A DNA stretch of 64,000 nucleotides from contig CALQZP010000001.1 in NCBI GenBank assembly GCA_943349725.1, positions 5,401 through 69,400 on the forward strand, in the 5' to 3' direction. This document shows positions 1-64,000 of the stretch, piece by piece. Under the pieces are notes generated by a model that searched no databases, was not told the DNA's origin, and saw only the letters and a list, made by a program, of their open reading frames with translations. Positions within the stretch are counted from its first letter, which is position 1. The number at the start of each line of letters is the position of its first letter. Source of the stretch: Candidatus Nomurabacteria bacterium (GTDB lineage: Bacteria; Patescibacteriota; Minisyncoccia; Phycocordibacterales; UBA10002). The position numbers and the translations under genes were made by a program.

Positions 1-576
1 ATCTTGTTAGGCATTATGGGATCTTTAGTATCTACATTCCTAGCCTTCCAGCATGACCAGAATATCCTTAAATTCACTGCCCGCCCTAGACTTGCTTTTG
101 ACTTCATAAAATTTGAAGAAAACAATTCATACATAAAAGCAAGACAAACTGAAAAAGGTGCAGAGATCAAATTCCGTTTAGGTATATCGAATAATGGAGA
201 GTCTTACGCCAGAAACATCACTATACCTTCAGGATACTACAATCAAACAGAAGCTCTACACAACCAAGGTGCGGCTAAACTCATTAATACAATAAGTCCC
301 GTGTTGATTTCCCCGAGTGGACTTTTTTCTCTTGCTCCTCAAGAAAAAAGGACAGTAGAACTGACTGTTGATGCCCCTCTTTTTGACAAAAGAGCAGCAA
401 TTGACTTGACTGAAGCAGTCACGAGAAAACTCAATGTGGAATTTCCTTTAGAATTAAAGCTTTCCTATGAATGTGAACCTGAACTAAATTGTGGGATAAA
501 TCAATTTGATTTATCGTTAGTCTATAGACCTTCATGGGTTGACGTGACTCTTTCGACTCCTGATTCGAACAAATAG
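1..576 (+). CDS. hypothetical protein, 5' end cut by window edge
   Basis: Open frame from base 4 to stop at 574-576; translation shows no recognisable family. Confidence 0.35.
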   Translation: MLLGIMGSLVSTFLAFQHDQNILKFTARPRLAFDFIKFEENNSYIKARQTEKGAEIKFRLGISNNGESYARNITIPSGYYNQTEALHNQGAAKLINTISPVLISPSGLFSLAPQEKRTVELTVDAPLFDKRAAIDLTEAVTRKLNVEFPLELKLSYECEPELNCGINQFDLSLVYRPSWVDVTLSTPDSNK

Positions 577-640
577 ATTTAGTACCCCCTTTCAAGCTCC
601 TAATTTCTAAAACCAAACCTCTACGTGGTATGATAGCGGG

Positions 641-1078
641 ATGACAACACTGCCTCTCATGCTTATCATCCTCTGCGCGCTCACGGGATTTTCCATCGCG
701 CTCTATATTCATTTCAAGAAAAAAGAGCCCAAACCTCTTATCTGCCCTATCGGTCACTCCTGTGACCCGGTCGTGCGCAGTGACTACTCTCGGTTTATGT
801 GTATTCCGGTTGAGTGGCTCGGAATCCTCTACTATTTCCTCGTCCTCCTCGCCTATTTCCTCCTCGCTCTGCACCCTGCCCTGCACACGGAGGCTGTGCA
901 GGTGTTTCTGCTGGTAGTTTCGGGTCTTGCCTTTCTTTTCTCCGCCTATCTCACCGGCGTGCAAGCCTTCATTCTAAAAGAGTGGTGCTCGTGGTGCCTC
1001 TTTTCCGCAACTCTCTGCGCCATTATCTTCTTTACCACCCTTACTCTTTCGAGTGCCGAGATCATGATGTTTTTTTGA
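641..1078 (+). CDS. vitamin K epoxide reductase (VKOR)/DsbB-like thiol oxidoreductase membrane protein
   Basis: 145 aa, four hydrophobic segments, Cys pairs CPIGHSC and CSWC typical of VKOR-family CXXC active site. Confidence 0.55.
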   Translation: MTTLPLMLIILCALTGFSIALYIHFKKKEPKPLICPIGHSCDPVVRSDYSRFMCIPVEWLGILYYFLVLLAYFLLALHPALHTEAVQVFLLVVSGLAFLFSAYLTGVQAFILKEWCSWCLFSATLCAIIFFTTLTLSSAEIMMFF

Positions 1079-1088
1079 AAATTGGTAA

Positions 1089-1571
1089 TTGAAAATTGAT
1101 AATTTTATCACCATGTCAGTCTCCAAAATAACGTGGCAAGCTTACAATCGCCCGCAAGAGCCTCACGGCCCCGATTGGTACTGGGCGGTCAGTATTATCG
1201 CCCTCTCCATCACGGTGACGGCGATACTCCTTAACAACACACTTTTTGCCGTACTCGTCGTTATTAGCACCGTTTCTCTATTCCTCCGAACCCTTCAAGA
1301 GCCGCGCCTTATCACCTATGAACTTACAAACCGTGGCCTCTGGACCAACAAGACCTTTGAACCCTTTACCACCTTTGAATCATTTTATGTGACCGAACTT
1401 GAACCTACAAAGCTACTGATAAAAGCAAAGGGTTTGACGACCCCCCTTTCGGTTATTCCCCTTATGGAAATTGATCCGGACACCGTTCGCGAGTTCCTCC
1501 AGGACTATCTTGAAGAGGTACTGCTTGAAGAACCCCTCTCAAAAAGAATAATGGAGTACCTTAGGTTTTGA
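1089..1571 (+). CDS. hypothetical membrane protein
   Basis: 160 aa ORF with two predicted TM helices, no family recognised. Confidence 0.4.
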   Translation: MKIDNFITMSVSKITWQAYNRPQEPHGPDWYWAVSIIALSITVTAILLNNTLFAVLVVISTVSLFLRTLQEPRLITYELTNRGLWTNKTFEPFTTFESFYVTELEPTKLLIKAKGLTTPLSVIPLMEIDPDTVREFLQDYLEEVLLEEPLSKRIMEYLRF

Positions 1572-1609
1572 CGAAGAAGCGTTTAACGTGTAGCGTATAG
1601 CGGTTAGTC

Positions 1610-1684
1610 CCTCTTGTCGTTCAATGGATAGGACACTTCCCTGCGAAGGAAGAGATGCAGGTTCGATTCCTGCCAGGAGGACCA
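1610..1684 (+). tRNA. tRNA-Arg (anticodon GCG as folded by hand)
   Basis: Cloverleaf: acceptor cctcttg/caggagg, D-arm gttc/ggac, anticodon stem cttcc/ggaag with loop ctGCGaa, T-arm gcagg-ttcgatt-cctgc, discriminator A plus encoded CCA. Confidence 0.7.
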
Positions 1685-1756
1685 CAAAGACGCCGTTTAA
1701 CGAAAAACACCCTTTGGGGTGTTTTCGCTATCTACAAACCATGTGCCGTACAGACG

Positions 1757-2695
1757 CTAAACTCGCGTCACTTCGCAGAGTTTGGCGTTTATGTCACATC
1801 GTGATTTCCAGAAAAAATACCCCACAATGAAGACGGTGGTGAGGGGCGATACCCACGCGGGTACGGGTATATGAAACGCGTGAAGAAGCATAATCGCACC
1901 AAGAAAAAAGACGGAGTACATAGCTCCGTTCTTGAGAAAAATATACTTCTTTACCGTTTCTATATTTGAGACCGTGAGTTTCCGAAGCACAATGGCGCCA
2001 ATACCATTCCCGATAAGAATAAGCGGAATGGAGAGTGTAAAGGCGAATGCGCCCAGCACTCCGTCTACAGAAAAAGTCGCGTCAATAACTTCAAGATACA
2101 AAATCTTGCTGATATCAGATTTCTTTGAAGAACCCGAGAGGAGCTCCTTTTCGGCGCGCTCCGCGTTCTCCTTAAACCCGTGGGTTATGAAAAAGGCAGT
2201 GGAGCCGATGACAGCCCCAAAGGCCATAAGCGGGTCTGTCTTGAGTGCAAGCCACACAACGACAGAGAGCAGGATTGAGACGATAGCATAGAACCATACA
2301 CCTTGCTTCACAAAAAAACGCTCACCAGGAAGCCCAAAGTGTTTTTCCTCAAGGAAAAGCCAGTGGAGAAACAAAAATATAAGAAAGATGCCTCCACCCG
2401 CCATAAGGATTGGCGCTGACTTCTCTATCGCGCTGTGTACCACGGGGTCGCTTGACCATGTAGCGGTGAAAGCACCAATGGGACCGAGCGAGGGCACCGT
2501 CGCCCAAATGATGACCCACGGCAAAAGTCCTCGTACGACGAATACCGCGAACAGTATCCCCCAAAAGAGGAACCATCGGCGCATCTTCGCAGACATAGTG
2601 CGAAGCACCTCCGCGTTGATAATCGCATTATCGGCACTTGAGATTATCTCAAAGAGCACAAGACCAAGCACGGTAAGGATTGAACTTATGAGCAT
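1757..2695 (-). CDS. TerC/DUF475-family integral membrane protein
   Basis: 312 aa, multiple TM helices; duplicated motifs EIISSADNAI and EVIDATFSVDGV resemble the E-SLS-DN repeats of DUF475/TerC. Confidence 0.5.
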   Translation of the reverse strand: MLISSILTVLGLVLFEIISSADNAIINAEVLRTMSAKMRRWFLFWGILFAVFVVRGLLPWVIIWATVPSLGPIGAFTATWSSDPVVHSAIEKSAPILMAGGGIFLIFLFLHWLFLEEKHFGLPGERFFVKQGVWFYAIVSILLSVVVWLALKTDPLMAFGAVIGSTAFFITHGFKENAERAEKELLSGSSKKSDISKILYLEVIDATFSVDGVLGAFAFTLSIPLILIGNGIGAIVLRKLTVSNIETVKKYIFLKNGAMYSVFFLGAIMLLHAFHIPVPAWVSPLTTVFIVGYFFWKSRCDINAKLCEVTRV

Positions 2696-2762
2696 AGATG
2701 AGGAATACTATACTCCTGTTTTCCAAAAGTAAAAACTCCCCTGTGGGGGAGCTTTTCCTCTT

Positions 2763-2817
2763 GTCATTCCAGCGGAAGCGGGAATCCATTCTGGATCCCC
2801 ACTTTCGTGGGGATGAC
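2763..2817. repeat. twin-hairpin palindromic element (gtcattccagcgRaagcKggaatcc family), copy 1
   Basis: Two adjacent stem-loops with GNRA-like loops; near-identical 5' half to the element at 51065-51140. Confidence 0.6.
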
Positions 2818-2846
2818 ACTAAAGTAATTCCGAAATTACCTTAGTG

Positions 2847-3110
2847 TCACTTTGTTCGCGCAATGAGCTTCATCAGGCGAGACTTCTTTCGGTCGGCGGT
2901 CCCCTTCTTGAGGGTGTGCTCTTTTGCTGCCTTATCCAGCGCCTTGTAGGCGGTCGGCAGGAGCTTAATGGCCTCCGCTACTTTCTTCTCGGAAACAAGC
3001 TTCTTAATTTTCTTAAGGGTGTTATCAACGTCCTGCTTTCGGCGCACGTTGAACACTCGCTTTTTGAGCGAGGAACGATGGGCCTTTTTTGCTGAACTGG
3101 TTATTGCCAT
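2847..3110 (-). CDS. rpsT: 30S ribosomal protein S20
   Basis: 87 aa, basic, MAITSSAKKAHRSSLKKR... matches the S20 N-terminus and length. Confidence 0.8.
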   Translation of the reverse strand: MAITSSAKKAHRSSLKKRVFNVRRKQDVDNTLKKIKKLVSEKKVAEAIKLLPTAYKALDKAAKEHTLKKGTADRKKSRLMKLIARTK

Positions 3111-3242
3111 GGAATGGGCGCTAGGACCTAGGCCTTAGGCGCTAGGAAACAAAGCCCAAAAAGAGTAACAGATACAAACGGAAAAAGCAATTTTCTTTCC
3201 TAAAGCCTAGTGCCTAGAGCCTAGAGCCTATATACTATTCCT

Positions 3243-3809
3243 ATGATTTCCTACGTTTCCGGCACCGTCGTAGAGAAAGAAGCCAAGTTCGCCATTGTGG
3301 ACGTCTGTGGCATTGGGTATCGAGTATTCGTGACAGACGACACGATGCAAAAACTCCGCATTGGGGCGCAGGCCAAGCTCCTTACGCGCCATGTCGTGCG
3401 CGAAGACGCGGAAGAACTCTTCGGCTTCCTTGAAACTGACGACTTAAAACTCTTTGAACTTCTTTTGAGTGTCCCGGGTATTGGTCCAAAGACAGCACTT
3501 AACATTTTGAATGTCGCCACACCCGAAACCCTCCGCCGTTCCATTACGTCTGGTGAAGTCGCCTACCTTACCAAGATTTCGGGTATCGGCAAAAAAACCG
3601 CGGAAAAAATCGTACTTGAACTCAAAGACAAGTTAGGTAAAGGCGAAGAAGGAACTACCCTCAAAGAAGAAGTGGACGCGCTAGAGGCACTCAAATCACT
3701 TGGCTACTCACATGGAGAAGCGCGCGAAGCGCTCAAAAATCTTCCTGAACATGTGTCCACCACCAGCGACCGCGTAAAGCATGCGCTTAAGGTGCTGGGA
3801 AAACGCTGA
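3243..3809 (+). CDS. ruvA: Holliday junction branch migration protein RuvA
   Basis: 188 aa; MISYVSGTV...AIVDVCGIGYRVFV OB-fold N-terminus, HhH middle, C-terminal domain III. Confidence 0.85.
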   Translation: MISYVSGTVVEKEAKFAIVDVCGIGYRVFVTDDTMQKLRIGAQAKLLTRHVVREDAEELFGFLETDDLKLFELLLSVPGIGPKTALNILNVATPETLRRSITSGEVAYLTKISGIGKKTAEKIVLELKDKLGKGEEGTTLKEEVDALEALKSLGYSHGEAREALKNLPEHVSTTSDRVKHALKVLGKR

Positions 3810-3864
3810 TTGACAATGTCTATACAACTGCTATACTGGCTTTTTAGCAATTTCGTATACACAT

Positions 3865-4137
3865 ATGAACTCACTCATCAGTGTTCGCATAGACCCAAAA
3901 ACGAAAAAATCCGCGCAAAAGACACTCGAAGAACTGGGGCTTGACCTCTCCGCAGGTATTACCTTGTTCCTCGAACAGGTTATTGAAACCGAGTCTATCC
4001 CCTTCACCATTGCAACAAAGCGGGGGCATACACTAAGGCACTGGAAGCTCTACAAGAAAGAAATTGCGTGGGCAAAAAAACATGGAAAAGGCTACCGAAC
4101 AGCTGAAGAAATGCATGCGGATATCTTGAAAGGTTAA
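3865..4137 (+). CDS. RelB/DinJ-family antitoxin
   Basis: 90 aa; SVRIDPKTKKSAQKTLEELGLDLSAGITLFLEQV matches the DinJ ribbon-helix-helix antitoxin. Confidence 0.7.
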   Translation: MNSLISVRIDPKTKKSAQKTLEELGLDLSAGITLFLEQVIETESIPFTIATKRGHTLRHWKLYKKEIAWAKKHGKGYRTAEEMHADILKG

Positions 4138-4225
4138 TGCACTGTCATGTACTCTCTTCATCCTTCAAAGAGCTACAAAGAGAGGGTTAAAGCGACTTTC
4201 TCGTTCGGGACAATTTGATTGGAAG

Positions 4226-4426
4226 ATGCTTGATAGAGTCTTAAATGTACTTGCCTCGGGCAACCTACTTCCCTTGCGATACGGCAACCACCCCTTGCAA
4301 GGAGAATATACGGGCTGTTTTGAGTGTCACATCAAGGGCGACTTACTTCTCATCTATGAAGTCGACGAGCTCAAGCAAATCTTGACACTTGTTACGATTG
4401 GTAGTCATTCGGAACTCTTTAGATAG
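4226..4426 (+). CDS. YafQ/RelE-family toxin, C-terminal two-thirds (N-terminus in another frame, see findings)
   Basis: GNHPLQGEYTGCFECHIKGDLLLIYEVDE...IGSHSELF is a very close match to the YafQ catalytic core; an in-frame ATG start is missing. Confidence 0.6.
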   Translation: MLDRVLNVLASGNLLPLRYGNHPLQGEYTGCFECHIKGDLLLIYEVDELKQILTLVTIGSHSELFR

Positions 4427-6080
4427 GACGTAGGTGTCGTTCATAAATGGTGAACACCGCTTCACTGCGGGGATTATAGACATAGTGTGGCGGAAGACCT
4501 TTGGTGAGCTCGGTAAAGGCTGGGTCGGGCACGATGTTTCCTTCCACGAAATAGAAGTCTCGAAATCCTGACCGCTCGTAATAGTCCGCTCCATTTTCAC
4601 GAAGGTACTGCTGATACGTTGCAAAATCTATAATCGGCCAACCGTGATATATCTTTAATCGGTCAAGCCTCCAGAGTTTTGCCCCGTGGTCAAAGTTACC
4701 GTACGTTACGATGAGTGCGGGATACGGAAGATACCCCTTCCGCTCCCCTTTCCTGATAGAGGTATCCTGTTCTCTTTCTATAAACGCGTACTGCATCCTA
4801 AAGGTCGCCGAGGGAATTTTCCTCGCCAGTTCACGGTCGAAATAGTCGCCAAGCTCGTTGTAGCCCCAGTTGTAATTCTCGTAGCGTATCTTGGACGAAA
4901 GCCACGGCTTTTGCCCTACCGGGTAATATGCGATTTGATTATTTATTGAATAGAAAACCTCAAAAAGTAAAACGGGGACGAGTAACCACAAAAAGTATTT
5001 TCTGAGCTGTAGGTGCGTTTGCAAAAACGCCCCGACAGAAAGCGCGAGAAACGGAGTGAGCATCGCAAGAAATCGGAACCCGGGACCAATAACCGCGAGA
5101 AGGAGCAGGAGGTACCCGAGACTAATGAGGAGAAACGGGCTACGCAAAAAGAAAAGCGCGACCCCGGCGAGGGCGAGAAATAGCCACGAATGCGAACCGA
5201 CAAGGCGCGGAAAGAAATCTTGCGCGCGTTCAAGAAGTGAACCGACCTCCTTCCCCGGAGCCACCTGCCACTCCTTCGGGTTTTGCCCGAACACATAGGA
5301 AAACTGAAAATCAAAATGCCCGACGGTTTTATACAGCATCACGTTGTAGATGATAACGGGCGAAAAGATGACGACGGCGAGAGAGAGTGCGAGCCACAAA
5401 TCTTTGCGTCGAAATGCTTCGCGGTGATAGAGAAGCAAAAACGTGCCGAAGATGGGGAACAAAATAAAAGCGTTGTACTTTGTAAGAAGCGCAAGTCCTA
5501 GGGTAATACCGAGCGGTATAAAGGAACGGCCTTCACGCACTGCCCGCAAAAAAAGGTACGAGGCGAGTAGTAAAAAGAAAATAACAAAAGATTCCTGCAT
5601 TCCCACGCGAGAAATATAGATATGATTGAGTGTGACCGAAAGTAGACTGGCTGAAATCAGTCCCGCTGAGGCAGTAAACAGGAGCGAGCCGAGCAAAAAG
5701 ATAAGGTAGACCGAGGCGACTCCAAGGAGCGCGGACGGTAGGCGCATAGCGAAATTATTTTCGCCAAATACCTTGATAGAGAGGTGCTGTACCCAAAAGA
5801 CCAGTGGTGGATGGTCGTGAAATGAGAGGCTTGTCCAGAGAGGAGGCGCGGGGTCAAACCATTCAAGCGGAGTCGTCTGCTTCCCCGCCTCGTCAAAATC
5901 AAGGAGTCCCACGGCACGAAATCCATAGAACACTTCGTCGTTCACCGTATCACCACGTGAAATCCACCCCACACGGAGCAACGCGGAAACAAAAAGAATG
6001 GCGAGAAGTACTTTTTTTACGGTAGTGGCAGACACACTGAAAAAATACCACCGAACTTCGTGGTACACAAGACACCTCAC
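4419..6080 (-). CDS. GT39-family (PMT/ArnT-like) polyprenol-phosphate-sugar dependent glycosyltransferase
   Basis: 553 aa, about 11 TM helices plus a soluble C-terminal domain; architecture and N-terminal loop typical of dolichyl-phosphate-mannose protein mannosyltransferase-like GT-C enzymes. Confidence 0.55.
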   Translation of the reverse strand: MRCLVYHEVRWYFFSVSATTVKKVLLAILFVSALLRVGWISRGDTVNDEVFYGFRAVGLLDFDEAGKQTTPLEWFDPAPPLWTSLSFHDHPPLVFWVQHLSIKVFGENNFAMRLPSALLGVASVYLIFLLGSLLFTASAGLISASLLSVTLNHIYISRVGMQESFVIFFLLLASYLFLRAVREGRSFIPLGITLGLALLTKYNAFILFPIFGTFLLLYHREAFRRKDLWLALSLAVVIFSPVIIYNVMLYKTVGHFDFQFSYVFGQNPKEWQVAPGKEVGSLLERAQDFFPRLVGSHSWLFLALAGVALFFLRSPFLLISLGYLLLLLAVIGPGFRFLAMLTPFLALSVGAFLQTHLQLRKYFLWLLVPVLLFEVFYSINNQIAYYPVGQKPWLSSKIRYENYNWGYNELGDYFDRELARKIPSATFRMQYAFIEREQDTSIRKGERKGYLPYPALIVTYGNFDHGAKLWRLDRLKIYHGWPIIDFATYQQYLRENGADYYERSGFRDFYFVEGNIVPDPAFTELTKGLPPHYVYNPRSEAVFTIYERHLRPI

Positions 6081-6111
6081 TCTCGTAGCAAAAGTGTTGT
6101 AAACTTGAGGT

Positions 6112-7611
6112 ATGTTACAGAAACTCTCCGACCAAAAAATTTTCTGGGGAATGATAACGCTCTATGTTGTTGTTTTTGGAACCCTTACGGTTTTGCGCCA
6201 TGACAATTTTCAAACGCAAACGTGGGATATGGGAATCTTTACACAATCCTTTTGGAACGCGTCTCATGGCCGTGGACTCGTGAACACCATAGAACAGGTG
6301 CCAAACCATCTGGGCGTGCACTACAGTCCCTTTCTCTTTTTGCTTGTTCCCGGATATGCACTTTTCCAAGGTTTCTCTGCACAGGCGGGTCCCTACTACC
6401 TCCTTATCATGCAGGCACTCGCGCTCGCGCTCGGAGCCTGGCCTCTTTTCCTCCTCGCAAAAAAGCTCCTCGCTGAACAAAGCATTACTTCTTCATGGTG
6501 GCCTTTCGCGATTACCCTAGCCTACCTCCTCTATCCCCCGCTCCATGCGTTACAGATGTACGATTTTCATGAAGTCGCCTTCTTTGTCCCTCTCTTGCTC
6601 TTCGCCCTCTATTTTCTTGAGACAAAAAAATGGCTCTGGGCGGGATTGTTTTTACTTCTCGCAGGAGCCACCAAAGAAGATGCTATCCTTGTCGTCCTAT
6701 TTGTCGGACTGTTTCTACTGGCCAAGCGAACTTCTCTTCAGAAAAACGGCCTACCGTCAGGAAAGCGCACCAAGAATATAGTCGCGGGGATCATCATTGT
6801 TTCTGCTTTTGTGTATTTTCTTCTTGTTGCCAAAGTGCTCATGCCTGCGGAAGGTGGTGGTTTGTTACGAATTGATAGATACGCGCACCTTGGTGAAACG
6901 GGACTAGAGATAGTGAGTAGCGCGATAACTCATCCACTTCTGCTTCTACAGACGGTGGCTACCCTGCCGAAAATAGAATATTCCTTTTGGCTTCTGCTCC
7001 CGGTCTTGTTTCTCCCGCTTCTGTCGTGGCGAGCTCTCATCCTCCTTATCCCCGGACTCGCTGAAAACCTCCTCACCAATTACACACCTCAATTCAGCAG
7101 TGCGTATCATTATGATGCGCTGCTCATACCAGGACTGTTTCTCGCGACTATCTATGGTGCAAAAATTGCGTTGCTCAGATTTCCGGACAGAGAAAAACAA
7201 CTGCGTCTGCTTTTCCTAACCGCGATGCTTGTAGGCTTTCTGACCAACTCTCCGCTTCGTCCAACAGCTTTTCCGACCGATTATTTCCACACGTCCGAAA
7301 AAAAGGTGGCATATCAGAATCTGGTGCGCCTCGTTCCGCCAGAGGTAAGCGTGTCGGCCGATACCAATCTTGTTCCCCACATGGCGAACCGTGAAAAGAT
7401 ATACTTTGCTGGCTTCGAACCCGAGCTCTCCGATATCGCCTTGCTGAACACCGAGAATATGTTTGGTTTTGAAAACACAGAGACAATCGGAAACTATATT
7501 GAGAGTTATGAAAGATCAGGAGAGTACAACCTCTATGTCTTCGACGACCGGTATGTGGTTCTTCTCAATAAAAAATTGAAAGTGACTGGTTTACCCGCGC
7601 AGGCGCAGTAG
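6112..7611 (+). CDS. DUF2079-family polytopic membrane protein (putative GT-C glycosyltransferase)
   Basis: 499 aa; N-terminal RHDNF-TWDMGIFTQSFW motif and TM-rich layout match DUF2079. Confidence 0.45.
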   Translation: MLQKLSDQKIFWGMITLYVVVFGTLTVLRHDNFQTQTWDMGIFTQSFWNASHGRGLVNTIEQVPNHLGVHYSPFLFLLVPGYALFQGFSAQAGPYYLLIMQALALALGAWPLFLLAKKLLAEQSITSSWWPFAITLAYLLYPPLHALQMYDFHEVAFFVPLLLFALYFLETKKWLWAGLFLLLAGATKEDAILVVLFVGLFLLAKRTSLQKNGLPSGKRTKNIVAGIIIVSAFVYFLLVAKVLMPAEGGGLLRIDRYAHLGETGLEIVSSAITHPLLLLQTVATLPKIEYSFWLLLPVLFLPLLSWRALILLIPGLAENLLTNYTPQFSSAYHYDALLIPGLFLATIYGAKIALLRFPDREKQLRLLFLTAMLVGFLTNSPLRPTAFPTDYFHTSEKKVAYQNLVRLVPPEVSVSADTNLVPHMANREKIYFAGFEPELSDIALLNTENMFGFENTETIGNYIESYERSGEYNLYVFDDRYVVLLNKKLKVTGLPAQAQ

Positions 7612-8298
7612 AAAAACTTTCCAAAAACTCTCAAAGATGATGTTCCAGTTAAACTTTGACAAGCCGATCTTCCGTTCGGTAAAGGTAATCGGTATTTCAC
7701 AAATGCGAAATCCCGCTTTGTGCGCCAGGTAGGTGGTTTCAATCTGGAAGTTGTAGCCAACCGAACTCAAGGCAAGGAAGTCTATGGCTTCAAGTGCTTC
7801 TTTCCGGAAACATTTAAATCCACCGGTAAGGTCGTGGTACGAGAGACCCAAAATGATGCGCGCGTAGAGATTACCGAACTTGCTGATGAGTCTGCGAGAA
7901 AATCCCCATTGCTCTATCTTTCCACCCGGCACATACCGCGAACCGAGTACTAGGTCGGAGGCTTTTGAAGCAGTGAGCAGAGCAGGAATAACGAGAGGGT
8001 CGTGCGAGAGGTCGGCGTCCATTTGGATAATGCGCGAGCCCGCTGGAGCCTTAGAAAGCACCTCCTTAAACCCCGCCACATACGCGGTCCCTAGTCCCTG
8101 CTTCCCTTCCCGATGCAACACGCGGAGGGGATACTTCTTCGCAAGTTCGTCAGCAATCTTTCCGGTTCCATCGGGAGAATTGTCGTCCACCACCATAAGC
8201 TCAAGTTCGGGTATTTGCAACGCAAAAATCCTCTCCAACAAAATGGGGAGGTTCTCACGCTCATTGTAGGTTGGGATAACAATGAATGTCTTTGACAC
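7591..8298 (-). CDS. polyprenol/dolichol-phosphate mannosyltransferase (GT2, Dpm1/Ppm1-like)
   Basis: 235 aa; IVIPTYNEREN, MVVDDNSPDGT and the DAD motif are typical of the GT2 Dpm1 family. Confidence 0.85.
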   Translation of the reverse strand: MSKTFIVIPTYNERENLPILLERIFALQIPELELMVVDDNSPDGTGKIADELAKKYPLRVLHREGKQGLGTAYVAGFKEVLSKAPAGSRIIQMDADLSHDPLVIPALLTASKASDLVLGSRYVPGGKIEQWGFSRRLISKFGNLYARIILGLSYHDLTGGFKCFRKEALEAIDFLALSSVGYNFQIETTYLAHKAGFRICEIPITFTERKIGLSKFNWNIIFESFWKVFLLRLRG

Positions 8299-8361
8299 AG
8301 GTTGATTCTAGCAGAACGCGGAAAAAACTCATCTACACGGTATCTACCGTCGTGGCAAACA

Positions 8362-8447
8362 AATAAAGTTTGTCCTCGTCCTATCCCTGCCGAGGTCTTA
8401 CGAGGGAACAGCTTGCTGCGGGGGATAGGACGAGGACAAACTTTATT
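8362..8447. repeat. long perfect hairpin (26 bp stem aataaagtttgtcctcgtcctatccc), family copy 1
   Basis: Perfect inverted repeat seen directly; the stem sequence is shared with the hairpin at 54123-54206. Confidence 0.7.
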
Positions 8448-8482
8448 ATGGCATATTTTCGTGTTGTGCGCTTAAAAAACTC

Positions 8483-8634
8483 CTGTAACTCTCCACGCCT
8501 GTCGAAATAAGGCTCTCTTGTTCCTCCTTTACTAAAGGAGGTGCCGAGTCTCTCGAGGCGGAGGATTTTTAAATCCCTCGGCCTACGGCCACTCCCTTTA
8601 GTAAAGGGAGAATAAGATGTGTGGAGAGTTACAA
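8483..8634. repeat. nested multi-hairpin palindromic region
   Basis: Outer stem gtaactctccaca/tgtggagagttac encloses two smaller palindromes (cctcctttactaaaggagg and ctccctttagtaaagggag). Confidence 0.5.
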
Positions 8635-8690
8635 ACTCCTTGAAGTTGCAAAAAGAAAACCGCTCCATTCGCCGAGGCGAATTGGAGCGG

Positions 8691-8791
8691 TAATTTGTTG
8701 TGGTGAACGCCGCATCGTTCACCTGTTAACCCAAAGAACTATCGCGCAAAGCGGTGCGCGAGCCCGTTTTAGAAAACGGGCAAAATGTTAC
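8691..8791. repeat. about 100 nt direct repeat, copy 1 (palindrome gtgaacgccgcatcgttcac plus cccgttttagaaaacggg hairpin)
   Basis: Roughly 96% identical to 9528-9624; overlaps the stop codon of the 8788-9393 gene. Confidence 0.75.
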
Positions 8792-9393
8792 GGGTCGCAC
8801 TCCGCGAGGGAGTTGACCCTGGGAACCTCCGCGGGCGGATCGAGGAGAAGTTCCTCGACCGTCGGGAGTGAATCCTCCCCCCTCCGGAGTAGCCGTGGGC
8901 AGTCCACGACCACGAAGCCTCCGTTTACCAACGCCTCCTTGTTGAGGTGCCGGTTAACCGCGGCGAGCGGCCAAAGGGGGTGGATGGGCGACGGGGAGGG
9001 GTCCCACTCCCCGTGGAGCTCGTCCCAAAGCTCGCGGTACTCCCAGTCTTTCGCAGGGCGCTCGTGCGCCCGGCAGTGCTCGTTCCGCTCAAGCACATTC
9101 GCCCTCTTGGTGAGGGCCATTGCCGTTGGCACCCGGAGGAGCGGTGCCGGAATACACAACCTTTCGTCCCCACTTTCAAGGCGGAGGACAAAGAGGTCGT
9201 AGTGGGCCTGACTGGCGCACTCGCCGGCAGGGTCGTCCGTTTCGAGCTCGACGACGAGCCCCTTCGCCGCCTCTTCACCCCTGAACAGGGCGTCAAGGAG
9301 GAGGCAGAAGACCGTGTTTGGCAGGGTGTAATTTTCCCCTGCCCCGATGTCTTTCGCCCTGTCCGCGAGGGCGAAAAGTTTTTTGATATCCAT
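8788..9393 (-). CDS. hypothetical protein, GC-island paralog family (copy A2)
   Basis: Translation is about 70% identical, with conservative substitutions, to 33938-34564; start at MDIKKLFALADRAK is preceded by a GGAAAGGAAGT RBS. Confidence 0.65.
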   Translation of the reverse strand: MDIKKLFALADRAKDIGAGENYTLPNTVFCLLLDALFRGEEAAKGLVVELETDDPAGECASQAHYDLFVLRLESGDERLCIPAPLLRVPTAMALTKRANVLERNEHCRAHERPAKDWEYRELWDELHGEWDPSPSPIHPLWPLAAVNRHLNKEALVNGGFVVVDCPRLLRRGEDSLPTVEELLLDPPAEVPRVNSLAECDP

Positions 9394-9527
9394 ACTTCCT
9401 TTCCGGCGCAACATCGCGCCAAGAAGTTTTTTTCTCGATAGGCCGACGATTGGTTTCCACACACATGGAAATCCTCGGCCTAATGAAGTCCAGCACCAGA
9501 AAATCCTTCGATTTGTTGGTGCTGGAA

Positions 9528-9624
9528 ATTGTTGTGGTGAACGCCGAATCGCTCACCGTTAACCCAAAGAACTATCGCGCAAAGCGGTGCGCGAGCCCGT
9601 TTTAGAAAACGGGCAAAATGTTAC
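9528..9624. repeat. about 100 nt direct repeat, copy 2
   Basis: Near-identical to 8691-8791. Confidence 0.75.
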
Positions 9625-9657
9625 CCTTTCACCGCCCCGTAGGACGGCGGGAGGTGA

Positions 9658-10119
9658 TCAATACCCGACTGGGTACCACCACCTGGTGTGGCTCGGTCCC
9701 GGCTTCCACCTTGTCCCCGTGTCGGGGTGGGACTCGAATCCCTCCTGGTGGTTGGGGGTGTAAAACCCCTTCTCCACCTCCTCGTCCAAGTAGACGAGGT
9801 CGTTGAGGGTGGCCCGGCGGAGATGGGCCCAGTTATGCCTACACACGGAGCTCCCGCCCCAGTGGGAGACTCGTTGCGAGTCAACCCCCTCCCTGTACAC
9901 CCATGGGAGGGTGAACAGGGAATTCTCCCTGTTGTTTCTGGCCGAAACAACAACCCCCTGCTGATAGTGGGTTCCAAGAACCCACCCCTCCATATCGAGG
10001 GTGGCGTAGAAAACCCCGTCCTGCTGGTGCAGGTGACGGATGGACCCCTCCTTCGAGAAGTCCATAATTTCCGCCAACGAACCCGCCACCGCCACTCCCG
10101 TAATTTCAATTTTTTTCAT
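9658..10119 (-). CDS. hypothetical protein (GC-island gene A1)
   Basis: 153 aa ORF; AAGGAAG RBS before the ATG; about 65% GC; no recognised family. Confidence 0.5.
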   Translation of the reverse strand: MKKIEITGVAVAGSLAEIMDFSKEGSIRHLHQQDGVFYATLDMEGWVLGTHYQQGVVVSARNNRENSLFTLPWVYREGVDSQRVSHWGGSSVCRHNWAHLRRATLNDLVYLDEEVEKGFYTPNHQEGFESHPDTGTRWKPGPSHTRWWYPVGY

Positions 10120-10749
10120 TTTCTTCCTTCTTTTTCTCTTTTTTTTGTTGTTTGTTTCTTTGAACCCTGTTTAAAGTCGATGATTCAACGACTTTTGCCC
10201 AATGCTTACACAACATCGAGCTACCGAAACGACCGATTTCTCGGTCCTACCCAGAGCCTCCAGTTGGGCCAAGGGTGCTCTATCTCGGAATCGCAGTTAA
10301 TGAAATGCGACCCCTCTTGCTCTGCCGACACAGGTCGGCAAGGCGAAGAGGAGTAACATTTCGGAACGAATGACCGCTCCGCGTCTTCCTGTTTGAGGTT
10401 TTATCTTCACCTCAAACTTTCTTCTGCCTATTCGGTTGTCAAAGAATCAAACATACAGTATACCATGTACCATATATAAAGTCAATAGGTGGGGAGGGCT
10501 GAAAAAGCTATGATTAGAGCCATGAAAAACTCCGCCTTTATTGATGCGCAAACTGAAAAAGGAAGTCAGAGAGAAGATAACAGGACTTATGTACACCCCT
10601 CCCGCGCTAGACGCGTGTGTGCTCCCCTTGTTAGGGGAGAATTAAGACAAAGTTGCGTAAGTCCTAGATAAATTATATGAATAATCTTAATCATAAAATC
10701 GGCAGAGGTTGGAAACGAAAACGCACCGCGCAGACACGAGGACTGCGAG

Positions 10750-12072
10750 ATGCGTTTTCTTGTGAATGAACCTATGATAGCAGACCAAACAGAAAAGTCA
10801 GCAGGGTACGAGATGCCTCCGGCCGTACACGGAATGTCCTTACGGCATCTGGTCAGCACTCTCAAACTCCCCTACCACTACCTGCTCGCCATGCTTGGGG
10901 CCATTATTTATGGCTTCCCTTCACGAAAGTTAAACGTTATCGCCGTAACCGGAACTAAGGGTAAGAGCTCGGTAGTGGAGCTCATAAGCGCATTACTTGA
11001 TGAAGCGGGGTATAAAACCGCGCACGCTTCCACCATTCATTTCAAGATTGGCGACAAGATTGAACGGAATATGCACAAGATGACGATGCCGGGACGTTTT
11101 TTCCTCCAACATTTTCTGCGTAAAGCCGTTCAAGCCGGATGCACCCATGCGGTGATTGAGATGACCTCGGAAGGAGCACGACAGTTCAGACATAAGTTCA
11201 TCTTCCTCAATGCGCTTATCTTTACGAACCTCGCGCCAGAACACCTTGAGTCGCACGGCTCATACGAAAACTATGTTCGCGCCAAAGTGTCTATCGCGCG
11301 CGAACTTGAGAAATCACCAAAGAAAAATAAAATGCTTATTGTAAACGGTGAGGATGCGGAAGCGCACCGATTTCTGGAAGTGTTTACCGGCACCAAAAAG
11401 ATATTTAGTGCGAAGGACGCGGGAGGGCCGGTGGTTACGTCAGAGGGGATTTCATTCAATTGGCAGGGCGTTCGTATAGAATCATCACTTCCGGGGAAAT
11501 TTAACCTGTACAATATTCTTGCCACAGTAACGTATGCGGATACTCTAGGTATACCGTTGGAGAAAATTCAGTCAGGGATCAAGAAAATGAGGGGTATTTT
11601 GGGACGTGCACAAAAGATTGAAGGATCCGATTTCTCGGTCATCGTCGACTATGCGCACACTCCCGAATCACTTGAGCAGTTCTATGAAACCTACGCCGGA
11701 AAATACAAGCGGTGCATTTTGGGAAATACGGGAGGAGGGAGGGACACCTGGAAGCGTCCGGTGATGGCGGGTATTGCCGAAAAATACTGCGATGAGGTTA
11801 TTCTTACCAATGAAGACCCATACGACGAAGACCCCGAGAGGATTATTAGGGAGATGGCCGTCGGAATGAAGTACAAAGAACCATTACTCATTCTTGATCG
11901 TAGGACGGCTATCCGCGCAGCACTCCAAAAATCAACTAAAGGTGATTTTGTGCTCATTACCGGCAAAGGAACCGACCCGTTTATTATGGGTCCGAACGGC
12001 ACCAAAGAGGCGTGGGATGACGCAACCGTGGTGAAGGAGGAATTGCAGAAAATCCTAAATTCTAATATCTAA
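10750..12072 (+). CDS. Mur ligase family protein (MurE-like UDP-MurNAc-tripeptide synthetase)
   Basis: 440 aa; P-loop VIAVTGTKGKSS, DYAHTPESL motif, C-terminal Mur ligase domain. Confidence 0.7.
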   Translation: MRFLVNEPMIADQTEKSAGYEMPPAVHGMSLRHLVSTLKLPYHYLLAMLGAIIYGFPSRKLNVIAVTGTKGKSSVVELISALLDEAGYKTAHASTIHFKIGDKIERNMHKMTMPGRFFLQHFLRKAVQAGCTHAVIEMTSEGARQFRHKFIFLNALIFTNLAPEHLESHGSYENYVRAKVSIARELEKSPKKNKMLIVNGEDAEAHRFLEVFTGTKKIFSAKDAGGPVVTSEGISFNWQGVRIESSLPGKFNLYNILATVTYADTLGIPLEKIQSGIKKMRGILGRAQKIEGSDFSVIVDYAHTPESLEQFYETYAGKYKRCILGNTGGGRDTWKRPVMAGIAEKYCDEVILTNEDPYDEDPERIIREMAVGMKYKEPLLILDRRTAIRAALQKSTKGDFVLITGKGTDPFIMGPNGTKEAWDDATVVKEELQKILNSNI

Positions 12073-12186
12073 ATTCTAAACAAACCACAAAAATTGAAAA
12101 CCTAAACGAGGTTGGTTTATGGCTTTGTGATTTGGATTTTAGAATTTGTTTAGATTTTAGAGTTTCGTTTTTAGATATTCCACTTC

Positions 12187-13443
12187 CTAGTGGCTGTATT
12201 TTTCATTCAGCTTCTGGAGCGTCAGCTCTCCCACAGTTCCGGAAGGCGGAAGTCCATGCTTTTCCTGAAAATCTTTGACCGCAAGTATCGTGCAGGGACC
12301 GAAACTTCCCGTGAGCGGACAATCTCGTTTGCTTTTTCCTTCCGGTGGATACATTTCCTCGAGGAGAAGCGCGGTTTGTAGTGAAAGCACGCTCGGGTTC
12401 CCGCCTCCTCCCGCAACGAGGGGTTCACTCCAGTTATGGGGCAAAAGTGTCGTCGGATATTTTTGGAAAATCTCTCCATTCTTTCCGAAAAAACGATTGA
12501 GTCCCTGATAGGTCTGAAACGCCAGCTCCTTGAGGACGCGCGCACGAACCTCCGGGCCGATGAACTTTTGTTCGTAAATATAGCCATATTCAATAAGGAC
12601 GGAGGCGGGGTCAAGCGTGTTGTACGAACCGATGGCAATAAGCCCTTGGTCTTCCACTATTCCGCTATCTTCAATGGGTAGATTGCTTTCCGCATAAAAC
12701 TTAAGAAATTGCTTGAGTAACGAAAGTGCCACCTCCTTGCTTGCCCGCGCATTTGAAAACTGCGAATCGGGAACGTAGAGCGCAAACCCACTATAGCGAC
12801 CTGTCTTATGACTACGCCTCCCGGGGTAGTCATTGAAGTGAATATGAAGCACGATGTCCACCCGGTGCTCATTTGCCCACTTGTTAAACGAGTAGAGCTT
12901 TGTCGCCACTTCATTCGGCGCGGAATTGTGTATCACTCCGTCAGTAAGATGCACACTCCCGGCGCGCACGAGTTCGCGCATCGTCTGTTTTTTCTCGGCG
13001 ACAAAAGTGGCAATCATATCGCGCTCCGTTTCAAAATAATTTTGAAATTCGGGAGCGTACCCTTTCGTGGTCCGCGTAAGAATCGGCTCATAGGCAGAAT
13101 CGGCCGAGAGAAGTCTCGCGAGCTCCTCCCCTACAACAACATTCATGTCAGCCTCGCGCACGCCCTGAAACTCCGTGCCCCAGGCATCGTTGTCATGCCC
13201 GGGAACAATGAGGACTCGCAGTTTACGTTCCCCGTGTGTCGCCCGAGTATAGATTTCCTGTAACTGCTCGGGGGTAACACTCTCCGTAAAAAAGACGCCT
13301 GCAAATAACCGGTCAACATCCTGAAAAGAAAGGAGTGGGGAATGGGACACACTGAAGGAAACCACAAGAGCGGTTCCACAGCACGACACGGCAAAAAGTC
13401 TTAAAAAGCGCTTCACCGCTCCAGTATACCAGGAAAAGTTCAA
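12187..13443 (-). CDS. N-acetylmuramoyl-L-alanine amidase (Amidase_3) with C-terminal peptidoglycan-binding domain
   Basis: 418 aa, signal peptide, amidase_3-like core, C-terminal ILAVKDFQEKHGLPPSGTVG PG-binding repeat. Confidence 0.55.
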   Translation of the reverse strand: MNFSWYTGAVKRFLRLFAVSCCGTALVVSFSVSHSPLLSFQDVDRLFAGVFFTESVTPEQLQEIYTRATHGERKLRVLIVPGHDNDAWGTEFQGVREADMNVVVGEELARLLSADSAYEPILTRTTKGYAPEFQNYFETERDMIATFVAEKKQTMRELVRAGSVHLTDGVIHNSAPNEVATKLYSFNKWANEHRVDIVLHIHFNDYPGRRSHKTGRYSGFALYVPDSQFSNARASKEVALSLLKQFLKFYAESNLPIEDSGIVEDQGLIAIGSYNTLDPASVLIEYGYIYEQKFIGPEVRARVLKELAFQTYQGLNRFFGKNGEIFQKYPTTLLPHNWSEPLVAGGGGNPSVLSLQTALLLEEMYPPEGKSKRDCPLTGSFGPCTILAVKDFQEKHGLPPSGTVGELTLQKLNEKYSH

Positions 13444-13460
13444 GCCACTGATTTGGGAAA

Positions 13461-14417
13461 GTGCGCTATTTGTTCTACAATTACCTCACTATGGACGATG
13501 CAAAATGGTTTGTTGGGTTTCTTTTGGTTTTCGGGATTATCTGGCTGAGCGGAAAAAGCAATCCATCAAGACAGCCTTCCCCGCACGCGACCTCAACCCC
13601 CAAGACAAGGGGTATTCCCGCAGAGGTGGGTCCTCGAAGAGGAACACCCAAAAAAGAAGTGATCTCCGCCCCGCCAGCGAGTACCGTTTTACCTAGCGCC
13701 CCCATTTCCACGACACCTTCCGAGGATATCTCCCCTTTTTACGGCCGGCTAACCATTGGTTCGCTAAATCGCGGTACACTAGGAAACGAATACGTCATCA
13801 TTCAGGCTTCAAGTAAGAACGTCGGTGACACGGACATCACCGGAGTCACCATTAGAAGTGGGATAGGCCTTACCGGAGAAACTATCGGCAAGGGGTGGAC
13901 GGCCTATTTCCCGGGAACTGTTGGTGAGGGTGACCCTATACTCCTCCGCCCTGGAAACCGGGTGTATGTTCTTTCAGGACGTCCGCCAGGAGGAATGACA
14001 CTACCGTCAAAGGGCGGTTTCCAGCTTAACCTATGCACCGGTTTTTTTGAGCAGGGACAGAATTTTTATCCTGGACTACCGCTTCAGTGTCCTCGTCCAG
14101 AAAACGGGCCACTCCTCTCTTCGGGAGATATCTTGAGCGAAGATTGCTATACCTACCTTAAGCGCATACCCCGCTGTACCGTCCCCTCATCGGTTCCTAA
14201 GAATCTCGCTTCGGACGGAAATTGTCGCGCGTACGCGCTTACCAAAATAAACTACGGACAATGCGTGGTCGATTACCGAAAGGACCCAAGGTTTTTACGG
14301 GGCGAATGGCGCGTGTACCTCGGGCGAGGCACGAGACTGTGGCGTGACGGAAAGGAAATTATAGAAATCTTGGATAAAGACGGGAAACTTATTGCGAGAA
14401 AGCAGTACGGTTCATAG
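13461..14417 (+). CDS. membrane-anchored/secreted hypothetical protein
   Basis: 318 aa, N-terminal TM helix, Pro/Ser/Thr-rich linker, Cys-rich C-terminal domain. Confidence 0.45.
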   Translation: MRYLFYNYLTMDDAKWFVGFLLVFGIIWLSGKSNPSRQPSPHATSTPKTRGIPAEVGPRRGTPKKEVISAPPASTVLPSAPISTTPSEDISPFYGRLTIGSLNRGTLGNEYVIIQASSKNVGDTDITGVTIRSGIGLTGETIGKGWTAYFPGTVGEGDPILLRPGNRVYVLSGRPPGGMTLPSKGGFQLNLCTGFFEQGQNFYPGLPLQCPRPENGPLLSSGDILSEDCYTYLKRIPRCTVPSSVPKNLASDGNCRAYALTKINYGQCVVDYRKDPRFLRGEWRVYLGRGTRLWRDGKEIIEILDKDGKLIARKQYGS

Positions 14418-14894
14418 ACATTGGCGCCACGCGAACTGAAAAAGTACAATCCCCGCGGTCACCGAGACATTGAGCGACTCCTTTGTGCCATGCATCGGGA
14501 TTTCAATGATGTGGTCACACTTTTTGAGTATACTTTTCGGAATACCGTCCACTTCATTCCCAAGAATGAGCGCGACCGAACCTTTCGGTCTGTATGTTTT
14601 GTAATTGACCGAGTGCGTGTCTTGCTCCACGGCGACAATGCTCACCTTTTGTTCCTTAAATTTACGGAGGAGAGGTGCAATGGTTTTCTGATACTCCCAC
14701 GAGACACTCGCCTCGGAGCCGAGAGCAACCTTTGCTAAATCTTTCCGAGGAAGGCCGTAGCGGTCTATCGGTGTTGGTGTAGTCCCAATGAGGTACAGCT
14801 TCTCCACCCCTGCCCCATCAGCAGTTCTAAATATGGAGCCTACGTTATGCACACTCCGGATATTATGAAGAATTAAGAAAACCATGACGGGCAC
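14412..14894 (-). CDS. SpoU/TrmH-family RNA 2'-O-methyltransferase (TrmL-like)
   Basis: 160 aa; SPOUT fold motifs SIFRTADGAG, LILGNEVDGIP, FAWRQ. Confidence 0.7.
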   Translation of the reverse strand: MPVMVFLILHNIRSVHNVGSIFRTADGAGVEKLYLIGTTPTPIDRYGLPRKDLAKVALGSEASVSWEYQKTIAPLLRKFKEQKVSIVAVEQDTHSVNYKTYRPKGSVALILGNEVDGIPKSILKKCDHIIEIPMHGTKESLNVSVTAGIVLFQFAWRQCL

Positions 14895-14954
14895 TGTAAC
14901 AGGGAACAGCTGGATTGCCTATACGCAAAAAGGAGTCGTTTAAAACAGACTCCT

Positions 14955-15104
14955 TTAATTGCGAGAAACTTCTCGACGAAACCGCACGTTATCGTTCGCG
15001 TTCTGCACGTCGTTGTAATTCACGTTCACCGTACCATTGCTGCGATTGAAGTTCACATACGGCACGTTCTCGTCGGGAAGGCGGTTCGTCCTGTCTTTCT
15101 CCAT
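14955..15104 (-). CDS. 49 aa orphan ORF homologous to the C-terminal tail of the 15418-16269 protein
   Basis: MEKDRTNRLPDENVPYVNFNRSNGTVNVNYNDVQNANDNVRFRREVSRN aligns to ...RLPDERVPCVHFNRGLGGVNVYCYDV...VRFRRAV of the upstream gene; the underlying roughly 110 nt DNA repeats are about 80% identical. Confidence 0.35.
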   Translation of the reverse strand: MEKDRTNRLPDENVPYVNFNRSNGTVNVNYNDVQNANDNVRFRREVSRN

Positions 15105-15147
15105 CCGTAATCTCCGGAAGGCGATTGCTCATCTTCCTGTGTCTTAT

Positions 15148-15301
15148 ACCATCTCCAATTAACGCTTGGACATTAACTTATTTCTTAATTTCGAGCGAAA
15201 GACGAGATGGAGTCCGAGCCGTATCGAGATACGGCGAGGACGAAGCGAAGTTTTGTAGCCGAAATTCAGGAATAAGTATGCGATGGTTAATTGGAGATGG
15301 T
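15148..15301. repeat. 16 bp perfect inverted repeats (accatctccaattaac) flanking a 122 nt structured spacer
   Basis: Seen directly; the spacer contains the palindrome ccgtatcgagatacgg; MITE-like or small RNA. Confidence 0.5.
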
Positions 15302-15417
15302 ATTACGATGACCAATCGTCATTCGCCGATGCGAACCGACTGAACAGTCGTCTCAAGCATATACAAAAAGCCGATGTGCAACAATCTCTTGTCACACACC
15401 GGCTGGACTTGTTCTTC

Positions 15418-16269
15418 CTATTGCGGAAGTGAAGAAGTTTGAAGGTTTGAAGGAACAACTGCTCGACGAAACCGCACGTCCGCGAGCGCGAGCAGCACGT
15501 CATAGCAATACACGTTCACCCCACCAAGGCCGCGATTGAAGTGCACACACGGCACGCGCTCGTCGGGAAGGCGGGAGTCAGTACAGAAGGTTATAACGCC
15601 TTGGTCCGGATGAACGCTGTACTGTCTCCCATATGCTCGTCCAAAGAGTTGGCGCATAGGAACCGTAGTAGTTGTCCACGGGAGTTCGCGAACGGCAACC
15701 GTATGAAGATTGATCGGACTGTTCGTGCCCTTTCCAAGACATCCATCCGGAGCCTCCTGCTCATCCGCGACCCAAAAGCCAAAGGTACCGGTGTGTTTGT
15801 GCGTCATCTCCACATCGTCAAGGCTTTTATCACCGGAAAATCTCGAGACCTTGCCACCATAGGCTTTTTTATCGGACTGGAAGAAAAACTCCGCCGACTG
15901 CGCCACCTTTTCGTGCATTAGGCAGAAACGGGCTTTGTAGCCGAGGGGTTGGCGTGGGATAAGGAGTCCGGCGAAATCGGTTTTCATGCCGTATTCGTCG
16001 CTCCAGAACTTTTCTTCCCGCTGTGCGAGTTCGCTCGGAATGGTAATAAGCGACGAATCCGTCTTCGTCGATTCTTTGAGCGCAATGCGCTGGTCGCAAC
16101 CGAGATGCGCGACCGTCCGCACCAACTCTGACACCTGCGGATGATTTTCGTTCTTGAGCAAATAATACACTTCAGCATCCGACAGAACGCCGACACTATT
16201 CGCAAATCTGCCCGCGAGGGTCAATCTTTGCTGTACTTCTTCTGTCACCAACAAGGGGGCCTTAGTCAT
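15418..16269 (-). CDS. hypothetical protein (283 aa)
   Basis: Long ORF with an RBS-like purine run upstream; no family recognised. Confidence 0.5.
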   Translation of the reverse strand: MTKAPLLVTEEVQQRLTLAGRFANSVGVLSDAEVYYLLKNENHPQVSELVRTVAHLGCDQRIALKESTKTDSSLITIPSELAQREEKFWSDEYGMKTDFAGLLIPRQPLGYKARFCLMHEKVAQSAEFFFQSDKKAYGGKVSRFSGDKSLDDVEMTHKHTGTFGFWVADEQEAPDGCLGKGTNSPINLHTVAVRELPWTTTTVPMRQLFGRAYGRQYSVHPDQGVITFCTDSRLPDERVPCVHFNRGLGGVNVYCYDVLLALADVRFRRAVVPSNLQTSSLPQ

Positions 16270-16396
16270 AAGGAATCCTTTTTCTTTTTTTGATTGTTAC
16301 CAAAGGACAGTCGAGATGGCACTAATGCGCGCCATTTTCTGTCCGAAAATACCCTACCATATTTGTCTGTCTGACGTCAAATTTTGAACGAGGACA

Positions 16397-16870
16397 ATGA
16401 GAGGGTCAACGGGGGGTCTGTTCAGTCACCGTTACTTGTCCTTGTTTCTTTGGTATAGTTATTGCATGTTAAGCATCTTCCCCGATTTACTCAACTTTGG
16501 TTTTTTCGCCCCCTTGCTTCTTCGCGTTGCGCTTGGAGTTGTCTTCCTTGGTTTTGGGCGACACACACTAGGCCGTGGTCGTGGGCAACACGGCGCGCTG
16601 TTTGAAGCCATCGGCCTTCGCCAAGGACACCGCTATGTCACTGTCTTCGGTGTGCTTGAAATCGTAGTCGCACTTCTCCTTATCGTCGGCCTCTACACAC
16701 AAGTAGTCGCACTCATTGTATTTATTCTTTCCCTGGAAGCCTACTATCTCAAAGGCAAACACGGTCAGCATATTGAACACCGCCGTCATCTCTTCTTCCT
16801 CATCGGCATTATCGCATTCTCACTTCTCCTCACCGGAGCAGGCGCTCTCGCGTTTGATTTGCCTCTCTAG
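16397..16870 (+). CDS. DoxX-family membrane protein
   Basis: Four TM helices; APLLLRVALGVVFLGFG resembles the DoxX signature; the true start is probably the Met at 16466. Confidence 0.5.
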   Translation: MRGSTGGLFSHRYLSLFLWYSYCMLSIFPDLLNFGFFAPLLLRVALGVVFLGFGRHTLGRGRGQHGALFEAIGLRQGHRYVTVFGVLEIVVALLLIVGLYTQVVALIVFILSLEAYYLKGKHGQHIEHRRHLFFLIGIIAFSLLLTGAGALAFDLPL

Positions 16871-16909
16871 CTTCAAAATCGGAGAGGAGTATGGTATAAC
16901 ACGTGGGTT

Positions 16910-16982
16910 CCGCCCATAGCTCAGCTGGTAGAGCAGCTCGCTTTTAACGAGAAGGTCCTTGGTTCAAATCCAAGTGGGCGGA
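16910..16982 (+). tRNA. tRNA-Lys (anticodon TTT)
   Basis: Acceptor ccgccca/tgggcgg, D-arm gctc-agctggtag-agc, anticodon loop cTTTTaa, T-arm cttgg-ttcaaat-ccaag; close to canonical tRNA-Lys. Confidence 0.85.
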
Positions 16983-17017
16983 TAGAAATATGATAGGCAT
17001 GGTACTATACTCGTACC

Positions 17018-17845
17018 GTGGAATCTTTCAAAAATAAGTGCATTGCGCTACGAACGAAGGGGCTCACCCTAAGTCAAATAGTAGCCCGAACAAAACGCCC
17101 GAAAACGTCAGTGTATTTTCATATACGGAATATTCATTTACCCGAAGACCGAAAACAGGAAATACGCCGTGCAGCAACACAAAGATTTATCAATTACAAC
17201 AAGAGTAGAAAAGGTAAAAGCAGGATGAATCGTCATCCAATCCCGTTTGAGAAATGGAACGTGGCTCTTGTGTCCTTAGTGGGACATTTAATCTTTGACG
17301 GGGAAATAAAACACGGCGGATGCGTATATACAAATAGAAGCCTAGCGCTTCTTAAGCACGTTGCTGCGTGTATGCAAACGATATACCCGTTTGCGCCAAA
17401 AAGATACGAATCACTTCCAGGAGTTCATAAAATTGGATACCACAACGTAGAACTAAATGATTTCTTCAAGTCAAAAGCGAAGGAATTGATTGTGAAAATC
17501 AAATGTATGGAAAGAGAACTTCAACGTTCGTTCCTCCGAGCTTTTTTTGACGATGAAGGTTCCGTATACTTTATCGGCAAACGCAGAGCGATTAGAGGCT
17601 ACCAACACAATGCTAAAATGCTACACCTTGTGCAGCATCTGCTAAGAAACTTCAGCATAGAAAGCAAGGTGGACAGTAAATACAACGAAGTTACCATTAC
17701 CCGAAGAGAAAATATCTTACAATTTGCACAAGAAATAAATTTCTCCAAGGGACTGCGGATAAATGGGAATCGTTCAAACAGTATCTGGAAAGAGTCGCTT
17801 GAAAAACGTGAGTTGCTTCGGCGAGCACTTGCGTCATATGAGTGA
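17018..17845 (+). CDS. free-standing double-motif LAGLIDADG homing endonuclease-like protein with N-terminal HTH
   Basis: 275 aa; two LAGLIDADG-like motifs (LVGHLIFDGEI and FLRAFFDDEGSV). Confidence 0.6.
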   Translation: MESFKNKCIALRTKGLTLSQIVARTKRPKTSVYFHIRNIHLPEDRKQEIRRAATQRFINYNKSRKGKSRMNRHPIPFEKWNVALVSLVGHLIFDGEIKHGGCVYTNRSLALLKHVAACMQTIYPFAPKRYESLPGVHKIGYHNVELNDFFKSKAKELIVKIKCMERELQRSFLRAFFDDEGSVYFIGKRRAIRGYQHNAKMLHLVQHLLRNFSIESKVDSKYNEVTITRRENILQFAQEINFSKGLRINGNRSNSIWKESLEKRELLRRALASYE

Positions 17846-17916
17846 CTTGCGTTTTCGACCTCAAGAGCTAGTATAAGGATTGAACAACCAAAACCATCTA
17901 CAGAAAGTTCTTTTTT

Positions 17917-18978
17917 ATGAGTTTCTACTCACGCGGAATTGACTTCGGATCCGTGCTTCAAGCATCGGGTGCAAGAAACTTCCATGGAAAAGGCTACTGG
18001 TATCATTGGCTACTCCATGTCTTCGGTCTTAACTTTCGAGGCTCAACTATCGTAACCCAAACTACCACTTTTGGTCCGCGACCAGGCAACATGCCGCTCA
18101 AAAATGACGGTGTTACTCCTAAAGAGTGGGTCCCGCGTTGCATTATCGTGAATCGACGCAAACAGTGGGTGCTGAATGCGGTCAGTCTAAGTGGCCCGGG
18201 ACTTGAGTTCTGCATTAAGGCTGGTTGGTGGCAGAGGTTTACCGAGCCGTTTTTGATTTCGGTCATGTCCCCACAGCCGACACACGAAGGACGGCAAGCG
18301 GAACTCGAAGCCATATTTCACAGGCTTGCGGTTGCGAAAAGAGATGAACACTTCCATGCCGACTGGGGCATTCAGGTGAACCTCTCCTGCCCGAATGAAG
18401 GAGTGGACCCGAACGACCTTATCGACGCAGTGGTGCCGATGCTTGAGATGGCGGAGAAACTTCTCCCCGACTCGATACCACTTACGCTGAAATTTGGACC
18501 AGAAGCACACCCACGCTCCATGCTCCGCATTGCAAATCACCCTCGCTGTGACGCCATTTGCTTCTGCAACACCCTTCCGTTTGGAAAACAGCCGAAATGG
18601 GCAACGAGGACTCCGCAGGTTGACTGGAAAGCACTCTTTGGCACCGACGACCCGAAAGAATCGCCGATGGCCAAGCGTTTCCCTGGATTTGCAGGAGGTC
18701 TCTCAGGCGCCCCGCTCAAACCATTTCTCATTGAGTGGTTGGAGCAGGTGCGTGGACTCGGAATCCAGAAATCAGTCATCGCCGGAGGAGGACTGCTCTC
18801 CCCGAACGACGCACGGCTCGCCTTTGATGCGGGTGCGGACGCCATTTCACCGGGTTCGATTGCCATGCTTGCACCAACACAGCTTCGGCCGATGATTCGG
18901 GAAGCACACCGCTATGCCGAAAAAAAGAAGCGGAGTCAGTTTACACTTACCTCTCACCTCTTCGCACACACCGCCTGA
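17917..18978 (+). CDS. dihydroorotate dehydrogenase / dihydropyrimidine dehydrogenase family TIM-barrel flavoprotein
   Basis: 353 aa; VNLSCPN and GGLSGAPLKP motifs are characteristic of the DHOD family. Confidence 0.55.
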   Translation: MSFYSRGIDFGSVLQASGARNFHGKGYWYHWLLHVFGLNFRGSTIVTQTTTFGPRPGNMPLKNDGVTPKEWVPRCIIVNRRKQWVLNAVSLSGPGLEFCIKAGWWQRFTEPFLISVMSPQPTHEGRQAELEAIFHRLAVAKRDEHFHADWGIQVNLSCPNEGVDPNDLIDAVVPMLEMAEKLLPDSIPLTLKFGPEAHPRSMLRIANHPRCDAICFCNTLPFGKQPKWATRTPQVDWKALFGTDDPKESPMAKRFPGFAGGLSGAPLKPFLIEWLEQVRGLGIQKSVIAGGGLLSPNDARLAFDAGADAISPGSIAMLAPTQLRPMIREAHRYAEKKKRSQFTLTSHLFAHTA

Positions 18979-19086
18979 TTGCACTCCTTTCAGGACGTTT
19001 TAGCCCCGCTCGACTCATCTGTCGAGTGGGGTTGCTTTTTGCACTTGGAAAGATAGGATGTGAGAAGTTTTGAAAAATAAAAATGT

Positions 19087-20268
19087 ATGAAACTCATCGG
19101 ACCGACCTACCAACCGACACAGCCTGCACACGTAGGTACTCGTCGCGCCTTTACCAAATTCGTGTTCACGCACGGACATGCACGAAATGTGCCATTCGGC
19201 AGTGCCCTTGAAGAACCGATACCCCGAATGAAGCTCGCTGTTGTTACCACTTCGTGGTGGGCACAGTGGGAAAACTGGCAACCCAACACCGACATCCCTG
19301 GACCCATTTGCGTGGCGGAAGATGCACTTTTATATCACGAGTGGCTCAAAGGGTTTACCCCGGGAACGGAGAAAAAGGTACTGCGTCACAACGTGGTGCT
19401 CAAGCTTACTGCACGCACAACCTACGAAATACTGAATCGGGCAAAAAAGTGTGGGTTCTATGTCGTTAAAATTTACCCTGACGGGGTAACTACCAACTCC
19501 GAAGGTGGCTGGAGTTCGCTTACCGAGCTTTACCCCGCCATTCAATCGGCGGTGGAGCTTGGCTTCATCGTTATGTTCCATGGTGAACAGCCTGGGGAGG
19601 ACATTGATACCTACGCACGAGAGATTGTCTTCATGGAAAAGAGCTTTAAACAAGTCGCGAAAGACTTCGCCGGAGCAAACCTAGATGTGCAACATATTTC
19701 GTGTAAGCGAACACTTGAAATGGTGGGGGAAATGCCCGCGAATATAACTGGAGGCCTTACCATTCATCACCTTATCCTTACACGAAATGATGTACTGGAA
19801 TGGAAAAAGGGTAAACGTCGCGGAATGAATCCACACAATCACTGTCGACCTCCCGCACAACAGTTCCACGATCGCGATGCACTTCTCTATGCGGCACTCC
19901 ATGCCGATGAAACTGCATACCGCAAGTTCCACCTTGGACCGGATTCTGCCCCACACCACACACATGACAAGGAATGCGATTGTGGCTGTGCGGGACTGTG
20001 TACGTCCCCGAATGCAGGACCGGTGCTCGTGGAGCTCTATGAGAACAACGATCGGTTGGATCATCCGTCCTTTCATGCGTTTACCATCGGAAACGGCGCA
20101 CGTATATTCAACGTACAGGTTGACCCCTCGCAAACATTCACGCTGGAAAAGGGGCTTTGGGCCGTTCCCGAGAAGTACGGTGGAGTGACACCGTTCTGGG
20201 CGGGACGTGAGCTTCAATGGAAACCAATTGAGCCTATGGCCTTGAACCCGAGTCTGCTCCTGTCTTAA
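19087..20268 (+). CDS. dihydroorotase-like amidohydrolase
   Basis: 393 aa; HGH metal-binding motif near the N-terminus and GPDSAPHHTHDKE (dihydroorotase DSAPH..K signature). Confidence 0.5.
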   Translation: MKLIGPTYQPTQPAHVGTRRAFTKFVFTHGHARNVPFGSALEEPIPRMKLAVVTTSWWAQWENWQPNTDIPGPICVAEDALLYHEWLKGFTPGTEKKVLRHNVVLKLTARTTYEILNRAKKCGFYVVKIYPDGVTTNSEGGWSSLTELYPAIQSAVELGFIVMFHGEQPGEDIDTYAREIVFMEKSFKQVAKDFAGANLDVQHISCKRTLEMVGEMPANITGGLTIHHLILTRNDVLEWKKGKRRGMNPHNHCRPPAQQFHDRDALLYAALHADETAYRKFHLGPDSAPHHTHDKECDCGCAGLCTSPNAGPVLVELYENNDRLDHPSFHAFTIGNGARIFNVQVDPSQTFTLEKGLWAVPEKYGGVTPFWAGRELQWKPIEPMALNPSLLLS

Positions 20269-20353
20269 TCGTCAGGCTCGTCCACACAGAACACCAAGAC
20301 CGACCCCACAAAGGCCGGTCTTTTTTAATGACAGGTCTGACCTGTGATTTCTA

Positions 20354-21070
20354 CTAGAGGGTCAGAATGAGGCGCTCCAGCGCGATTTCAAAATTGTGGA
20401 TGCCTCGATGGGCATCGTGGTACATATGCACAAAAGACGAGGAGAGCTGTTTGAGTTCGTCCTCTTTATAATTTTTGAGAAAACTTTTTGATTTAGAAAA
20501 GGTATATGGCGCAACCCCAGCTTCTCCTGCCGTCTTTGCGGTAGAGGCAACGAGCATTGATTTGAGCTGCCAAAACAAAATCCCATGAATTTCTTCGGGA
20601 ACGGCGCCACCTGCTACCGCTTTTTGAAACAGCACCCACAAACTCTTTTTATCGCGTTTCCCAAACGCGTCTGTGAGCGAAAAGATATCGAAATCGGGCT
20701 TCCCTTTCCCCTCCTTGCTCTCAAACAATTGCACCTTCTCGGCTACATTGGTTATGGAAAGCAGTGCTTTCTTATCCAGCTCCTCCTCAACCATCACAAA
20801 CACATTGGGAGAGGCGCCGACCTCGTCCAGTCTATCCAGAAAGATTTCCTTTGCCTCTTTGTTCTCAAAGAGCGAAACAACCTCAACAATATATGAATTG
20901 TTGAATAGCCCCTGCCCTGCCGATAGTTCCTGAAGCTTCGCTTCGTTAAAATTCTCGGAGTCAATGCGAAACAGCTCCGCATCCGGCTTTTTTTTCAGCA
21001 GACTTTGCACAAGCGCACTCGCCTTCTCGCGCACGCTGTCTTTATCCTTGCCGTAAAAGAGATATAACAT
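20354..21070 (-). CDS. DNA polymerase III delta subunit-like protein
   Basis: 238 aa; MLYLFYGKD start and overall clamp-loader delta-like helical pattern; weak. Confidence 0.4.
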   Translation of the reverse strand: MLYLFYGKDKDSVREKASALVQSLLKKKPDAELFRIDSENFNEAKLQELSAGQGLFNNSYIVEVVSLFENKEAKEIFLDRLDEVGASPNVFVMVEEELDKKALLSITNVAEKVQLFESKEGKGKPDFDIFSLTDAFGKRDKKSLWVLFQKAVAGGAVPEEIHGILFWQLKSMLVASTAKTAGEAGVAPYTFSKSKSFLKNYKEDELKQLSSSFVHMYHDAHRGIHNFEIALERLILTL

Positions 21071-21194
21071 CTAAGAAGTAAGTAGCTAGTAGAAAGTAGT
21101 TAGTAGTATACAAAAAAGACAATAAAAAATCCCAGCCGTTCTACTTTTGGCTGGGATTAATCAGGTTACAGGACTCCGGCATCCGTCACAGTGA

Positions 21195-21716
21195 TCAAAG
21201 TGAACTTCCGTTTACAAAAAAGGGGTATACCGAGAAGTAGAAGAAAACAATATACAACGTCAACCATACCTTACTCAAGCGAGTCCTCGGAGCAGAAAGT
21301 ATGTTGGCGATAATACCAAACAACAACAGAAGTACAAAAGCTATGGTTTGGATGAGATACGAAGGAAAAGACCAACCAACTGTCTCAAGGATCGACCCAA
21401 AAAGTACCTGAACAAAGAAGTCTAAAGGGGGAAATATCAGCAAAATTGATACAGCGATCACCAGCCGATTTAAATACTCAACTACCCGTAGCACATTCGC
21501 CCACGGCGTTGTTTCCTTAGTCAACGCAGGGGAACGATAGAGCCAAGGAAGAACGTACTGTACGTACAGAAAGAGGGTGCCTGTACCTACAAGCAAAGGG
21601 AGAAAGCTGTATATCATAGGCATTAATTCACCATCACGAGCAGAGAGACTGAGCGCGAACAGCATAAAGACTCCAAAGAAAGTCAGTCCCGCATTTACAA
21701 TTTTGCTGTTTTTCAT
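21195..21716 (-). CDS. hypothetical membrane protein
   Basis: 5-6 TM helices; the longer ORF to 21791 would overlap the polA 3' end, so the start at the internal Met MKNSKIV is preferred. Confidence 0.4.
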   Translation of the reverse strand: MKNSKIVNAGLTFFGVFMLFALSLSARDGELMPMIYSFLPLLVGTGTLFLYVQYVLPWLYRSPALTKETTPWANVLRVVEYLNRLVIAVSILLIFPPLDFFVQVLFGSILETVGWSFPSYLIQTIAFVLLLLFGIIANILSAPRTRLSKVWLTLYIVFFYFSVYPFFVNGSSL

Positions 21717-21735
21717 AGTTATATAACTATAGCAT

Positions 21736-24294
21736 CTATCGCATCTTCTCCATCTCCCCCCAATTATCCCCGATAGAGGCTTCGGCAACAATGGGGACGC
21801 CGTGCGTAACCTTCGGGTCCAAAACCCGCTCCATAATTTGTTTTATATCCATCGCCACTTTCTCCGCGAGTTCTTCTTTCACTTCGTAGACCAGTTCATC
21901 GTGCACTTGGAGAATAAGTGACGCATCTCCTTCCAGCTTTTCGGCTTTGAGATACTCGTCCACCTTTACCATCGCGAGCTTTACAATGTCCGCGCCGGTG
22001 CCTTGCATGGGGGCATTGGCGGCCTGGCGCTCCGCGGAAGAACGAATGTAGGGGATGTTGGAGTGGATAGCTTCATGGTAGCGCCTGCGACCAAACAGTG
22101 TTTCGGTAAAGCCTTGTGTATGTGCGACTCTCTTGGTTTCCTCTAGATAACCAGCAAGTTCATAAAACCGAGAGAAGTATTCGTCAAAAAACATCTGCGC
22201 GTCTTCGCGCGAAATGGGTAGCCCGCCTTCCCCGAGTGCTTGGCGGAGCGAATTGACCCCCATTCCGTACAGAATACCGAAGTTAATCACCTTGGCCTGA
22301 CGACGCATTTCCTTGGTCACCTTATCGCGTGACACGTTAAAGACTTCAGCGGCTACAGAGGTGTGGACGTCCTCACCGTTCTTAAAAATCTCAACAAACT
22401 TTTTATCACCCGAAAGTATTGCCGCGATACGAAGTTCAATTTGCGAATAGTCTATGGATATGAGTTTGTTCCCTGTCTCCGCGCAAAAGGCGTTTCTGAT
22501 ACGTCGCCCGAGCTCGGTCTGAATGGGGATATTTTGCAAATTCGGATTCTGGGAAGCCATTCGTCCCGTCGTGCTCCCTGCCGAAAGAAACTTGGCATGG
22601 AGTCTCCCGTCCGAGCTCACCATCGCCGGAATGTTATCAATGTAGGTTGAAAGTAGTTTCTGAAACTCGCGATACTCTAAAATCTTGCCGATAATCGGGT
22701 GAAGCTCCCGCATCTTTTCAAGCTCGCTCTCTTTAGTGGAAAGCGCGCCTCCCGCCGTCTTCTTTTGTCGCAAGGCTTTGAGCCCCATTTTTACAAACAG
22801 GACTTCACCGAGCTGTTTCGGAGAATTGATGTTAAACGTTACCCCCGCCATCTTCACGATATCCTTTTCGCGCGAGGATAACTCTTTGTGATATTCCTTT
22901 GAGAGACCCTGAAGATACGCCACATCCACATGCACACCTCGCTCGTTCATACGGTCAACGACAGGAATGAGTGGCCGTTCAATCTCTTCAAAGACTCGCG
23001 AAAGTTTCCGCACCTTGAGCTCGTCAAATACCGCTTCGCGAGCCTTATTCCACTCTTTTGTCTGCGCAAACCCGTAAATATCATCAAGTTTGGGGTTGGT
23101 AATGGCGGAATTGATAAGCCAGAGCGCCACGCTTGCTTCCTTAAGCTCCTGTGGAGGAATACCCGACGTCGCAAGAACATCCGTAAGCGAAGCCTGCGAC
23201 GGCCCCTCTTGTGTCTTTCGCGGAGTTGTCTTTTTCTTCTCCTCCCCTCCTGCCTGAAGATTGAGAGGGCTTTCTTCATCATTCTTACTTCTGTATTCTG
23301 TATTCTGTATTCTTTGCACCGCTTCCTCAAGTCTCGGCAAGAGCTGTCTAAACTCAAGCTGTGTAAACAGTGCTTCTGCTTTCGGTAGGTCAACGCTTTC
23401 GCACCAGAGCTTTTCCGGTAGCGAGAAATCTATCGGCACGTCACGACGAATGGTTCCCAAAAGTTTACTAAACTCGGCCTCTTCCTTTCCCTTCTCCAAA
23501 AGTTCAATTGTCCGAGGCTTTACCGAAGTTCTGAGTTTTGAGTTTTTAGTTTTAAGTTGTTTGTAAATATTCTCAACACTCCCAAAGTTCACGATAAGGT
23601 CGGTCGCGGTTTTGTCGCCAATACCGGCCACCCCTTTGATATTGTCGGATGGGTCCCCTTTGAGCCCTTTAAAATCCGGCAAAAGCTCCGGTCCAAATCC
23701 AAACCGTGCCTTCACGGCTTCCTCGTCGTACAAAATCGTATCGTTAATACCCTTTTTGAGCGTAAAGACCTGCACCTTTTTGTCGGTCACGAGTTGAAGC
23801 GCGTCCATATCACCGGTTGCGATGACAATATCAATGGCTTCACTTTTTACTTTCAACTTTTTACTTTCAACTTGGGCAACGATAGTGCCCAGCACATCGT
23901 CAGCCTCAAAACCTTCTTTGTCGTAAATGGGAATATTAAACGCATCAAAAATTTCTCGCGAACGTATCATCTGGGCGACAAGCGCCTCGTCCGCCTTGGC
24001 GCGCCCCTCCTTGTAGGCCTTATAGGCTTCATGCCTGAAGGTGGGCTTCGGAAGGTCATACGCAGCAACAATATAGTCGGGGTGAAAGATTGTGATGATT
24101 TTGAGAATCATCGTGGAGAGCCCGTAAAGACCGCCCGTAGGCTCGCCTCGCGAGCTCGTAAACTGCGGAAGAGCATGATACGCGCGGTGCAAGACCGCGT
24201 GCGCATCAATAAGCACGAGGAGCTTTGGTTCTTCCAGCTTCCCCTTTTTGGGTTTAGAAGGGGTGTTTTCGCCGATTTTCGGAGCCTTTGGCAT
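21736..24294 (-). CDS. polA: DNA polymerase I
   Basis: 852 aa; 5'-3' exonuclease N-terminus and Klenow-like polymerase domain with KLISIDYSQIELRI and VHDELVYEV motifs. Confidence 0.9.
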   Translation of the reverse strand: MPKAPKIGENTPSKPKKGKLEEPKLLVLIDAHAVLHRAYHALPQFTSSRGEPTGGLYGLSTMILKIITIFHPDYIVAAYDLPKPTFRHEAYKAYKEGRAKADEALVAQMIRSREIFDAFNIPIYDKEGFEADDVLGTIVAQVESKKLKVKSEAIDIVIATGDMDALQLVTDKKVQVFTLKKGINDTILYDEEAVKARFGFGPELLPDFKGLKGDPSDNIKGVAGIGDKTATDLIVNFGSVENIYKQLKTKNSKLRTSVKPRTIELLEKGKEEAEFSKLLGTIRRDVPIDFSLPEKLWCESVDLPKAEALFTQLEFRQLLPRLEEAVQRIQNTEYRSKNDEESPLNLQAGGEEKKKTTPRKTQEGPSQASLTDVLATSGIPPQELKEASVALWLINSAITNPKLDDIYGFAQTKEWNKAREAVFDELKVRKLSRVFEEIERPLIPVVDRMNERGVHVDVAYLQGLSKEYHKELSSREKDIVKMAGVTFNINSPKQLGEVLFVKMGLKALRQKKTAGGALSTKESELEKMRELHPIIGKILEYREFQKLLSTYIDNIPAMVSSDGRLHAKFLSAGSTTGRMASQNPNLQNIPIQTELGRRIRNAFCAETGNKLISIDYSQIELRIAAILSGDKKFVEIFKNGEDVHTSVAAEVFNVSRDKVTKEMRRQAKVINFGILYGMGVNSLRQALGEGGLPISREDAQMFFDEYFSRFYELAGYLEETKRVAHTQGFTETLFGRRRYHEAIHSNIPYIRSSAERQAANAPMQGTGADIVKLAMVKVDEYLKAEKLEGDASLILQVHDELVYEVKEELAEKVAMDIKQIMERVLDPKVTHGVPIVAEASIGDNWGEMEKMR

Positions 24295-24311
24295 AGGAGA
24301 ATTGTAGCACT

Positions 24312-24743
24312 TTATAGGCGTATCTGGCGGGTAGTGTCGTCTATGAATTCAAAATAAAGCTTTTGGTGGTCTTGGGGCAAGAGGTCGGCCACCTTATCCG
24401 CCCATTCAATGAGAATGAGGTTCTGGGGGTCGGCGAGAAGCTCGTCAAAGCGGAGTTTGCGAAGCTCATCCGAGCTTTTGAGTCTGTACGCATCAATATG
24501 AATAAGAAGACGGTAGAGAGTAGAAGGTAGAGGGTAGGATTTCATAATCAGAAACGTGGGGCTGTTTACTGTTTCAGAGATGCCGAGCGCTTTGGCGACC
24601 GCCTGCGTGAAGGTAGTCTTCCCCGCCCCAAGGTCGCCGTACAGCCCGACAACCGTCGCCCGAGTAGGGAGTGGCGCAAGGCTACTGGCGTAATCTGTAG
24701 CCATTTTTGTGAACTCACCTAACGTATAGAGGTTTGATTGCAT
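24312..24743 (-). CDS. tsaE: tRNA threonylcarbamoyladenosine biosynthesis protein TsaE
   Basis: 143 aa; P-loop GDLGAGKTTF and the conserved TsaE/YjeE core. Confidence 0.8.
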   Translation of the reverse strand: MQSNLYTLGEFTKMATDYASSLAPLPTRATVVGLYGDLGAGKTTFTQAVAKALGISETVNSPTFLIMKSYPLPSTLYRLLIHIDAYRLKSSDELRKLRFDELLADPQNLILIEWADKVADLLPQDHQKLYFEFIDDTTRQIRL

Positions 24744-24858
24744 AAAAAGAGCATAGCACGCCTTGAATAGTGAAGTAAGAATAATGAATTAAGGTGATAT
24801 CTTCCCTTACCATACTTCCTAATTCATACTTCATAATTCACTCCAATATTGTGCTACA

Positions 24859-26571
24859 ATGATCCGTAATTCTATATTCCACATTCATTATTCTATTTTT
24901 ATGGTTACTTTTGATGATGAAAAAGAAGAACGAGAGCTGGATGAGGTGCGCCTTACGGAGGAAGAGGACCTTATCAAGTTTCTTGCCGATAAACACGGCC
25001 TCCCGTATATAGACCTCCTCACGTTTTCCGTAGAAAATGACGCCCTCCGCCTGCTACCCGAAGCCGAAGCACGAGCAGGCAAACTCGCCGTATTTTCCCT
25101 CAATGGGAAAAAAGTAAGTGTTGCCATCTTTACGCCAAACACCCCTGAAGTGCAGACCGCTCTCAAAAAAATTGAAACTGCGGGGTATCACACCGAGGTA
25201 TATATGGCTACAACCAAAAGCCTTGAGAAGGCGTGGCTACATTACCAAGAAATATCTCACGCAACACTAAGTCACGCGGGAACCGTTGATATGAGTGTGG
25301 AGGGGGTAAAGGAGGCGGCGACCAACATTAAGCACCTACCAGACGTTATTCCCCAGATAGAGGCGGTGGTCACCTCCAAGGAGCAAAATCGTATTTCCCG
25401 CCTGATAGAGGTCATTATGGGCGCGGCCATCGCGCTTGATGCGTCCGACATTCACATTGAGCCAGAAGAAACGTACATACAACTTAGATTCCGTCTTGAT
25501 GGTATTTTGCAGGAGGTCGTTAAGCTTGACCACGCGACATACAAGCTCCTCAATTCACGTATCAAGCTCCTCTCCGGCCTCAAGCTCAACGTCAAAGCAG
25601 AGGCGCAGGACGGGCGCTTCAGCGTAGACTTGGGTGAGAGCGCGATTGAAATACGTACCTCCCTCCTCCCCGGTGCCTATGGCGAATCCATCGTTATGCG
25701 TCTTCTTGACCCGAAATCAATTTCGGTTCCGCTTGAATCCTTAGGTATGCACCCGATTCTTCTTGGCGTCGTAGAACATGAAATAGCAAAACCAAACGGT
25801 ATGCTCCTCACCACTGGCCCTACCGGTTCCGGAAAAACGACCACACTCTACGCCTTCCTAAGGAAAATCCACACTCCAGGGGTAAAAATCATTACCATTG
25901 AAGACCCTATTGAGTATCATCTGCAGGGCATCGTACAAACCCAAGTTGAAGTGGCCAAGCATTACACTTTTGCTTCAGGTCTTCGTTCAGCTCTTCGGCA
26001 GGACCCCGACGTTATGATGGTGGGTGAAATCCGAGATGAGGAAACCGCCGAAATCGCCATCAACGCGTCACTTACAGGACACTTGGTGTTCTCCACGCTC
26101 CATACCAACAACGCCGCAGGTACCTTTCCACGCCTCATTGACCTTGGGGTAAATCCAAAGACGATAACCTCCGCCATTAGTCTTGCGATGGCCCAGCGAT
26201 TGGTACGAAAACTGTGCCCTGTGTGCAAGAAAGAGGTGCCTCTTGATGAGGCGACTATGGCGAGATTTACCAAAATGCTCGCCGGTCTTCCTGAAACCGC
26301 GAATCCAGAAAATAAAACAAAGATGTGGACGGCGGTTGGGTGCGATAAATGCAACAATACTGGCTACAAAGGGCGCACAGGTGTCTATGAGGCAATCAAA
26401 GCAGATGCTTCTATTGAGAAGATAGTACTTGAGAACCCGAGCGAGCGTGAAATTGCCGAGGTTGCTCGACCACAAGGCATTCCCACGATGGGACAAGACG
26501 GAATTTTGAAGATTTTGTCCGGAATGACCTCGCTGGAGGAGCTGGAGAGAGTGGTAAACCTAGAATCCTAA
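24859..26571 (+). CDS. type IV pilus assembly / type II secretion ATPase (PilB/GspE family)
   Basis: 570 aa; Walker A TTGPTGSGKTTTL, Asp and His boxes, C-terminal Cys-tetrad zinc motif. Confidence 0.85.
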   Translation: MIRNSIFHIHYSIFMVTFDDEKEERELDEVRLTEEEDLIKFLADKHGLPYIDLLTFSVENDALRLLPEAEARAGKLAVFSLNGKKVSVAIFTPNTPEVQTALKKIETAGYHTEVYMATTKSLEKAWLHYQEISHATLSHAGTVDMSVEGVKEAATNIKHLPDVIPQIEAVVTSKEQNRISRLIEVIMGAAIALDASDIHIEPEETYIQLRFRLDGILQEVVKLDHATYKLLNSRIKLLSGLKLNVKAEAQDGRFSVDLGESAIEIRTSLLPGAYGESIVMRLLDPKSISVPLESLGMHPILLGVVEHEIAKPNGMLLTTGPTGSGKTTTLYAFLRKIHTPGVKIITIEDPIEYHLQGIVQTQVEVAKHYTFASGLRSALRQDPDVMMVGEIRDEETAEIAINASLTGHLVFSTLHTNNAAGTFPRLIDLGVNPKTITSAISLAMAQRLVRKLCPVCKKEVPLDEATMARFTKMLAGLPETANPENKTKMWTAVGCDKCNNTGYKGRTGVYEAIKADASIEKIVLENPSEREIAEVARPQGIPTMGQDGILKILSGMTSLEELERVVNLES

Positions 26572-27442
26572 AATCCAATACCCAAACACCAAATCCCAAA
26601 CAACACCCAAAGCCCGAAATCTTCAAACAAAGATTTCTTTCTAGAGATTTTGAGTTTGGAATTTGTGATTTGTTTGGTTTTTGGAGATTGTGATCTGAAA
26701 TTTTCAGCTTGCGAGTGTCTTGACCACAAGCTGATTGAATGACCCGCTACTTTTTTCCGGTTGCATACAAAAAAAGCCCGTGTACTATGGACTTAGTCTT
26801 CTTTTTTAATTCGTGTGAACGACATCGGTAGTGTCGCAGTCCGCATGAGGCGGATGTCATCGTTCTAGAGAGGAATCTCTAAGCAATCAAACTTCTAATA
26901 CGTGTACTAAAAGTGAACATAGGACCTAAGGAGTGTTGCAGAGGGGTAAGCCGAAGCAAACTTCCAGAACGTCCTCGGTAAGATGTTGGAACCCGCCGAA
27001 ACGGGCTGATCGCTTAGAGATTTCTACCTAGAACCAATTTTTTTCGCTGTGTGGAACGCCATAAGGATAGTTTTCTCACGGAAAATCCTTACACCCTGCA
27101 GTTGGGCAACAAAAAAATCCCTCGTCGGAATCTTTTTAGCGTACATTTATCAAAAAACCGTCTACAGGATTTTCTTTCTCTCTCCCCTGTGTGCAAACAG
27201 TCTAGCACACAAACAATTCTCTGTCAACCAACTTTCTTACGTTGTCCCCGCGTAGGCGGGGAACCAGAAAGACGGCTCTGTATAAGACTATAATCACTTT
27301 TCTGTCGTGATGTACATTCCTGCAAGTTAGCCCCAGCACTTGGCCTTTAAACTGATTACATTTTGGCGATAATGAGAAAAAGTAGTTACACCTTACAAAG
27401 AAAAATATGTCGTGTGGCCAAGTAACGGGGTAAACCGTACAA

Positions 27443-28489
27443 TTGAGGTCTATGAGTCCACAAGCTTCTCAAAAAGATCCTTCTGCTCCGGCTGTTCCCG
27501 AAGGAAATGACCTCTTTCTTGACCAAGCACTCCGCCCGTCGGTGTGGGACGACTATATCGGGCAAGAAAATATCAAAGAGAACCTGCGAATTCTCCTTAC
27601 CGCGGCAAAAGAACGTTCACATGCGCCCGAACACCTCCTCTTCTATGGTCCTCCGGGACTTGGTAAGACCACACTCGCCCATCTCATCGCGAAAGAGATG
27701 AACGCGCAGATAAAAATTACGTCGGGACCCGCCATCGAGCGCGTGGGTGACCTCGCCTCCATCCTCACCAACCTCTCACCTGGCGATATTCTTTTTATAG
27801 ACGAGATACATCGCCTCTCAAAACAAATTGAAGAGATACTCTACCCCGCGATGGAGTCGGGGAGGCTCGACATCATTATCGGCAAGGGGCCGAGCGCGCG
27901 CACCGTGCAACTTGAGATACCGCCCTTCACGCTTATCGCCGCGACCACTCGTATCGCGATGCTCTCTTCCCCACTTCGTTCCCGTTTCAGTGGAGGAACG
28001 TTCCGCTTGGAGTACTACACACAAGATGAGATTGAAAAAATCCTTTCTCGCTCCGCAAAAATCCTCGGCATAGAATCCAAAGATGGTTCACTCAAAGAAA
28101 TTGCGATGCGCAGTCGCTCTACACCGAGAACCGCCAATTATCTACTGAAGCGCTCGCGCGACTTCGCCCAGGTGGGTAAACGTCCCCTCTCAAAAGAGTC
28201 CGTAAAGGAGGCACTGAAGCTCCTCGGTGTTGATGAGCTCGGTCTCCACCCTTCCGACCGCTCGCTTCTTACCGTCCTCATTGAAAAATTCGGTGGAGGG
28301 CCGGTGGGGCTTAGCACCCTCGGCGCTGCGCTCTCCGAGGAGATGGCCACTATCGAAGACGTGCACGAACCCTACCTCATTCAGCTCGGCCTCCTTGAAC
28401 GCACCCCTCGTGGCCGCACTGCAACCCCACGGGCTTACGAGCACCTCAAAACCAAAGGAAAATTAGCGCCGCAAGAAAAACTTTTGTAA
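27443..28489 (+). CDS. ruvB: Holliday junction DNA helicase RuvB
   Basis: 348 aa; AAA+ motifs [24 protein letters not shown] and the winged-helix C-terminus. Confidence 0.9.
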
Positions 28490-28693
28490 TTACTTAAAAT
28501 CTTCATCTCGAAGATTCGCTTGCCGAAGGATTGATTTGAATGTGCCGATAGGCACCTCCTTTCTGTTTGCAGGAACAATCACCACATACCCGTCTTTTTC
28601 GAATTTAGCATGACTGCCTTTTTGAGAAATAAAAGTAAAACCGCATCGCAAGAGAACGCACTCAATATGACGTGAGGAGTAAAATTTAGGCAT
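28490..28693 (-). CDS. HicA-family mRNA interferase toxin
   Basis: 67 aa; RCGFTFISQKGSHAKF...IGTFKSILRQANL matches the HicA/YcfA fold. Confidence 0.7.
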   Translation of the reverse strand: MPKFYSSRHIECVLLRCGFTFISQKGSHAKFEKDGYVVIVPANRKEVPIGTFKSILRQANLRDEDFK

Positions 28694-28904
28694 ACCGCAA
28701 AGAAGTTGACACCAACTCCGGTCGAAGCACCTCGGTCACTTTTGGTTTCCGGGAGGATTCGAAGTAAAGTTCAAGAGCCTCGGCTAGATTTTTAAGAGCC
28801 AATTTTTTGCTTTCTCCAAAACTGGAAACATCCACGTTGAGGCATTGAGCTACGTAGTATTTCCCCTCTTTCCAAACTATATTTTTAAGATTTAAAGTTT
28901 TCAT
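28686..28904 (-). CDS. HicB-like antitoxin (N-terminal RNase H-like domain only)
   Basis: MKTLNLKNIVWKEGKYYVAQCLNVDVSSFGESKKLALKNLAEALELYF is the HicB_like motif; 8 nt overlap with hicA. Confidence 0.6.
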   Translation of the reverse strand: MKTLNLKNIVWKEGKYYVAQCLNVDVSSFGESKKLALKNLAEALELYFESSRKPKVTEVLRPELVSTSLRYA

Positions 28905-28915
28905 AACACTAGAAG

Positions 28916-29131
28916 TTATATCACATCCTTTAAGGAGCGCCCTCTTTTGAATCTTCCCTGCGCAAAATCCCTTTGGCTTCTCATGACAGACTGGTATAAC
29001 TGCTCTTCTTCCCAAGCTCTCACCGCGTCCCTGAAAAACTCGCTAACGGAAGCGTAATTGCCTTCTTTAACCGCTATGTCCACATTGCGCTTGAGTGAAA
29101 CCGGCATTGAAATGTTTAGTGTTGTTCTCAT
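28916..29131 (-). CDS. ribbon-helix-helix (CopG/ParD-like) DNA-binding protein
   Basis: 72 aa from the internal Met; MRTTLNISMPVSLKRNVDIAV is a beta-strand then helix-helix RHH pattern. Confidence 0.5.
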   Translation of the reverse strand: MRTTLNISMPVSLKRNVDIAVKEGNYASVSEFFRDAVRAWEEEQLYQSVMRSQRDFAQGRFKRGRSLKDVI

Positions 29132-29185
29132 ACAAGAAGTGTAGCAAATTGTGCTACAGGCCGTCAAACAGCATCTTCCTAACAC

Positions 29186-29226
29186 AAAACCGCCCCGATG
29201 TAACATCGGGGCGGTTTTGTTTTTCG
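29186..29226. terminator. bidirectional Rho-independent terminator
   Basis: Stem ccgccccgatg / catcggggcgg with an A-run upstream and ttttgttttt downstream. Confidence 0.7.
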
Positions 29227-29266
29227 TGTGCGAAGAGAGAGATTTAAAACACACGACCACTCTGCA

Positions 29267-29373
29267 CTTGCCCTTCCGTAGCTTTATGCGTAGGAGGGTT
29301 TTCCGGGCTTGTGACCGACACCTCTATTTTGCTTATTCGCGCTTGCCCGTCCGTAGTTTTATACGTAGGAGGG
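29267..29373. repeat. two direct repeats of about 32 nt (cttgccc-tccgtag-tttat-cgtaggaggg) spaced 75 nt apart
   Basis: Seen directly at 29267-29298 and 29342-29373, at the boundary of GC-rich island B. Confidence 0.55.
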
Positions 29374-29493
29374 CGAATAACAGCATAGATGTGGCTGCAT
29401 TAAACTAGGCGCTGGTTCTTATTCGGAAACATGGTGCGCCAACCAATGTCGTTCGAGCCGTCGGGCGAACCTGCCCCGCAGTCTTTCCTGCTG

Positions 29494-29700
29494 TCAGTCT
29501 CGGGAGAACTTCGCGAACAGGATAGCCACAAAGGCCAGCCCAAGCTCCGCCCACATAAGGAGCATCGCTTGGTTCCAGTACGCTCGGAACCCTTCCGAGA
29601 ACGGGGTCGGCTCCTGCCAGAGAATCACTGCTTTCATGGCCATTAAGCCAAGAGAGACAGCGACAATCGCGCGAGCCAACCCAAGGAACAACTTTCTCAT
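29494..29700 (-). CDS. small hypothetical membrane protein (island B)
   Basis: 68 aa, two TM helices, strong GGAGGTG RBS. Confidence 0.45.
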   Translation of the reverse strand: MRKLFLGLARAIVAVSLGLMAMKAVILWQEPTPFSEGFRAYWNQAMLLMWAELGLAFVAILFAKFSRD

Positions 29701-29895
29701 TTTTTCACCTCCTTCCGAGAATTTGAGGATTTAAACCCAATGAACCCGCGACAATCTTTCAGTCTGCGAGCTCAATAAAGTGGAGAATTTTATAACCCAC
29801 GCGAGATTCTTCCGAAACTCGCAACCTTGTCGAGCACCAATATCTTTTGGTGCTCGACCTGCGGACTATTAAGGGAGGTCCGCACTCCGTGTTTG

Positions 29896-30231
29896 TTATT
29901 TTTCCACCCAAGCTTTTGCGGCTTCGAGAGCCGCTTCGGCATCGGCGAAAAAACTCTGGTCGTTTTCGTTGCGCCAGAGTTTGAGAGACGACGTGGCACC
30001 TTGGAGCGCCACAATCATCTCGTTTTCACTGACCCGCTCTCTGGTCCAGTGAGCGGGGGCAGGGTGGGGCAGTCTTTCGAACAGTCCATCTCCGCCCTTA
30101 ACCCCCGTGATCTGGAATATCCGCTCTCCCACGGACCATTCCAGTGCTTTCCGTTCTCCCTCCACCCAGACACGGAGGAAGGCGAGGTCGTGTTTTGTCA
30201 TACACGACCTCAATTGGCCCAACTCCATTGC
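29896..30231 (-). CDS. hypothetical protein (island B)
   Basis: 111 aa from MELGQL; overlaps the upstream gene by about 20 nt (operon-like). Confidence 0.4.
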   Translation of the reverse strand, partial: AMELGQLRSCMTKHDLAFLRVWVEGERKALEWSVGERIFQITGVKGGDGLFERLPHPAPAHWTRERVSENEMIVALQGATSSLKLWRNENDQSFFADAEAALEAAKAWVEK

Positions 30232-30446
30232 CCGACCGGAACCTCCATCTCCACGAGGAGACGTCCGGCCTGGCATCGGATGACAAGAGTTGCCTCGTCA
30301 TCCTTGAGCCAAATTTCTTCGTCCGGAATTTGCTCCGGACGAATCCCAAGTTGCCCAGTCGCCTGAGCAACTTTTCCGGCCATCGCCTGCCACGCGGCGA
30401 TGGCATCCGTGGTTAGAACCACGGACCCCATGTTTATTTTTTTCAC
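30210..30446 (-). CDS. hypothetical protein (island B)
   Basis: 78 aa, GTG start with AAAGGAGG RBS 5 nt upstream. Confidence 0.45.
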   Translation of the reverse strand: MKKINMGSVVLTTDAIAAWQAMAGKVAQATGQLGIRPEQIPDEEIWLKDDEATLVIRCQAGRLLVEMEVPVGQWSWAN

Positions 30447-30522
30447 GGGGTCCTCCTTTCACTTAAATTTTCTTCCTACTCTCCCACAAAACCATTGTCT
30501 TGCGAGAGTGATAAGAAGGTGA

Positions 30523-30543
30523 ACGCCGTATCGTTCACCAAAA
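30523..30543. repeat. palindrome gtgaacgccgtatcgttcac, third copy
   Basis: Same palindrome as in the 8691 and 9528 repeats. Confidence 0.6.
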
Positions 30544-30600
30544 CCCTAAACCTTTTCTTTTTGAATGTTGCACCGAATACGGTCGGCGTTTTATTCTTTA

Positions 30601-31275
30601 CTAGGAATTACAAAATTCCTGGTAGGCCGTTTTTGCCTCCGATTCAAACATGGTGATGGAGCCGAGACACCCATCGTAGGTGCCGCAGATTTCTACCCAT
30701 GCCGGAATCGGCAGTGACACTACCTTCTCCGGTGTTTCAATCTCCCGCACCTGCGGAAACTGCGCCGCTTTTAGGCGGAACATTTCCTTCATCTGCTGAG
30801 CCGAAACCCAAAAAATACTGGGTCTGAAGCTTACACTGACCCGACTTGATCCGACTATCGGCTCAATGAGGATATCGAACCTGATAGAATCCGGCCACAC
30901 TAGGGTCTCTGGGTTTTTATAGCCCGGACCGGACGCGCGGCCATAGAACCCCACGGACGCCAGCTCCTCGGGAGTGAGGGGAACTGCACTTCTCGCCGAG
31001 AGCTCCCTTCGCAAGGCGGCTTCCCACTCTTCGTACTTTCTGCCACTCCCTCCGTCAGGAACCGGCCCATTAATCTCAACGAGCAACTTGCTCGCTGAGT
31101 CGTCCAGCCCCGAAGCGACTGCTTCTTCGGCTAGATGGGTGCATTCGCGCCCCATGTGATACGCGGCAAAGAGCGCCGCGTGAATTGTTGATTTAATCCC
31201 ACTTTTCTTGGCAGCAGGTGAGCCGGTTTTGTTTGTGTTGTTCATAGCAACCTGCTTCCGATAATTCGGAAACAT
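30601..31275 (-). CDS. hypothetical protein (island B)
   Basis: 224 aa ORF; the likely true start is MNNTNK at 31245, which has a GGAAGCAGG RBS. Confidence 0.45.
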   Translation of the reverse strand: MFPNYRKQVAMNNTNKTGSPAAKKSGIKSTIHAALFAAYHMGRECTHLAEEAVASGLDDSASKLLVEINGPVPDGGSGRKYEEWEAALRRELSARSAVPLTPEELASVGFYGRASGPGYKNPETLVWPDSIRFDILIEPIVGSSRVSVSFRPSIFWVSAQQMKEMFRLKAAQFPQVREIETPEKVVSLPIPAWVEICGTYDGCLGSITMFESEAKTAYQEFCNS

Positions 31276-31496
31276 ATTGCTATGAACAACGACTCTATGA
31301 GCCGACCAACACTATTGCCCGGCTCAATAAAGTCCAGCACAACCGACCAAGGAAGTGCTGGGTAAATGTTGGAGAATTAACCCATTCTTTCTGAACAATT
31401 CTCCTTTTGTTCATAAAGTCACAAGAGCCCGCAATACCGCTCTTGCATAACTTCTACCAATCACGCATTGCGACGCGTGTCCGATTTTAGTCGGGA

Positions 31497-32474
31497 TTAT
31501 TTGAGATGGCGGGCCACCACCTCGACCACCTGCTCGACCGTCAGGGTCGAACTGACTCCTTGCGGAGAACCCCCAATAGTCGGCGACCCGCCCCAGCCGG
31601 GTTCAAGCCCCGCCAACTCGGCGAGTGCTGCTTTGATGTCCGCGAACCTGGCCGCCTCAAACGCGCACACCGTAAACTTACGGTGTGGTTCGCCCACACC
31701 GAGCTTGAAACTCGGATTGAGGGCGACCACCACAGGGGCCAGGGAGTACCCGACCATCGTGGCGGCACGATGAGTGGACTCCACGACAGCAATTTTGTCG
31801 TCTGCCGTGGTCAAGTGTTTGATGGCACCCGACTCCAGCGCGCCGACCATCTCGTCGCGCTCCTTCTCCACCTGCTCGCGGTAGCGAGCAGGTTCCTCGC
31901 CGGTCAGAAGCCACTTTTCCATCGTGGCGACCCGCTCGGCGAACGGGACCTTGAAGTCCGCCACCGCCGCGTTGATTGCGGCGAGCGGACGAGAGCTTTC
32001 GGCCGAGGCGCTCTCCTCCGGCCACGGATTGTCCGCGGTCGGAAGCGGTCGAGGCCCGGGATAACCACCCCAAGCAAATTTATCGGCCTTGGCGACCTTT
32101 TTCACCTGCTCCTGGCAAAAAAAAGTTGGCATATCACAACACCCACCACTGCTCTCCAACAGATGGTGACGAATCCCAATGACTGACATTGCCCCGACGG
32201 AGTCCAGATCGGGTCGCACGGTGGCCAGCGTTGTCCATTCCGCCGGCATTTCAATGCCGATCACGACCTCGATGGCCGACCTTCCAGCGTTTCCGCCGGT
32301 GTGTTGGGGGTCAATGTTCCCCAGTGAGCACCGTGCCGCCAATGCGGGCACGGTGACCTCGATCCCGAGAACCGGCCCCGATGCAAAGATCGCGTCGTTG
32401 GCCGCTTGAGCGGATGGGAGGTTTCGGGGATCCAGCACCGCGAATTTATAATTCTTCATAACAATTTCACTCAT
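31497..32474 (-). CDS. hypothetical protein, 325 aa (island B)
   Basis: Long GC-rich ORF with conserved-looking Gly-rich segments; no family recognised. Confidence 0.45.
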   Translation of the reverse strand: MSEIVMKNYKFAVLDPRNLPSAQAANDAIFASGPVLGIEVTVPALAARCSLGNIDPQHTGGNAGRSAIEVVIGIEMPAEWTTLATVRPDLDSVGAMSVIGIRHHLLESSGGCCDMPTFFCQEQVKKVAKADKFAWGGYPGPRPLPTADNPWPEESASAESSRPLAAINAAVADFKVPFAERVATMEKWLLTGEEPARYREQVEKERDEMVGALESGAIKHLTTADDKIAVVESTHRAATMVGYSLAPVVVALNPSFKLGVGEPHRKFTVCAFEAARFADIKAALAELAGLEPGWGGSPTIGGSPQGVSSTLTVEQVVEVVARHLK

Positions 32475-32849
32475 CTCAAAATAAAAACAAAGCTGTATCA
32501 GTTTTTTCGATACGGTCTTTGTCTTTCATACTGCGCGGGTTTCTATGTCGCGCAAATATGTCATCTCGAATTTTTCGACAAGTGAGCGGGGGTCTAGACT
32601 GTCCCCATTCACTGGTCGAAGTAAGTGAAATTACTATGAATACCTGTCTACAGACCGGCAAAATTTGTCGGCCTGATAAACAGGAGAAGTTTTTAACCGA
32701 AAACTTCTCCACATAACCCTTGCGATTATTTTTCTCGGGAAATCGTCCTTCCCAACGCACTGCATGCGAGGCTCACGCTTTAAAAAGGTGACAACAATTA
32801 GTGCTTCTGTAGCGAAAGTTGCACTATCTTTCGGATGTCTTTCCATCAG

Positions 32850-33185
32850 TCAGTCGAAAGGCTCGAGTCTTCTCAAGACTTCCAACATCCCCTTTACCGG
32901 TTCGGGGAGGACTTGGTTCTTCACCTCAAACCCAGGTCTCGGACTCTTAACAAGTCCGTTCTGGATTTTTATGAAAGTGACATTGTCCACTTCCATAGTC
33001 CTCTCCCCGCTCTGTAGGATTATAACCACTTCATTTCCATGAAGTATCTTATAATCCCCAGAGACGGTGTTTTGGATCAGTAGTCCAAAACCTCCGGCCA
33101 GCCTAAGCTGACTAGGGGTGAAAACTTTTCCTCCCTCCCGGCATGGGATGAGAGTAAAGTTTTCTTTAGATAAGAAAAATACCAT
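32850..33185 (-). CDS. hypothetical protein (island B)
   Basis: 111 aa ORF, beta-rich composition. Confidence 0.35.
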   Translation of the reverse strand: MVFFLSKENFTLIPCREGGKVFTPSQLRLAGGFGLLIQNTVSGDYKILHGNEVVIILQSGERTMEVDNVTFIKIQNGLVKSPRPGFEVKNQVLPEPVKGMLEVLRRLEPFD

Positions 33186-33326
33186 TTATGGTATCCTCCT
33201 CCCGTTTTTTTCACTGAAACGGCAAGCTTTCGACCTAACTTTCAAGCCTCGCCAAACAGCTCACACTTTGTAACAGGCAGTGAGCGCCTTTGTCCTTCCT
33301 ATTCCCACGGTGCGGGAATAGGAACA

Positions 33327-33740
33327 TTACGAGATGAGGACCCCCTCAATCTCGCTCCTGGCCACCGCAAAAGCGTCGGCGTCACAAACCCCGGTCTCCT
33401 CCGGGATTTGCCGTAGGAATTCCTCGTACCTCGAAAAATTCTTTTGGTCGAGACTTTTTGCCTCGACCAACCACAACACGCCTACGCGTGTGTGGATTTT
33501 AACCGCGGCCATAAGGCCGCGGCCGCTCATCGACTTCCACCTGAGCATTCTCAGGTTTCGTTCGGTGAACTGCATCCATGAAAAACCAGTTGAACGGTTT
33601 TCATGGTTTTCGGGCTCCGAACGCCCATTCCACAGCCTATCGGCTCCTTGGTGTTCGGTCCCAACAAGAACTTTGTCGGTGGGGGCATCGGCCCCCAGTT
33701 GATTGCACGCCATGCGACTCAAATCGCATAGCGACGCCAT
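33327..33740 (-). CDS. hypothetical protein (island B)
   Basis: 137 aa from MASLCDL; carries the same conserved 5' leader as 8788-9393 and 33938-34564. Confidence 0.45.
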   Translation of the reverse strand: MASLCDLSRMACNQLGADAPTDKVLVGTEHQGADRLWNGRSEPENHENRSTGFSWMQFTERNLRMLRWKSMSGRGLMAAVKIHTRVGVLWLVEAKSLDQKNFSRYEEFLRQIPEETGVCDADAFAVARSEIEGVLIS

Positions 33741-33937
33741 TTTATAATTTTCACACTTCCTTTCTGGCGTTACACGCGCCAAAAGTTTTCTTGATGGGCC
33801 AACGACTTTTCCGCACACACGGAGAATTGCAAGCCCAATAAAGGGGAGGAACGAAAACCCTTTCGTTCCTCCTTTGAAACCTTAACCTTTTCGCACCTTT
33901 AAAAGTGCGAGCGCGTTTTAGAAAACGCGCAAAATGT

Positions 33938-34564
33938 TTACACTCTCACCGCTTCTGGGTGGAGTGCCCAGTACTCGGCCGTACTGGAAAGTCCCAGCTC
34001 CGCCGGAGGCGGGTTGACGAGAAGCTCCTCGACCGTCGGGAGCAGCTGCCCCTTCCCCTTTAGTGACCGCGGGATCTCCGCGACCACAAACCCTCCCCGA
34101 ACCAGCGCCTCTTTGTTGAGGTGCCGATTGACCGCAGCGAGCGGCCAATAGGGGTGGATTGGGGAGGGAGAAGGCTCCCACTCCCCGTGGAGCTCATCCC
34201 AGAGCTCCGATAGCTCCCACTCCCCAGGAGCCTCGTGCTCCCGAGAGTGTTCCACTCGGCCGACTCGATTGGCCCGCTTCGTCATCGCCATGGCCGTCTC
34301 CACCCGGAGGAGCGGTGCCGGTATGCATAGCTTTTCGTTTCCGCCCGGCAAGCGGAGAACGAAGAGGTCGTAGTACGCCTGGTCGGCGAAATGACCCTCG
34401 TCGTCCTCAGTTTCGAGGTCGACGACGAGTCCCTGCGCCTCCTCGTTGCCCCTGAAAAGGGCTTCGAGAAGAACGCAGAAAACTGCGTTGGGGAGGGAAT
34501 AATCTTCCCCTCCCCCAATTGTCTTCGCCCTGTCTGCAAGGGCGAAAAGTTTTTTAATGTCCAT
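33938..34564 (-). CDS. hypothetical protein, GC-island paralog family (copy B2)
   Basis: Paralog of 8788-9393 (DIKKLFALADRAK...LCIPAPLLRV...ELWDELHGEW...PLAAVNRHLNKEALV). Confidence 0.65.
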   Translation of the reverse strand: MDIKKLFALADRAKTIGGGEDYSLPNAVFCVLLEALFRGNEEAQGLVVDLETEDDEGHFADQAYYDLFVLRLPGGNEKLCIPAPLLRVETAMAMTKRANRVGRVEHSREHEAPGEWELSELWDELHGEWEPSPSPIHPYWPLAAVNRHLNKEALVRGGFVVAEIPRSLKGKGQLLPTVEELLVNPPPAELGLSSTAEYWALHPEAVRV

Positions 34565-34745
34565 ACTTCCTTTCCGGCGCGACACTGCGCCAAACAGCTT
34601 TCTCTATAGGCCGACGATTGATTCCGCACACACGGAGAATTGCAAGCCCAATAAAGGGGAGAAGTTTTTAACCAAAAACTTCTCCCATAACCCCATGCAA
34701 CAATTTATCCATCTAATGGAAAGGAAGTTGCTCTTCCTTTGCGCT

Positions 34746-35552
34746 TCAGCTTTCCACCGAAGCGGCGACCTCTTCCCGCGTAGCGGGAGGAGTGTAGTTT
34801 TTCTTGGCGGCCTCAATGGCCGCCAAGATTGCATCCACACCTACCGGATTTCTAAATCCGGTGTAGGTGAGGAGCAACCTCGCCTGAATGGCGGGGGAGG
34901 TTCTGACCTCCCGCCCACCAACTGAGGAGAGAACCTCCTCCATGCTGTCCTCTGACAGCCCCTCGGCTGTCAGCTGTTCCCGAGTGACCGTGAGGTCCTC
35001 GGGAAGATTTTCTACCGCCTCCTTGTGGCGGCAGGGAGGGCACTTGCCCTCCAACTTGATGACAGGAAGCGCGTGCGCGCTCCCTTCCGTCCCTTCGTCC
35101 TCCCCCACCCGGAGAAGGACGAACTCCGACAGCGTGGACCCGCAGTAGGTGCGGGTCCAGCAAAAGCCTGCCTTAGGAGTAGGCAGGCTTTGGGGTTCCC
35201 AGTAGCCGTTTAGGACGGCTACTGGATTTAGAATCGCGTGGCCACCCACGCGACCCGACCAGTTCCAGAGTTGGAACTCGATCGGGTTCACCGGCCGCCC
35301 TTCGGCGGTGGTAAACCCCGTCGCCACCGACCCAACCCCACCCATGGTGAGGAAGAGAGTGGCGATTTCACACGCCGTGGCCAAGGCCTCGGCGTTTTCG
35401 ACTTTCTCCACCCGGAACTTCCGGGTGGATTTCCCGCAACAGGAGCATGTGCGCTCCATGATGCGGGCGTTTACGACGTCCCCGTCTGCGGGGACGTCAC
35501 CGGTCCAGAGTTTGCCGGGGGAACCGATCCCCCGGCGAATTTTAACAATCAT
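34746..35552 (-). CDS. hypothetical protein with Cys clusters (CSCCGKS, CPPCRH), island B
   Basis: 268 aa ORF; possible zinc-binding motifs. Confidence 0.4.
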   Translation of the reverse strand: MIVKIRRGIGSPGKLWTGDVPADGDVVNARIMERTCSCCGKSTRKFRVEKVENAEALATACEIATLFLTMGGVGSVATGFTTAEGRPVNPIEFQLWNWSGRVGGHAILNPVAVLNGYWEPQSLPTPKAGFCWTRTYCGSTLSEFVLLRVGEDEGTEGSAHALPVIKLEGKCPPCRHKEAVENLPEDLTVTREQLTAEGLSEDSMEEVLSSVGGREVRTSPAIQARLLLTYTGFRNPVGVDAILAAIEAAKKNYTPPATREEVAASVES

Positions 35553-36136
35553 TTTTCCTTTCCGGTGTATCTCTACACCTTTTTTGTTTTTTTATTTCTT
35601 CGAACCCATTCGGATCCAAAAAAACGGAATCGTCTTTGCGATCCCTCTTACCCCACCAACCTTAAGTCTTTCGATCTATCAATAAGTGGGGCGAAGAGGA
35701 ATAACATTGCGGAACGATTTGTTCCACGTTTTCCTAATTCGCTATTCTGTTTTCAAAGTTCATCCTTACTCTCTCCTTTCACTTCCGCGCAACTCTCTCT
35801 TCCTTGCCCGAACAAGTCTTCTTGTTTTAGGGTAATTCAGATTGCGTGGCTTCCTGGTGTAAGGACATTTTGGAATACAAAGCGGGTTAGACCTTATATT
35901 CCATCGATGTCCTTGCGAGCCTTCTCGCGAACAACGTGCGGTGAGTTTGCCTGTAGGCATAGCTCCTTTATTTGGGTAGGTTTCGAAGCCACACAAATAT
36001 AGAGCACTCACCATTCGAAACGAGACTTTCATAAGCTTGCTTCTCTCCCCACTCTCTCTTCTTTCTACGCTTAGTCCCTTGCGGGAAGGTCGTAGTACCC
36101 TCGAGCACTAACTTGTGCGTGCGCTATAATTGCAAT

Positions 36137-36391
36137 ATGTATTATGTATACTTTTTGCAAAGTGGTGTTGGTAAAACCTATATCGGCTATACCAACGACC
36201 TGAAGCGCAGACTCGCACAACATAACTCCTCGCAAAGTACCTACACTCGAAATCAAAAGTGGCGACTTGTGTACTACGAAGCTTACGCTTCTAAAGCTGA
36301 TGCCGTGTGTCGAGAAAAATGTCTCAAGCAACGCGGTCAAGCTGTACGCCAACTTAAAGATCGTGTATCTGAATCTTTACGCACAAGTTAG
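36137..36391 (+). CDS. GIY-YIG nuclease family protein
   Basis: MYYVYFLQSGVGKTYIGYTNDLKRRLAQHN is a canonical GIY-YIG (URI) motif. Confidence 0.75.
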   Translation: MYYVYFLQSGVGKTYIGYTNDLKRRLAQHNSSQSTYTRNQKWRLVYYEAYASKADAVCREKCLKQRGQAVRQLKDRVSESLRTS

Positions 36392-36648
36392 TGCTCGGCT
36401 AGAGGCGGGGAGCAAACTTATGGCTATCTCCTCAATGAACCATTCGACAAGCTCATGGCAAGCTATCTGACTCACCCATTCACCTGTCTTTACTCTCTGG
36501 GCAAAATAGTACAGGTTTTCTTATGTTCTGTCAATTATCTATGTCAGATAAGCCTATTTAGGCGTAACACACTCAAAAATATGACTTATCCACAGTCTAT
36601 ATTTGTCATAGATTTGTAACAAAAACAGATTAATGTTAGGATAGCTCC

Positions 36649-37461
36649 ATGGAAAATATACAATATGAAAAGTTTTTAGGGGAGCTTGGACTCAACAAAG
36701 AGCAGTCACTCGTCTACGAATCGCTCTTAAAAAACGGGCTTATGCCCGCTAGAGTTGTAGCCCAAAAATCAGGGGTCAAGCGAAGTCTTGCTTATAAAAT
36801 ATTAGAGCAGCTTATTTCGCTTGGTTTGGTGGAAAAAAGAGACAATATCGGGAAAATTACCCTGTTCTTCCCTGCCCACCCGGGCAAGCTTCGAGAATTC
36901 CTGCAAAAGCGCGAGGAAGCCATAAAAACCGCCGAGGCTTCGCTCGGCGGGATTATGGGGAAAATGGTGTCGGACTTTAATTTGCTTTCAGGAAAACCCA
37001 ACGTGCAATTCTACGAAGGGCCGGAGGGGATGAAAAAGGTGTTGGAAGATTCTCTTTCGGCGGAAAGTGAAATCTATTCATATTCTGATGTTATTTCGGT
37101 ACAACAATATATCCCCACTCTTAACACCGAATACATGGCCAAGCGGACCAAATTTAATGTAAAGAAAAAAATACTTTTTTTTGATTCTAAAGAAGCACGC
37201 GCTCTTCTTCCTAAAATATACAAACCGGATATCACGGAATATAAATTCATTCCGTTCAAAACGGAACCGCCTCATACTGTCATGCAAATGTATGACAAAA
37301 AAGTATCGTACATCACCCTTGCCAAAGAACAAATGATCGGCGTCATCATTGAGGACGCGAATATTTATTCACTTCATAAATATCTCTTTGAACACCAGTG
37401 GAGTACTAGTCCCGAACTCCCAATAGGAGCGGTTTCTGCGGTCGAGAAAACTCTTCAATAG
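36649..37461 (+). CDS. TrmB-family transcriptional regulator
   Basis: 270 aa; N-terminal winged HTH (LNKEQSLVYESLLKNG...ILEQLISLGLV) and TrmB-like C-terminal domain. Confidence 0.6.
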   Translation: MENIQYEKFLGELGLNKEQSLVYESLLKNGLMPARVVAQKSGVKRSLAYKILEQLISLGLVEKRDNIGKITLFFPAHPGKLREFLQKREEAIKTAEASLGGIMGKMVSDFNLLSGKPNVQFYEGPEGMKKVLEDSLSAESEIYSYSDVISVQQYIPTLNTEYMAKRTKFNVKKKILFFDSKEARALLPKIYKPDITEYKFIPFKTEPPHTVMQMYDKKVSYITLAKEQMIGVIIEDANIYSLHKYLFEHQWSTSPELPIGAVSAVEKTLQ

Positions 37462-40300
37462 CCGCGTCGGTAGTCTTCTCAAAAACCAAGTAAGAATTCT
37501 GCGACTTCTTGTCTCGAATATAACGGGTAAGAACATGCCGAGTGCCGTCTGCACTGCGCTCATTTAGAAGTGCGAGGTCAGTCTCTGTCACAGATTCTAA
37601 TGGAACTTTCTTACATATATACCCCGTTGCAGTTTCACATGTCCGCATAATTTCTTCAGATGCAAGATTTTTTGAAATGAATATGTCTTTTTTTGTGTCG
37701 TGTCGAGTAATGTACATCAGATGCGGTTCGTTGACTTGTTTGGTATGCGTTCCAATAAAACCTCGTTCGATATAGTTCGAAGCGACACTTTTATCCGCAA
37801 TACAATTTGCTTCTATCACCGAATCTCTTGCCTGTACATCCAAAGACTGTTGCATCAAAGCTTCGCCTAGGCCTGAACCGGCGTATTTCGGGTTCATGTT
37901 GAAGGCGCCGAAGTAAATCCTGTCTTGAGGAGACATACCAAGCCGGTAAAACCCTTCGATTTCACCTTTGTATCGAAGTACGTAAAACCGATTGGTTGGC
38001 TCTTTCAAAACCCGTTCAAAACTCTCAAGCAACATTTTTTGAAACTCGGGATATGCCGAGTAATTAATTCGATAAAATTCCTTCATTCTTTCTTTATCCA
38101 CTTCAGAAAAAGACTCGGGGGAAATACCTTGAGTAAATTCGACATCCTTTATCTCGGCGAGGTTTAATTGTTCTCCCGTTTTTGCTAACTCTTTGAACGT
38201 AGCGGCAAAAAGTGCGGCATCACCGCGAAGAAGAGAGAGTTCCTGTTCCAAATCCTCAACCGCTCGATCATACTTCCCTTCTTTTGCTGATTTAACTTTT
38301 GTCGCAAACAAAACGAGCAATTCCCTCCCTTTCCTCAACAAATTTTCCCGAACATCTACCACCATCTCCGGTGACCGTGTGCCCGCAAGCTGTCCTGTAT
38401 AACTTTCGGCTTGTTCGGCCGCGTCCACCAGCTCACCATACTTTTCGAATAATCGAGAGGCCTCCGCCTTAGGTAATTTCTCGCCGAGTGCAACAATATC
38501 ATCTCCGAGTTCGCGACCGTATTCGAGGGAAAGAAATGTGCGAAAACCATTTTCTCCATATTTTGCGACAAAGTCTTGTACTTTTTTAATTTCGCCCTCT
38601 TTTTTTGCTTTTATATAATTTAAAAATTGAAACTGCTCACTGGCTGGGAGTCTTTGGATCGGGTACGAAAAAAGCTTCTCGATTTTATTCCTCATCGCTG
38701 GTGTCAACAAATATCTGTAATCAAGAAAAATTTGTTTTCCCTCTTCTTCATTCCCAAGAGAACCTTTCATTGTAGGCCCGTGGGGGTCCATTTTATGGAG
38801 TTCGTATTGGGTAATTATTGGAAGAAAACTTCTTCTTTCATCGCGCACTGAAGAAATCTCACTTTCGAGATTTTCTATATGTTCGGAAATCTCATCAATT
38901 TGATCAACGAGTTCTTTTCGCGTCTTTTTTGACACATCCTCCCTTTTTTTAAAATATTTTTCAAAGTCGTTTAGTGCCCGGTCTTGCAAAATTTTACTTG
39001 TTATTGCTTTTGTTTCCTCAACCGCGCGTTCTTTGTCAGATGCCACAGTACTACCCTCTCCGTAATCCTCGTCTTCTAAGACGTGGAATATAAAATCGCT
39101 TTCTTCAGCTATTTTATTCCTTTGACGAATTAAACTTTTCAACTTCTCTTCACACTTTTCCAATCTTTCAAGTGCTTCAATGTCACCTTCTTTTAAGGAA
39201 TCTGAAACATAAAGACCGTCACTTTTTAATACAGCAATCTTATTCCTCTCGTATTTAAAAAATCTTTCGTTATTTATTAAAGAATCCTTCATACGGCTAC
39301 GGGAAAGAATTTCACCTTGCACCAACTCCAACTGGAGACCCGAGTCATCCTCATTGTTGATAATGTCTTCCGCGCGCATTTTCAATAACATTCCCGAATC
39401 CCCCGTAACTTTCTTTTTTAACACATCTCTAAGCGTTAGAAAAAAAAGATGGTCGGCGCCTCTATCCATCACGGCTTTTATAAACTCCAAAAAAGCGGCT
39501 GTTTGGGCATACTGGCGTTCGTCCTCAAAATTAAGTGCTTCATCAAACTCTTTCTCTATCTCCCACAACAAACTCTCGCCCATATAAGATTCTTCTCCAG
39601 CTGTAAAATCAGAAAAATCTGATGCATCCTCAAATATTGGGTCGTGAAAAGGTCCAGAGAACTCCTTGTTTTTTTTAATTCTCTTATTCGCCTCTTCTGC
39701 ATATTCCCACTCTCTATGAAAGACGTAATACAGAATTCCGTCATCAGCGTCACGAGAAGCAAATTCCCATGCTAAATGCTTATAGGCTTTTATCAATTCG
39801 GGCATACCAGCTGGTCGCGGGACAAGAAGAGCTATTACCTCTTTCTTAACTGCAAGAGGGGGACTTTTTTGTTCTTCCAAACCCTTAATCATTAAGAGTA
39901 AGGCTTTTTTGTGCTCTACTTCGTAGGGTGAATTTACCACCTTCACTTTCTCGGCAAACATTTCATCGTCTTCACAAATTACTAAGTTTTCTGCATATTT
40001 AAGAATATCCTGCTCCACATCAGGAGTAATACGGAATCCACCTTCGTGATACATCTCCCTTTCAGCCTCAATCTTTTCTTGTTTCCACTGCTTCGATAGA
40101 GCTATGGCGACCGTTACAGCATCGGCTTTTTCTTTTACTTTTGTATCCTGTTGGTTGGGAACATCCGGAGTTGGTGTAAACATTTCAGACATGACACCAT
40201 TATAGGCGAGTGGAGGGGAAAGAAAAGGATGCGGAATGCGTCTTGTTTTGTCGCCATATGCATAATGGCGACCACGGTAACCGACTTTTGAGCTATCCAC
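37406..40300 (-). CDS. large acidic coiled-coil protein (964 aa) with a C-terminal GNAT-like acetyltransferase fold
   Basis: C-terminal segment FYVLRYKGEIEGFYRLG...NPKYAGSGLGEALMQ...YIERGF resembles GNAT motifs A/B; the rest is unrecognised. Confidence 0.45.
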   Translation of the reverse strand: MDSSKVGYRGRHYAYGDKTRRIPHPFLSPPLAYNGVMSEMFTPTPDVPNQQDTKVKEKADAVTVAIALSKQWKQEKIEAEREMYHEGGFRITPDVEQDILKYAENLVICEDDEMFAEKVKVVNSPYEVEHKKALLLMIKGLEEQKSPPLAVKKEVIALLVPRPAGMPELIKAYKHLAWEFASRDADDGILYYVFHREWEYAEEANKRIKKNKEFSGPFHDPIFEDASDFSDFTAGEESYMGESLLWEIEKEFDEALNFEDERQYAQTAAFLEFIKAVMDRGADHLFFLTLRDVLKKKVTGDSGMLLKMRAEDIINNEDDSGLQLELVQGEILSRSRMKDSLINNERFFKYERNKIAVLKSDGLYVSDSLKEGDIEALERLEKCEEKLKSLIRQRNKIAEESDFIFHVLEDEDYGEGSTVASDKERAVEETKAITSKILQDRALNDFEKYFKKREDVSKKTRKELVDQIDEISEHIENLESEISSVRDERRSFLPIITQYELHKMDPHGPTMKGSLGNEEEGKQIFLDYRYLLTPAMRNKIEKLFSYPIQRLPASEQFQFLNYIKAKKEGEIKKVQDFVAKYGENGFRTFLSLEYGRELGDDIVALGEKLPKAEASRLFEKYGELVDAAEQAESYTGQLAGTRSPEMVVDVRENLLRKGRELLVLFATKVKSAKEGKYDRAVEDLEQELSLLRGDAALFAATFKELAKTGEQLNLAEIKDVEFTQGISPESFSEVDKERMKEFYRINYSAYPEFQKMLLESFERVLKEPTNRFYVLRYKGEIEGFYRLGMSPQDRIYFGAFNMNPKYAGSGLGEALMQQSLDVQARDSVIEANCIADKSVASNYIERGFIGTHTKQVNEPHLMYITRHDTKKDIFISKNLASEEIMRTCETATGYICKKVPLESVTETDLALLNERSADGTRHVLTRYIRDKKSQNSYLVFEKTTDAAIEEFSRPQKPLLLGVRD

Positions 40301-40375
40301 TACTGTTTCGGTAACCTTTTTAATGAGCTACAACGAAATTTTGAGTGTGCCAGAAAAATGTGCTAGTATACCAGT

Positions 40376-40582
40376 ATGAACCTGACACTCACCATAACAC
40401 CGAAAACGGTGCGGGGGTCTAAAAAGTTCGTCGTAGAAATGGACGCTGACAAGCTGGAGCGCATGGCGGCGGCTTTTGGCATGTTTAACCCGGATTTTCT
40501 TGCGAGCATTGAGCGTGCGGAGGAAGATTACCGCAATGGCCGCGTCTATGATGTTGAATCGCTCGAAGAACTCCGCAAATAA
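40376..40582 (+). CDS. putative antitoxin
   Basis: 68 aa acidic protein immediately upstream of a RelE/ParE-like toxin. Confidence 0.45.
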   Translation: MNLTLTITPKTVRGSKKFVVEMDADKLERMAAAFGMFNPDFLASIERAEEDYRNGRVYDVESLEELRK

Positions 40583-40596
40583 TCACTCAACCGAAT

Positions 40597-40866
40597 ATGC
40601 GTATTCGCTTTACGGAAGAGTTCAAACAGCGGTATAACCAATTGCCGCGCATTCTCCAAAAGAAAGCTGACAAGCAACAGCGTCTTTTTCGAAGTAATCC
40701 GTTTCACCCATCTCTGAACACAGAGAAGCTCGCGCCAAAAAGCAGAGAGGTGTGGACTTTTCGCGTTGACCGTAAATATCGTATCGCTTTTAGGTTTATA
40801 GACGGAGACACTATTCTTGCACTTACGGTCGGTCCGCATGACTGGATTTACAAAATCTTTAGATGA
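40597..40866 (+). CDS. RelE/ParE-family toxin
   Basis: 89 aa; ...VWTFRVDRKYRIAFRFIDGDTILALTVGPHDWIYK matches the RelE/ParE core. Confidence 0.6.
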   Translation: MRIRFTEEFKQRYNQLPRILQKKADKQQRLFRSNPFHPSLNTEKLAPKSREVWTFRVDRKYRIAFRFIDGDTILALTVGPHDWIYKIFR

Positions 40867-40869
40867 GCT

Positions 40870-41436
40870 ATGAGTGGGCACAATAAGTGGTCGCAGATAA
40901 AACTCAAAAAAGGTAAGACTGACGCGAAAAAGAGCCAGGTGTTTTCAAAGTATGCAAAACTGATTGCGAATGAGGCGCGGGAGGCGAAAGGAAACCGCGA
41001 AGCGCCGGCGCTTCGGACGGCGATTGATCGTGCCCGCAAAGAAAATATGCCCAGCGAGAACATTGAACGCGCCATCAAGAAGGCCACCGAGGGCGGAGGC
41101 GCACTAGAGGCGATTATGTACGAAGGATACGGCCCTGGGGGCGTCGCCCTTCTTATTGAAGTTCTTACCGACAGCAAAAACCGCTCGGCGGGTGAGATAA
41201 AGCACCTCCTCGCTGAAAACGGAGGGAATCTCGCCTCCCCAGGAGCTGCGGTTTGGTCGTTTGAGAAGCTCGACACTAATACACGAATGAGCGCGAATGA
41301 CACGAATAACGCTGAGCGTTGGAGAGCGACGACGACGGTTCCGCTTGAGAATGCCGATATTGAAAAGCTGGAAAAATTGGTTGAGGCGCTAGAGGGAAAC
41401 GAGGATGTGCAGGAAGTGGTCACCAATGCTGAGTAG
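40870..41436 (+). CDS. yebC: YebC/PmpR-family transcriptional regulator
   Basis: MSGHNKWSQIKLKKGKTDAKK is the canonical YebC N-terminus; shorter than typical (188 aa). Confidence 0.75.
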   Translation: MSGHNKWSQIKLKKGKTDAKKSQVFSKYAKLIANEAREAKGNREAPALRTAIDRARKENMPSENIERAIKKATEGGGALEAIMYEGYGPGGVALLIEVLTDSKNRSAGEIKHLLAENGGNLASPGAAVWSFEKLDTNTRMSANDTNNAERWRATTTVPLENADIEKLEKLVEALEGNEDVQEVVTNAE

Positions 41437-41549
41437 CCCCTTAGCTATCTTTCTAAACCTTTTGTAATTCTAAAGAAAACAACGAGCCAGATATCGTATA
41501 ATAAGGCTAAAAATATAGGTATCCTTATGTAATTGGGAATTACTCTTGC

Positions 41550-43022
41550 TTGAGAAACATGTATATGGAAAAACAAAAACAATGGGAGCCTCGTGCGCTA
41601 GAATTGCTTAAAAGGAGTCTCGAGCCCCTCCCACAAGAACTTAATGAGATAGACTGGAAGGTTAACTTTTCTGAGAAAGGAAACCGCCCAGCAAAGCATC
41701 TCTCAGCCCTTGCCAATTATTCAGAAGGGGGATTTCTAGTCTTTGGCGTTAGCGACGAAGGGAAAAAGAGGGGTATCGACACAAAGTCATGTAGGGATAT
41801 CGTACAAAAGATAGGAAACCTTGCGAGAGAAGGCCTTGAGCCACCTATAGTTGTTGACACTTCAGTAGTTGAGGTAGGAAAGTCTAATCTTTTGTTTGTC
41901 TTTATAAAAGAATCGGAAACTAAACCTGTACACTTGAGAGGAAACTCTATTTATGAATCCTATACTCGTTCTGCAGGACAAACCAGGAAATTAACAAAAC
42001 AGGAAGTGGCTCGGATGATTTCAAGTTCAACAGGTTTAACATTTGAAACAAAACTTGCTTCAGGTTCCTTGCTAAAAGAAGAGGTGGTAGCAAAACTCGA
42101 CTTTTCTATCTACTTTGACCTGCTGAAGAAACCTTTACCTTCGTCTACAGATTCAATCATTGAAATCCTTTTGGCCGATAAACTAATAAAAAGAGCGAGT
42201 GATGGCTTTTACATAACAAATCTGGGTGCCATTCTTCTTGCGAAAGAACTCGACGACTTTGAAGAATTGAAGAGAAGATCTATCCGACTTATACAGTATC
42301 GGGGAAAAGATAGGCTGGAGAGATTAAAGGAAATAACAGGACATAAAGGTTATGCCGCAGGTTTCGTCAGTCTTATAAATTACATAAATGCACTACTTCC
42401 ATCAAATGAGTTTATAAAAGAATCTCTAAGAAATGAGGTTAAGCTGTATCCTAATCTGTCTCTTCGAGAATTAATTGCAAATGCTCTTATCCACCAAGAT
42501 TTTGAAATTGTAGGTTCGAGCCCTGTAGTTGAAATCTTCGAAGACAGAATTGAGGTTAGAAACCCAGGAAGACCGCTTGTAAGAACTGAACGTTTCTTAG
42601 ATCATCCCCCTCGTTCAAGAAATGAACAACTTGCGTCATTAATGAGACGCTTTGGGATGTGCGAGGAATCCGGAACGGGGATTGATAAGATAGTTTCTCA
42701 GTGTGAAGTGTACCAGCTCCCGGCCCCTAATTTTGTGGTTGAAGATGACCACCTAATTGCAACTCTGTATGCTCCGAGAACATTAACAAAAATGGACCGA
42801 GCCGATAGAATACGGGCGTGTTATTTGCATGCTTGTTTAAGATACGTTTCAAAGGAAGTAGTTACAAACGCTAGTATTCGAACTCGATTTAAGATATCTA
42901 AAACAAACTATCCGCTTGCTTCAAAAATATTATCTGAAACTCTAGAGGCCAAGCTAATAAAACAACGTGATCCCTCAAATAAATCTCGTAAACACGCACA
43001 ATATGTTCCTCATTGGGCGTAA
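41550..43022 (+). CDS. AlbA_2 (Schlafen-like divergent AAA) plus HATPase_c_4 domain protein (RecG-C-like putative regulator)
   Basis: 490 aa; LIANALIHQDFEIVGSSPVVEIFEDRIEVRNPG is the HATPase_c_4 signature; the N-terminal half resembles AlbA_2. Confidence 0.55.
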   Translation: MRNMYMEKQKQWEPRALELLKRSLEPLPQELNEIDWKVNFSEKGNRPAKHLSALANYSEGGFLVFGVSDEGKKRGIDTKSCRDIVQKIGNLAREGLEPPIVVDTSVVEVGKSNLLFVFIKESETKPVHLRGNSIYESYTRSAGQTRKLTKQEVARMISSSTGLTFETKLASGSLLKEEVVAKLDFSIYFDLLKKPLPSSTDSIIEILLADKLIKRASDGFYITNLGAILLAKELDDFEELKRRSIRLIQYRGKDRLERLKEITGHKGYAAGFVSLINYINALLPSNEFIKESLRNEVKLYPNLSLRELIANALIHQDFEIVGSSPVVEIFEDRIEVRNPGRPLVRTERFLDHPPRSRNEQLASLMRRFGMCEESGTGIDKIVSQCEVYQLPAPNFVVEDDHLIATLYAPRTLTKMDRADRIRACYLHACLRYVSKEVVTNASIRTRFKISKTNYPLASKILSETLEAKLIKQRDPSNKSRKHAQYVPHWA

Positions 43023-43072
43023 CATTCAATATAAAACAACTAAATTATAAAAAATACTTTAAGAACTAGCGT

Positions 43073-43615
43073 ATGCGCATTATTGCTATTGACCCTGGAT
43101 ACGAGCGTCTTGGTATCGCCGTGGTTGAGAAACTTCCACGGCAGAAGGAGATGCTTTTGTATTCCACTTGTATACGTACACCAAAAACGCTTCCCCACTC
43201 GGCACGCCTTTTGAAAATTGCGGGCAAGGTGCGAGAAGTGATTAGAGAGTACGAGCCGGAGGGATTTGCCATTGAAACACTGTTCTTCGCCACCAACCAC
43301 AAAACCGTGATGCCTGTTGCCGAGGCGCGTGGTGCGGTGCTTGTGGAGGCGGCAAGGGCAGGACTTCCCGTCTACGAATACACACCCCTTCAGATAAAGA
43401 TGGCGGTTACCGGCTACGGCAAAAGCGACAAAACCCAGGTCACCGAAATGGTGAAGAAGCTTATTGCAATGCCTTCAGAAAAATCCCTCCCCCTCGAAGA
43501 CTCGGGTACTCCCTTTACAAAAGGGAGAATACGCCTGGACGATGAGTATGACGCAATTGCGGTGGGACTGACCTGCCTGGCATCACAGAAATGGAACAGG
43601 GACCATGAAATATGA
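43073..43615 (+). CDS. ruvC: crossover junction endodeoxyribonuclease RuvC
   Basis: MRIIAIDPGYERLGIAVVE plus the RNase H-like fold. Confidence 0.85.
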   Translation: MRIIAIDPGYERLGIAVVEKLPRQKEMLLYSTCIRTPKTLPHSARLLKIAGKVREVIREYEPEGFAIETLFFATNHKTVMPVAEARGAVLVEAARAGLPVYEYTPLQIKMAVTGYGKSDKTQVTEMVKKLIAMPSEKSLPLEDSGTPFTKGRIRLDDEYDAIAVGLTCLASQKWNRDHEI

Positions 43616-43909
43616 ACTACTGGCTCCCCGCCTCCGCGGGGATGACACCGCTGTCCACAGGCGGTGTCACTTGCAAAAATCTGATGGTATTGATACATTC
43701 GGAGCGTTAACAATTAGAATTCGTACAACGTATGGAAGAAGATGTCGTAAATCCGGTCCCTCCCGTAGAAGGAGAAGAGGGGGATGACAAAGAAGTTGAC
43801 CCCGATATGCTTGAGGACACGTTTGATGATGTGGACCCGCTCTAACTCTCCGTTGCTAAGGTTACGGAAAGACGAGCGTACCAAAACCACCCTCTCGGGT
43901 GGTTTTTGG

Positions 43910-45124
43910 TTACTTGATTTCAATAAATCGGTGCTTGCCGATACGGTACTTTCCTGGAGGAGCCGACTTAAGAAAATCTTCACCTACTTTGGTGTCGGTA
44001 TCAAGATTGGTGACCGCTCCTTCTCCGATAAGCCGGCGGAGGTCTGTTTTTGAGGAAATAATACCTTTTTCAATAAGTACCTCCGCGGTTTCCCTACCCG
44101 ACAGCGAAATAGATACAAACTCTTGTGGCTTCCCTTCCGAAAACGTGGCGTCAAAATCTTTTCTCGCCTGCACCGCTTTTTCCTTGCCGTGAATGAGTGC
44201 GGTAATTTCTTCGGCAAGCTGTAGTTTCAGGTTCTTAGGATTCTCACCTCGTTCAAGAGCGGACTTAACCGTTTCTATTTCGGACTGTGCGACGCGGGTA
44301 CAGAGTTCAAACCCAAGCAGTATCTGTCCGTCAGGCCAGCTCATCACCTTCCCGAAGACGTCGGTAGGGGTGTCGGACAGCGCCACCATATTTCCCTCTG
44401 TCTTCCCCATCTTCTTTCCGCTGGGGTCTGCGAGAAGTTTCATCGCGACGACAAACTTCTCACGCTTTTGCAAAGACTTAACGAGGTCGCGCCCGACGAG
44501 CATATTGAACGTCTGGTCATTGCCTCCGACTTCGCCATCAACCTCCATAGCAACCGAATCGTATCCCTGCAGTATCGGGTACATAAGCTCATTCATATAT
44601 AAGTCTTTTCCCTCTTCAATCCGTTTTTGAAACATATCCCTTTTTACGATTTGGGAGTGAGTAACATGAGAAAGTATCTTTATTACATCCGTCAAAGAAA
44701 GCTTCCCAAGCCAAGAGGCGTTATAAAGAAGTTTTGCGGGGTTTGACCCACTAAAATTGAGAACCTTCGACACCTGATCCTTGTACCACCTCGCGTTCTT
44801 CAAAACTTGCTCGTGAGTTAGCGGTACTCGTGCCGTCATCTTATCGGGGTCACCAATGGTCGCCGTAAAATCACCAATAAGAAGAACAACTTCATGTCCG
44901 AGTTCTTGAAATTGACGGAGCTTGAGAAGTGGAATCATATGTCCGATGTGGAGCGTCGGTCCCGTCGGGTCTATCCCGAGAAAGAACTTAAGGCGCTTCC
45001 CGCCCACAAGTGCTTTCTCAAGAAACTCTTCATTGGGAAATACACGTTCCACTCCGCGGGTAAGAAATTCGCGGATTTTGGCAGGGTCGTTACTCACTAT
45101 CTGGTTTTTCCTGAAAAATGACAT
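43910..45124 (-). CDS. tyrS: tyrosine--tRNA ligase
   Basis: 404 aa; HIGH (TLHIGHMIP) and KMSKS (KMGKT) motifs, C-terminal S4 domain. Confidence 0.9.
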   Translation of the reverse strand: MSFFRKNQIVSNDPAKIREFLTRGVERVFPNEEFLEKALVGGKRLKFFLGIDPTGPTLHIGHMIPLLKLRQFQELGHEVVLLIGDFTATIGDPDKMTARVPLTHEQVLKNARWYKDQVSKVLNFSGSNPAKLLYNASWLGKLSLTDVIKILSHVTHSQIVKRDMFQKRIEEGKDLYMNELMYPILQGYDSVAMEVDGEVGGNDQTFNMLVGRDLVKSLQKREKFVVAMKLLADPSGKKMGKTEGNMVALSDTPTDVFGKVMSWPDGQILLGFELCTRVAQSEIETVKSALERGENPKNLKLQLAEEITALIHGKEKAVQARKDFDATFSEGKPQEFVSISLSGRETAEVLIEKGIISSKTDLRRLIGEGAVTNLDTDTKVGEDFLKSAPPGKYRIGKHRFIEIK

Positions 45125-45238
45125 AGCCTAACGGTACCACACCTTACGTGAATAATGAATTAAGAATTCAGAATTAAGGGAAAGAAATTAAACTGGCCTC
45201 TTCCTTACTTCATAATTCATACTTCATAATTCTTTCTC

Positions 45239-47776
45239 TTGTGTTACTATCTTCCCATGTCGCGCCTCAAGAAACACCGACATCTCATTAGAAACCTCCT
45301 TCTCCTTGGCCTTTCGGTTGGTCTTTTTACCACGGGGGTGCTCACCCTCTGGGTATCTTCCTGGAAGCTTCCCGACCTTGCGGAGTTTGATAATCGAAAA
45401 GTGAGTGAGTCCACAAAAATATACGACCGTACCGGGGAAATTGTCCTGTATGACCTTCACAAAGGAGCCCAGCGCACTATTGTCCCCTACAACGAAATAT
45501 CGCTCAATGTTAAAAACGCGACGGTCGCTATTGAGGACAGTGAGTTTTGGCAACACAACGGCATCCGAGTTAAAGCGATTGTGCGCGCCGTATTCTCAAA
45601 CCTCTTTGCAGGGAACCTCCTCGGAGGACAGGGTGGCTCCACGATCACACAGCAAGTTGTCAAAAACTCGCTCCTAACCAACGAAAAAAAGATTTCTAGA
45701 AAACTCAAAGAGTGGGTACTTGCAATTCGTCTTGAAAAGACGATGAACAAAGAGACGATTCTCTCACTCTATCTCAATGAGATTCCCTATGGAGGAACTC
45801 TTTACGGTATTGAGGAGGCATCGCAGGCTTTCTTGGGTAAAAGCTCACACGACCTTTCTATTGCCGAGGCGGCTTATATGTCGGCTCTTCCTAATGCTCC
45901 GACGTATTATTCACCGTACGGCAACCACAGAGACAAGCTTGAAGAACGCAAGAACGTGGTGCTCCGTAGAATGGAAGAAGTAGGCTTTATCACAAAAGCA
46001 GAGCACGAAAAGGCGAAAAAAGAAGTGGTCACTTTTAAACCAAATACTGAAACAGGTATCCTTGCTCCTCATTTTGTTATCTATATTCGGCAGTACCTTG
46101 AAGAAAAGTACGGCCGTGAGGCCCTTGAGGAACAAGGGCTCAAGGTGATTACCACGCTTGACTACGACCTACAAAGAGTAGCAGAGGAGATTGTAAAGAA
46201 ATACGCGCTGGAGAACAAGAAAAAGTTTGACGCGGAAAACGCTTCGCTTTCCGCGATTGACCCAAAAACTGGACAGATTCTGGTTATGGTGGGTTCTCGT
46301 GATTATTTTGACAAAGAGATTGAGGGAAATTTTAACGCGACCATTGCCTATCGCCAGCCGGGTTCGTCTTTTAAACCGTTCGTCTACGCGGCGGCCATTG
46401 CGAAGGGATACACCCCAGAAACGGTGGTGTTTGACCTCCCCACCGAGTTTTCCACCGAGTGCAACCCCGACGGCCTCCCGAAGGTTCCCGAAAATGCCGA
46501 CAAGTGCTACAAGCCGGGAAACTATGACGACAAATACCGCGGGCCGATGACCTTCCGCACGGCCTTGGCCCAATCGGTGAATGTACCTGCCATTCAGGTC
46601 CTCTACCTTGCGGGAATCAAAGAATCTTTGCGTCTTGCCAAAGATATGGGACTCACCACACTCAAAGACCCTGACCGCTATGGACTTACCCTGGTGCTCG
46701 GTGGTGGCGAGGTAAAGCTTCTTGAGCTCACCGGGGCTTATGCGACCTTTGCCACAGAGGGTGTTCGTCGAGAGCCGAAGGGTATCCTTCGCATTGAGGA
46801 CAAAAACGGCAATGTACTCGAAGAATGGCGCGATGAGCCCGAGCAGATTTTGAATAGAGAAACAGCGCTTACCATAAGCGACATGCTTTCGGACAATACG
46901 GCGAGGACTCCCGCCTTTGGCGCAATCTCCCCGCTCTATTTCCCAGGGCGAGATGTCGCCGTGAAAACGGGAACCACCAATGATTTCCGTGACGCATGGA
47001 TCGTTGGCTATACTCCCAACCTGTCGGTTGGAGCATGGGCTGGCAACAATGACAACCGCCCGATGAACAAAGTGGCTGCCTACATCGTCGCCCCCTTATG
47101 GAATGCGTTTATGCAGGAGGCACTCAAACGCTTTCCTGTGGAATCATTTGAAAAACCTGCCGAAACCGACACTTCTTCTCTCCCGCCCATACTCCGCGGT
47201 ATCTGGCAGGGAAATAAGACCTACTTCATAGACAAACTCTCGGGAAAGCGAGCGACCGAATTCACTCCGTTAGAGTTTAGGGAAGAGAAAGCGATTAGAG
47301 AGGTGCATTCTTTGCTCTACTCCGTTGATAAAAATAATCCGACTGTTCCTCGGGTGACGGCACCACAGACTGACTCCCAATATGAGTACTGGGAATACGC
47401 GGTTCGTAAGTGGGCGGGAGAACAAGGCCTTACCGACGAAACCGAAGACTCCGTCTCCAATGCGACCGATGACATTCACCGACCGGAATTTTCTCCCGTT
47501 ATTCTGGTAACCAATCCCGTAGCGGGCTCGGTTCTTTCCGAAAAGGAAACGCTGGTTCTTCGCGCGACCATTACCGCGCGTTTCCCGATAGCGCAGGTAC
47601 ACTTCTTCATCAATAACTCTTTTATGGGGTCAAGCAAAAAAGCCCCGTGGCAGATTTCACTCTCACCTTCAGATCTTGAATCGATACTCTCCTCAGAAAA
47701 CGACCTCTCGGTCGTGGCGTATGATGTGTTTCAAAACAAAGGACAGGTTTCGATCACCTTCAGTACAACCGACTGA
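45239..47776 (+). CDS. bifunctional penicillin-binding protein 1A (transglycosylase/transpeptidase)
   Basis: 845 aa; N-terminal TM helix, GT51 motifs (EDSEFWQHNGI), transpeptidase SSFKPF active-site Ser motif. Confidence 0.85.
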   Translation: MCYYLPMSRLKKHRHLIRNLLLLGLSVGLFTTGVLTLWVSSWKLPDLAEFDNRKVSESTKIYDRTGEIVLYDLHKGAQRTIVPYNEISLNVKNATVAIEDSEFWQHNGIRVKAIVRAVFSNLFAGNLLGGQGGSTITQQVVKNSLLTNEKKISRKLKEWVLAIRLEKTMNKETILSLYLNEIPYGGTLYGIEEASQAFLGKSSHDLSIAEAAYMSALPNAPTYYSPYGNHRDKLEERKNVVLRRMEEVGFITKAEHEKAKKEVVTFKPNTETGILAPHFVIYIRQYLEEKYGREALEEQGLKVITTLDYDLQRVAEEIVKKYALENKKKFDAENASLSAIDPKTGQILVMVGSRDYFDKEIEGNFNATIAYRQPGSSFKPFVYAAAIAKGYTPETVVFDLPTEFSTECNPDGLPKVPENADKCYKPGNYDDKYRGPMTFRTALAQSVNVPAIQVLYLAGIKESLRLAKDMGLTTLKDPDRYGLTLVLGGGEVKLLELTGAYATFATEGVRREPKGILRIEDKNGNVLEEWRDEPEQILNRETALTISDMLSDNTARTPAFGAISPLYFPGRDVAVKTGTTNDFRDAWIVGYTPNLSVGAWAGNNDNRPMNKVAAYIVAPLWNAFMQEALKRFPVESFEKPAETDTSSLPPILRGIWQGNKTYFIDKLSGKRATEFTPLEFREEKAIREVHSLLYSVDKNNPTVPRVTAPQTDSQYEYWEYAVRKWAGEQGLTDETEDSVSNATDDIHRPEFSPVILVTNPVAGSVLSEKETLVLRATITARFPIAQVHFFINNSFMGSSKKAPWQISLSPSDLESILSSENDLSVVAYDVFQNKGQVSITFSTTD

Positions 47777-47843
47777 ATGAGAAGCTGGACCCCGTATCCA
47801 AGGTACGGGGCGCGAAGGATATAGTCGCTTTGCTCCTTATCCT

Positions 47844-48944
47844 TCAGCGGTTCATCGGCATCACGAGGTATAGAAAACTTGTCTCCCCCACTCCAGAGAT
47901 GAGCAGTGGTTTGTTTTCTCCGCTAAACTTAAACGCTACACTATCTGCGGAAAGAGCATTCAAACAGTCAGCTATGTACCGGTGGTTAAAATTACCCTGA
48001 AGTGGCTCCCCTGTAAGCGCAGAAGAAACCGAGGCACTACTTTCTCCGAGTTCCCCGCTCTTAGCGGAAAGCTCAAACAGCTTCTTCTTAGGCTCAAGGC
48101 TCACGTGTAGCTGATTAAAACGGTCAGAAAAGAGCGTAGTGAGCTTAAGTGAGGAAATAAGGTCTTCCTTGAGGACAACGGCCTCTGTGGCGAACGTTTT
48201 AGGCATAATCTGCCGATAGTCTGGAAAAGAACCTTCTACAAGCCTTGAGGTGGCAAGAAGTCCATCACCTTCAAGTGAAAGCTGTCCTTTACCAATAGAA
48301 AGCTTCACTTCGTCCTTTTCCTCTTCAAGAATACGAATAAGTTCGGTTACGTTTTTGATAGGGACCAAAACAGGCTGAAATGACGTGGCTGTCTTTTTGA
48401 AAGGCACCTTCTTCTCCGCAAGTCTAAATGAGTCCGTCGCTACAAACACAATATCCTCTCCATCTTGATAAAGATACACACTTGAAAGCTCCGGTTTAAG
48501 GTTCCCCACAGCTCCAGCGTAATAAACAGACTTAAATCCTTTAAGCAGAAACTCTGGAGTGAAGGAGAACGTAGAGCCTTCGGCCTTCGGAATGGTCGGA
48601 AAATCATCACTCGCTGTACCGTTAATCGTCGCTTTTGCTCCACTAGAAGAAATAGTCAATTTACCATTTGTTACTTCTAGCGACACACTTTTCACATTAC
48701 CCAAGTTTGAAATAAAAGAAGAGAGAACTCCAGCAGGAACTGCTATTTCTCCTTCTTTTTCAACCTTAACAGGAATTTTATACTCAACTCCCATCTCAAG
48801 ATTGGTCGCCCTCACCGTAAGAAAACCTCCTTTCGTAATAAGGAGAATATTAGAAAGAATAGGGAGAGAAAGATGTTTAGAAGCAAGACGGCTTGCCTTT
48901 CCTACAACTATTTGTAATTTATCTTTTATAACTTCAATCTTCAT
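47844..48944 (-). CDS. dnaN: DNA polymerase III beta sliding clamp
   Basis: 366 aa, three-domain clamp pattern, MKIEV start, directly downstream of dnaA. Confidence 0.85.
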   Translation of the reverse strand: MKIEVIKDKLQIVVGKASRLASKHLSLPILSNILLITKGGFLTVRATNLEMGVEYKIPVKVEKEGEIAVPAGVLSSFISNLGNVKSVSLEVTNGKLTISSSGAKATINGTASDDFPTIPKAEGSTFSFTPEFLLKGFKSVYYAGAVGNLKPELSSVYLYQDGEDIVFVATDSFRLAEKKVPFKKTATSFQPVLVPIKNVTELIRILEEEKDEVKLSIGKGQLSLEGDGLLATSRLVEGSFPDYRQIMPKTFATEAVVLKEDLISSLKLTTLFSDRFNQLHVSLEPKKKLFELSAKSGELGESSASVSSALTGEPLQGNFNHRYIADCLNALSADSVAFKFSGENKPLLISGVGETSFLYLVMPMNR

Positions 48945-49236
48945 TTTGTTTTTTATTATACTAATTCAATTTAGTTATCCACATTTTTCCACCTCTCTTT
49001 CTTTAATAGATATTTTTAAAATAAAGAAGTAGTTATTATTAAGAGTTCTGTGTATAAGTGGATAACTTTTTATACCCTTTCTTGTAGCTCTATTTCAACC
49101 CCTCAGGTAACTTTTATTCTGTGCATAATTCATTTTTTCTGGTGGTATCCCCCAAAAACATTTTCAGATTTTAATTTTATCCACAGGTTTTCCTTTTGTT
49201 GTCCCACTGTTTTCCACAGAGTTCCTCACAGAATAA
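48945..49236. promoter_or_regulatory. candidate oriC (dnaA-dnaN intergenic) with DnaA boxes and AT-rich DUE
   Basis: Perfect TTATCCACA at 48975-48983 and 49177-49185; one-mismatch boxes at 49057-49065 (reverse) and 49210-49218; AT-rich tract 49000-49050. Confidence 0.6.
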
Positions 49237-50580
49237 TTAGAGGAGAGCCCGAATCTGATTAATTTCCTGAAGTAGGTTTGGGTCTTCGCGGATCTCGTTC
49301 TTTATTTTGTCGCACGAGTGGATGACTGTTGTGTGATCTCTTCCTCCAAGCCTCTGCCCAATAAGAGGGAACGAAATACTGCAGTCCTCACGGAGAATAT
49401 ACATGACAAGCTGTCTCGGCTTCACCACCTCTTTCCGACGAGTCTTCTCGTAGATGTGATTCTCGTCAATGTTGTAAAAGTCGGCGACAACCTTCGTAAT
49501 ATCCTTAATTGACAAGCTTTTCTTCGGCTTTCCGGTGTTCTTAAGAATAGCTTTTACCTCAAGTACCCCGAGGTCTCTCCCTTTCACCTGTGTCTGCATC
49601 ATAATGGAATTGAGAATTCCTTCAAGCTCTCTGATGTTCCCCTCAAGAGTTGCGGCGATGTAGTCGGCAACTTCACTTGAAAGCTCAAACCGCATAAGCC
49701 GAGCCTTGGTTTTGAGGATAGATACACGCGACTCCCTGTCCGGAGGAGGAATATCGACAATCATACCGGCCGCGAAACGGGATTTTAGACGTTCCTCAAG
49801 ATTCTGAATATAATTTGGGTGCTTGTCAGAGGAAAAGATAATTTGTTTGTTATGCGCGTAAAGGTCGTTGAATAAATGGAAAAGTTCTTCCTGACTCTTC
49901 TCTTTATTTGAAAAGAACTGGATGTCATCCATAATCAGCGCGTCATACTGACGATACTTCTCCTTAAATTGAGAGATGCGACTCTGTTGCATCGCGGTCA
50001 CAAAATCCTGGGAGAACTTTTCCGAGGTAACATAATAGATTTTTTGTCCGGGAAACGCAGTCTTGAGATGATTCCCAATAGCTTGAATAAGGTGGGTCTT
50101 GCCGTGCCCAGTCGAACCGTAGACAAAAAGAGGGTTGTAGGTAGCCCCCGGGCTTTTAATGATGGCCTGCGAGGCAGCGTGCGCGAGTTCGTTGAAAGGA
50201 CCCACGACAAACGAATCAAAGGTGTAGCGTGGGTTAAGGTTGGTCTCTTTGTCCACATAATGATCCTGGAGCGGGAGTTCGGGCGTGCGAGACGGAGCTG
50301 ATGTTTTCAAAAGTTCCCGTTTTCGGGGGTCGTCCTTGGTAACGGTATATTCAATGGAGCGGATGTGCTCGGAAAGAGTACGAAGCGAATGAAGAATCGA
50401 TTTGTGGTATTTGTTGAGCAACCAATCCTTCACAAAGGTATTTGGTACCGAAAGATGGACTACCCCCTCTTCTATGCGTGCTATCGCAGTATCTTTAAAC
50501 CACGTCGTAAAGTTCGCCTTAGAAACGGCGAGTTCAATCTCCGCAAGAGCACTTTCCCAGAGTTGTTTGGTGTCGGTCAT
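49237..50580 (-). CDS. dnaA: chromosomal replication initiator DnaA
   Basis: 447 aa; AAA+ motifs GSTGHGKTHL, box VII, C-terminal DNA-binding domain. Confidence 0.9.
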   Translation of the reverse strand: MTDTKQLWESALAEIELAVSKANFTTWFKDTAIARIEEGVVHLSVPNTFVKDWLLNKYHKSILHSLRTLSEHIRSIEYTVTKDDPRKRELLKTSAPSRTPELPLQDHYVDKETNLNPRYTFDSFVVGPFNELAHAASQAIIKSPGATYNPLFVYGSTGHGKTHLIQAIGNHLKTAFPGQKIYYVTSEKFSQDFVTAMQQSRISQFKEKYRQYDALIMDDIQFFSNKEKSQEELFHLFNDLYAHNKQIIFSSDKHPNYIQNLEERLKSRFAAGMIVDIPPPDRESRVSILKTKARLMRFELSSEVADYIAATLEGNIRELEGILNSIMMQTQVKGRDLGVLEVKAILKNTGKPKKSLSIKDITKVVADFYNIDENHIYEKTRRKEVVKPRQLVMYILREDCSISFPLIGQRLGGRDHTTVIHSCDKIKNEIREDPNLLQEINQIRALL

Positions 50581-50848
50581 AAGATAATGAAATATGGAAT
50601 ATGAACTATATAATAAGAAAGCTAATCGGATATCTTATGGTATATGGTTCATATTCCATTTCTTAGTGGTACTAGTATATACCGATAACCGAAATGCAAA
50701 ACTTGTGAAAAAACCTGTGATATGTTAATAATATGTGGACAAGTTGGGGACAAGACCATATGGACCACATAACATGGATCACGTAACATCAGGCAGTCTC
50801 AAGAAAAGTCTTGTATTCCGTGTTTCATAATTCATAATCCATTTCTTT

Positions 50849-51001
50849 ATGAGCTTCACCTACAACCCAAAAAGAAAGAAACGAGCACGAACACACGGTT
50901 TTCGCTCCCGCATGGCTACCCCCGGAGGTCGTTCGGCTCTTTCCAGACGACGCGCTAAAGGACGTAAGAAGCTTACGGTAAGTCGAAAGAAAGCCTCCTA
51001 G
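50849..51001 (+). CDS. rpmH: 50S ribosomal protein L34
   Basis: 50 aa [24 protein letters not shown]...; below the ORF-track size cutoff, found by manual translation. Confidence 0.85.
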
Positions 51002-51005
51002 GAGC

Positions 51006-51037
51006 AAAAAAGCCTGCCTGTTGGCAGGCTTTTGTTA
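51006..51037 (+). terminator. Rho-independent terminator after rpmH
   Basis: aaaaaagcctgcc tgtt ggcaggcttttgtt. Confidence 0.7.
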
Positions 51038-51064
51038 TAGGGCTTACACATTTCGCACTTTTCT

Positions 51065-51140
51065 GTCATTCCAGCGAAAGCTGGAATCCAGTGTTAGGCC
51101 ATTTTCTGAAGTCCTGGATTCCAGTTTTCACTGGAATGAC
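51065..51140. repeat. twin-hairpin palindromic element (gtcattccagcgaaagctggaatcc family), copy 2
   Basis: attccagc-GAAA-gctggaat hairpin plus ggattccag-ttttca-ctggaatgac hairpin; shares its 5' half with 2763-2817. Confidence 0.6.
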
Positions 51141-51182
51141 ACCGATTGAGCAGGTTCTATATAAGCTAAAAGCTCTCCTTCA

Positions 51183-51521
51183 ATGCTCCCCAAATCAAAA
51201 CGTCTCACCACCGAGGACTTCAAAACACTGAAGGGTGGGCGAACCACGCACACTCCCCACCTCATTCTCCGCCTCTCCCCTGCACCTGAAGGAGTGGGAA
51301 AATTTGCCGTTGTGGTGTCGTCTTCAAACTACAAACGAGCGGTTGACCGCAATCTACTTAGACGACGCCTTTACAGCCTCATTAAGAGGCTTCTCCCACT
51401 TCTCCCAAAAGGTATCCTCACCGTCACCTGTAAAAAGGGAGCACTCCTTGCGACCTTTTCGGAGTTAGAAAACGAGGTACACTCCTTGTGCGCAAAAAAG
51501 CCCACATCTACGGCAGTCTGA
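51183..51521 (+). CDS. rnpA: ribonuclease P protein component
   Basis: 112 aa basic protein, KSKRL...FAVVVSS RnpA pattern, follows rpmH. Confidence 0.8.
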   Translation: MLPKSKRLTTEDFKTLKGGRTTHTPHLILRLSPAPEGVGKFAVVVSSSNYKRAVDRNLLRRRLYSLIKRLLPLLPKGILTVTCKKGALLATFSELENEVHSLCAKKPTSTAV

Positions 51522-51573
51522 CTGCTGTAAATACTCCTTTGGTAATTTACCGATTTTGGGCTAGAATAGGGCC

Positions 51574-52308
51574 ATGTTCGCACTGCTAAAGGCGATTTTT
51601 TATATTCCCCTCTACAATGGGCTCATTTTCCTGATAGATGTCCTCCCCGGACATTCGGTCGGCATCGCGGTCATACTGTTTACCTGCCTCGTTAAACTGG
51701 TCCTCTCCCCTCTTTCCCATAAGGCGGCCAAGTTTCAGTTGGAAATGAAATTGCATGAGCCCGAGATAAATCGCCTTAAAGAACAATTTAAAGCCGACAA
51801 ACAGGCACAAGGAAAGGCAATTCTAGATTTTTACCGCGAGAAGAAGATCAATCCGTTTGCAGGTATTTTGCCCCTTTTTATACAAATTCCCATTTTCATC
51901 TCCCTTTACTATGTGTTTTATGCGGGAGGGCTTCCTTCGATAGACTCTTCCCTCCTCTATTCATTTGTAGCGGTACCTGTCCCCGATATGCATCTTTTTG
52001 GTTTCAACATTCTTGAAAAAAGCATGCTGCTCGCTGTGTTGGCGGGAGTCGCCCAGTTCCTGCAGGCGCACTATGCTATGCCCCCTGCACCGCCCAAGAC
52101 CGACACACCCTCACTTGGGAATGACCTCGCGCGCGGTATGCATATGCAGATGAAGTATGTACTCCCCGTATTTATGGTCTTTATCGCCTACGCGATAAAC
52201 GGAGCAGTTGCACTTTATTTTATAACGAGTAGTCTGTTTACCATCGCGCAGGAGCTTGTGGTGCGCAGGTCACTCAAAAAGGGCCATCCTACCCACCCTG
52301 ACAAGTAA
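51574..52308 (+). CDS. yidC: membrane protein insertase YidC (short form)
   Basis: 244 aa, five TM helices, conserved YidC core; rpmH-rnpA-yidC-jag synteny. Confidence 0.8.
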   Translation: MFALLKAIFYIPLYNGLIFLIDVLPGHSVGIAVILFTCLVKLVLSPLSHKAAKFQLEMKLHEPEINRLKEQFKADKQAQGKAILDFYREKKINPFAGILPLFIQIPIFISLYYVFYAGGLPSIDSSLLYSFVAVPVPDMHLFGFNILEKSMLLAVLAGVAQFLQAHYAMPPAPPKTDTPSLGNDLARGMHMQMKYVLPVFMVFIAYAINGAVALYFITSSLFTIAQELVVRRSLKKGHPTHPDK

Positions 52309-52402
52309 CAGATACCAATCAACGAATGAACACCAATCTACAAATACCTACAAATGAGAGATAGGAGGATTAGTAGGTATTCGTTATATTGGTACAGATT
52401 AG

Positions 52403-52912
52403 TTGATTGGTAAAAGTATGAACTCAACCGAAATCAAAAAAATCATAGAAGACTTGCTTCGCCACATGCAGATATCCGTGGAGAGTATTTCGGTATCCGA
52501 GTGTGATGGGCGAGAGTGTTTTTCGGTACAAACTCCCGACTCCAGGCTTCTCATCGGGGAAGGCGGAGTCAATCTGCTTGCCTTCAATCACCTCGTTAAG
52601 AAGATGGCCTCACCAAAAGGCTCCACAGGCGAGACCCCCACAGTCGAGGAACGAGGGAAAACCTTTTTCGTTGATGTAAACGGCTTCCAAGAAGCCGCGC
52701 TTCAGAATATCAAAAATGTAGCCAAGATAATGGGCGACCGCGCTCGGTCATTCAAGACCAGTGTAGAGCTTGATCCGATGTCTTCGTATGAGCGAATGGT
52801 TATTCACGCCTTTTTCCAAGAGGCGAAGGACCTCAAGACCGAGTCGGTAGGTGAGGGAGACAAACGAAGGGTGGTGATACGGTATGTTGAAACTGGAACA
52901 AGTGACTTGTAA
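52403..52912 (+). CDS. jag: Jag/KhpB RNA-binding protein (KH plus R3H)
   Basis: 169 aa; R3H-like C-terminus RMVIHAFFQEAKDLKTESVGEGDKRRVVI; synteny with yidC. Confidence 0.75.
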   Translation: MIGKSMNSTEIKKIIEDLLRHMQISVESISVSECDGRECFSVQTPDSRLLIGEGGVNLLAFNHLVKKMASPKGSTGETPTVEERGKTFFVDVNGFQEAALQNIKNVAKIMGDRARSFKTSVELDPMSSYERMVIHAFFQEAKDLKTESVGEGDKRRVVIRYVETGTSDL

Positions 52913-53070
52913 CAGGTAACTGGAACTAAGATTTCGCGTGACCGAGTTTCTTCTTGAATCCACCAAGTTGGTCTGAAATACAATACTGTTGCTATTAGTA
53001 GGTTTTTAACATAAACCTACTAATATTTGTTGACTTTAGCAGGTTTAGGTATTAAACTTACGGAGCCCTT

Positions 53071-53802
53071 ATGGTAACTAACGGTAAAATAAGAATAAGT
53101 GAAGCAGCAAAGATACTTGGCGTATCCGTCCCTACTCTCCGTAATTGGGAAAAGTCTGGGAAACTCCGTGCAGAAAGAAGCGTTGGCAAACAACGCTATT
53201 ATAATCTTACCGACCTACAAAAATTTGTTGTTGATGTAGAGGGTTTAGGATTGATATGGGCGACGAGTGCAATACCGCAAGAACTTCCCCGTGAGTACTA
53301 TTGTGAGTCGTCGGATCGTTTTACAACTCGAGTAACAAGGATGGGCGCCGAACTTCAAAGAGATGGTCGTTTCTCCGGAGCGTTGGATTCGCTCATTACA
53401 CTAGTTGCTAGCGAAATAGGCGACAACTCTTTTGCGCACAATTTGGGCAATTGGCAAGATGTTCTGGGTATGTTCTTCGCCTACGATCTTGAAAAGAAGA
53501 TCATAGTAATAGCTGATAGAGGACAAGGTGTTAAGACAACCCTTCTGCGAGTCAGACCGTCCCTTGCCAGCGATATGGAGGCATTGAAGGTTGCTTTTAC
53601 GGAGATAATTTCCGGGAGAAACCCGGAAAAGAGAGGAAACGGATTGAAGGTTGTGCTCAGGGTGCTGGAATCACGTGAAGTAGGACTTTTTTACCGGTCT
53701 GGAATTGGAGTCGTCACTGTTCCAGTTGAGAAGCCTGGCTATCTCACGATAGGCACGGCAGATCAAAACGTACGCGGGATGTATTGTGTTATTAAGTTTT
53801 AG
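53071..53802 (+). CDS. MerR-family HTH fused to a GHKL-type (RsbW/SpoIIAB-like) ATPase/kinase domain
   Basis: N-terminus ISEAAKILGVSVPTLRNWEKSGKL is a MerR HTH; the C-terminal half has GHKL N-, G1- and G2-like boxes (EIGDNSFAHN, IADRGQGV, GNGLKV). Confidence 0.5.
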   Translation: MVTNGKIRISEAAKILGVSVPTLRNWEKSGKLRAERSVGKQRYYNLTDLQKFVVDVEGLGLIWATSAIPQELPREYYCESSDRFTTRVTRMGAELQRDGRFSGALDSLITLVASEIGDNSFAHNLGNWQDVLGMFFAYDLEKKIIVIADRGQGVKTTLLRVRPSLASDMEALKVAFTEIISGRNPEKRGNGLKVVLRVLESREVGLFYRSGIGVVTVPVEKPGYLTIGTADQNVRGMYCVIKF

Positions 53803-53809
53803 ATTTATT

Positions 53810-54127
53810 ATGCAAACAATTTATCTTAAGAAGTTCGGTAACGTCCTCGTAGGACGACCCAACGGGCAAGAAGCTTTTAATGCTCTTAGACCTGAGTTAA
53901 ATCAAGATCAGTCTGTTCAGATTGATTTTAGTGACGTACTTACTGTCAATCCTTCGTGGCTTGATGAATTTCTTACCCGCCTTGCTGATTTCAACCAGGG
54001 AAAGGTTCAATTACTTCCCACCAGTAACGCTTCTGTGCGAATAGCGCTTCCAGTGCTAGTAATGGAGCGCAAAGATTTTGTAGCTGACATAGTAAACCGG
54101 GCTATAAAAGAAATGGGACTTAAATAA
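53810..54127 (+). CDS. DUF4325 (STAS-like) domain protein
   Basis: 105 aa; IYLKKFGNVLVGRPNGQEAFNAL...VQIDFSDVLTVNPSWLDEFL matches the DUF4325 STAS-like pattern. Confidence 0.5.
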   Translation: MQTIYLKKFGNVLVGRPNGQEAFNALRPELNQDQSVQIDFSDVLTVNPSWLDEFLTRLADFNQGKVQLLPTSNASVRIALPVLVMERKDFVADIVNRAIKEMGLK

Positions 54128-54206
54128 AGTTTGGCCTCGTCCTAGTCCCCAAAGCTCGCTCTGCTCGGAAGACCTCGGCGAGGTATTAGGCGAGCCAAAC
54201 TTTATT
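54123..54206. repeat. long hairpin, family copy 2 (aataaagtttggcctcgtcct...gccaaactttatt)
   Basis: Lies between convergent genes and likely acts as a bidirectional terminator; stem sequence shared with 8362-8447. Confidence 0.65.
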
Positions 54207-55401
54207 CAGTCATCTGCAGGCTCCAGAGGGTCCCGCTCACTTTGTCGGTAAAAACCAAGAATTTGTCGTCAGTGCTCACTTGCGGGTGCGTGAGGTCAAT
54301 CGGACTTCCCCGCTTCTCGCTAATATCTAAGATTCGCTCGGTAACTCCCGAAGGTGAAATACTCCACACCTCGTCGGTAAAGGGGATGACCCCTTGATAC
54401 CACACGTCAGGATAGCTTCCAGTGGGGATTTCCTTGGGGACGCCACAATAAAATATGGTCCCGCCTTTGTTCCACGCGCATTTTTCGGGGAAGGTGGTCA
54501 CGCCGACCTGTGTACGCGCGCCGGTTGTCATATTGAAGAGTGAGAGCGAGATGGAAGCTTCCCTGCTTGAGGAAAAGAGTACTTCAGGTTTGACCGGATT
54601 GGGGAGCGCGGTAAGGCCGGGGGTATTGCGGAGCACAAGTGAGGTGTTACCGGTGCCGGGGTCGAGCGAGAGAAGCATACCGTCGGCCAAGAACGAAGGC
54701 TTCGAAAGCAAAAAGATTTTGTTTTGAGATGGCCATAGGACGAGCCATTCATAAAGGGGCGAGTCCCAAAGCTGTGTTCTCCCGTTTCCCGCAAGGTCGC
54801 TTCTAATTCCTATGGCCCCTCCATTTTTCTCGGTGAGGTAAAAAAAGCTCGTTCCGTCGGGAGAGACAGCTCCATCGAGTATTCCGCGCGGGAGAAAGGT
54901 TCCGGCAAGCTCTCCTTCTGCCCCGGATGCTTCGAGGTTGACGCGTGCCGAGAAGGATTCAATCACCTCACTATCGTCGCGAAGATATCGTGAGATGAGG
55001 GTGGTACCCGATTTACTCCACAGCGCTTCATAGACCTTCGGAATGGTCGTATTCGTGAGGCGCTTCTCCCCTTCCGCATTTGCGCCTATTTCAAAGATAT
55101 TTCCGGTGGCCCTGTCCTGATAGCGGACAATCGCCTCGCCACTCCGTACTCCCAGCACCGCTCCTGCGGTCGGTTCTTTGGAGAGTTGTCGCAAGATAGG
55201 CTCAAACGCCCCCGGTTTTTCTTCGGGGAGCACCACGGGAGGCTCTTGTTTGGGCGTAACTTCGTCGCCTACCCCCGGAAAGGTGCCTCCGCCATCTGGC
55301 GAAACCGGCTCCTTGGTAAACAGGAAATACAGAAAGATACCGAGGGCTACCAAGAGGAGCACCACAACGACCCCTATGATGATTTTAGTTCTTCGGGACA
55401 T
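54202..55401 (-). CDS. N-terminally membrane-anchored protein with beta-propeller-like (PD40/TolB-like) ectodomain
   Basis: 399 aa, one TM helix, Pro-rich linker, repetitive beta-rich segments. Confidence 0.35.
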   Translation of the reverse strand: MSRRTKIIIGVVVVLLLVALGIFLYFLFTKEPVSPDGGGTFPGVGDEVTPKQEPPVVLPEEKPGAFEPILRQLSKEPTAGAVLGVRSGEAIVRYQDRATGNIFEIGANAEGEKRLTNTTIPKVYEALWSKSGTTLISRYLRDDSEVIESFSARVNLEASGAEGELAGTFLPRGILDGAVSPDGTSFFYLTEKNGGAIGIRSDLAGNGRTQLWDSPLYEWLVLWPSQNKIFLLSKPSFLADGMLLSLDPGTGNTSLVLRNTPGLTALPNPVKPEVLFSSSREASISLSLFNMTTGARTQVGVTTFPEKCAWNKGGTIFYCGVPKEIPTGSYPDVWYQGVIPFTDEVWSISPSGVTERILDISEKRGSPIDLTHPQVSTDDKFLVFTDKVSGTLWSLQMTE

Positions 55402-55412
55402 GTGTTAGATGA

Positions 55413-56417
55413 CTACGGTTGGCCGATTTTAGTACAATCCGTCGCTCTAGTAGGACCAACTGCAGTGTTGTACTTGGCGCAGAGCGACTTTAACGCGGTG
55501 ATGAATTCGGCCTGTACCTCTTGAGCTTTGGCGGGAAAACCAAGACGGTTAAGTTCCTGGACCTCCACATCTCGTTTCTTTCCCATTTCCTCAATTCCTT
55601 CCAGGAAAATCCTATTTGCGCCGTCTATACTTGGATTCGCATCTATCTGGTACTCATAATTTTTGGCCTGAAGATTTATTCGCGCCTTAGCGGCTACTAC
55701 ATCCGCATCTACTGCTTTACGAAGCAAGCTCGCACGGAGGGTTTCAAGCTCAGTCTTCTTCTTTGCAAAGGCGAGAATCTCCGCTTGAGTTGCTGTCGGG
55801 TTTCTCATATTTTCCTCTAATTTCCAAATGGCATCCGCGGCTTCCATCGCTTTCGCTTTCGCAATTTTTGCATCAATGACATTGGGTTTTGCATTTTCCG
55901 TTTTCAAGTCGGACAGAAGCTTATCCAGCACTTTGCTGTAGTGCTCTTCCGGATTGTCCACCACTTGCAACGTTGCATCTACTTTTTGCACGGTTACCCG
56001 ATCGAAGTTGAGCGATAGGTCAAGGTCGCTTCCGAGCGACGGACTAATCTGGTTCATAAAGATAAAGGAGCCGTAGACGATGACAACTCCCCCAATCGCC
56101 CGCAGGATAATGCCCTTCGCCTCGCTGTGCCCAAGAATGGAGTCGGTGAAGATAAGGGTAAAGCCTCCGCGGACAATCGCGAAAACGGCAAAAAAGCCGG
56201 CAAGTGCGACACCGACATTGTAGATAGTGCGGAGGTAGCGAGGGAAGCAGGTGGGGGCGACACATTCGGTATCCTTGGTAAACTCTGAGCCGGGGGCGTT
56301 AATCGGGGCAAGCGGGATATAGTTCACCTGGGTCGCATAAGCAATAGGAACCTCCACCTTCCCTATCGCGGAGAGGACTGCTATGACACAAAGGCTGTAA
56401 ATAAATATCGTTTTCAT
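55413..56417 (-). CDS. secreted/membrane protein with signal peptide, two TM helices and long coiled-coil tail (pilin/VirB2-like N-terminus, speculative)
   Basis: 334 aa; signal peptide ending AYA, hydrophobic pair VGVALAGFFAVFAIV / GGVVIVYGSFIFM. Confidence 0.35.
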   Translation of the reverse strand: MKTIFIYSLCVIAVLSAIGKVEVPIAYATQVNYIPLAPINAPGSEFTKDTECVAPTCFPRYLRTIYNVGVALAGFFAVFAIVRGGFTLIFTDSILGHSEAKGIILRAIGGVVIVYGSFIFMNQISPSLGSDLDLSLNFDRVTVQKVDATLQVVDNPEEHYSKVLDKLLSDLKTENAKPNVIDAKIAKAKAMEAADAIWKLEENMRNPTATQAEILAFAKKKTELETLRASLLRKAVDADVVAAKARINLQAKNYEYQIDANPSIDGANRIFLEGIEEMGKKRDVEVQELNRLGFPAKAQEVQAEFITALKSLCAKYNTAVGPTRATDCTKIGQP

Positions 56418-56426
56418 ACAACTTTT

Positions 56427-57470
56427 TTATCGCGTAAGTGTCGGGTCAAACTGAAACCCCTTTAACGGAAACTCAATCATAAGATTCGCGTCGGTTGCTT
56501 GAAACGCTCGCTTGTCATCTGAACTACGTGCTTCAAGGAAGAGGCTTGTTCGCCCGGGGGCATCGGAGGTACGTCGCAAAATGATGAACGGGTCCTTTGA
56601 AGATTCAAGGGGGGTGTAGTTCATTTGCCACTCGTAGACCATATCCTTACTTCCTCGCGTGCCCGACGTTTCAAAATAGTAGGGAACGGCGTCTATGCGA
56701 GCCTCATCTTCCTCAAGCGAAAAGGTACTGCCGAGAGCCTTTTGAAGCAACAGGCCATAGCGAGGGTGGTTTTCGTAGAACAACAAACGAGGAGACACGG
56801 GGTCTACTGTGATACTCGCCTCCGCGGACATCGTTCGGTCCGGACTTTCCACCAAGACGGAAATGGTTTTTGGTCGCATAGGAACGGCTCCGCGGAACGG
56901 GAAAAGATTTTTGCCTTTTCCTGATGAGCCACCAATAACATCATCTCCCTCTTTCCAGGTATAAATGAGTGACTCCGGAGCCATCGTTGACCTTCCCTGC
57001 GCAAAGGTAGGAACCGCTGTTACCATTACCGTGCCTTGAAAGGGCATAAGCGCCTTTCCGCGATAAAACGGAGGGGTGTAGGACTGCGCCTGCCACAGGA
57101 GATTTACTTCCGCCGGACGAATAACCGTATCTTTTGAATAGGTATTGCCGTTTTCGGCTATTGCCGCGACACGCACGATGGTGGTTTCCCCATTCCGACC
57201 TGCGCGGACGACGAGCTTTTTGTAACCCACAGCGGTTTTGACGGGGCGGTCGTTTACAAACCAGTGCACCTCCGAGCGGTTAAGGTCAAAGTTGTAGCTT
57301 TCAATGGAAACGGTCACCTCTTCTCCCGGGCGTGGGTAGGCTGGGGAAATCACCATCGTGAGTTCTGTCCCTGTGTTTCCCACTTGGGCAAAAGAAGGAT
57401 GTGCCCCGACAACAAGGTCAAAAAGAAAAAGAGTAGCTAAAAAGAAAGATGTGAGAATCTTACGATGCAT
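56427..57470 (-). CDS. secreted hypothetical protein
   Basis: 347 aa, N-terminal signal peptide, beta-rich. Confidence 0.4.
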   Translation of the reverse strand: MHRKILTSFFLATLFLFDLVVGAHPSFAQVGNTGTELTMVISPAYPRPGEEVTVSIESYNFDLNRSEVHWFVNDRPVKTAVGYKKLVVRAGRNGETTIVRVAAIAENGNTYSKDTVIRPAEVNLLWQAQSYTPPFYRGKALMPFQGTVMVTAVPTFAQGRSTMAPESLIYTWKEGDDVIGGSSGKGKNLFPFRGAVPMRPKTISVLVESPDRTMSAEASITVDPVSPRLLFYENHPRYGLLLQKALGSTFSLEEDEARIDAVPYYFETSGTRGSKDMVYEWQMNYTPLESSKDPFIILRRTSDAPGRTSLFLEARSSDDKRAFQATDANLMIEFPLKGFQFDPTLTR

Positions 57471-57518
57471 AGCGTATAGTATACCTTGTATTTACACTTT
57501 TTTCTGTGCACATCCTCT

Positions 57519-59096
57519 TTAGGGGAGCTTCTCTCCCCTCAGTACTGCTTTAATGACGTGGGCCAGCTCATTTTTGAGCTTCTTCTCGGTTTTCTTCACC
57601 GCTTCTTTAAGGCCTTCTTTAAGACCAGAGATGTTTCCGGTTGTTTTCTGTCCGCCTTGCGTTGAAACATCTGCTTCTATAGGTTTTGTCTGTTGCGCGG
57701 ATGAGATTGACGCGGTGGGGGTAGTATCATTTCCACTCTTCTGGTTCCCTGGGGAGCTTGTGGCGGTTTGAGCCGCTCCATTTGTTGTTGCTCCCGCAGG
57801 AGTCTGGGTTGGCGCACTTCTTTTTTCTTCAGGCTTACTATTTTGAGTTTGCGGAATAGGTTGTGGTGCTGTTTGTGCGGGAGGCGGTGTGTTTTGTGTT
57901 TGCGCTGGTGCGGGTGAAGCAGTGGCCGGTGCTCTCGTAGGAGTTGTTTGTGCTGGAGGCGTGGTTGCTTGTGGTTTTGTTTCGGTAGGTTGCGGTAAGG
58001 AGGTTTCAGCACCCTTTGCTTGAGCTCCCTGCGGACGTGCAGGCGGTTTCTGGCTTTGTGGAAGCGGTGGTGGGCTTGGTCTCCTCGGTGCGCTGTTTTC
58101 TGGTGACGGTGTTGATACAGGAGCCGTTCCAGGTTCTTGTCTAGCGGGTTCCGGGCTCGACTTATTCGCTGTAGGTGCCTGCCCTAATGGAGTTGGCGGG
58201 GGTTGTACTGTGGAAACTTTCGGACTCTCCCGCTTTGTTTCTGGTGCTTCTGCCTGCGAAGGTGACCGTGGAGTCTGCACTGTGTCGGAGCTGTGCGGTG
58301 CCATTTCCGCGGTTGAGTTTTGCGGTGGAACAATCGGAGATTGTGGTTGTCTAAACACCGGCTGTGCGCCAATGTCCTGATTTGGTGTTGCAGAAGGAGC
58401 TTGCCCCGTGGAAGAGTCTTGGTGGCGTGCAGGATGGTTAGCAGTTACGGGGCTTGAAGCGCCTCCCGTTTCGGCGACACGGTGAGTTTGCTGTGTACTT
58501 TCTTGTCCCCCATGCGATACGCTTCCCGCACTCCCCACAGCACCTCCGCTTGTTGCCTCGGTTGCCTGTGGAGCGCGAAGGTTAAGAGTGTTGTGTGTTT
58601 CTCCTCCACCACCCTCCTTCTTTTCCGCTTTATCCGCTTTCTCACTCTCCGACCTTTGAGAATGAGCGAGACTTAGACCTCCCTGCGTCCTCGCTGCGAG
58701 AGCCTTTGATGCTAGGGTACCAAGTGGCCCCGCTTTCTCTAGCAGTTCCTCGGCACGTGTCGTCGCGAAGAGCACAAGTACCGCTACGGTCCATGTGGGT
58801 AAGATTCCGCCAATGGGTACGACTTTGACAAGAAGCGCCAGCGGGAATGTCATAATACGCTTCACGCCAACGAAATTTACGCCGTGCAATTTGAACCACA
58901 CATAGAAGGTGAGCCATGCCCAGATAGAAACCAGCACACCAACCATGAGGTTTATTGTGGAAGTAAGCAAATTCAAAAGCGGGATAAAGTCCAGCAATTT
59001 CGGGGCAGCAACTATAACATCAAACAGCAGTGCAACCGCTCCCATAAGCACAATTGTGGGAATGCTGATTCTGTGTTTTGCGGGGGTTGAGGGCAC
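57519..59096 (-). CDS. polytopic membrane protein with long Pro/Thr/Ala/Gln-rich disordered C-terminal region (VirB6/TrbL-like candidate)
   Basis: 525 aa; 4-5 TM helices in the first 120 residues, then low-complexity PQ/PT/PA repeats. Confidence 0.4.
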   Translation of the reverse strand: MPSTPAKHRISIPTIVLMGAVALLFDVIVAAPKLLDFIPLLNLLTSTINLMVGVLVSIWAWLTFYVWFKLHGVNFVGVKRIMTFPLALLVKVVPIGGILPTWTVAVLVLFATTRAEELLEKAGPLGTLASKALAARTQGGLSLAHSQRSESEKADKAEKKEGGGGETHNTLNLRAPQATEATSGGAVGSAGSVSHGGQESTQQTHRVAETGGASSPVTANHPARHQDSSTGQAPSATPNQDIGAQPVFRQPQSPIVPPQNSTAEMAPHSSDTVQTPRSPSQAEAPETKRESPKVSTVQPPPTPLGQAPTANKSSPEPARQEPGTAPVSTPSPENSAPRRPSPPPLPQSQKPPARPQGAQAKGAETSLPQPTETKPQATTPPAQTTPTRAPATASPAPAQTQNTPPPAQTAPQPIPQTQNSKPEEKRSAPTQTPAGATTNGAAQTATSSPGNQKSGNDTTPTASISSAQQTKPIEADVSTQGGQKTTGNISGLKEGLKEAVKKTEKKLKNELAHVIKAVLRGEKLP

Positions 59097-59212
59097 GATT
59101 GTAAAGAAGCTTTTAGCTACTAGGTTTTAGGTTCTAGGAGCAGAATAGGAGCAGAAAGCGTAGCATCCGAGGCACTTCCTGTTGCTAGAAGCTAGCACCT
59201 AGAAGCTTGCGG

Positions 59213-62200
59213 CTATTCCTTCCCTTCCGCCGCCTTCAGCTCATCCTTTGCAGCCTTGATGGAGAGGAGTTGCGACGGGTCGGAGGTAATGATTTGGTCT
59301 TCGGTATAGGAAGCAATGATTTTGATGGCGACATGCTTGAGGCCCACGAAGAAGAGCCCCTCCCCTACGTCAGATTCAAGCAGGAGATATTTCTCTTCAT
59401 CCGTTAGGCTGAAAATAGTTTGGAGCTTGTCCACCACCGTTGGCGATTGCTTGAGGAGCATCTGCATTGAGGAGTTGGTGAGAATGGGGAGTCCATAGGG
59501 CGACTTCAAAAAGTCGTCCACGTCTTGAGTAATAGTAGAAAGACCGAGGTAGTATTTGCGTCCACGTTTCGCAAGGCCAAGAAGGAACGAAGCGGTGTCC
59601 TCCGATTTCATCATCCACCACGCCTCATCAATCACCATCAAACGTTTCTTGAGCTCCTTTCTGATGGAGTTCCAGATGAAGTGCATTACGATATACATTG
59701 CGGCAGGCTTCAGCTCATCTTCCATATCGCGGAGTGAAAAGACGATAAAGTTTGAATTGATGTCCACGTTTGACGGTTGGTTGATAAAGCCCGCCCACGT
59801 GCCGTGCGTATATTTGGAAAGACGCTGTACAAGCGACTCGGCTCCTTGGATTCCCGCAAGCACCAATTCAAAGTCGGAAAGAAGCGGTGGCTCTATTTTT
59901 GAGAAATCAGAGTCGGGAGTAATGTCCTTCAGCGCGTAAGTTTCGGCAATGGCGCGGTCAATCATCGCGTCTTCCTCCGCGGAAAGCCCTCCGAGGAGAA
60001 TGCGAAATAGTCCCACCAGGTTGATGATGTTTGAGCGTAGCACGTCAGCCGGAGATTCGTCTTCTCTTGGGGGCGCAAGCTCAAAAGGGTTGATATGGTG
60101 CTCCGAGTTGAGTGAGATGTTGAAGTATTTTCCGCCTGTTGCCTCCGCGAGGTATTCATACTCGCGTTCGGGGTCAATGACAATCACGTCCGTGCCGAAC
60201 ATCAGTGAGCGCAAAATCTCAAGCTTGGTCATATACGAGTTATGCACGAACATACCGCCATATCCCGCTAAGAATACTTCGTTATCCACCGTTAAATCAT
60301 AGACATATCGTTCCGTTTTGTTTGTGAAAGGTTCAATCGCCACAATCTCGTCCCACGCGAGGTCTGCAGTCGCCAACTTCTCCAGTCGCACGAGTAGCTC
60401 CCGCACACGAGGAATGTTGTTGCATAAGGAATGGTAACGGGCAGAAATGAAGGAGGACGCCTGCGTCAGCATTTCATAAGAGGTGTTGGCTTCAGGGTGG
60501 ATATGAAGGGCTGTTCGAAGTGAAGGGTTATGATACTTCATTGGCTCGCCTAAGAATTCGAATCCCTCGCTTATCGCTTCTTTGAGCTCGGGTAGTCTGG
60601 GTACGTCAATTCCCATACAGGAAAGAGCGGTAACGGCATTTGCCATTCCGGGCATCTTTCCTTTTTTCATTGTCGCAAAGCTTGAGCCGAGTTCTTTCCA
60701 TAGCAGGGCGTTTACGGCTTTGCTCTGCTTTGCCACTTTTATAATATCCGCAATGGTAGGCAATCCAGTGAGAACCCTGAAAAGAGCCCGCTTTGATTCA
60801 ATGTCCCGTATCACCATTCGTATGTCGGCAATGACTAGTTTTAACTGCCTCGGTGATGGGTTAAAGACACCACGTTTGAGGGGACTCCAATTCTTTCGGC
60901 CACGCATCGCTTTGCCGAGAAGCGCGTCAATTTCTTGAAAGAGTGGAGGAAGTCCGGGAATGATATCTACATTCGTATTTTCGGCTCGCTTCAATGTAAG
61001 CAACATCCCTTTTTTTCGTTCCGATATGAAATTGATATGTTCTCGAAATGACGACAGATTCTTCTGCCCCGATATGGTGAGCAACGAATAGTCCTCCTTA
61101 GATTTTCCGGGTATGAGCTTTTTCCTTACCGCCAAACGACTGATGACGCCAAAGTTATACAGCAAGTAGCAGAGGTCGGAGGTAAGCATTCTTGATTTTG
61201 AGACTGCGGTTATGGTCGGTCCGTCCACTCCGCCGTCACCCTCAAAATAGGCAGAGAGGAAAGCCGTCTGCGCGTTTCGTGGGCTTTCAAAAATGATGGA
61301 AGGAACTCGTTTGGTTGCCGATTTTTCTTGTAATCCGATTATGGCGAGAAACTTTACGAAAATAATATCGCTTATAACCACACTTTTCGGTGTAAGGAAA
61401 TGTTGCACTTCCAAAGTGGTAAGAGCCGTACAAACGTCCTGTATCACTTCAGGGTCAATGTTGCTTATAATCGCAACCTTCTTTCCTATAGTCCCTTCGG
61501 ACACCAAATACCCAAGTATTTTTGCAAGTGCGGGAGTGACGGTATAGAACGCGGGTAGCTTTCCTGTCCCGCTCGCGGAGATAATGAAGCACTGTGCTAG
61601 GCGAGCGTCGGTTATCTCAAGAGAAAGGCAGGCAAGTAGTTTGCGAAAATAGGAGATTGGTACGCGCCTTCCGGCGGCATACTTGTAAAGATAGCGGTCA
61701 AATCGTGAGTCAATAACCTCTGTCCTAAGCAAGCGTCTGTATTCCACCATAAGCGGTGCGACTCCGGTAACATATACACGCGAGTCCGCCATATGTTTTA
61801 GTAGATTGAGTGTGAGTGGAGAGGTTGTGCCGTTCTTTACTTCTCGTGGCAAGGGTACATATTCACCTAGACCGATATCCGCGCTCTTGGTGGCAACCAC
61901 TTCTCCCTTCCGAAGCACCAGCATATTATGGTCGCCTGTAGTTTCCACCACACGACCACTGCGAGTTTTGAAACGGTACAGTTCTTGCGGAGCGTCTTTT
62001 CGTGCCGCAACCGTTACTCTGCTCCACGTGCCCTTCATCTCTTTATCAAAGCTCCATACTTCAAGTCCTGGGTCAATAACCCCTTCTAGTTCGTGGTCAA
62101 TTTGCATCACCCCACGTTCCAAAATTGCTTCCTCAACAATATCCCCGATCGGCCGAAGTAACACTCGGTCATTTTTTCGCATGAGCACAGGTTCGTGACC

Positions 62201-63016
62201 AAGAATGCTCTTGCCCGAACCTGATTTAGCTAGGGTGATTGAGTTGTAGTTCTCCAAACTGAAGCGGTCAAAGAGAACAAGGGAAGCGTTGTGACGGTTG
62301 ATGCCGTAGAGAATGCCCTTGTTGGAAGTAAGGTCAAACGAGAGAAACGGAAACACGCTTGAAAGTGGAGAAGAGTTGAGCTTCGTGTGCACCATAAGCT
62401 CGTCGTTGCCAAGCGGAGAGGTGGAACGAAATCCTTGCTCCTGCTGAAAGAGAGCCGGTTTCATAATGACGAGTTTGCTTTCAAGAAGCGAGCGTATTTC
62501 ACTCTCGGTCTTATCAAGCTCGTTCTCATCTCCCGCATAGATGGTGAGATAAATACCGACATCAAAAAGCTTTTCCTGCGCCTGCAGAAGGTCATCACGA
62601 AGTTTCTCAAGGTCTTGGTAGGCTGTCTCAAGCATCGGGTCGCGTACGAGCCCCTTCTTCTCACGGTCCGCCATTTGACTCTGGACCTCCGCTACTTTTT
62701 TCTGGAAGGTGCGCAGTACCTTGGCGGTATCCACCGGGTGAATAAAGATACTGATGTCAAAAACCTTATCAAGATTGATAATGGGCGCGAACCAGCCTTC
62801 GGTGAGGTAACGGGGGTAGGAAATGACAAAGAATGTTCGCGTCATCTTCCCGCTCACGTTGAGCGACTTCGCCTCTATCTTGAGAGCCGCGGGGGCGATG
62901 ACATCTTGGAGTTCAAGCGTGCCAGATTGGTAAATCTGCTCGGGGAGAAATTCCGCGATATCCTTGTCCGCTTTTTTCTTGTTGAAGAAATTAAAAAACC
63001 CCATAATGTTTACCAA
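59213..63016 (-). CDS. VirB4/TraC-family conjugation/T4SS ATPase interrupted by an intein
   Basis: 1267 aa; Walker A AKSGSGK|S is split, and rejoining gives GSGKSYMTKLE; Walker B MVIDEAWWMM lies in the C-extein. Confidence 0.75.
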   Translation of the reverse strand: MVNIMGFFNFFNKKKADKDIAEFLPEQIYQSGTLELQDVIAPAALKIEAKSLNVSGKMTRTFFVISYPRYLTEGWFAPIINLDKVFDISIFIHPVDTAKVLRTFQKKVAEVQSQMADREKKGLVRDPMLETAYQDLEKLRDDLLQAQEKLFDVGIYLTIYAGDENELDKTESEIRSLLESKLVIMKPALFQQEQGFRSTSPLGNDELMVHTKLNSSPLSSVFPFLSFDLTSNKGILYGINRHNASLVLFDRFSLENYNSITLAKSGSGKSILGHEPVLMRKNDRVLLRPIGDIVEEAILERGVMQIDHELEGVIDPGLEVWSFDKEMKGTWSRVTVAARKDAPQELYRFKTRSGRVVETTGDHNMLVLRKGEVVATKSADIGLGEYVPLPREVKNGTTSPLTLNLLKHMADSRVYVTGVAPLMVEYRRLLRTEVIDSRFDRYLYKYAAGRRVPISYFRKLLACLSLEITDARLAQCFIISASGTGKLPAFYTVTPALAKILGYLVSEGTIGKKVAIISNIDPEVIQDVCTALTTLEVQHFLTPKSVVISDIIFVKFLAIIGLQEKSATKRVPSIIFESPRNAQTAFLSAYFEGDGGVDGPTITAVSKSRMLTSDLCYLLYNFGVISRLAVRKKLIPGKSKEDYSLLTISGQKNLSSFREHINFISERKKGMLLTLKRAENTNVDIIPGLPPLFQEIDALLGKAMRGRKNWSPLKRGVFNPSPRQLKLVIADIRMVIRDIESKRALFRVLTGLPTIADIIKVAKQSKAVNALLWKELGSSFATMKKGKMPGMANAVTALSCMGIDVPRLPELKEAISEGFEFLGEPMKYHNPSLRTALHIHPEANTSYEMLTQASSFISARYHSLCNNIPRVRELLVRLEKLATADLAWDEIVAIEPFTNKTERYVYDLTVDNEVFLAGYGGMFVHNSYMTKLEILRSLMFGTDVIVIDPEREYEYLAEATGGKYFNISLNSEHHINPFELAPPREDESPADVLRSNIINLVGLFRILLGGLSAEEDAMIDRAIAETYALKDITPDSDFSKIEPPLLSDFELVLAGIQGAESLVQRLSKYTHGTWAGFINQPSNVDINSNFIVFSLRDMEDELKPAAMYIVMHFIWNSIRKELKKRLMVIDEAWWMMKSEDTASFLLGLAKRGRKYYLGLSTITQDVDDFLKSPYGLPILTNSSMQMLLKQSPTVVDKLQTIFSLTDEEKYLLLESDVGEGLFFVGLKHVAIKIIASYTEDQIITSDPSQLLSIKAAKDELKAAEGKE
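60239..62209 (-). mobile_element. intein (about 657 aa) with double-LAGLIDADG homing endonuclease inside the VirB4 P-loop
   Basis: Ser1 directly after the GSGK; block B TTGDHNMLVL; LAGLIDADG motifs ILGYLVSEGT and LSAYFEGDGGV; C-terminal ...FVHN followed by Ser+1. Confidence 0.7.
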
Positions 63017-63045
63017 TCAACTAATCTGTACCAATCTACTAATAC

Positions 63046-63480
63046 CTACGAATCTGACTCTCCTGGCTTGCGTGCCCCGTAGGCAACGCGGATAACACGG
63101 TGAGATCGAACATAAGTTCCTCCGAAATTAACAATGATACCCAATTGAATACCGGTTGCTTGCAAGTATCGCTGTATCTGATCATAATCCCCACTCGCCA
63201 CAAAAGGTTTCGCTTTCAATTCTAAGATGATCTTATCTTCAATTAAGAAGTCAAGAATGTTGTTCGTATCTCCAATTCTAAGCTCTCGCTTGTAGGTGAT
63301 GCCGTTTTCTTTGAGTTTTTGCTCCAGTAAGTCCGCGTATTGTTTTTCTCGAGAAAACTTTCCGATTTCATTATGAACAGTGTAACAGAGACCAACCATA
63401 TCGAAAGAAAGGTCGGGATAGAGAAGTCCTAGTCCTTTTTTCGCGTTCTTATTTGTAGGTATTTGCAGATTGGTGTTCAT
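63046..63480 (-). CDS. GxxExxY-family protein (PD-(D/E)XK-like)
   Basis: 144 aa; HNEIGKFSREKQYADLLEQKL, ILELKA, GIIVNFG motifs. Confidence 0.65.
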   Translation of the reverse strand: MNTNLQIPTNKNAKKGLGLLYPDLSFDMVGLCYTVHNEIGKFSREKQYADLLEQKLKENGITYKRELRIGDTNNILDFLIEDKIILELKAKPFVASGDYDQIQRYLQATGIQLGIIVNFGGTYVRSHRVIRVAYGARKPGESDS

Positions 63481-63494
63481 TCGTAGATTGGTAT

Positions 63495-63941
63495 TTAATT
63501 AGTAGATACGGTTTTTTCCGTCTCCCCCGGATTGAACAGCTGATAAAAGAGATCTACTACCTCCTCGGTCCCGAGTTGTGCAACCCTGACACCTGTTCGT
63601 ACCAATCCTTGTTCCACAACCGACACACGCTGTTCAAGCTGGGTACGTTGTTCGTCAAAGCTCTTCTGTTTTTCCGCTTCCGTATGCTTCCCTCCCCCGA
63701 ACCCGTCTTTAATACGCATCGTGATACCCCCGGCTCCACTGCTCAAATCTACGATGGCGGACGAGTAGGGCACGACAATGAAGAAACTCTTGTTCATAAT
63801 GTTCGTCCCCTCGGTAAATTTCTTGATGAAACCGATGTACTCGTGAGTCTGCAATTTAAGCAGTTCGTTCTTCTGACCTTTCAGACGCTCTTCAAGCGTC
63901 GCGATATACGGCCTGATATTGAACCGTCGAGACTGGACCAC
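63495..63941 (-). CDS. hypothetical protein
   Basis: 148 aa ORF at the end of the T4SS-like cluster; the region continues to the window edge. Confidence 0.35.
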   Translation of the reverse strand: MVQSRRFNIRPYIATLEERLKGQKNELLKLQTHEYIGFIKKFTEGTNIMNKSFFIVVPYSSAIVDLSSGAGGITMRIKDGFGGGKHTEAEKQKSFDEQRTQLEQRVSVVEQGLVRTGVRVAQLGTEEVVDLFYQLFNPGETEKTVSTN

Positions 63942-64000
63942 AATTTGTGTGGAAAAGTCTAGCGAGTTTAAGAAGTTTTGAAATTGGGAAATGATGGCCT

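Follow-up and report, generated by a model that had tools for sequence, protein, structure and literature searches.

The DNA analysed here, a window of 64,000 nucleotides from the chromosome of a Candidatus Nomurabacteria bacterium, contains seven consecutive minus-strand ORFs separated by small gaps (Table 1). The coordinates in the ORF list confirm this count, which had been given in the original prediction together with the proposal that the genes specify a minimal conjugation or type IV secretion (T4SS) apparatus. The region in the window is the downstream half of an operon of about 11 genes, and at least six additional co-directional genes are located past the window edge on the same contig. 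The order is U1, the tentatively VirB6-like U2, U3, PrgI/VirB3, TrsD, and VirB4, followed by the genes for a small membrane protein, an Ig-like protein, a VirB2-like pilin, and a beta-propeller. The term 'minimal' is misleading since the conserved operon comprises about 11 genes. The 84-nt inverted repeat located downstream from ORF1 (predicted folding energy of -40.9 kcal/mol, z = -3.6, with an equally good fold in one of 200 shuffles) resembles a terminator and delimits the operon at its 3' end. The hairpin had been proposed to bound the cluster; it does so at the 3' end, but the 5' boundary lies well past the window. The genes dnaA, rpmH, and rnpA are present nearby in the window, and ksgA is found upstream in relatives.

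Table 1. Features of the T4SS operon and of its neighbourhood. Positions are those of the window.
Feature	Position	Strand	Description
dnaA	49237-50580		Neighbourhood of the cluster
rpmH, rnpA, yidC, jag	50849-52912		
Long imperfect hairpin	54123-54206		Between the convergent stop codons of a STAS-like gene (+) and ORF1 (-)
ORF1	54202-55401	-	399 aa; TM helix 3-29, low-confidence linker of ~35 residues, beta-propeller
ORF2	55413-56417	-	334 aa; signal peptide followed by a VirB2-like pilin domain (T4SS) and a variable tail
ORF3	56427-57470	-	347 aa; signal-peptide or anchor helix at the N-terminus, then three Ig-like beta-sandwich domains in tandem
ORF4	57519-59096	-	525 aa; directly downstream of virB4
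ORF5 (as first listed)	59213-63016	-	1267-aa ORF
virB4	59213-63004	-	1263-aa precursor from ATG at 63004
Intein in virB4	60239-62209	-	657 aa; residues 270-926 of the 1267-aa ORF
IVS-like cassette	63011-63493	-	483 nt; wedged between the trsD stop and the virB4 start
Inverted repeats of the cassette (pair I1)	63451-63493 and 63011-63053		43 nt
ORF6	63046-63480	-	144 aa; GxxExxY PD-(D/E)XK protein
ORF7 (as first listed)	63495-63941	-	
TrsD-like gene	63495-64000	-	C-terminal 168 codons in the window; start 145 nt past the window end

The assignment of ORF5 to the VirB4-like ATPases holds. The protein matched the NCBIfam family NF045971 (CD1110 family; E = 2.5e-101, 340 bits for a cut-off of 325) and the Pfam family P-loop_TraG (1e-20). 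Comparison with the PDB retrieved the C-terminal domain of VirB4 (4AG5; 1.7e-42) and TrwK (1.2e-4), and identity to the 80 listed orthologues ranged from 74 to 93%. Translation most likely begins at the ATG at 63004, leading to a protein of 1263 aa as in P0210, rather than at the TTG at 63016. The gene is split within the Walker A motif by an intein containing a LAGLIDADG homing-endonuclease domain (GK/S...HN/S, slashes indicating the junctions). Joining the exteins gives a protein of approximately 606 aa, and this conceptually spliced product has an intact Walker A (AKSGSGKS) and an intact Walker B (MVIDEAW). The spliced sequence was identical to the intein-free orthologue of locus L003 at 561 of 606 positions (93%) and the alignment was gapless across the junction, indicating that precise excision restores the orthologous sequence. 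The motor ATPase of the system would be synthesised in precursor form and gain activity only once the Walker A intein is removed.

ORF7 had been listed as a small protein of 148 aa starting at 63941. It is in fact the C-terminal part of a gene clipped by the window end, as its reading frame continues without a stop up to the edge and the full gene encodes 216 aa (L001 9336-9986). The complete protein matched the NCBIfam profiles VirB4_plasma (1.7e-11, profile positions 103-242), CD1110 (9.3e-8, profile positions 2-119), and TrsD/TraD (1.1e-5), and its precomputed annotation is PF26593 TraC-like. Judging from these matches, ORF7 is TrsD-like and homologous to the N-terminal region of VirB4, and it is encoded separately from virB4. 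A PrgI/VirB3 gene (L001 8406-8813; PF12666 PrgI, 37 bits for a cut-off of 27) sits 668 nt past the window end. Neither a VirB8-like nor a VirB1-like subunit was recognised among the operon proteins by profile and structure searches, and U1 and U3 had no family match in profile searches; a remote VirB8 may be present among the unmatched operon proteins.

The PT/PQ-rich membrane protein encoded by ORF4 had been considered VirB6-like, an identification that was not borne out. Conservation is restricted to a membrane core of about 125 aa (residues ~10-135 of the alignment) with approximately four predicted TM helices. The low-complexity tail of about 390 aa is peculiar to the lineage, the 15 homologues detected are 113 to 339 aa long (median of 168), and the protein had no match in Pfam, NCBIfam, or PHROG. 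ORF4 was rejected as a VirB6 candidate on these grounds. U2, located past the window (L001 2445-6188), may be a better candidate, the assignment being a weak one: it matched TrbL_4 at 7e-5, below the Pfam cut-off, 2 of 25 homologues matched TrbL at 1.3e-5 (3 of 25 for TrbL families overall), and the match to TrwI was weak (E = 0.8). The architecture of U2 fits the 'extended VirB6' type (PMC12857230).

Three envelope accessory proteins are conserved: the small membrane protein with about four TM helices, an anchored triple Ig-like protein, and an anchored beta-propeller. ORF2 itself had been described as pilin-like, with a signal peptide, two TM helices, and a coiled-coil tail, a description supported by its homologues. 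The pilin domain (residues ~31-128) contains two hydrophobic helices and is followed by a coiled-coil-like tail of about 200 aa, which resembles coiled coils weakly (E about 1 or above). The T4SS_pilin family (PF18895) was matched by 24 of 25 aligned sequences, with a best E-value of 2.4e-10, the exception being the copy in the window, which had no Pfam match by itself; three of the 25 matched TrbC/VirB2. An HMM built from the 24 homologues matched ORF2 with 66 bits (E = 7e-20), and this was the sole match among the 513 ORFs of the window. ORF3 had been presented as a secreted protein. The N-terminal signal peptide or anchor helix agrees with that description, which can be refined to three Ig-like domains according to the AF2 model (pLDDT of 91.9, pTM of 0.80). 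Foldseek related the model to Hoc, sidekick, the S-layer protein SbsB, and the grappling hook GhpA (E of 1e-9 to 1e-6), and the family profile retrieved Hoc from the PDB (3.9e-4). These domains rule out a VirB8-type (NTF2) fold for ORF3. Structure prediction also supported the anchored beta-propeller proposed for ORF1, with a TM helix and a propeller modelled with similar confidence (pLDDT of 91.4, pTM of 0.81). Oligogalacturonate lyase, TolB, and WD40 propellers were the top Foldseek matches (E of 1e-10 to 1e-8), and TolB was retrieved from the PDB by the family profile (0.014).

Synteny was evaluated in the best 80 of 579 related loci found in GTDB species genomes (Paceibacteria), to which all of the following counts refer. 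The operon order recurred in most of these loci, adjoining yidC-rnpA-rpmH-dnaA. Genes in the same order and on the same strand were found for U1 in 56/80 loci, U2 in 60/80, U3 in 45/80, PrgI in 76/80, and TrsD, adjoining virB4, in 79/80. Downstream, ORF3 was syntenic in 69-75/80, ORF2 in 26-49/80, and ORF1, the conserved last gene of the operon, in 57-59/80, followed by yidC (56/80) and dnaA (53/80). Linkage survives rearrangement, since ORF3 was relocated upstream in L073 with linkage kept, and the pilin and propeller genes were rearranged in a Nealsonbacteria locus yet remained linked to virB4. In the latter, a 396-aa beta-propeller gene, identified by Pfam families only, adjoins virB4 on the opposite strand. 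Median identity in the same loci was higher for the VirB4 extein (77%) than for DnaA (60%) and YidC (45%), which points to strong purifying selection.

Taken at the level of homology (VirB4, TrsD-like, PrgI/VirB3, and pilin) and of synteny in the best 80 loci, the cluster is a chromosomal, origin-proximal T4SS operon of the Patescibacteria (CPR), typical of Paceibacteria. The original prediction was therefore correct in assigning a reduced T4SS-like locus to a CPR bacterium. According to Quinonero-Coronel et al. (2025, PMC12102498), the T4SS of Patescibacteria comprise VirB4, TrsD, VirB3, VirB6, and VirB2-like pilins, are located near dnaA, rpmH, rnpA, and ksgA, mostly lack relaxases, and form a lineage derived from monoderm (MPF-FATA) conjugation machinery. 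Epibiotic growth of Southlakia epibionticum requires the T4SS (SEML1_0006-0019; PMC10633639) and its pilins, and no coupling protein or relaxase is recognisable there (Wang et al., 2023, PMC10633639; PMC12857230). The operon is a new example of this system, published in 2023 and 2025, rather than a new system. It shares with the Patescibacteria clade an MPF-FATA-related VirB4, the adjoining TrsD-like gene, PrgI/VirB3, a candidate VirB6-like gene, a VirB2-like pilin gene, the absence of a relaxase or coupling protein nearby, and the dnaA, rpmH, rnpA, ksgA neighbourhood. It differs by a single long-tailed pilin in place of the array of short pilins of Saccharimonadia. The available text of PMC12102498, in which the term 'propeller' is absent, names none of the conserved Ig-like, beta-propeller, and small membrane accessory genes and mentions neither a VirB4 intein nor IVP/GxxExxY cassettes. 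With the Gram-positive MPF-FATA systems (pCF10 Prg/Pcf, pGO1 Trs, CTn2 CD1110), the operon has in common the VirB4 family, PrgI/VirB3, a TrsD-type N-domain protein, and a monoderm architecture without an outer-membrane core. In contrast to them, it contains a VirB2-like pilin, has no recognised relaxase, coupling protein (T4CP), VirB8-like (NTF2-fold) protein, or VirB1-like hydrolase, and is chromosomal, vertically conserved, and origin-linked.

This kinship raises the question of whether the operon could be the mating-pair-formation module of an ICE or plasmid that exports DNA, as in pCF10, ICEBs1, and CTn2. The best family for VirB4 is named 'VirB4-like conjugal transfer ATPase, CD1110 family', PrgI and TrsD belong to Gram-positive conjugation systems, and the lineage has the conjugative ancestry mentioned above. 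The search past the window end proposed in the original prediction was performed. Neither the operon, nor the adjoining 9.5 kb, nor the ten largest remaining ORFs of the window (~74 kb of the genome inspected) were found to encode a relaxase or a coupling protein, which argues against conjugation. Either protein may be encoded elsewhere in the genome; T4CP homologues are located far from virB4 in many genomes (PMC12102498). An integrase was likewise absent from the operon, the 9.5 kb upstream, and the large ORFs of the window, and precomputed Pfam annotation of the related loci L083 and L085 contained no relaxase or T4CP. The GC content of the operon is not distinct from that of its flanks. 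In dozens of species, the operon keeps a fixed position with ksgA on one side and yidC-rnpA-rpmH-dnaA on the other, unlike a mobile element, and relaxases are rare in Patescibacteria, with 109 in the data set of PMC12102498. Conjugation is thus improbable.

Uptake of host DNA for nucleotides or transformation, by a machine comparable to the ComB T4SS of Helicobacter or to archaeal Ced, would require neither a relaxase nor a T4CP, and it would suit CPR bacteria, which are unable to make nucleotides de novo (reviewed in PMC12857230). T4SS loci of the class ABY1 co-localise with comF, recG, and radA (PMC12102498), but no competence genes adjoin the operon studied here. VirB4 matched CedB (NF041017) weakly, at 1.5e-7 and far under the cut-off, and the match is limited to the shared P-loop region. 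In S. epibionticum, competence depends upon ComEC and deletion of comEC is viable whereas the T4SS is essential (PMC12857230), indicating that the essential role of the T4SS is not ComEC-dependent DNA uptake. We consider DNA uptake unlikely, if somewhat less so than conjugation.

In view of homology, synteny, and functional work performed in Saccharimonadia, a different class from Paceibacteria, the operon most likely encodes a non-conjugative channel or pilus that acts at the interface with the host. VirB4, TrsD, VirB3, and VirB6 would form the membrane translocon, and the pilin would build a pilus-like or channel-lining structure crossing the wall. The Ig-like and propeller proteins may serve as scaffold or anchor, holding the machine within the envelope or against the host. 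Since neither a relaxase nor a coupling protein is encoded nearby, the machine would serve the epibiotic lifestyle rather than conjugation, by exporting proteins or other molecules to the host cell or importing them from it.

The GxxExxY protein encoded by ORF6 had been included in the apparatus. Its identity was confirmed (PDDEXK_3, 5.8e-19; TIGR04256, 2e-18), but its status as a component was not. A GxxExxY gene was found near virB4 in only 1/80 related loci (best 80 of 579), at a different junction, and the gene is bracketed by inverted repeats that pair into a terminal stem in the MFE and the centroid fold alike. In L003, trsD and virB4 are uninterrupted and 2 nt apart. The GxxExxY gene is a selfish cassette and not a T4SS subunit. 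Three such cassettes are present here, two encoding proteins of the 23S_rRNA_IVP four-helix-bundle family and the third the GxxExxY protein; their repeat pairs (I1, I2, and I4) form stems that close in the MFE and centroid folds. For terminal inverted repeats, 13 of 14 cassettes exceeded the 95th percentile of 373 control genes. The cassettes resemble the 23S rRNA intervening sequences (IVS) with an S23p/IVP ORF of Coxiella and Leptospira (PMC4990558) by their size (~480-510 nt), by a single small ORF enclosed in a stem of terminal inverted repeats, and by the IVP family encoded by two of the three. In contrast to the IVS, they sit between protein-coding genes, at intergenic junctions of an operon and not in rRNA helices (an Rfam search of the window detected no rRNA), and one carries a GxxExxY PD-(D/E)XK gene.

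A broader reading, which we put forward tentatively and regard as possible rather than probable, is that of a class of IVS-like mobile cassettes of about 0.5 kb with the small IVP or GxxExxY genes as cargo. The cassettes would insert between the genes of essential, highly conserved operons, invariably in the sense orientation, with terminal repeats that differ in sequence from copy to copy and remain complementary. The stem might make them tolerable to the host, either because RNase III excises them from the mRNA or because the upstream stop and the downstream start are brought close to each other, which would keep translational coupling. If this reading is correct, the 23S rRNA IVS phenomenon extends to protein-coding operons. 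As a separate possibility, the long variable tail of the Paceibacteria pilin, arrayed along a pilus, could be a host-binding surface.

The accumulation of four selfish inserts in or near the operon could also be taken as a sign of decay into a non-functional remnant, with an intein in Walker A, a cassette separating trsD from virB4, and a runaway low-complexity tail in ORF4. However, all ORFs are intact, and cassettes are found in many related, otherwise intact operons. The extein has the high identity and the identical junction noted above with respect to the closest intein-free orthologue. The intein displays the complete set of class-1 sequence features, namely the S270 nucleophile, a block B TTGDH (TxxH), a terminal VHN/S with Ser+1, and both LAGLIDADG motifs (LGYLVSEG and YFEGDGG), and such alleles are kept in at least 120 protein clusters from several candidate phyla. 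Decay is therefore highly improbable, and an origin-proximal Paceibacteria T4SS operon that encodes a host-interface machine and harbours a selfish GxxExxY cassette is, overall, probably the correct reading.

The intein, which was absent from the original prediction, matched the Pfam families Intein_splicing (1.6e-16) and LAGLIDADG_3 (2.6e-14), and its ends matched TIGR01445 and TIGR01443. A pattern check of 120 homologues revealed the GK/S junction in at least 41, the HN/S junction in at least 84, and both in 99. Related VirB4 genes often carry an insertion at this site, and the allele is widespread in Paceibacteria. Five VirB4 inteins, from Firmicutes and Proteobacteria, were listed by Novikova et al. 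(2016, PMC4760082, Table 3). The P-loop ATPase inteins of that study and the one described here are of the class-1 type, contain a LAGLIDADG endonuclease, and interrupt a P-loop NTPase belonging to a secretion system; the differences are the Patescibacteria host lineage, the Ser1/Ser+1 chemistry, and the wide distribution of the allele in Paceibacteria VirB4. Intein-bearing VirB4 proteins of Paceibacteria are often annotated merely as 'LAGLIDADG family homing endonuclease'.

The seven consecutive minus-strand genes that the original prediction had grouped into a type IV secretion system (T4SS)-like locus were recovered as open reading frames (ORF1 to ORF7) separated by gaps of 9 to 116 nt. The product of ORF5, claimed to be a VirB4-like ATPase, matched the CD1110 family of VirB4-like conjugal transfer ATPases (E 2.5e-101; 340 bits for a curated cut-off of 325) and, additionally, the P-loop_TraG, TraC-F-type, and VirB4_CagE models. 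The extein, i.e. VirB4 devoid of the intein interrupting it, matched the solved VirB4 C-domain 4AG5 (1.7e-42) and TrwK from R388 (1.2e-4), and the Walker B motif (MVIDEAW) was intact. The start codon of virB4 (59213-63004) is likely to be the ATG at 63004, resulting in a protein of 1263 aa, as in database entry P0210. The match of VirB4, the synteny in relatives, and the agreement with the literature indicate that the locus is an authentic T4SS operon, belonging to a type that is known and was described recently. The original proposal was thus right as a whole; several of its individual gene assignments were wrong.

The extein was used as a query to retrieve 579 related loci from GTDB species genomes, of which the best 80 (74–93% identity) were analyzed. 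These best 80 of 579 loci originated from Taylorbacteria, Zambryskibacteria, Kaiserbacteria, Nomurabacteria, and other Paceibacteria. Their common gene order, on one strand, was U1-U2-U3-PrgI-TrsD-VirB4-(small membrane protein)-ORF3-ORF2-ORF1, in which U1 to U3 are operon genes located past the window end. ORF1 was followed, on the other strand, by yidC, rnpA, and rpmH, and then by dnaA. Farther upstream, the same 80 relatives harbored a gene for a membrane protein of ~300 aa (44 loci), followed by ksgA (46 loci) and a gene for a helicase (35 loci) considered UvrD-like on the sole basis of a DEYQDT motif. The linkage of the operon outlasts rearrangements: the ORF3 homologue was located between U1 and U2 in one locus (L073), and a complete Nealsonbacteria genome harbored the pilin gene upstream and the propeller gene beside virB4 on the opposite strand. 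In the best 80 of 579 loci, median identity to the window proteins was 77% for the VirB4 extein, 60% for DnaA, 45% for YidC, and 36% for RnpA, the operon envelope proteins being ~31% identical. Since the median for VirB4 exceeds those for DnaA and YidC, the ATPase is under unusually strong constraint.

The reading frame of ORF7 remained open up to the window edge. Look-up of the GxxExxY protein encoded by ORF6 retrieved the source contig (ENA ERZ27280297 k141_995313, 89.9 kb, designated L001), which displayed 1 mismatch in 10,955 bases with the reverse complement of the window and reached 9.5 kb past its end. The seventh gene, initially described as encoding a small protein, was found to encode a TrsD-like protein of 216 aa, which matched the N-terminal part of VirB4 models (CD1110 profile, 2–119; VirB4_plasma, 103–242) and the TrsD/TraD family. 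Splitting of virB4 by insertion of the GxxExxY gene was rejected since the TrsD-like gene was separate in 79 of the 80 relatives (best 80 of 579) and is separate in the literature. The PrgI/VirB3 gene located past the window end gave a match above the Pfam cut-off. The locus, a well-resolved example of the Paceibacteria version of the T4SS, defines a conserved operon of approximately 11 genes. Scanning for promoters and terminators gave the same result as shuffled sequence.

U2 encodes a polytopic protein of 1247 aa with a long coiled-coil in its C-terminal part and a sub-threshold match to TrbL_4. Because two of 25 homologues matched TrbL/VirB6 (1.3e-5) and the family profile aligned with the R388 VirB6 protein TrwI at an E value of only 0.8, U2 is the best candidate for VirB6, but a weakly supported one. 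In its architecture, it conforms to what a recent review calls 'extended VirB6' (PMC12857230). The role of VirB6 had been attributed to ORF4, a proposal that we rejected: ORF4 matched no family, and its conserved part was limited to a membrane core of ~125 aa with about four predicted transmembrane helices, relatives having 113–339 aa. The PT/PQ/A-rich, low-complexity tail of ORF4 (~390 residues) is lineage-specific, tails being short or absent in relatives. U1, the first operon protein seen (>812 aa), matched no family, and its profile found nothing in the PDB. Its Cys-containing N-terminal domain (~250 residues; motif WINSGF-G-P-F-TNP) was kept in 56–57 related loci and had no match in Pfam, NCBIfam, or PDB sequences. 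The C-terminal parts of U1 varied, with an F5/8 type C domain in one homologue.

The pilin-like nature of ORF2 was borne out by its syntenic homologues. On its own, the window protein had no Pfam match. The segment that it shared with the homologues comprised a signal peptide and two hydrophobic helices, along with a Y-x-P-L motif; all 24 aligned homologues matched PF18895 (T4SS_pilin) and three matched TrbC/VirB2. The profile of these homologues detected ORF2 (66 bits, E 7e-20) as the sole match among 513 window ORFs and found nothing in the PDB. The variable tail of ORF2 (~200 aa) displayed weak coiled-coil likeness (E about 1 or above). ORF3, described as a secreted protein, retained an N-terminal helix followed by three Ig-like domains in its predicted fold (pLDDT 91.9), with Hoc, sidekick, the S-layer protein SbsB, and the grappling hook GhpA as top fold matches. 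Assignment of ORF3 to the VirB8 type was rejected since this structure contained no VirB8/NTF2 fold. The predicted fold of ORF1 (pLDDT 91.4) comprised a transmembrane helix, a linker, and a β-propeller, as expected for the anchored propeller initially proposed, and was most similar to oligogalacturonate lyase, TolB, and WD40 propellers. Predicted folds are thus available for two accessory proteins that had no annotation: one is a β-propeller, and the other consists of three Ig-like domains anchored in the membrane.

The intein of VirB4 was identified by matches of ORF5 to Intein_splicing, LAGLIDADG_3, and the TIGR N- and C-terminal intein models. Conceptual splicing restored the Walker A motif (AKSGSGKS), and the spliced protein shared 561 of 606 residues with its intein-free counterpart from the closest genome (L003), with no gap at the junction. 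The 80 top loci were intein-free because locus ranking favors contiguous matches. Rarity of the intein, which these loci suggested, was rejected since a protein search with ORF5 gave at least 120 top matching clusters, all of ~1260 aa and containing intein, LAGLIDADG, and P-loop_TraG domains. A regular-expression check detected both junction patterns (GK/S and HN/S) in 99 of those 120 clusters. Judging from these sequences, the Walker A intein is common in VirB4 from Paceibacteria; VirB4 inteins have been previously reported in Firmicutes and Proteobacteria (PMC4760082). At least six of the named intein-bearing clusters had 'LAGLIDADG family homing endonuclease' as sole name. Thus, the motor ATPase is very often interrupted by an intein and named in public annotation after the homing endonuclease alone, and name-based surveys may miss such virB4 genes.

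The GxxExxY gene did not qualify as a component of the T4SS: among the best 80 of 579 loci, a single one had a counterpart in the vicinity of virB4, at another junction, and trsD and virB4 are separated by 2 nt in the closest genome. Its location in a group I intron was rejected as Rfam detected no intron in the window and the flanks of the ORF were only 14 and ~40 nt. The gene belongs to a cassette bracketed by inverted repeats, as do two genes of the 23S_rRNA_IVP (IVP) family located beyond the window. All such cassettes were located between genes of the T4SS operon and in the sense orientation, and the junction that they occupied differed between genomes. The inverted repeats differed in sequence in each copy, kept their complementarity, and consisted of short periodic units. 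Across related loci, the flanking complementarity of 13 of 14 cassettes exceeded the 95th percentile determined from 373 control genes, and the stems were closed in the MFE as well as in the centroid RNA fold. In a close relative harboring the same intein (L083), cassettes were present at other junctions, with arms that were different yet complementary and periodic. This architecture resembles that of the 23S rRNA intervening sequence of Coxiella, an RNase III-excised element of 428–444 nt that combines an S23p ORF with a 28-bp terminal stem (PMC4990558); however, the cassettes lie between protein-coding genes. Junctions of the operon have thus been repeatedly invaded by stem-bracketed small-gene cassettes.

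Coordinates of the features of the locus and of its surroundings
Feature	Location	Strand	Description
T4SS cluster in the window	54202-63941	-	ORF1 to ORF7
Intein	60239-62209	-	657 residues; boundaries AKSGSGK/SILGHE ... GMFVHN/SYMTKLE
ORF4 tail	57519-58700	-
GxxExxY cassette	63011-63493	-	43-nt inverted repeats
Two IVP cassettes	L001 7909-8402, 8822-9328		Beyond window; inverted repeats of 24-25 nt
Cassettes of close relative	L083 16054-16524, 18950-19375
Genes upstream of trsD	L001		In order: IVP gene (four-helix bundle), PrgI/VirB3, second IVP gene, U3, U2, U1
U3	L001		564 aa; beyond window
U1 N-terminal domain	L001 3-830		Beyond window
Hairpin	54123-54206
Two-gene module	53071-54127	+	243-aa MerR-type HTH protein overlapping 113-aa DUF4325 STAS-like protein; between jag and operon end
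dnaA	49237-50580	-
dnaA-rpmH spacer	50580-50849		~270 nt
Low-GC stretch	36000-40300
Schlafen/AlbA_2 protein	41550-43022	+	490 aa; HATPase_c_4 domain
PilB-like T2SSE ATPase	24859-26571	+	MshEN domain; E 5e-122

The operon is exactly of the kind reported for a VirB4 clade of Patescibacteria that is related to MPF-FATA (Quinonero-Coronel et al., 2025; PMC12102498). According to that article, TrsD, PrgI/VirB3, VirB6, and VirB2-like pilins are abundant near virB4, relaxases are scarce, the coupling protein is usually encoded elsewhere, and the loci are close to dnaA, dnaN, rnpA, rpmH, and ksgA; no mention of inteins, propellers, IVP, or GxxExxY was found in it. Intein prevalence and the stem-bracketed cassettes have received the least documentation so far. 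In the sequence inspected, including that past the window end, neither a relaxase nor a coupling protein was found, and we infer that the system acts as a non-conjugative host-interface channel or pilus. In Southlakia epibionticum, the one Patescibacteria member with a genetic test, the T4SS and its pilins are essential for epibiotic growth, and no coupling protein or relaxase is recognisable (Wang et al., 2023; PMC10633639). The basic picture of the T4SS is unchanged, and the parts list on which structural and genetic studies can build is sharpened.

Plus-strand jag, yidC, rnpA, and rpmH, as well as dnaA, are located just downstream, so that the cluster adjoins the genes of the replication origin. 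The genes dnaA and rpmH are divergent, and the spacer between them, ~3.4 kb from the T4SS operon end, is likely to be the oriC neighborhood. The existence of the hairpin proposed as a boundary was confirmed (-40.9 kcal/mol, z -3.6), and its location between convergent stop codons makes it look like a terminator. The cluster is twice as large as visible in the window. A cassette present at that junction in a close relative raised the possibility that the hairpin was an IVP cassette remnant. No sequence similarity was detected, and the terminator-like reading was therefore kept. The neighboring MerR-HTH/STAS-like gene pair was absent from all of the best 80 of 579 related loci. PHROGs and PADLOC detected nothing in the cluster proteins, and in the pair PADLOC matched the HTH alone (mad1, 1.1e-9), the C-terminal part of the 243-aa protein having no assignment.

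Elsewhere in the window, the GC content dipped to 0.40–0.43 (about 0.48 elsewhere), with a strongly negative GC skew (-0.21), over a stretch containing a 964-aa minus-strand ORF with a GNAT acetyltransferase domain as its sole recognised part. PADLOC linked the Schlafen/AlbA_2 protein weakly (about 1e-8) to models associated with pAgo, and its gene may be a defence gene. The window also harbors a gene for a PilB-like ATPase, indicating that the genome additionally encodes type IV pilus machinery, as has been reported in other Patescibacteria.

Follow-up and report, generated by a model that had tools for sequence, protein, structure and literature searches.

Why is the Walker A motif of a VirB4-like ATPase in a Candidatus Nomurabacteria genome split by 657 additional residues, and does this insert belong to the host protein or to a mobile element? 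The window analysed here comprises 64,000 nucleotides of contig CALQZP010000001.1. The gene in question occupies positions 59213..63016 on the minus strand and encodes 1267 aa when counted from a TTG start. An identical database protein (P0001) has a length of 1263 aa, so its annotated start lies four codons downstream, at the Met at residue 5 of the open reading frame (ORF), and the ATG at this position (63004) is probably the true start of the N-extein. The initial annotation had placed an intein at 60239-62209, corresponding to residues 270-926, and both the coordinates and the junctions confirmed this exactly. The insert opens with SILGHEPV at residue 270 and closes with FVHN at residue 926 (62209..60239), the N-terminal junction being NSITLAKSGSGK/SILGHEPV and the C-terminal junction GYGGMFVHN/SYMTKLEIL. 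The insertion point therefore lies between Lys and Ser of Walker A (GSGK/S). The features of the locus are as follows, and scans of the window for Rfam families and tRNAs gave no match in or near it.

62210..63016, minus strand: N-extein of the VirB4-like ATPase, ORF residues 1-269, ending with ...AKSGSGK, the first half of Walker A
60239..62209, minus strand: complete intein, 657 aa, ORF residues 270-926, from Ser1 to His656-Asn657, followed by Ser+1
61820..62209, minus strand: Hint N-terminal lobe, intein residues 1-130, containing Ser1 (block A) and T91-G-D-H94 (block B)
61535..61819, minus strand: variable basic linker module, intein residues ~131-225, between Hint N-lobe and endonuclease
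60965..61534, minus strand: LAGLIDADG homing endonuclease domain, intein residues ~226-415
60365..60964, minus strand: all-alpha domain of ~200 aa, intein residues ~416-615, between endonuclease and block F
60239..60364, minus strand: Hint C-terminal lobe, intein residues 616-657, with block F YVYDLTVDNEVFLAG and block G GGMFVHN
59213..60238, minus strand: C-extein, ORF residues 927-1267 plus stop, beginning with Ser+1, the serine of Walker A

After in-silico excision, the extein sequence across the join reads ...AKSGSGKSYMTKLEIL..., and the motif GSGKSY is restored as had been proposed. Walker A (GxxGxGK[ST]) is present as GSGKS only in this excised form, while a Walker B-like RLMVIDEAWW (VIDEAWW) is located in the C-extein. 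The spliced sequence was matched in one stretch by the NCBIfam model for VirB4-like CD1110 (NF045971) with 362.8 bits (cut-off 325), compared to 340.2 bits split over two stretches for the unspliced sequence, which agrees with the VirB4 assignment made initially. The C-extein matches Pfam P-loop_TraG and AAA_10 and covers positions 429-732 of NF045971, and the N-extein aligns without gaps with the intein-free protein P0121. Since the match of the spliced sequence begins only at model position 174 of 752, the gene does not encode a full-length VirB4 architecture. The N-terminal VirB4 part is encoded by a separate TrsD/TraC-like gene upstream, matching the arrangement described for Patescibacteria (PMC12102498).

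The host gene is chromosomal and origin-proximal, near dnaA and dnaN, and belongs to the Patescibacteria chromosomal type IV secretion system (T4SS; MPF-FATA-related VirB4 clade; Quinonero-Coronel et al. 2025, PMC12102498). With this system it shares a VirB4 of ~606 aa, the separate TrsD/TraC-like N-terminal protein, PrgI in the syntenic loci, and the position near dnaA/dnaN. The proper size comparator is thus the 606-aa Patescibacteria VirB4 and not the canonical VirB4 of ~800 aa; it is against this shorter protein that the originally noted excess of about 650 aa over VirB4/TraC ATPases should be read. Patescibacteria T4SS clusters mostly lack a relaxase, and the chromosomal system is probably not a conjugation machine (PMC12102498). 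For this reason the initial wording that an active conjugation ATPase depends on protein splicing is too specific as to conjugation, although the P-loop is indeed intact only after excision.

The insert has the Hint fold and all sequence elements of a splicing domain. Intein and LAGLIDADG models, a search for which had been suggested, all scored above their cut-offs: Pfam Intein_splicing with 63.4 bits (cut-off 35.8), NCBIfam intein_Nterm TIGR01445 with 41 bits (24.5) in the Hint N-lobe, intein_Cterm TIGR01443 with 18-19 bits (15.6) in the C-lobe, and Pfam LAGLIDADG_3 (PF14528) with 55.9 bits (22.5). The Hint N-lobe also aligns with the mini-inteins 5o9i and 6rpq. Block B, the two LAGLIDADG motifs and the terminal HN followed by Ser+1, all noticed at the outset, were found to be invariant or nearly so in 121 homologues. 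T91 and H94 of block B (TTGDH) as well as D638, F646, H656, N657 (blocks F/G) and Ser+1 are each kept in 121/121, and the nucleophile Ser1 is S in 119 and T in the other two. Ser1, block B TxxH, blocks F/G, HN plus Ser+1 and the existence of empty alleles thus identify a class-1 intein of canonical type, and this pattern lies far beyond chance. The autocatalytic chemistry itself is predicted from these conserved residues.

According to this prediction, the gene would be translated into a precursor of 1263-1267 aa whose P-loop is split by 657 residues and which therefore should not bind ATP. Self-excision by the Hint domain would proceed via an N-O acyl shift at Ser1 and transesterification to Ser+1, then cyclisation of Asn657 helped by His656, and an O-N shift. 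The exteins would thereby be ligated to a VirB4 of ~606 aa with intact GSGKSY, and Ser+1 would now serve as the serine of Walker A. The freed intein could then act as a site-specific DNA endonuclease that cuts intein-free virB4 at the P-loop codons, and repair from an intein-bearing copy would copy the element into the cleaved allele (homing). Being gained and lost again and again among Patescibacteria, it would in this way be maintained as a selfish element.

The endonuclease domain was recognised by a sequence match to PI-PkoII and by a fold match, and it shows the alpha-beta-beta-alpha-beta-beta-alpha fold of LAGLIDADG enzymes. With motif 1 (ILGYLVSE238-G239) and motif 2 (LSAYFEGD325-G326) in one chain, it is of the monomeric two-motif type, and it is a predicted nuclease. 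E238, D325 and K300 are each kept in 120/121 homologues and the two LAGLIDADG glycines in 120-121/121. The preceding linker is the least conserved segment of the intein (0.48), has a median net charge of +9 and yielded no match in a Pfam search; about 85 aa of it are deleted in the relatives P0030, P0037 and P0040-P0050. The helical domain is conserved and confidently folded. No counterpart was found in the PDB and no match in a BFVD fold search, and the sole Pfam match at E values up to 5 had E 0.32 and is meaningless. As a known counterpart is lacking for these ~200 aa, the present reading does not account for the whole element. One guess is that it provides added DNA contacts. It may even be a new functional module, either a DNA-targeting domain for the GK/S codons in several VirB4/HerA-type ATPases or a sensor for splicing, although we regard such a module as rather improbable. 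If the sensor version were true, splicing and hence T4SS activation would be coupled to a cellular signal.

A check for intein-free alleles in related genomes had been suggested, and such alleles indeed exist in the nearest relatives. The excised product of 610 aa is colinear without gaps and 93% identical to natural alleles of 606 aa. All of the best 120 extein matches are intein-free, ~606 aa long, up to 93% identical, colinear, and carry GSGKSY intact. At an intein-free syntenic locus (L001), the gene order is as in the window, 72/90 nucleotides over the insertion point are identical, and the empty site reads ...GCGAAGTCCGGTTCCGGCAAAAGCTATATGACAAAACTTGAG.... The site was also uninterrupted in 80/80 species-level genomes retrieved, a biased sample, since the search keeps the best contiguous matches; no frequency can therefore be read from these loci. 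At an extein identity of at least 80%, 41 intein-free clusters stand against 11 intein-bearing ones, so that about 1/5 of the close relatives carry the intein, a rough value because both allele samples are best-120 lists.

With regard to distribution, an intein at the identical site was found in at least 120 Patescibacteria protein clusters (90% identity), and the same architecture occurs in more than 100 independent assemblies (NCBI, JGI, ENA, Logan) without stops or frameshifts. The same intein family is also located at GK/S of other DUF87/HerA ATPases. A search of 72,556 plasmids revealed no close relative of the intein, only weak matches to the endonuclease domain with 22-32% identity. Extein and intein trees were calculated as simple neighbour-joining (NJ) trees from p-distances. 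In the extein tree (239 sequences) intein presence is patchy and requires at least 15 gains or losses, and the nearest extein relatives of the window are intein-free. Furthermore, P0056 and P0094 differ by 2% in the exteins and by 41% in the inteins, and P0003 and P0030 by 8.7% and 58%, respectively. The patchy presence together with near-identical exteins bearing inteins that differ by ~40% indicates repeated invasion, i.e. an ongoing homing cycle, although recombination within virB4 instead of fresh invasion could be the source of part of the incongruence. Comparison of the window with its two closest intein-bearing relatives gave dN values of 0.17-0.48 in every intein segment, of 0.17-0.27 in the endonuclease domain and of 0.04-0.06 in the C-extein. 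The intein is thus under purifying selection; as dS was above 2 or saturated, omega is only bounded, at much less than 1. Overall, the intein is real and probably still mobile.

Our preferred reading, to which we assign a probability of about 0.88, is therefore a class-1 intein with a two-motif LAGLIDADG endonuclease in GSGK/S of a VirB4-like ATPase from the Paceibacteria/Taylorbacteria group of Patescibacteria, i.e. a selfish element on a gain/loss cycle and not a host domain. Some of the observations are also consistent with an intein that is still competent for splicing and whose endonuclease is no longer mobile, so that it would persist as a fixed vertical passenger with occasional precise deletion. 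The intein length is strikingly uniform, most of the 120 clusters falling within 655-668 aa, intein and extein distances correlate positively (Pearson 0.53), and two large clades of the extein tree are uniformly intein-positive. However, retention of E238, D325, K300 and both glycines is unexpected for a dispensable nuclease, and the low endonuclease dN at saturated dS, near-identical exteins whose inteins are 40% apart and closest relatives that are intein-free also speak against this reading. Loss of mobility is therefore unlikely in our view. That the 657 residues are a non-splicing, lineage-specific domain, or that virB4 is inactivated or misassembled, we consider extremely unlikely: nothing beyond the unusual length speaks for it, and NCBI records go no further than the names 'LAGLIDADG family homing endonuclease' and 'hypothetical protein'. 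These ideas were rejected in view of the full set of Hint blocks, which do not vary, the residue-by-residue colinearity of the empty alleles, the recurrence of the architecture across the more than 100 independent assemblies, and the high conservation of the exteins, as seen from the C-extein dN.

Co-option of the intein as a conditional-splicing switch, which would hold VirB4 inactive and use the helical domain as a sensor or docking module, deserves mention since the P-loop should be inactive until splicing occurs and an extra conserved, confidently folded domain is available. In addition, according to PMC12102498, Saccharimonadia cannot grow as epibionts without T4SS genes, and Novikova et al. 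argue that selective retention of P-loop inteins is possible (PMC4760082). Yet most close relatives have no intein, so that it cannot be a required regulator, the distribution is that of a selfish element, and with Ser1 and Ser+1 as nucleophiles the known Cys-based redox switch is not available. We thus rate a switch function as very unlikely and retain the selfish-element reading.

Among known systems, the archaeal inteins PI-PkoII (Pko pol-2 intein of Thermococcus kodakarensis; PDB 2cw7/2cw8) and PI-PfuI (1dq3) likewise contain LAGLIDADG endonucleases. Their hosts are archaeal DNA polymerase or RNR, whereas the host here is a bacterial VirB4 ATPase, and compared to PI-PkoII the intein in the window is 120 aa longer, with the extra all-helical domain before block F. 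At the level of the P-loop, it resembles the inteins at DnaB site b, MCM site a, RFC-S site a and in VMA (TliVMA, PDB 7qsu), from which it differs by a host of the VirB4/HerA-FtsK branch and by the nucleophiles Ser1/Ser+1. The P-loop is a recurrent intein site and a documented hot spot (PMC4760082). In the same source, Table 3 of Novikova et al. (2016) lists five VirB4 (COG3451) inteins from Firmicutes and Proteobacteria and 21 archaeal VirB11 inteins. They share a type IV secretion ATPase as host with the present intein and come from other phyla, and the Patescibacteria lineage with its at least 120 clusters is apparently far more populous. P-loop and VirB4 inteins being already known, the present one adds an ordinary example to a familiar class. 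The initial remark that inteins in T4SS ATPases of CPR-like bacteria are not known to have been described holds for Patescibacteria in the literature searched; in VirB4 as such, inteins are on record in Table 3. In a survey of 2,474 VirB4 homologues (PMC12102498), the accessible text and supplements contain no mention of inteins, LAGLIDADG or homing.

The present case does not change the understanding of inteins in general. On the practical side, these genes are filed under the two database names given above, and the intein should be allowed for whenever VirB4 of Patescibacteria is aligned, measured for length or scored as present. An intein with Ser1/Ser+1, cysteine-free at both junctions and with more than 100 natural variants, could be useful tool material, as could the predicted homing endonuclease, whose target would be a conserved P-loop site. 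Its scattered occurrence and the discordance between inteins and exteins also point, indirectly, to DNA exchange that is still going on between uncultured Patescibacteria. For these organisms, the predicted splicing would mean that in a sizeable minority of lineages the T4SS can work only after protein splicing.

The ORF of the VirB4-like ATPase comprises 1267 aa when counted from a TTG start codon. The identical database protein (P0001) has 1263 aa, and thus the annotated start is four codons downstream of TTG, at Met residue 5. Using a script, the insert was located from residue 270 (SILGHEPV) to residue 926 (FVHN), i.e. 657 aa at 62209..60239, in exact agreement with the coordinates 60239-62209 of the initial annotation. 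The junctions (marked by slashes) read NSITLAKSGSGK/SILGHEPV... at the N-terminal side and ...GYGGMFVHN/SYMTKLEIL at the C-terminal side. In silico excision of the insert rebuilt a complete Walker A motif (...LAKSGSGKSYMTKLEIL...), as had been claimed. The following genes surround the insert:

47847..48944, dnaN, just upstream of the T4SS cluster
49240..50580, dnaA, just upstream of the T4SS cluster
57519..59096, reverse strand, 525-aa protein directly downstream of virB4
59213..63016, reverse strand, virB4-like ORF with the insert
63046..63480, reverse strand, small ORF with PDDEXK_3 (PF13366) nuclease fold
63501..63998, reverse strand, TrsD/TraC-like gene running off the window end

The spliced 610-aa sequence matched the NCBIfam model NF045971 (VirB4-like conjugal transfer ATPase, CD1110 family) above cut-off in a single stretch (362.8 bits; cut-off 325); with the unspliced ORF, the match was broken into two stretches. 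In a search of 5.8 billion proteins, the best 120 matches to the spliced sequence were all intein-free Patescibacteria proteins of ~600–620 aa, with identities of up to 93% and with G[SA]GKS[YF] in every one. Therefore, the additional 657 aa are not a domain present in all homologues, which would have refuted the initial annotation. For the size of the ORF, which had been compared with VirB4/TraC ATPases, the 606-aa Patescibacteria VirB4 is the proper comparator. The best intein-free match, P0121, aligned gap-free over the junction. On its contig, L001, the genes stand in the same order as in the window, namely PrgI, TraC-like/TrsD, PDDEXK_3 ORF, VirB4, and four further genes (~508, 340, 351, and 399 aa in L001; 525, 347, 334, and 399 aa in the window). 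Around the insertion point, the flanking DNA of the two is identical at 72 of 90 positions. The insertion site was also uninterrupted in 80 species-level genomes retrieved as best contiguous matches.

The insert itself was matched over its whole length by the Pfam model Intein_splicing (63.4 bits; cut-off 35.8), and further by LAGLIDADG_3 (Pfam; 55.9 bits, cut-off 22.5), intein_Nterm (NCBIfam; 41 bits, cut-off 24.5), and intein_Cterm (NCBIfam; 18–19 bits, cut-off 15.6). Many NCBIfam models of archaeal intein-containing proteins gave partial matches to their intein portions. With 64 homologues as input, AlphaFold2 modelled the insert at a mean pLDDT of 92.2 and a pTM of 0.87. Over 121 sequences of the same architecture, the splicing and nuclease residues (intein numbering) were conserved as follows:

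Ser1: S in 119 of 121, T in 2 of 121
Block B T91 and H94: 121 of 121
Block F D638 and F646: 121 of 121
H656, N657, and Ser+1: 121 of 121
LAGLIDADG acidic residues E238 and D325, and K300: 120 of 121

This confirmed the insert as an intein. The interpretation in the initial annotation is supported with three corrections, concerning the size comparator, the conjugative role, and the novelty. The intein is composed of these segments:

Residues 1-130, Hint N-lobe with blocks A and B
Residues 131-225, basic variable module, absent from some relatives
Residues 226-415, LAGLIDADG endonuclease with two motifs
Residues 416-615, all-alpha domain
Residues 616-657, Hint C-lobe with blocks F and G

Among 1.84 billion representatives, alignment through residues 416-615 was found only for inteins of VirB4-like hosts and of two other DUF87/HerA-type ATPases, while hundreds of further inteins align over residues ~1–470 only. 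This helical domain is the one orphan part of the element. The median net charge is +9 for the linker, +12 for the endonuclease, and +6 for the helical segment, whereas the exteins are acidic; the basic segments are compatible with DNA binding but prove nothing. In the VirB4 inteins P0030, P0037, and P0039–P0050, ~80–88 aa between Hint N-lobe and endonuclease are missing (ORF residues ~407–491; window ~61544..61798), and several of these proteins carry a C-terminal VirB4 extension of 67–111 aa.

The window is chromosomal. Besides dnaN and dnaA, yidC and a jag-like R3H gene are located just upstream of the T4SS cluster (dnaN-to-R3H stretch 47847..52909), ~1–3 kb from it, and therefore the T4SS locus adjoins the probable replication origin. 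This agrees with the origin-adjacent T4SS loci of many Patescibacteria, which are related to monoderm MPF-FATA systems, usually lack a relaxase, and are probably not conjugative; T4SS genes were reported essential for epibiotic growth of Saccharimonadia (Quinonero-Coronel et al. 2025, PMC12102498). Hence, of the proposed "conjugation ATPase", the VirB4-like assignment holds and the conjugative role probably does not. The VirB4 N-terminal domain is encoded separately by the TrsD/TraC-like gene; residues 50-215 of the L001 homologue were matched by the window at 85% identity (tblastn), so that the listed 148-aa ORF is a truncated view of this gene. The PDDEXK_3 ORF lies between this gene and virB4. 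In relatives, PDDEXK_3-type genes occupy varying slots of the T4SS cluster (contigs L001, 5536-5922; L003, 1786-2061; L004, 59-451) and are accompanied by 23S_rRNA_IVP (PF05635) genes; together they resemble small genes of a mobile or selfish nature spread over the cluster. The 525-aa protein spans the membrane in its N-terminal part and ends in a low-complexity tail, ~350 aa long, in which P, T, Q, and A abound; a Pfam search with it gave no match. The strand asymmetry of its region is extreme, with an AT skew of −0.53 to −0.56 and a GC skew of +0.2 to +0.3. Elsewhere, a 964-aa ORF (37406..40300, reverse strand) has a GNAT acetyltransferase domain (residues 745-856) as its only Pfam match.

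P-loops have been documented as recurrent intein insertion sites, among them DnaB site b, MCM site a, and RFC-S site a (PMC4760082), and five VirB4 inteins from Firmicutes and Proteobacteria as well as 21 archaeal VirB11 inteins have been listed (Novikova et al. 2016, PMC4760082). Thus, elements of this kind, sites of this kind, and hosts of this family had all been known before. The remark that inteins in T4SS ATPases of CPR-like bacteria are not known to be described needs a correction: VirB4 inteins are on record, and what found no mention in the searchable literature is the populous Patescibacteria lineage. A literature search on inteins in CPR/Patescibacteria gave nothing relevant, and the words intein, LAGLIDADG, and homing do not occur in the text or searchable supplements of the T4SS survey (PMC12102498). 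Some members are labelled "intein/homing endonuclease" in database records.

With the full-length ORF as query, at least 120 clusters (90% identity) of the same architecture and near-equal length were found in NCBI, JGI, ENA, and Logan assemblies, belonging to Taylorbacteria, Zambryskibacteria, Nealsonbacteria, Paceibacteria, and unclassified Patescibacteria. Their inteins are 41–73% identical to the query, compared to 58–92% for the exteins; the intein is evolving faster. In comparisons with the two closest intein-bearing relatives, dN was 0.17–0.48 in every intein segment, and dS was > 2 or saturated beyond estimation, so that all parts of the intein, including the endonuclease, are under purifying selection. 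Within the same gene, GC3 is 0.489 in the intein versus 0.619 in the exteins, a difference that would fit a foreign origin of the intein, or one under other constraints.

On a neighbor-joining tree of 239 exteins, the intein state changes at least 15 times, and the nearest neighbors of the query are intein-free. Among the listed clusters whose extein is ≥80% identical to that of the query, 11 bear the intein and 41 lack it, which gives a rough figure. The intein distances follow the extein distances only loosely (Pearson 0.53): among intein-bearing relatives, P0056 or P0060 differs from P0094 by 2% in the extein and 39–41% in the intein, and P0003 from P0030 by 8.7% and 58%, respectively. One ancient fixed insertion does not match such near-identical exteins bearing divergent inteins; repeated independent invasion or replacement is what would produce this incongruence. 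The VirB4 intein family, including the helical domain, also sits at the P-loop GK/S of two other DUF87/HerA-type ATPases, P0249 (1196 aa; GITGSGK/SVHY...FVHN/SYL) and P0286 (1157 aa; GTGKGK/SLDG...FVHN/SNL), which suggests that the lineage hops among related P-loop hosts.

No P-loop can form in the precursor. The data directly show the anatomy, the conservation, the fold, the empty alleles, and the distribution of the intein; the splicing chemistry and the DNA cleavage are deduced from what is generally known of inteins and LAGLIDADG enzymes. Accordingly, standard class-1 splicing via Ser1, Ser+1, and cyclisation of Asn657 would join GSGK to SY. Splicing would thereby free the endonuclease, which would cut empty alleles, and repair would copy the intein in.
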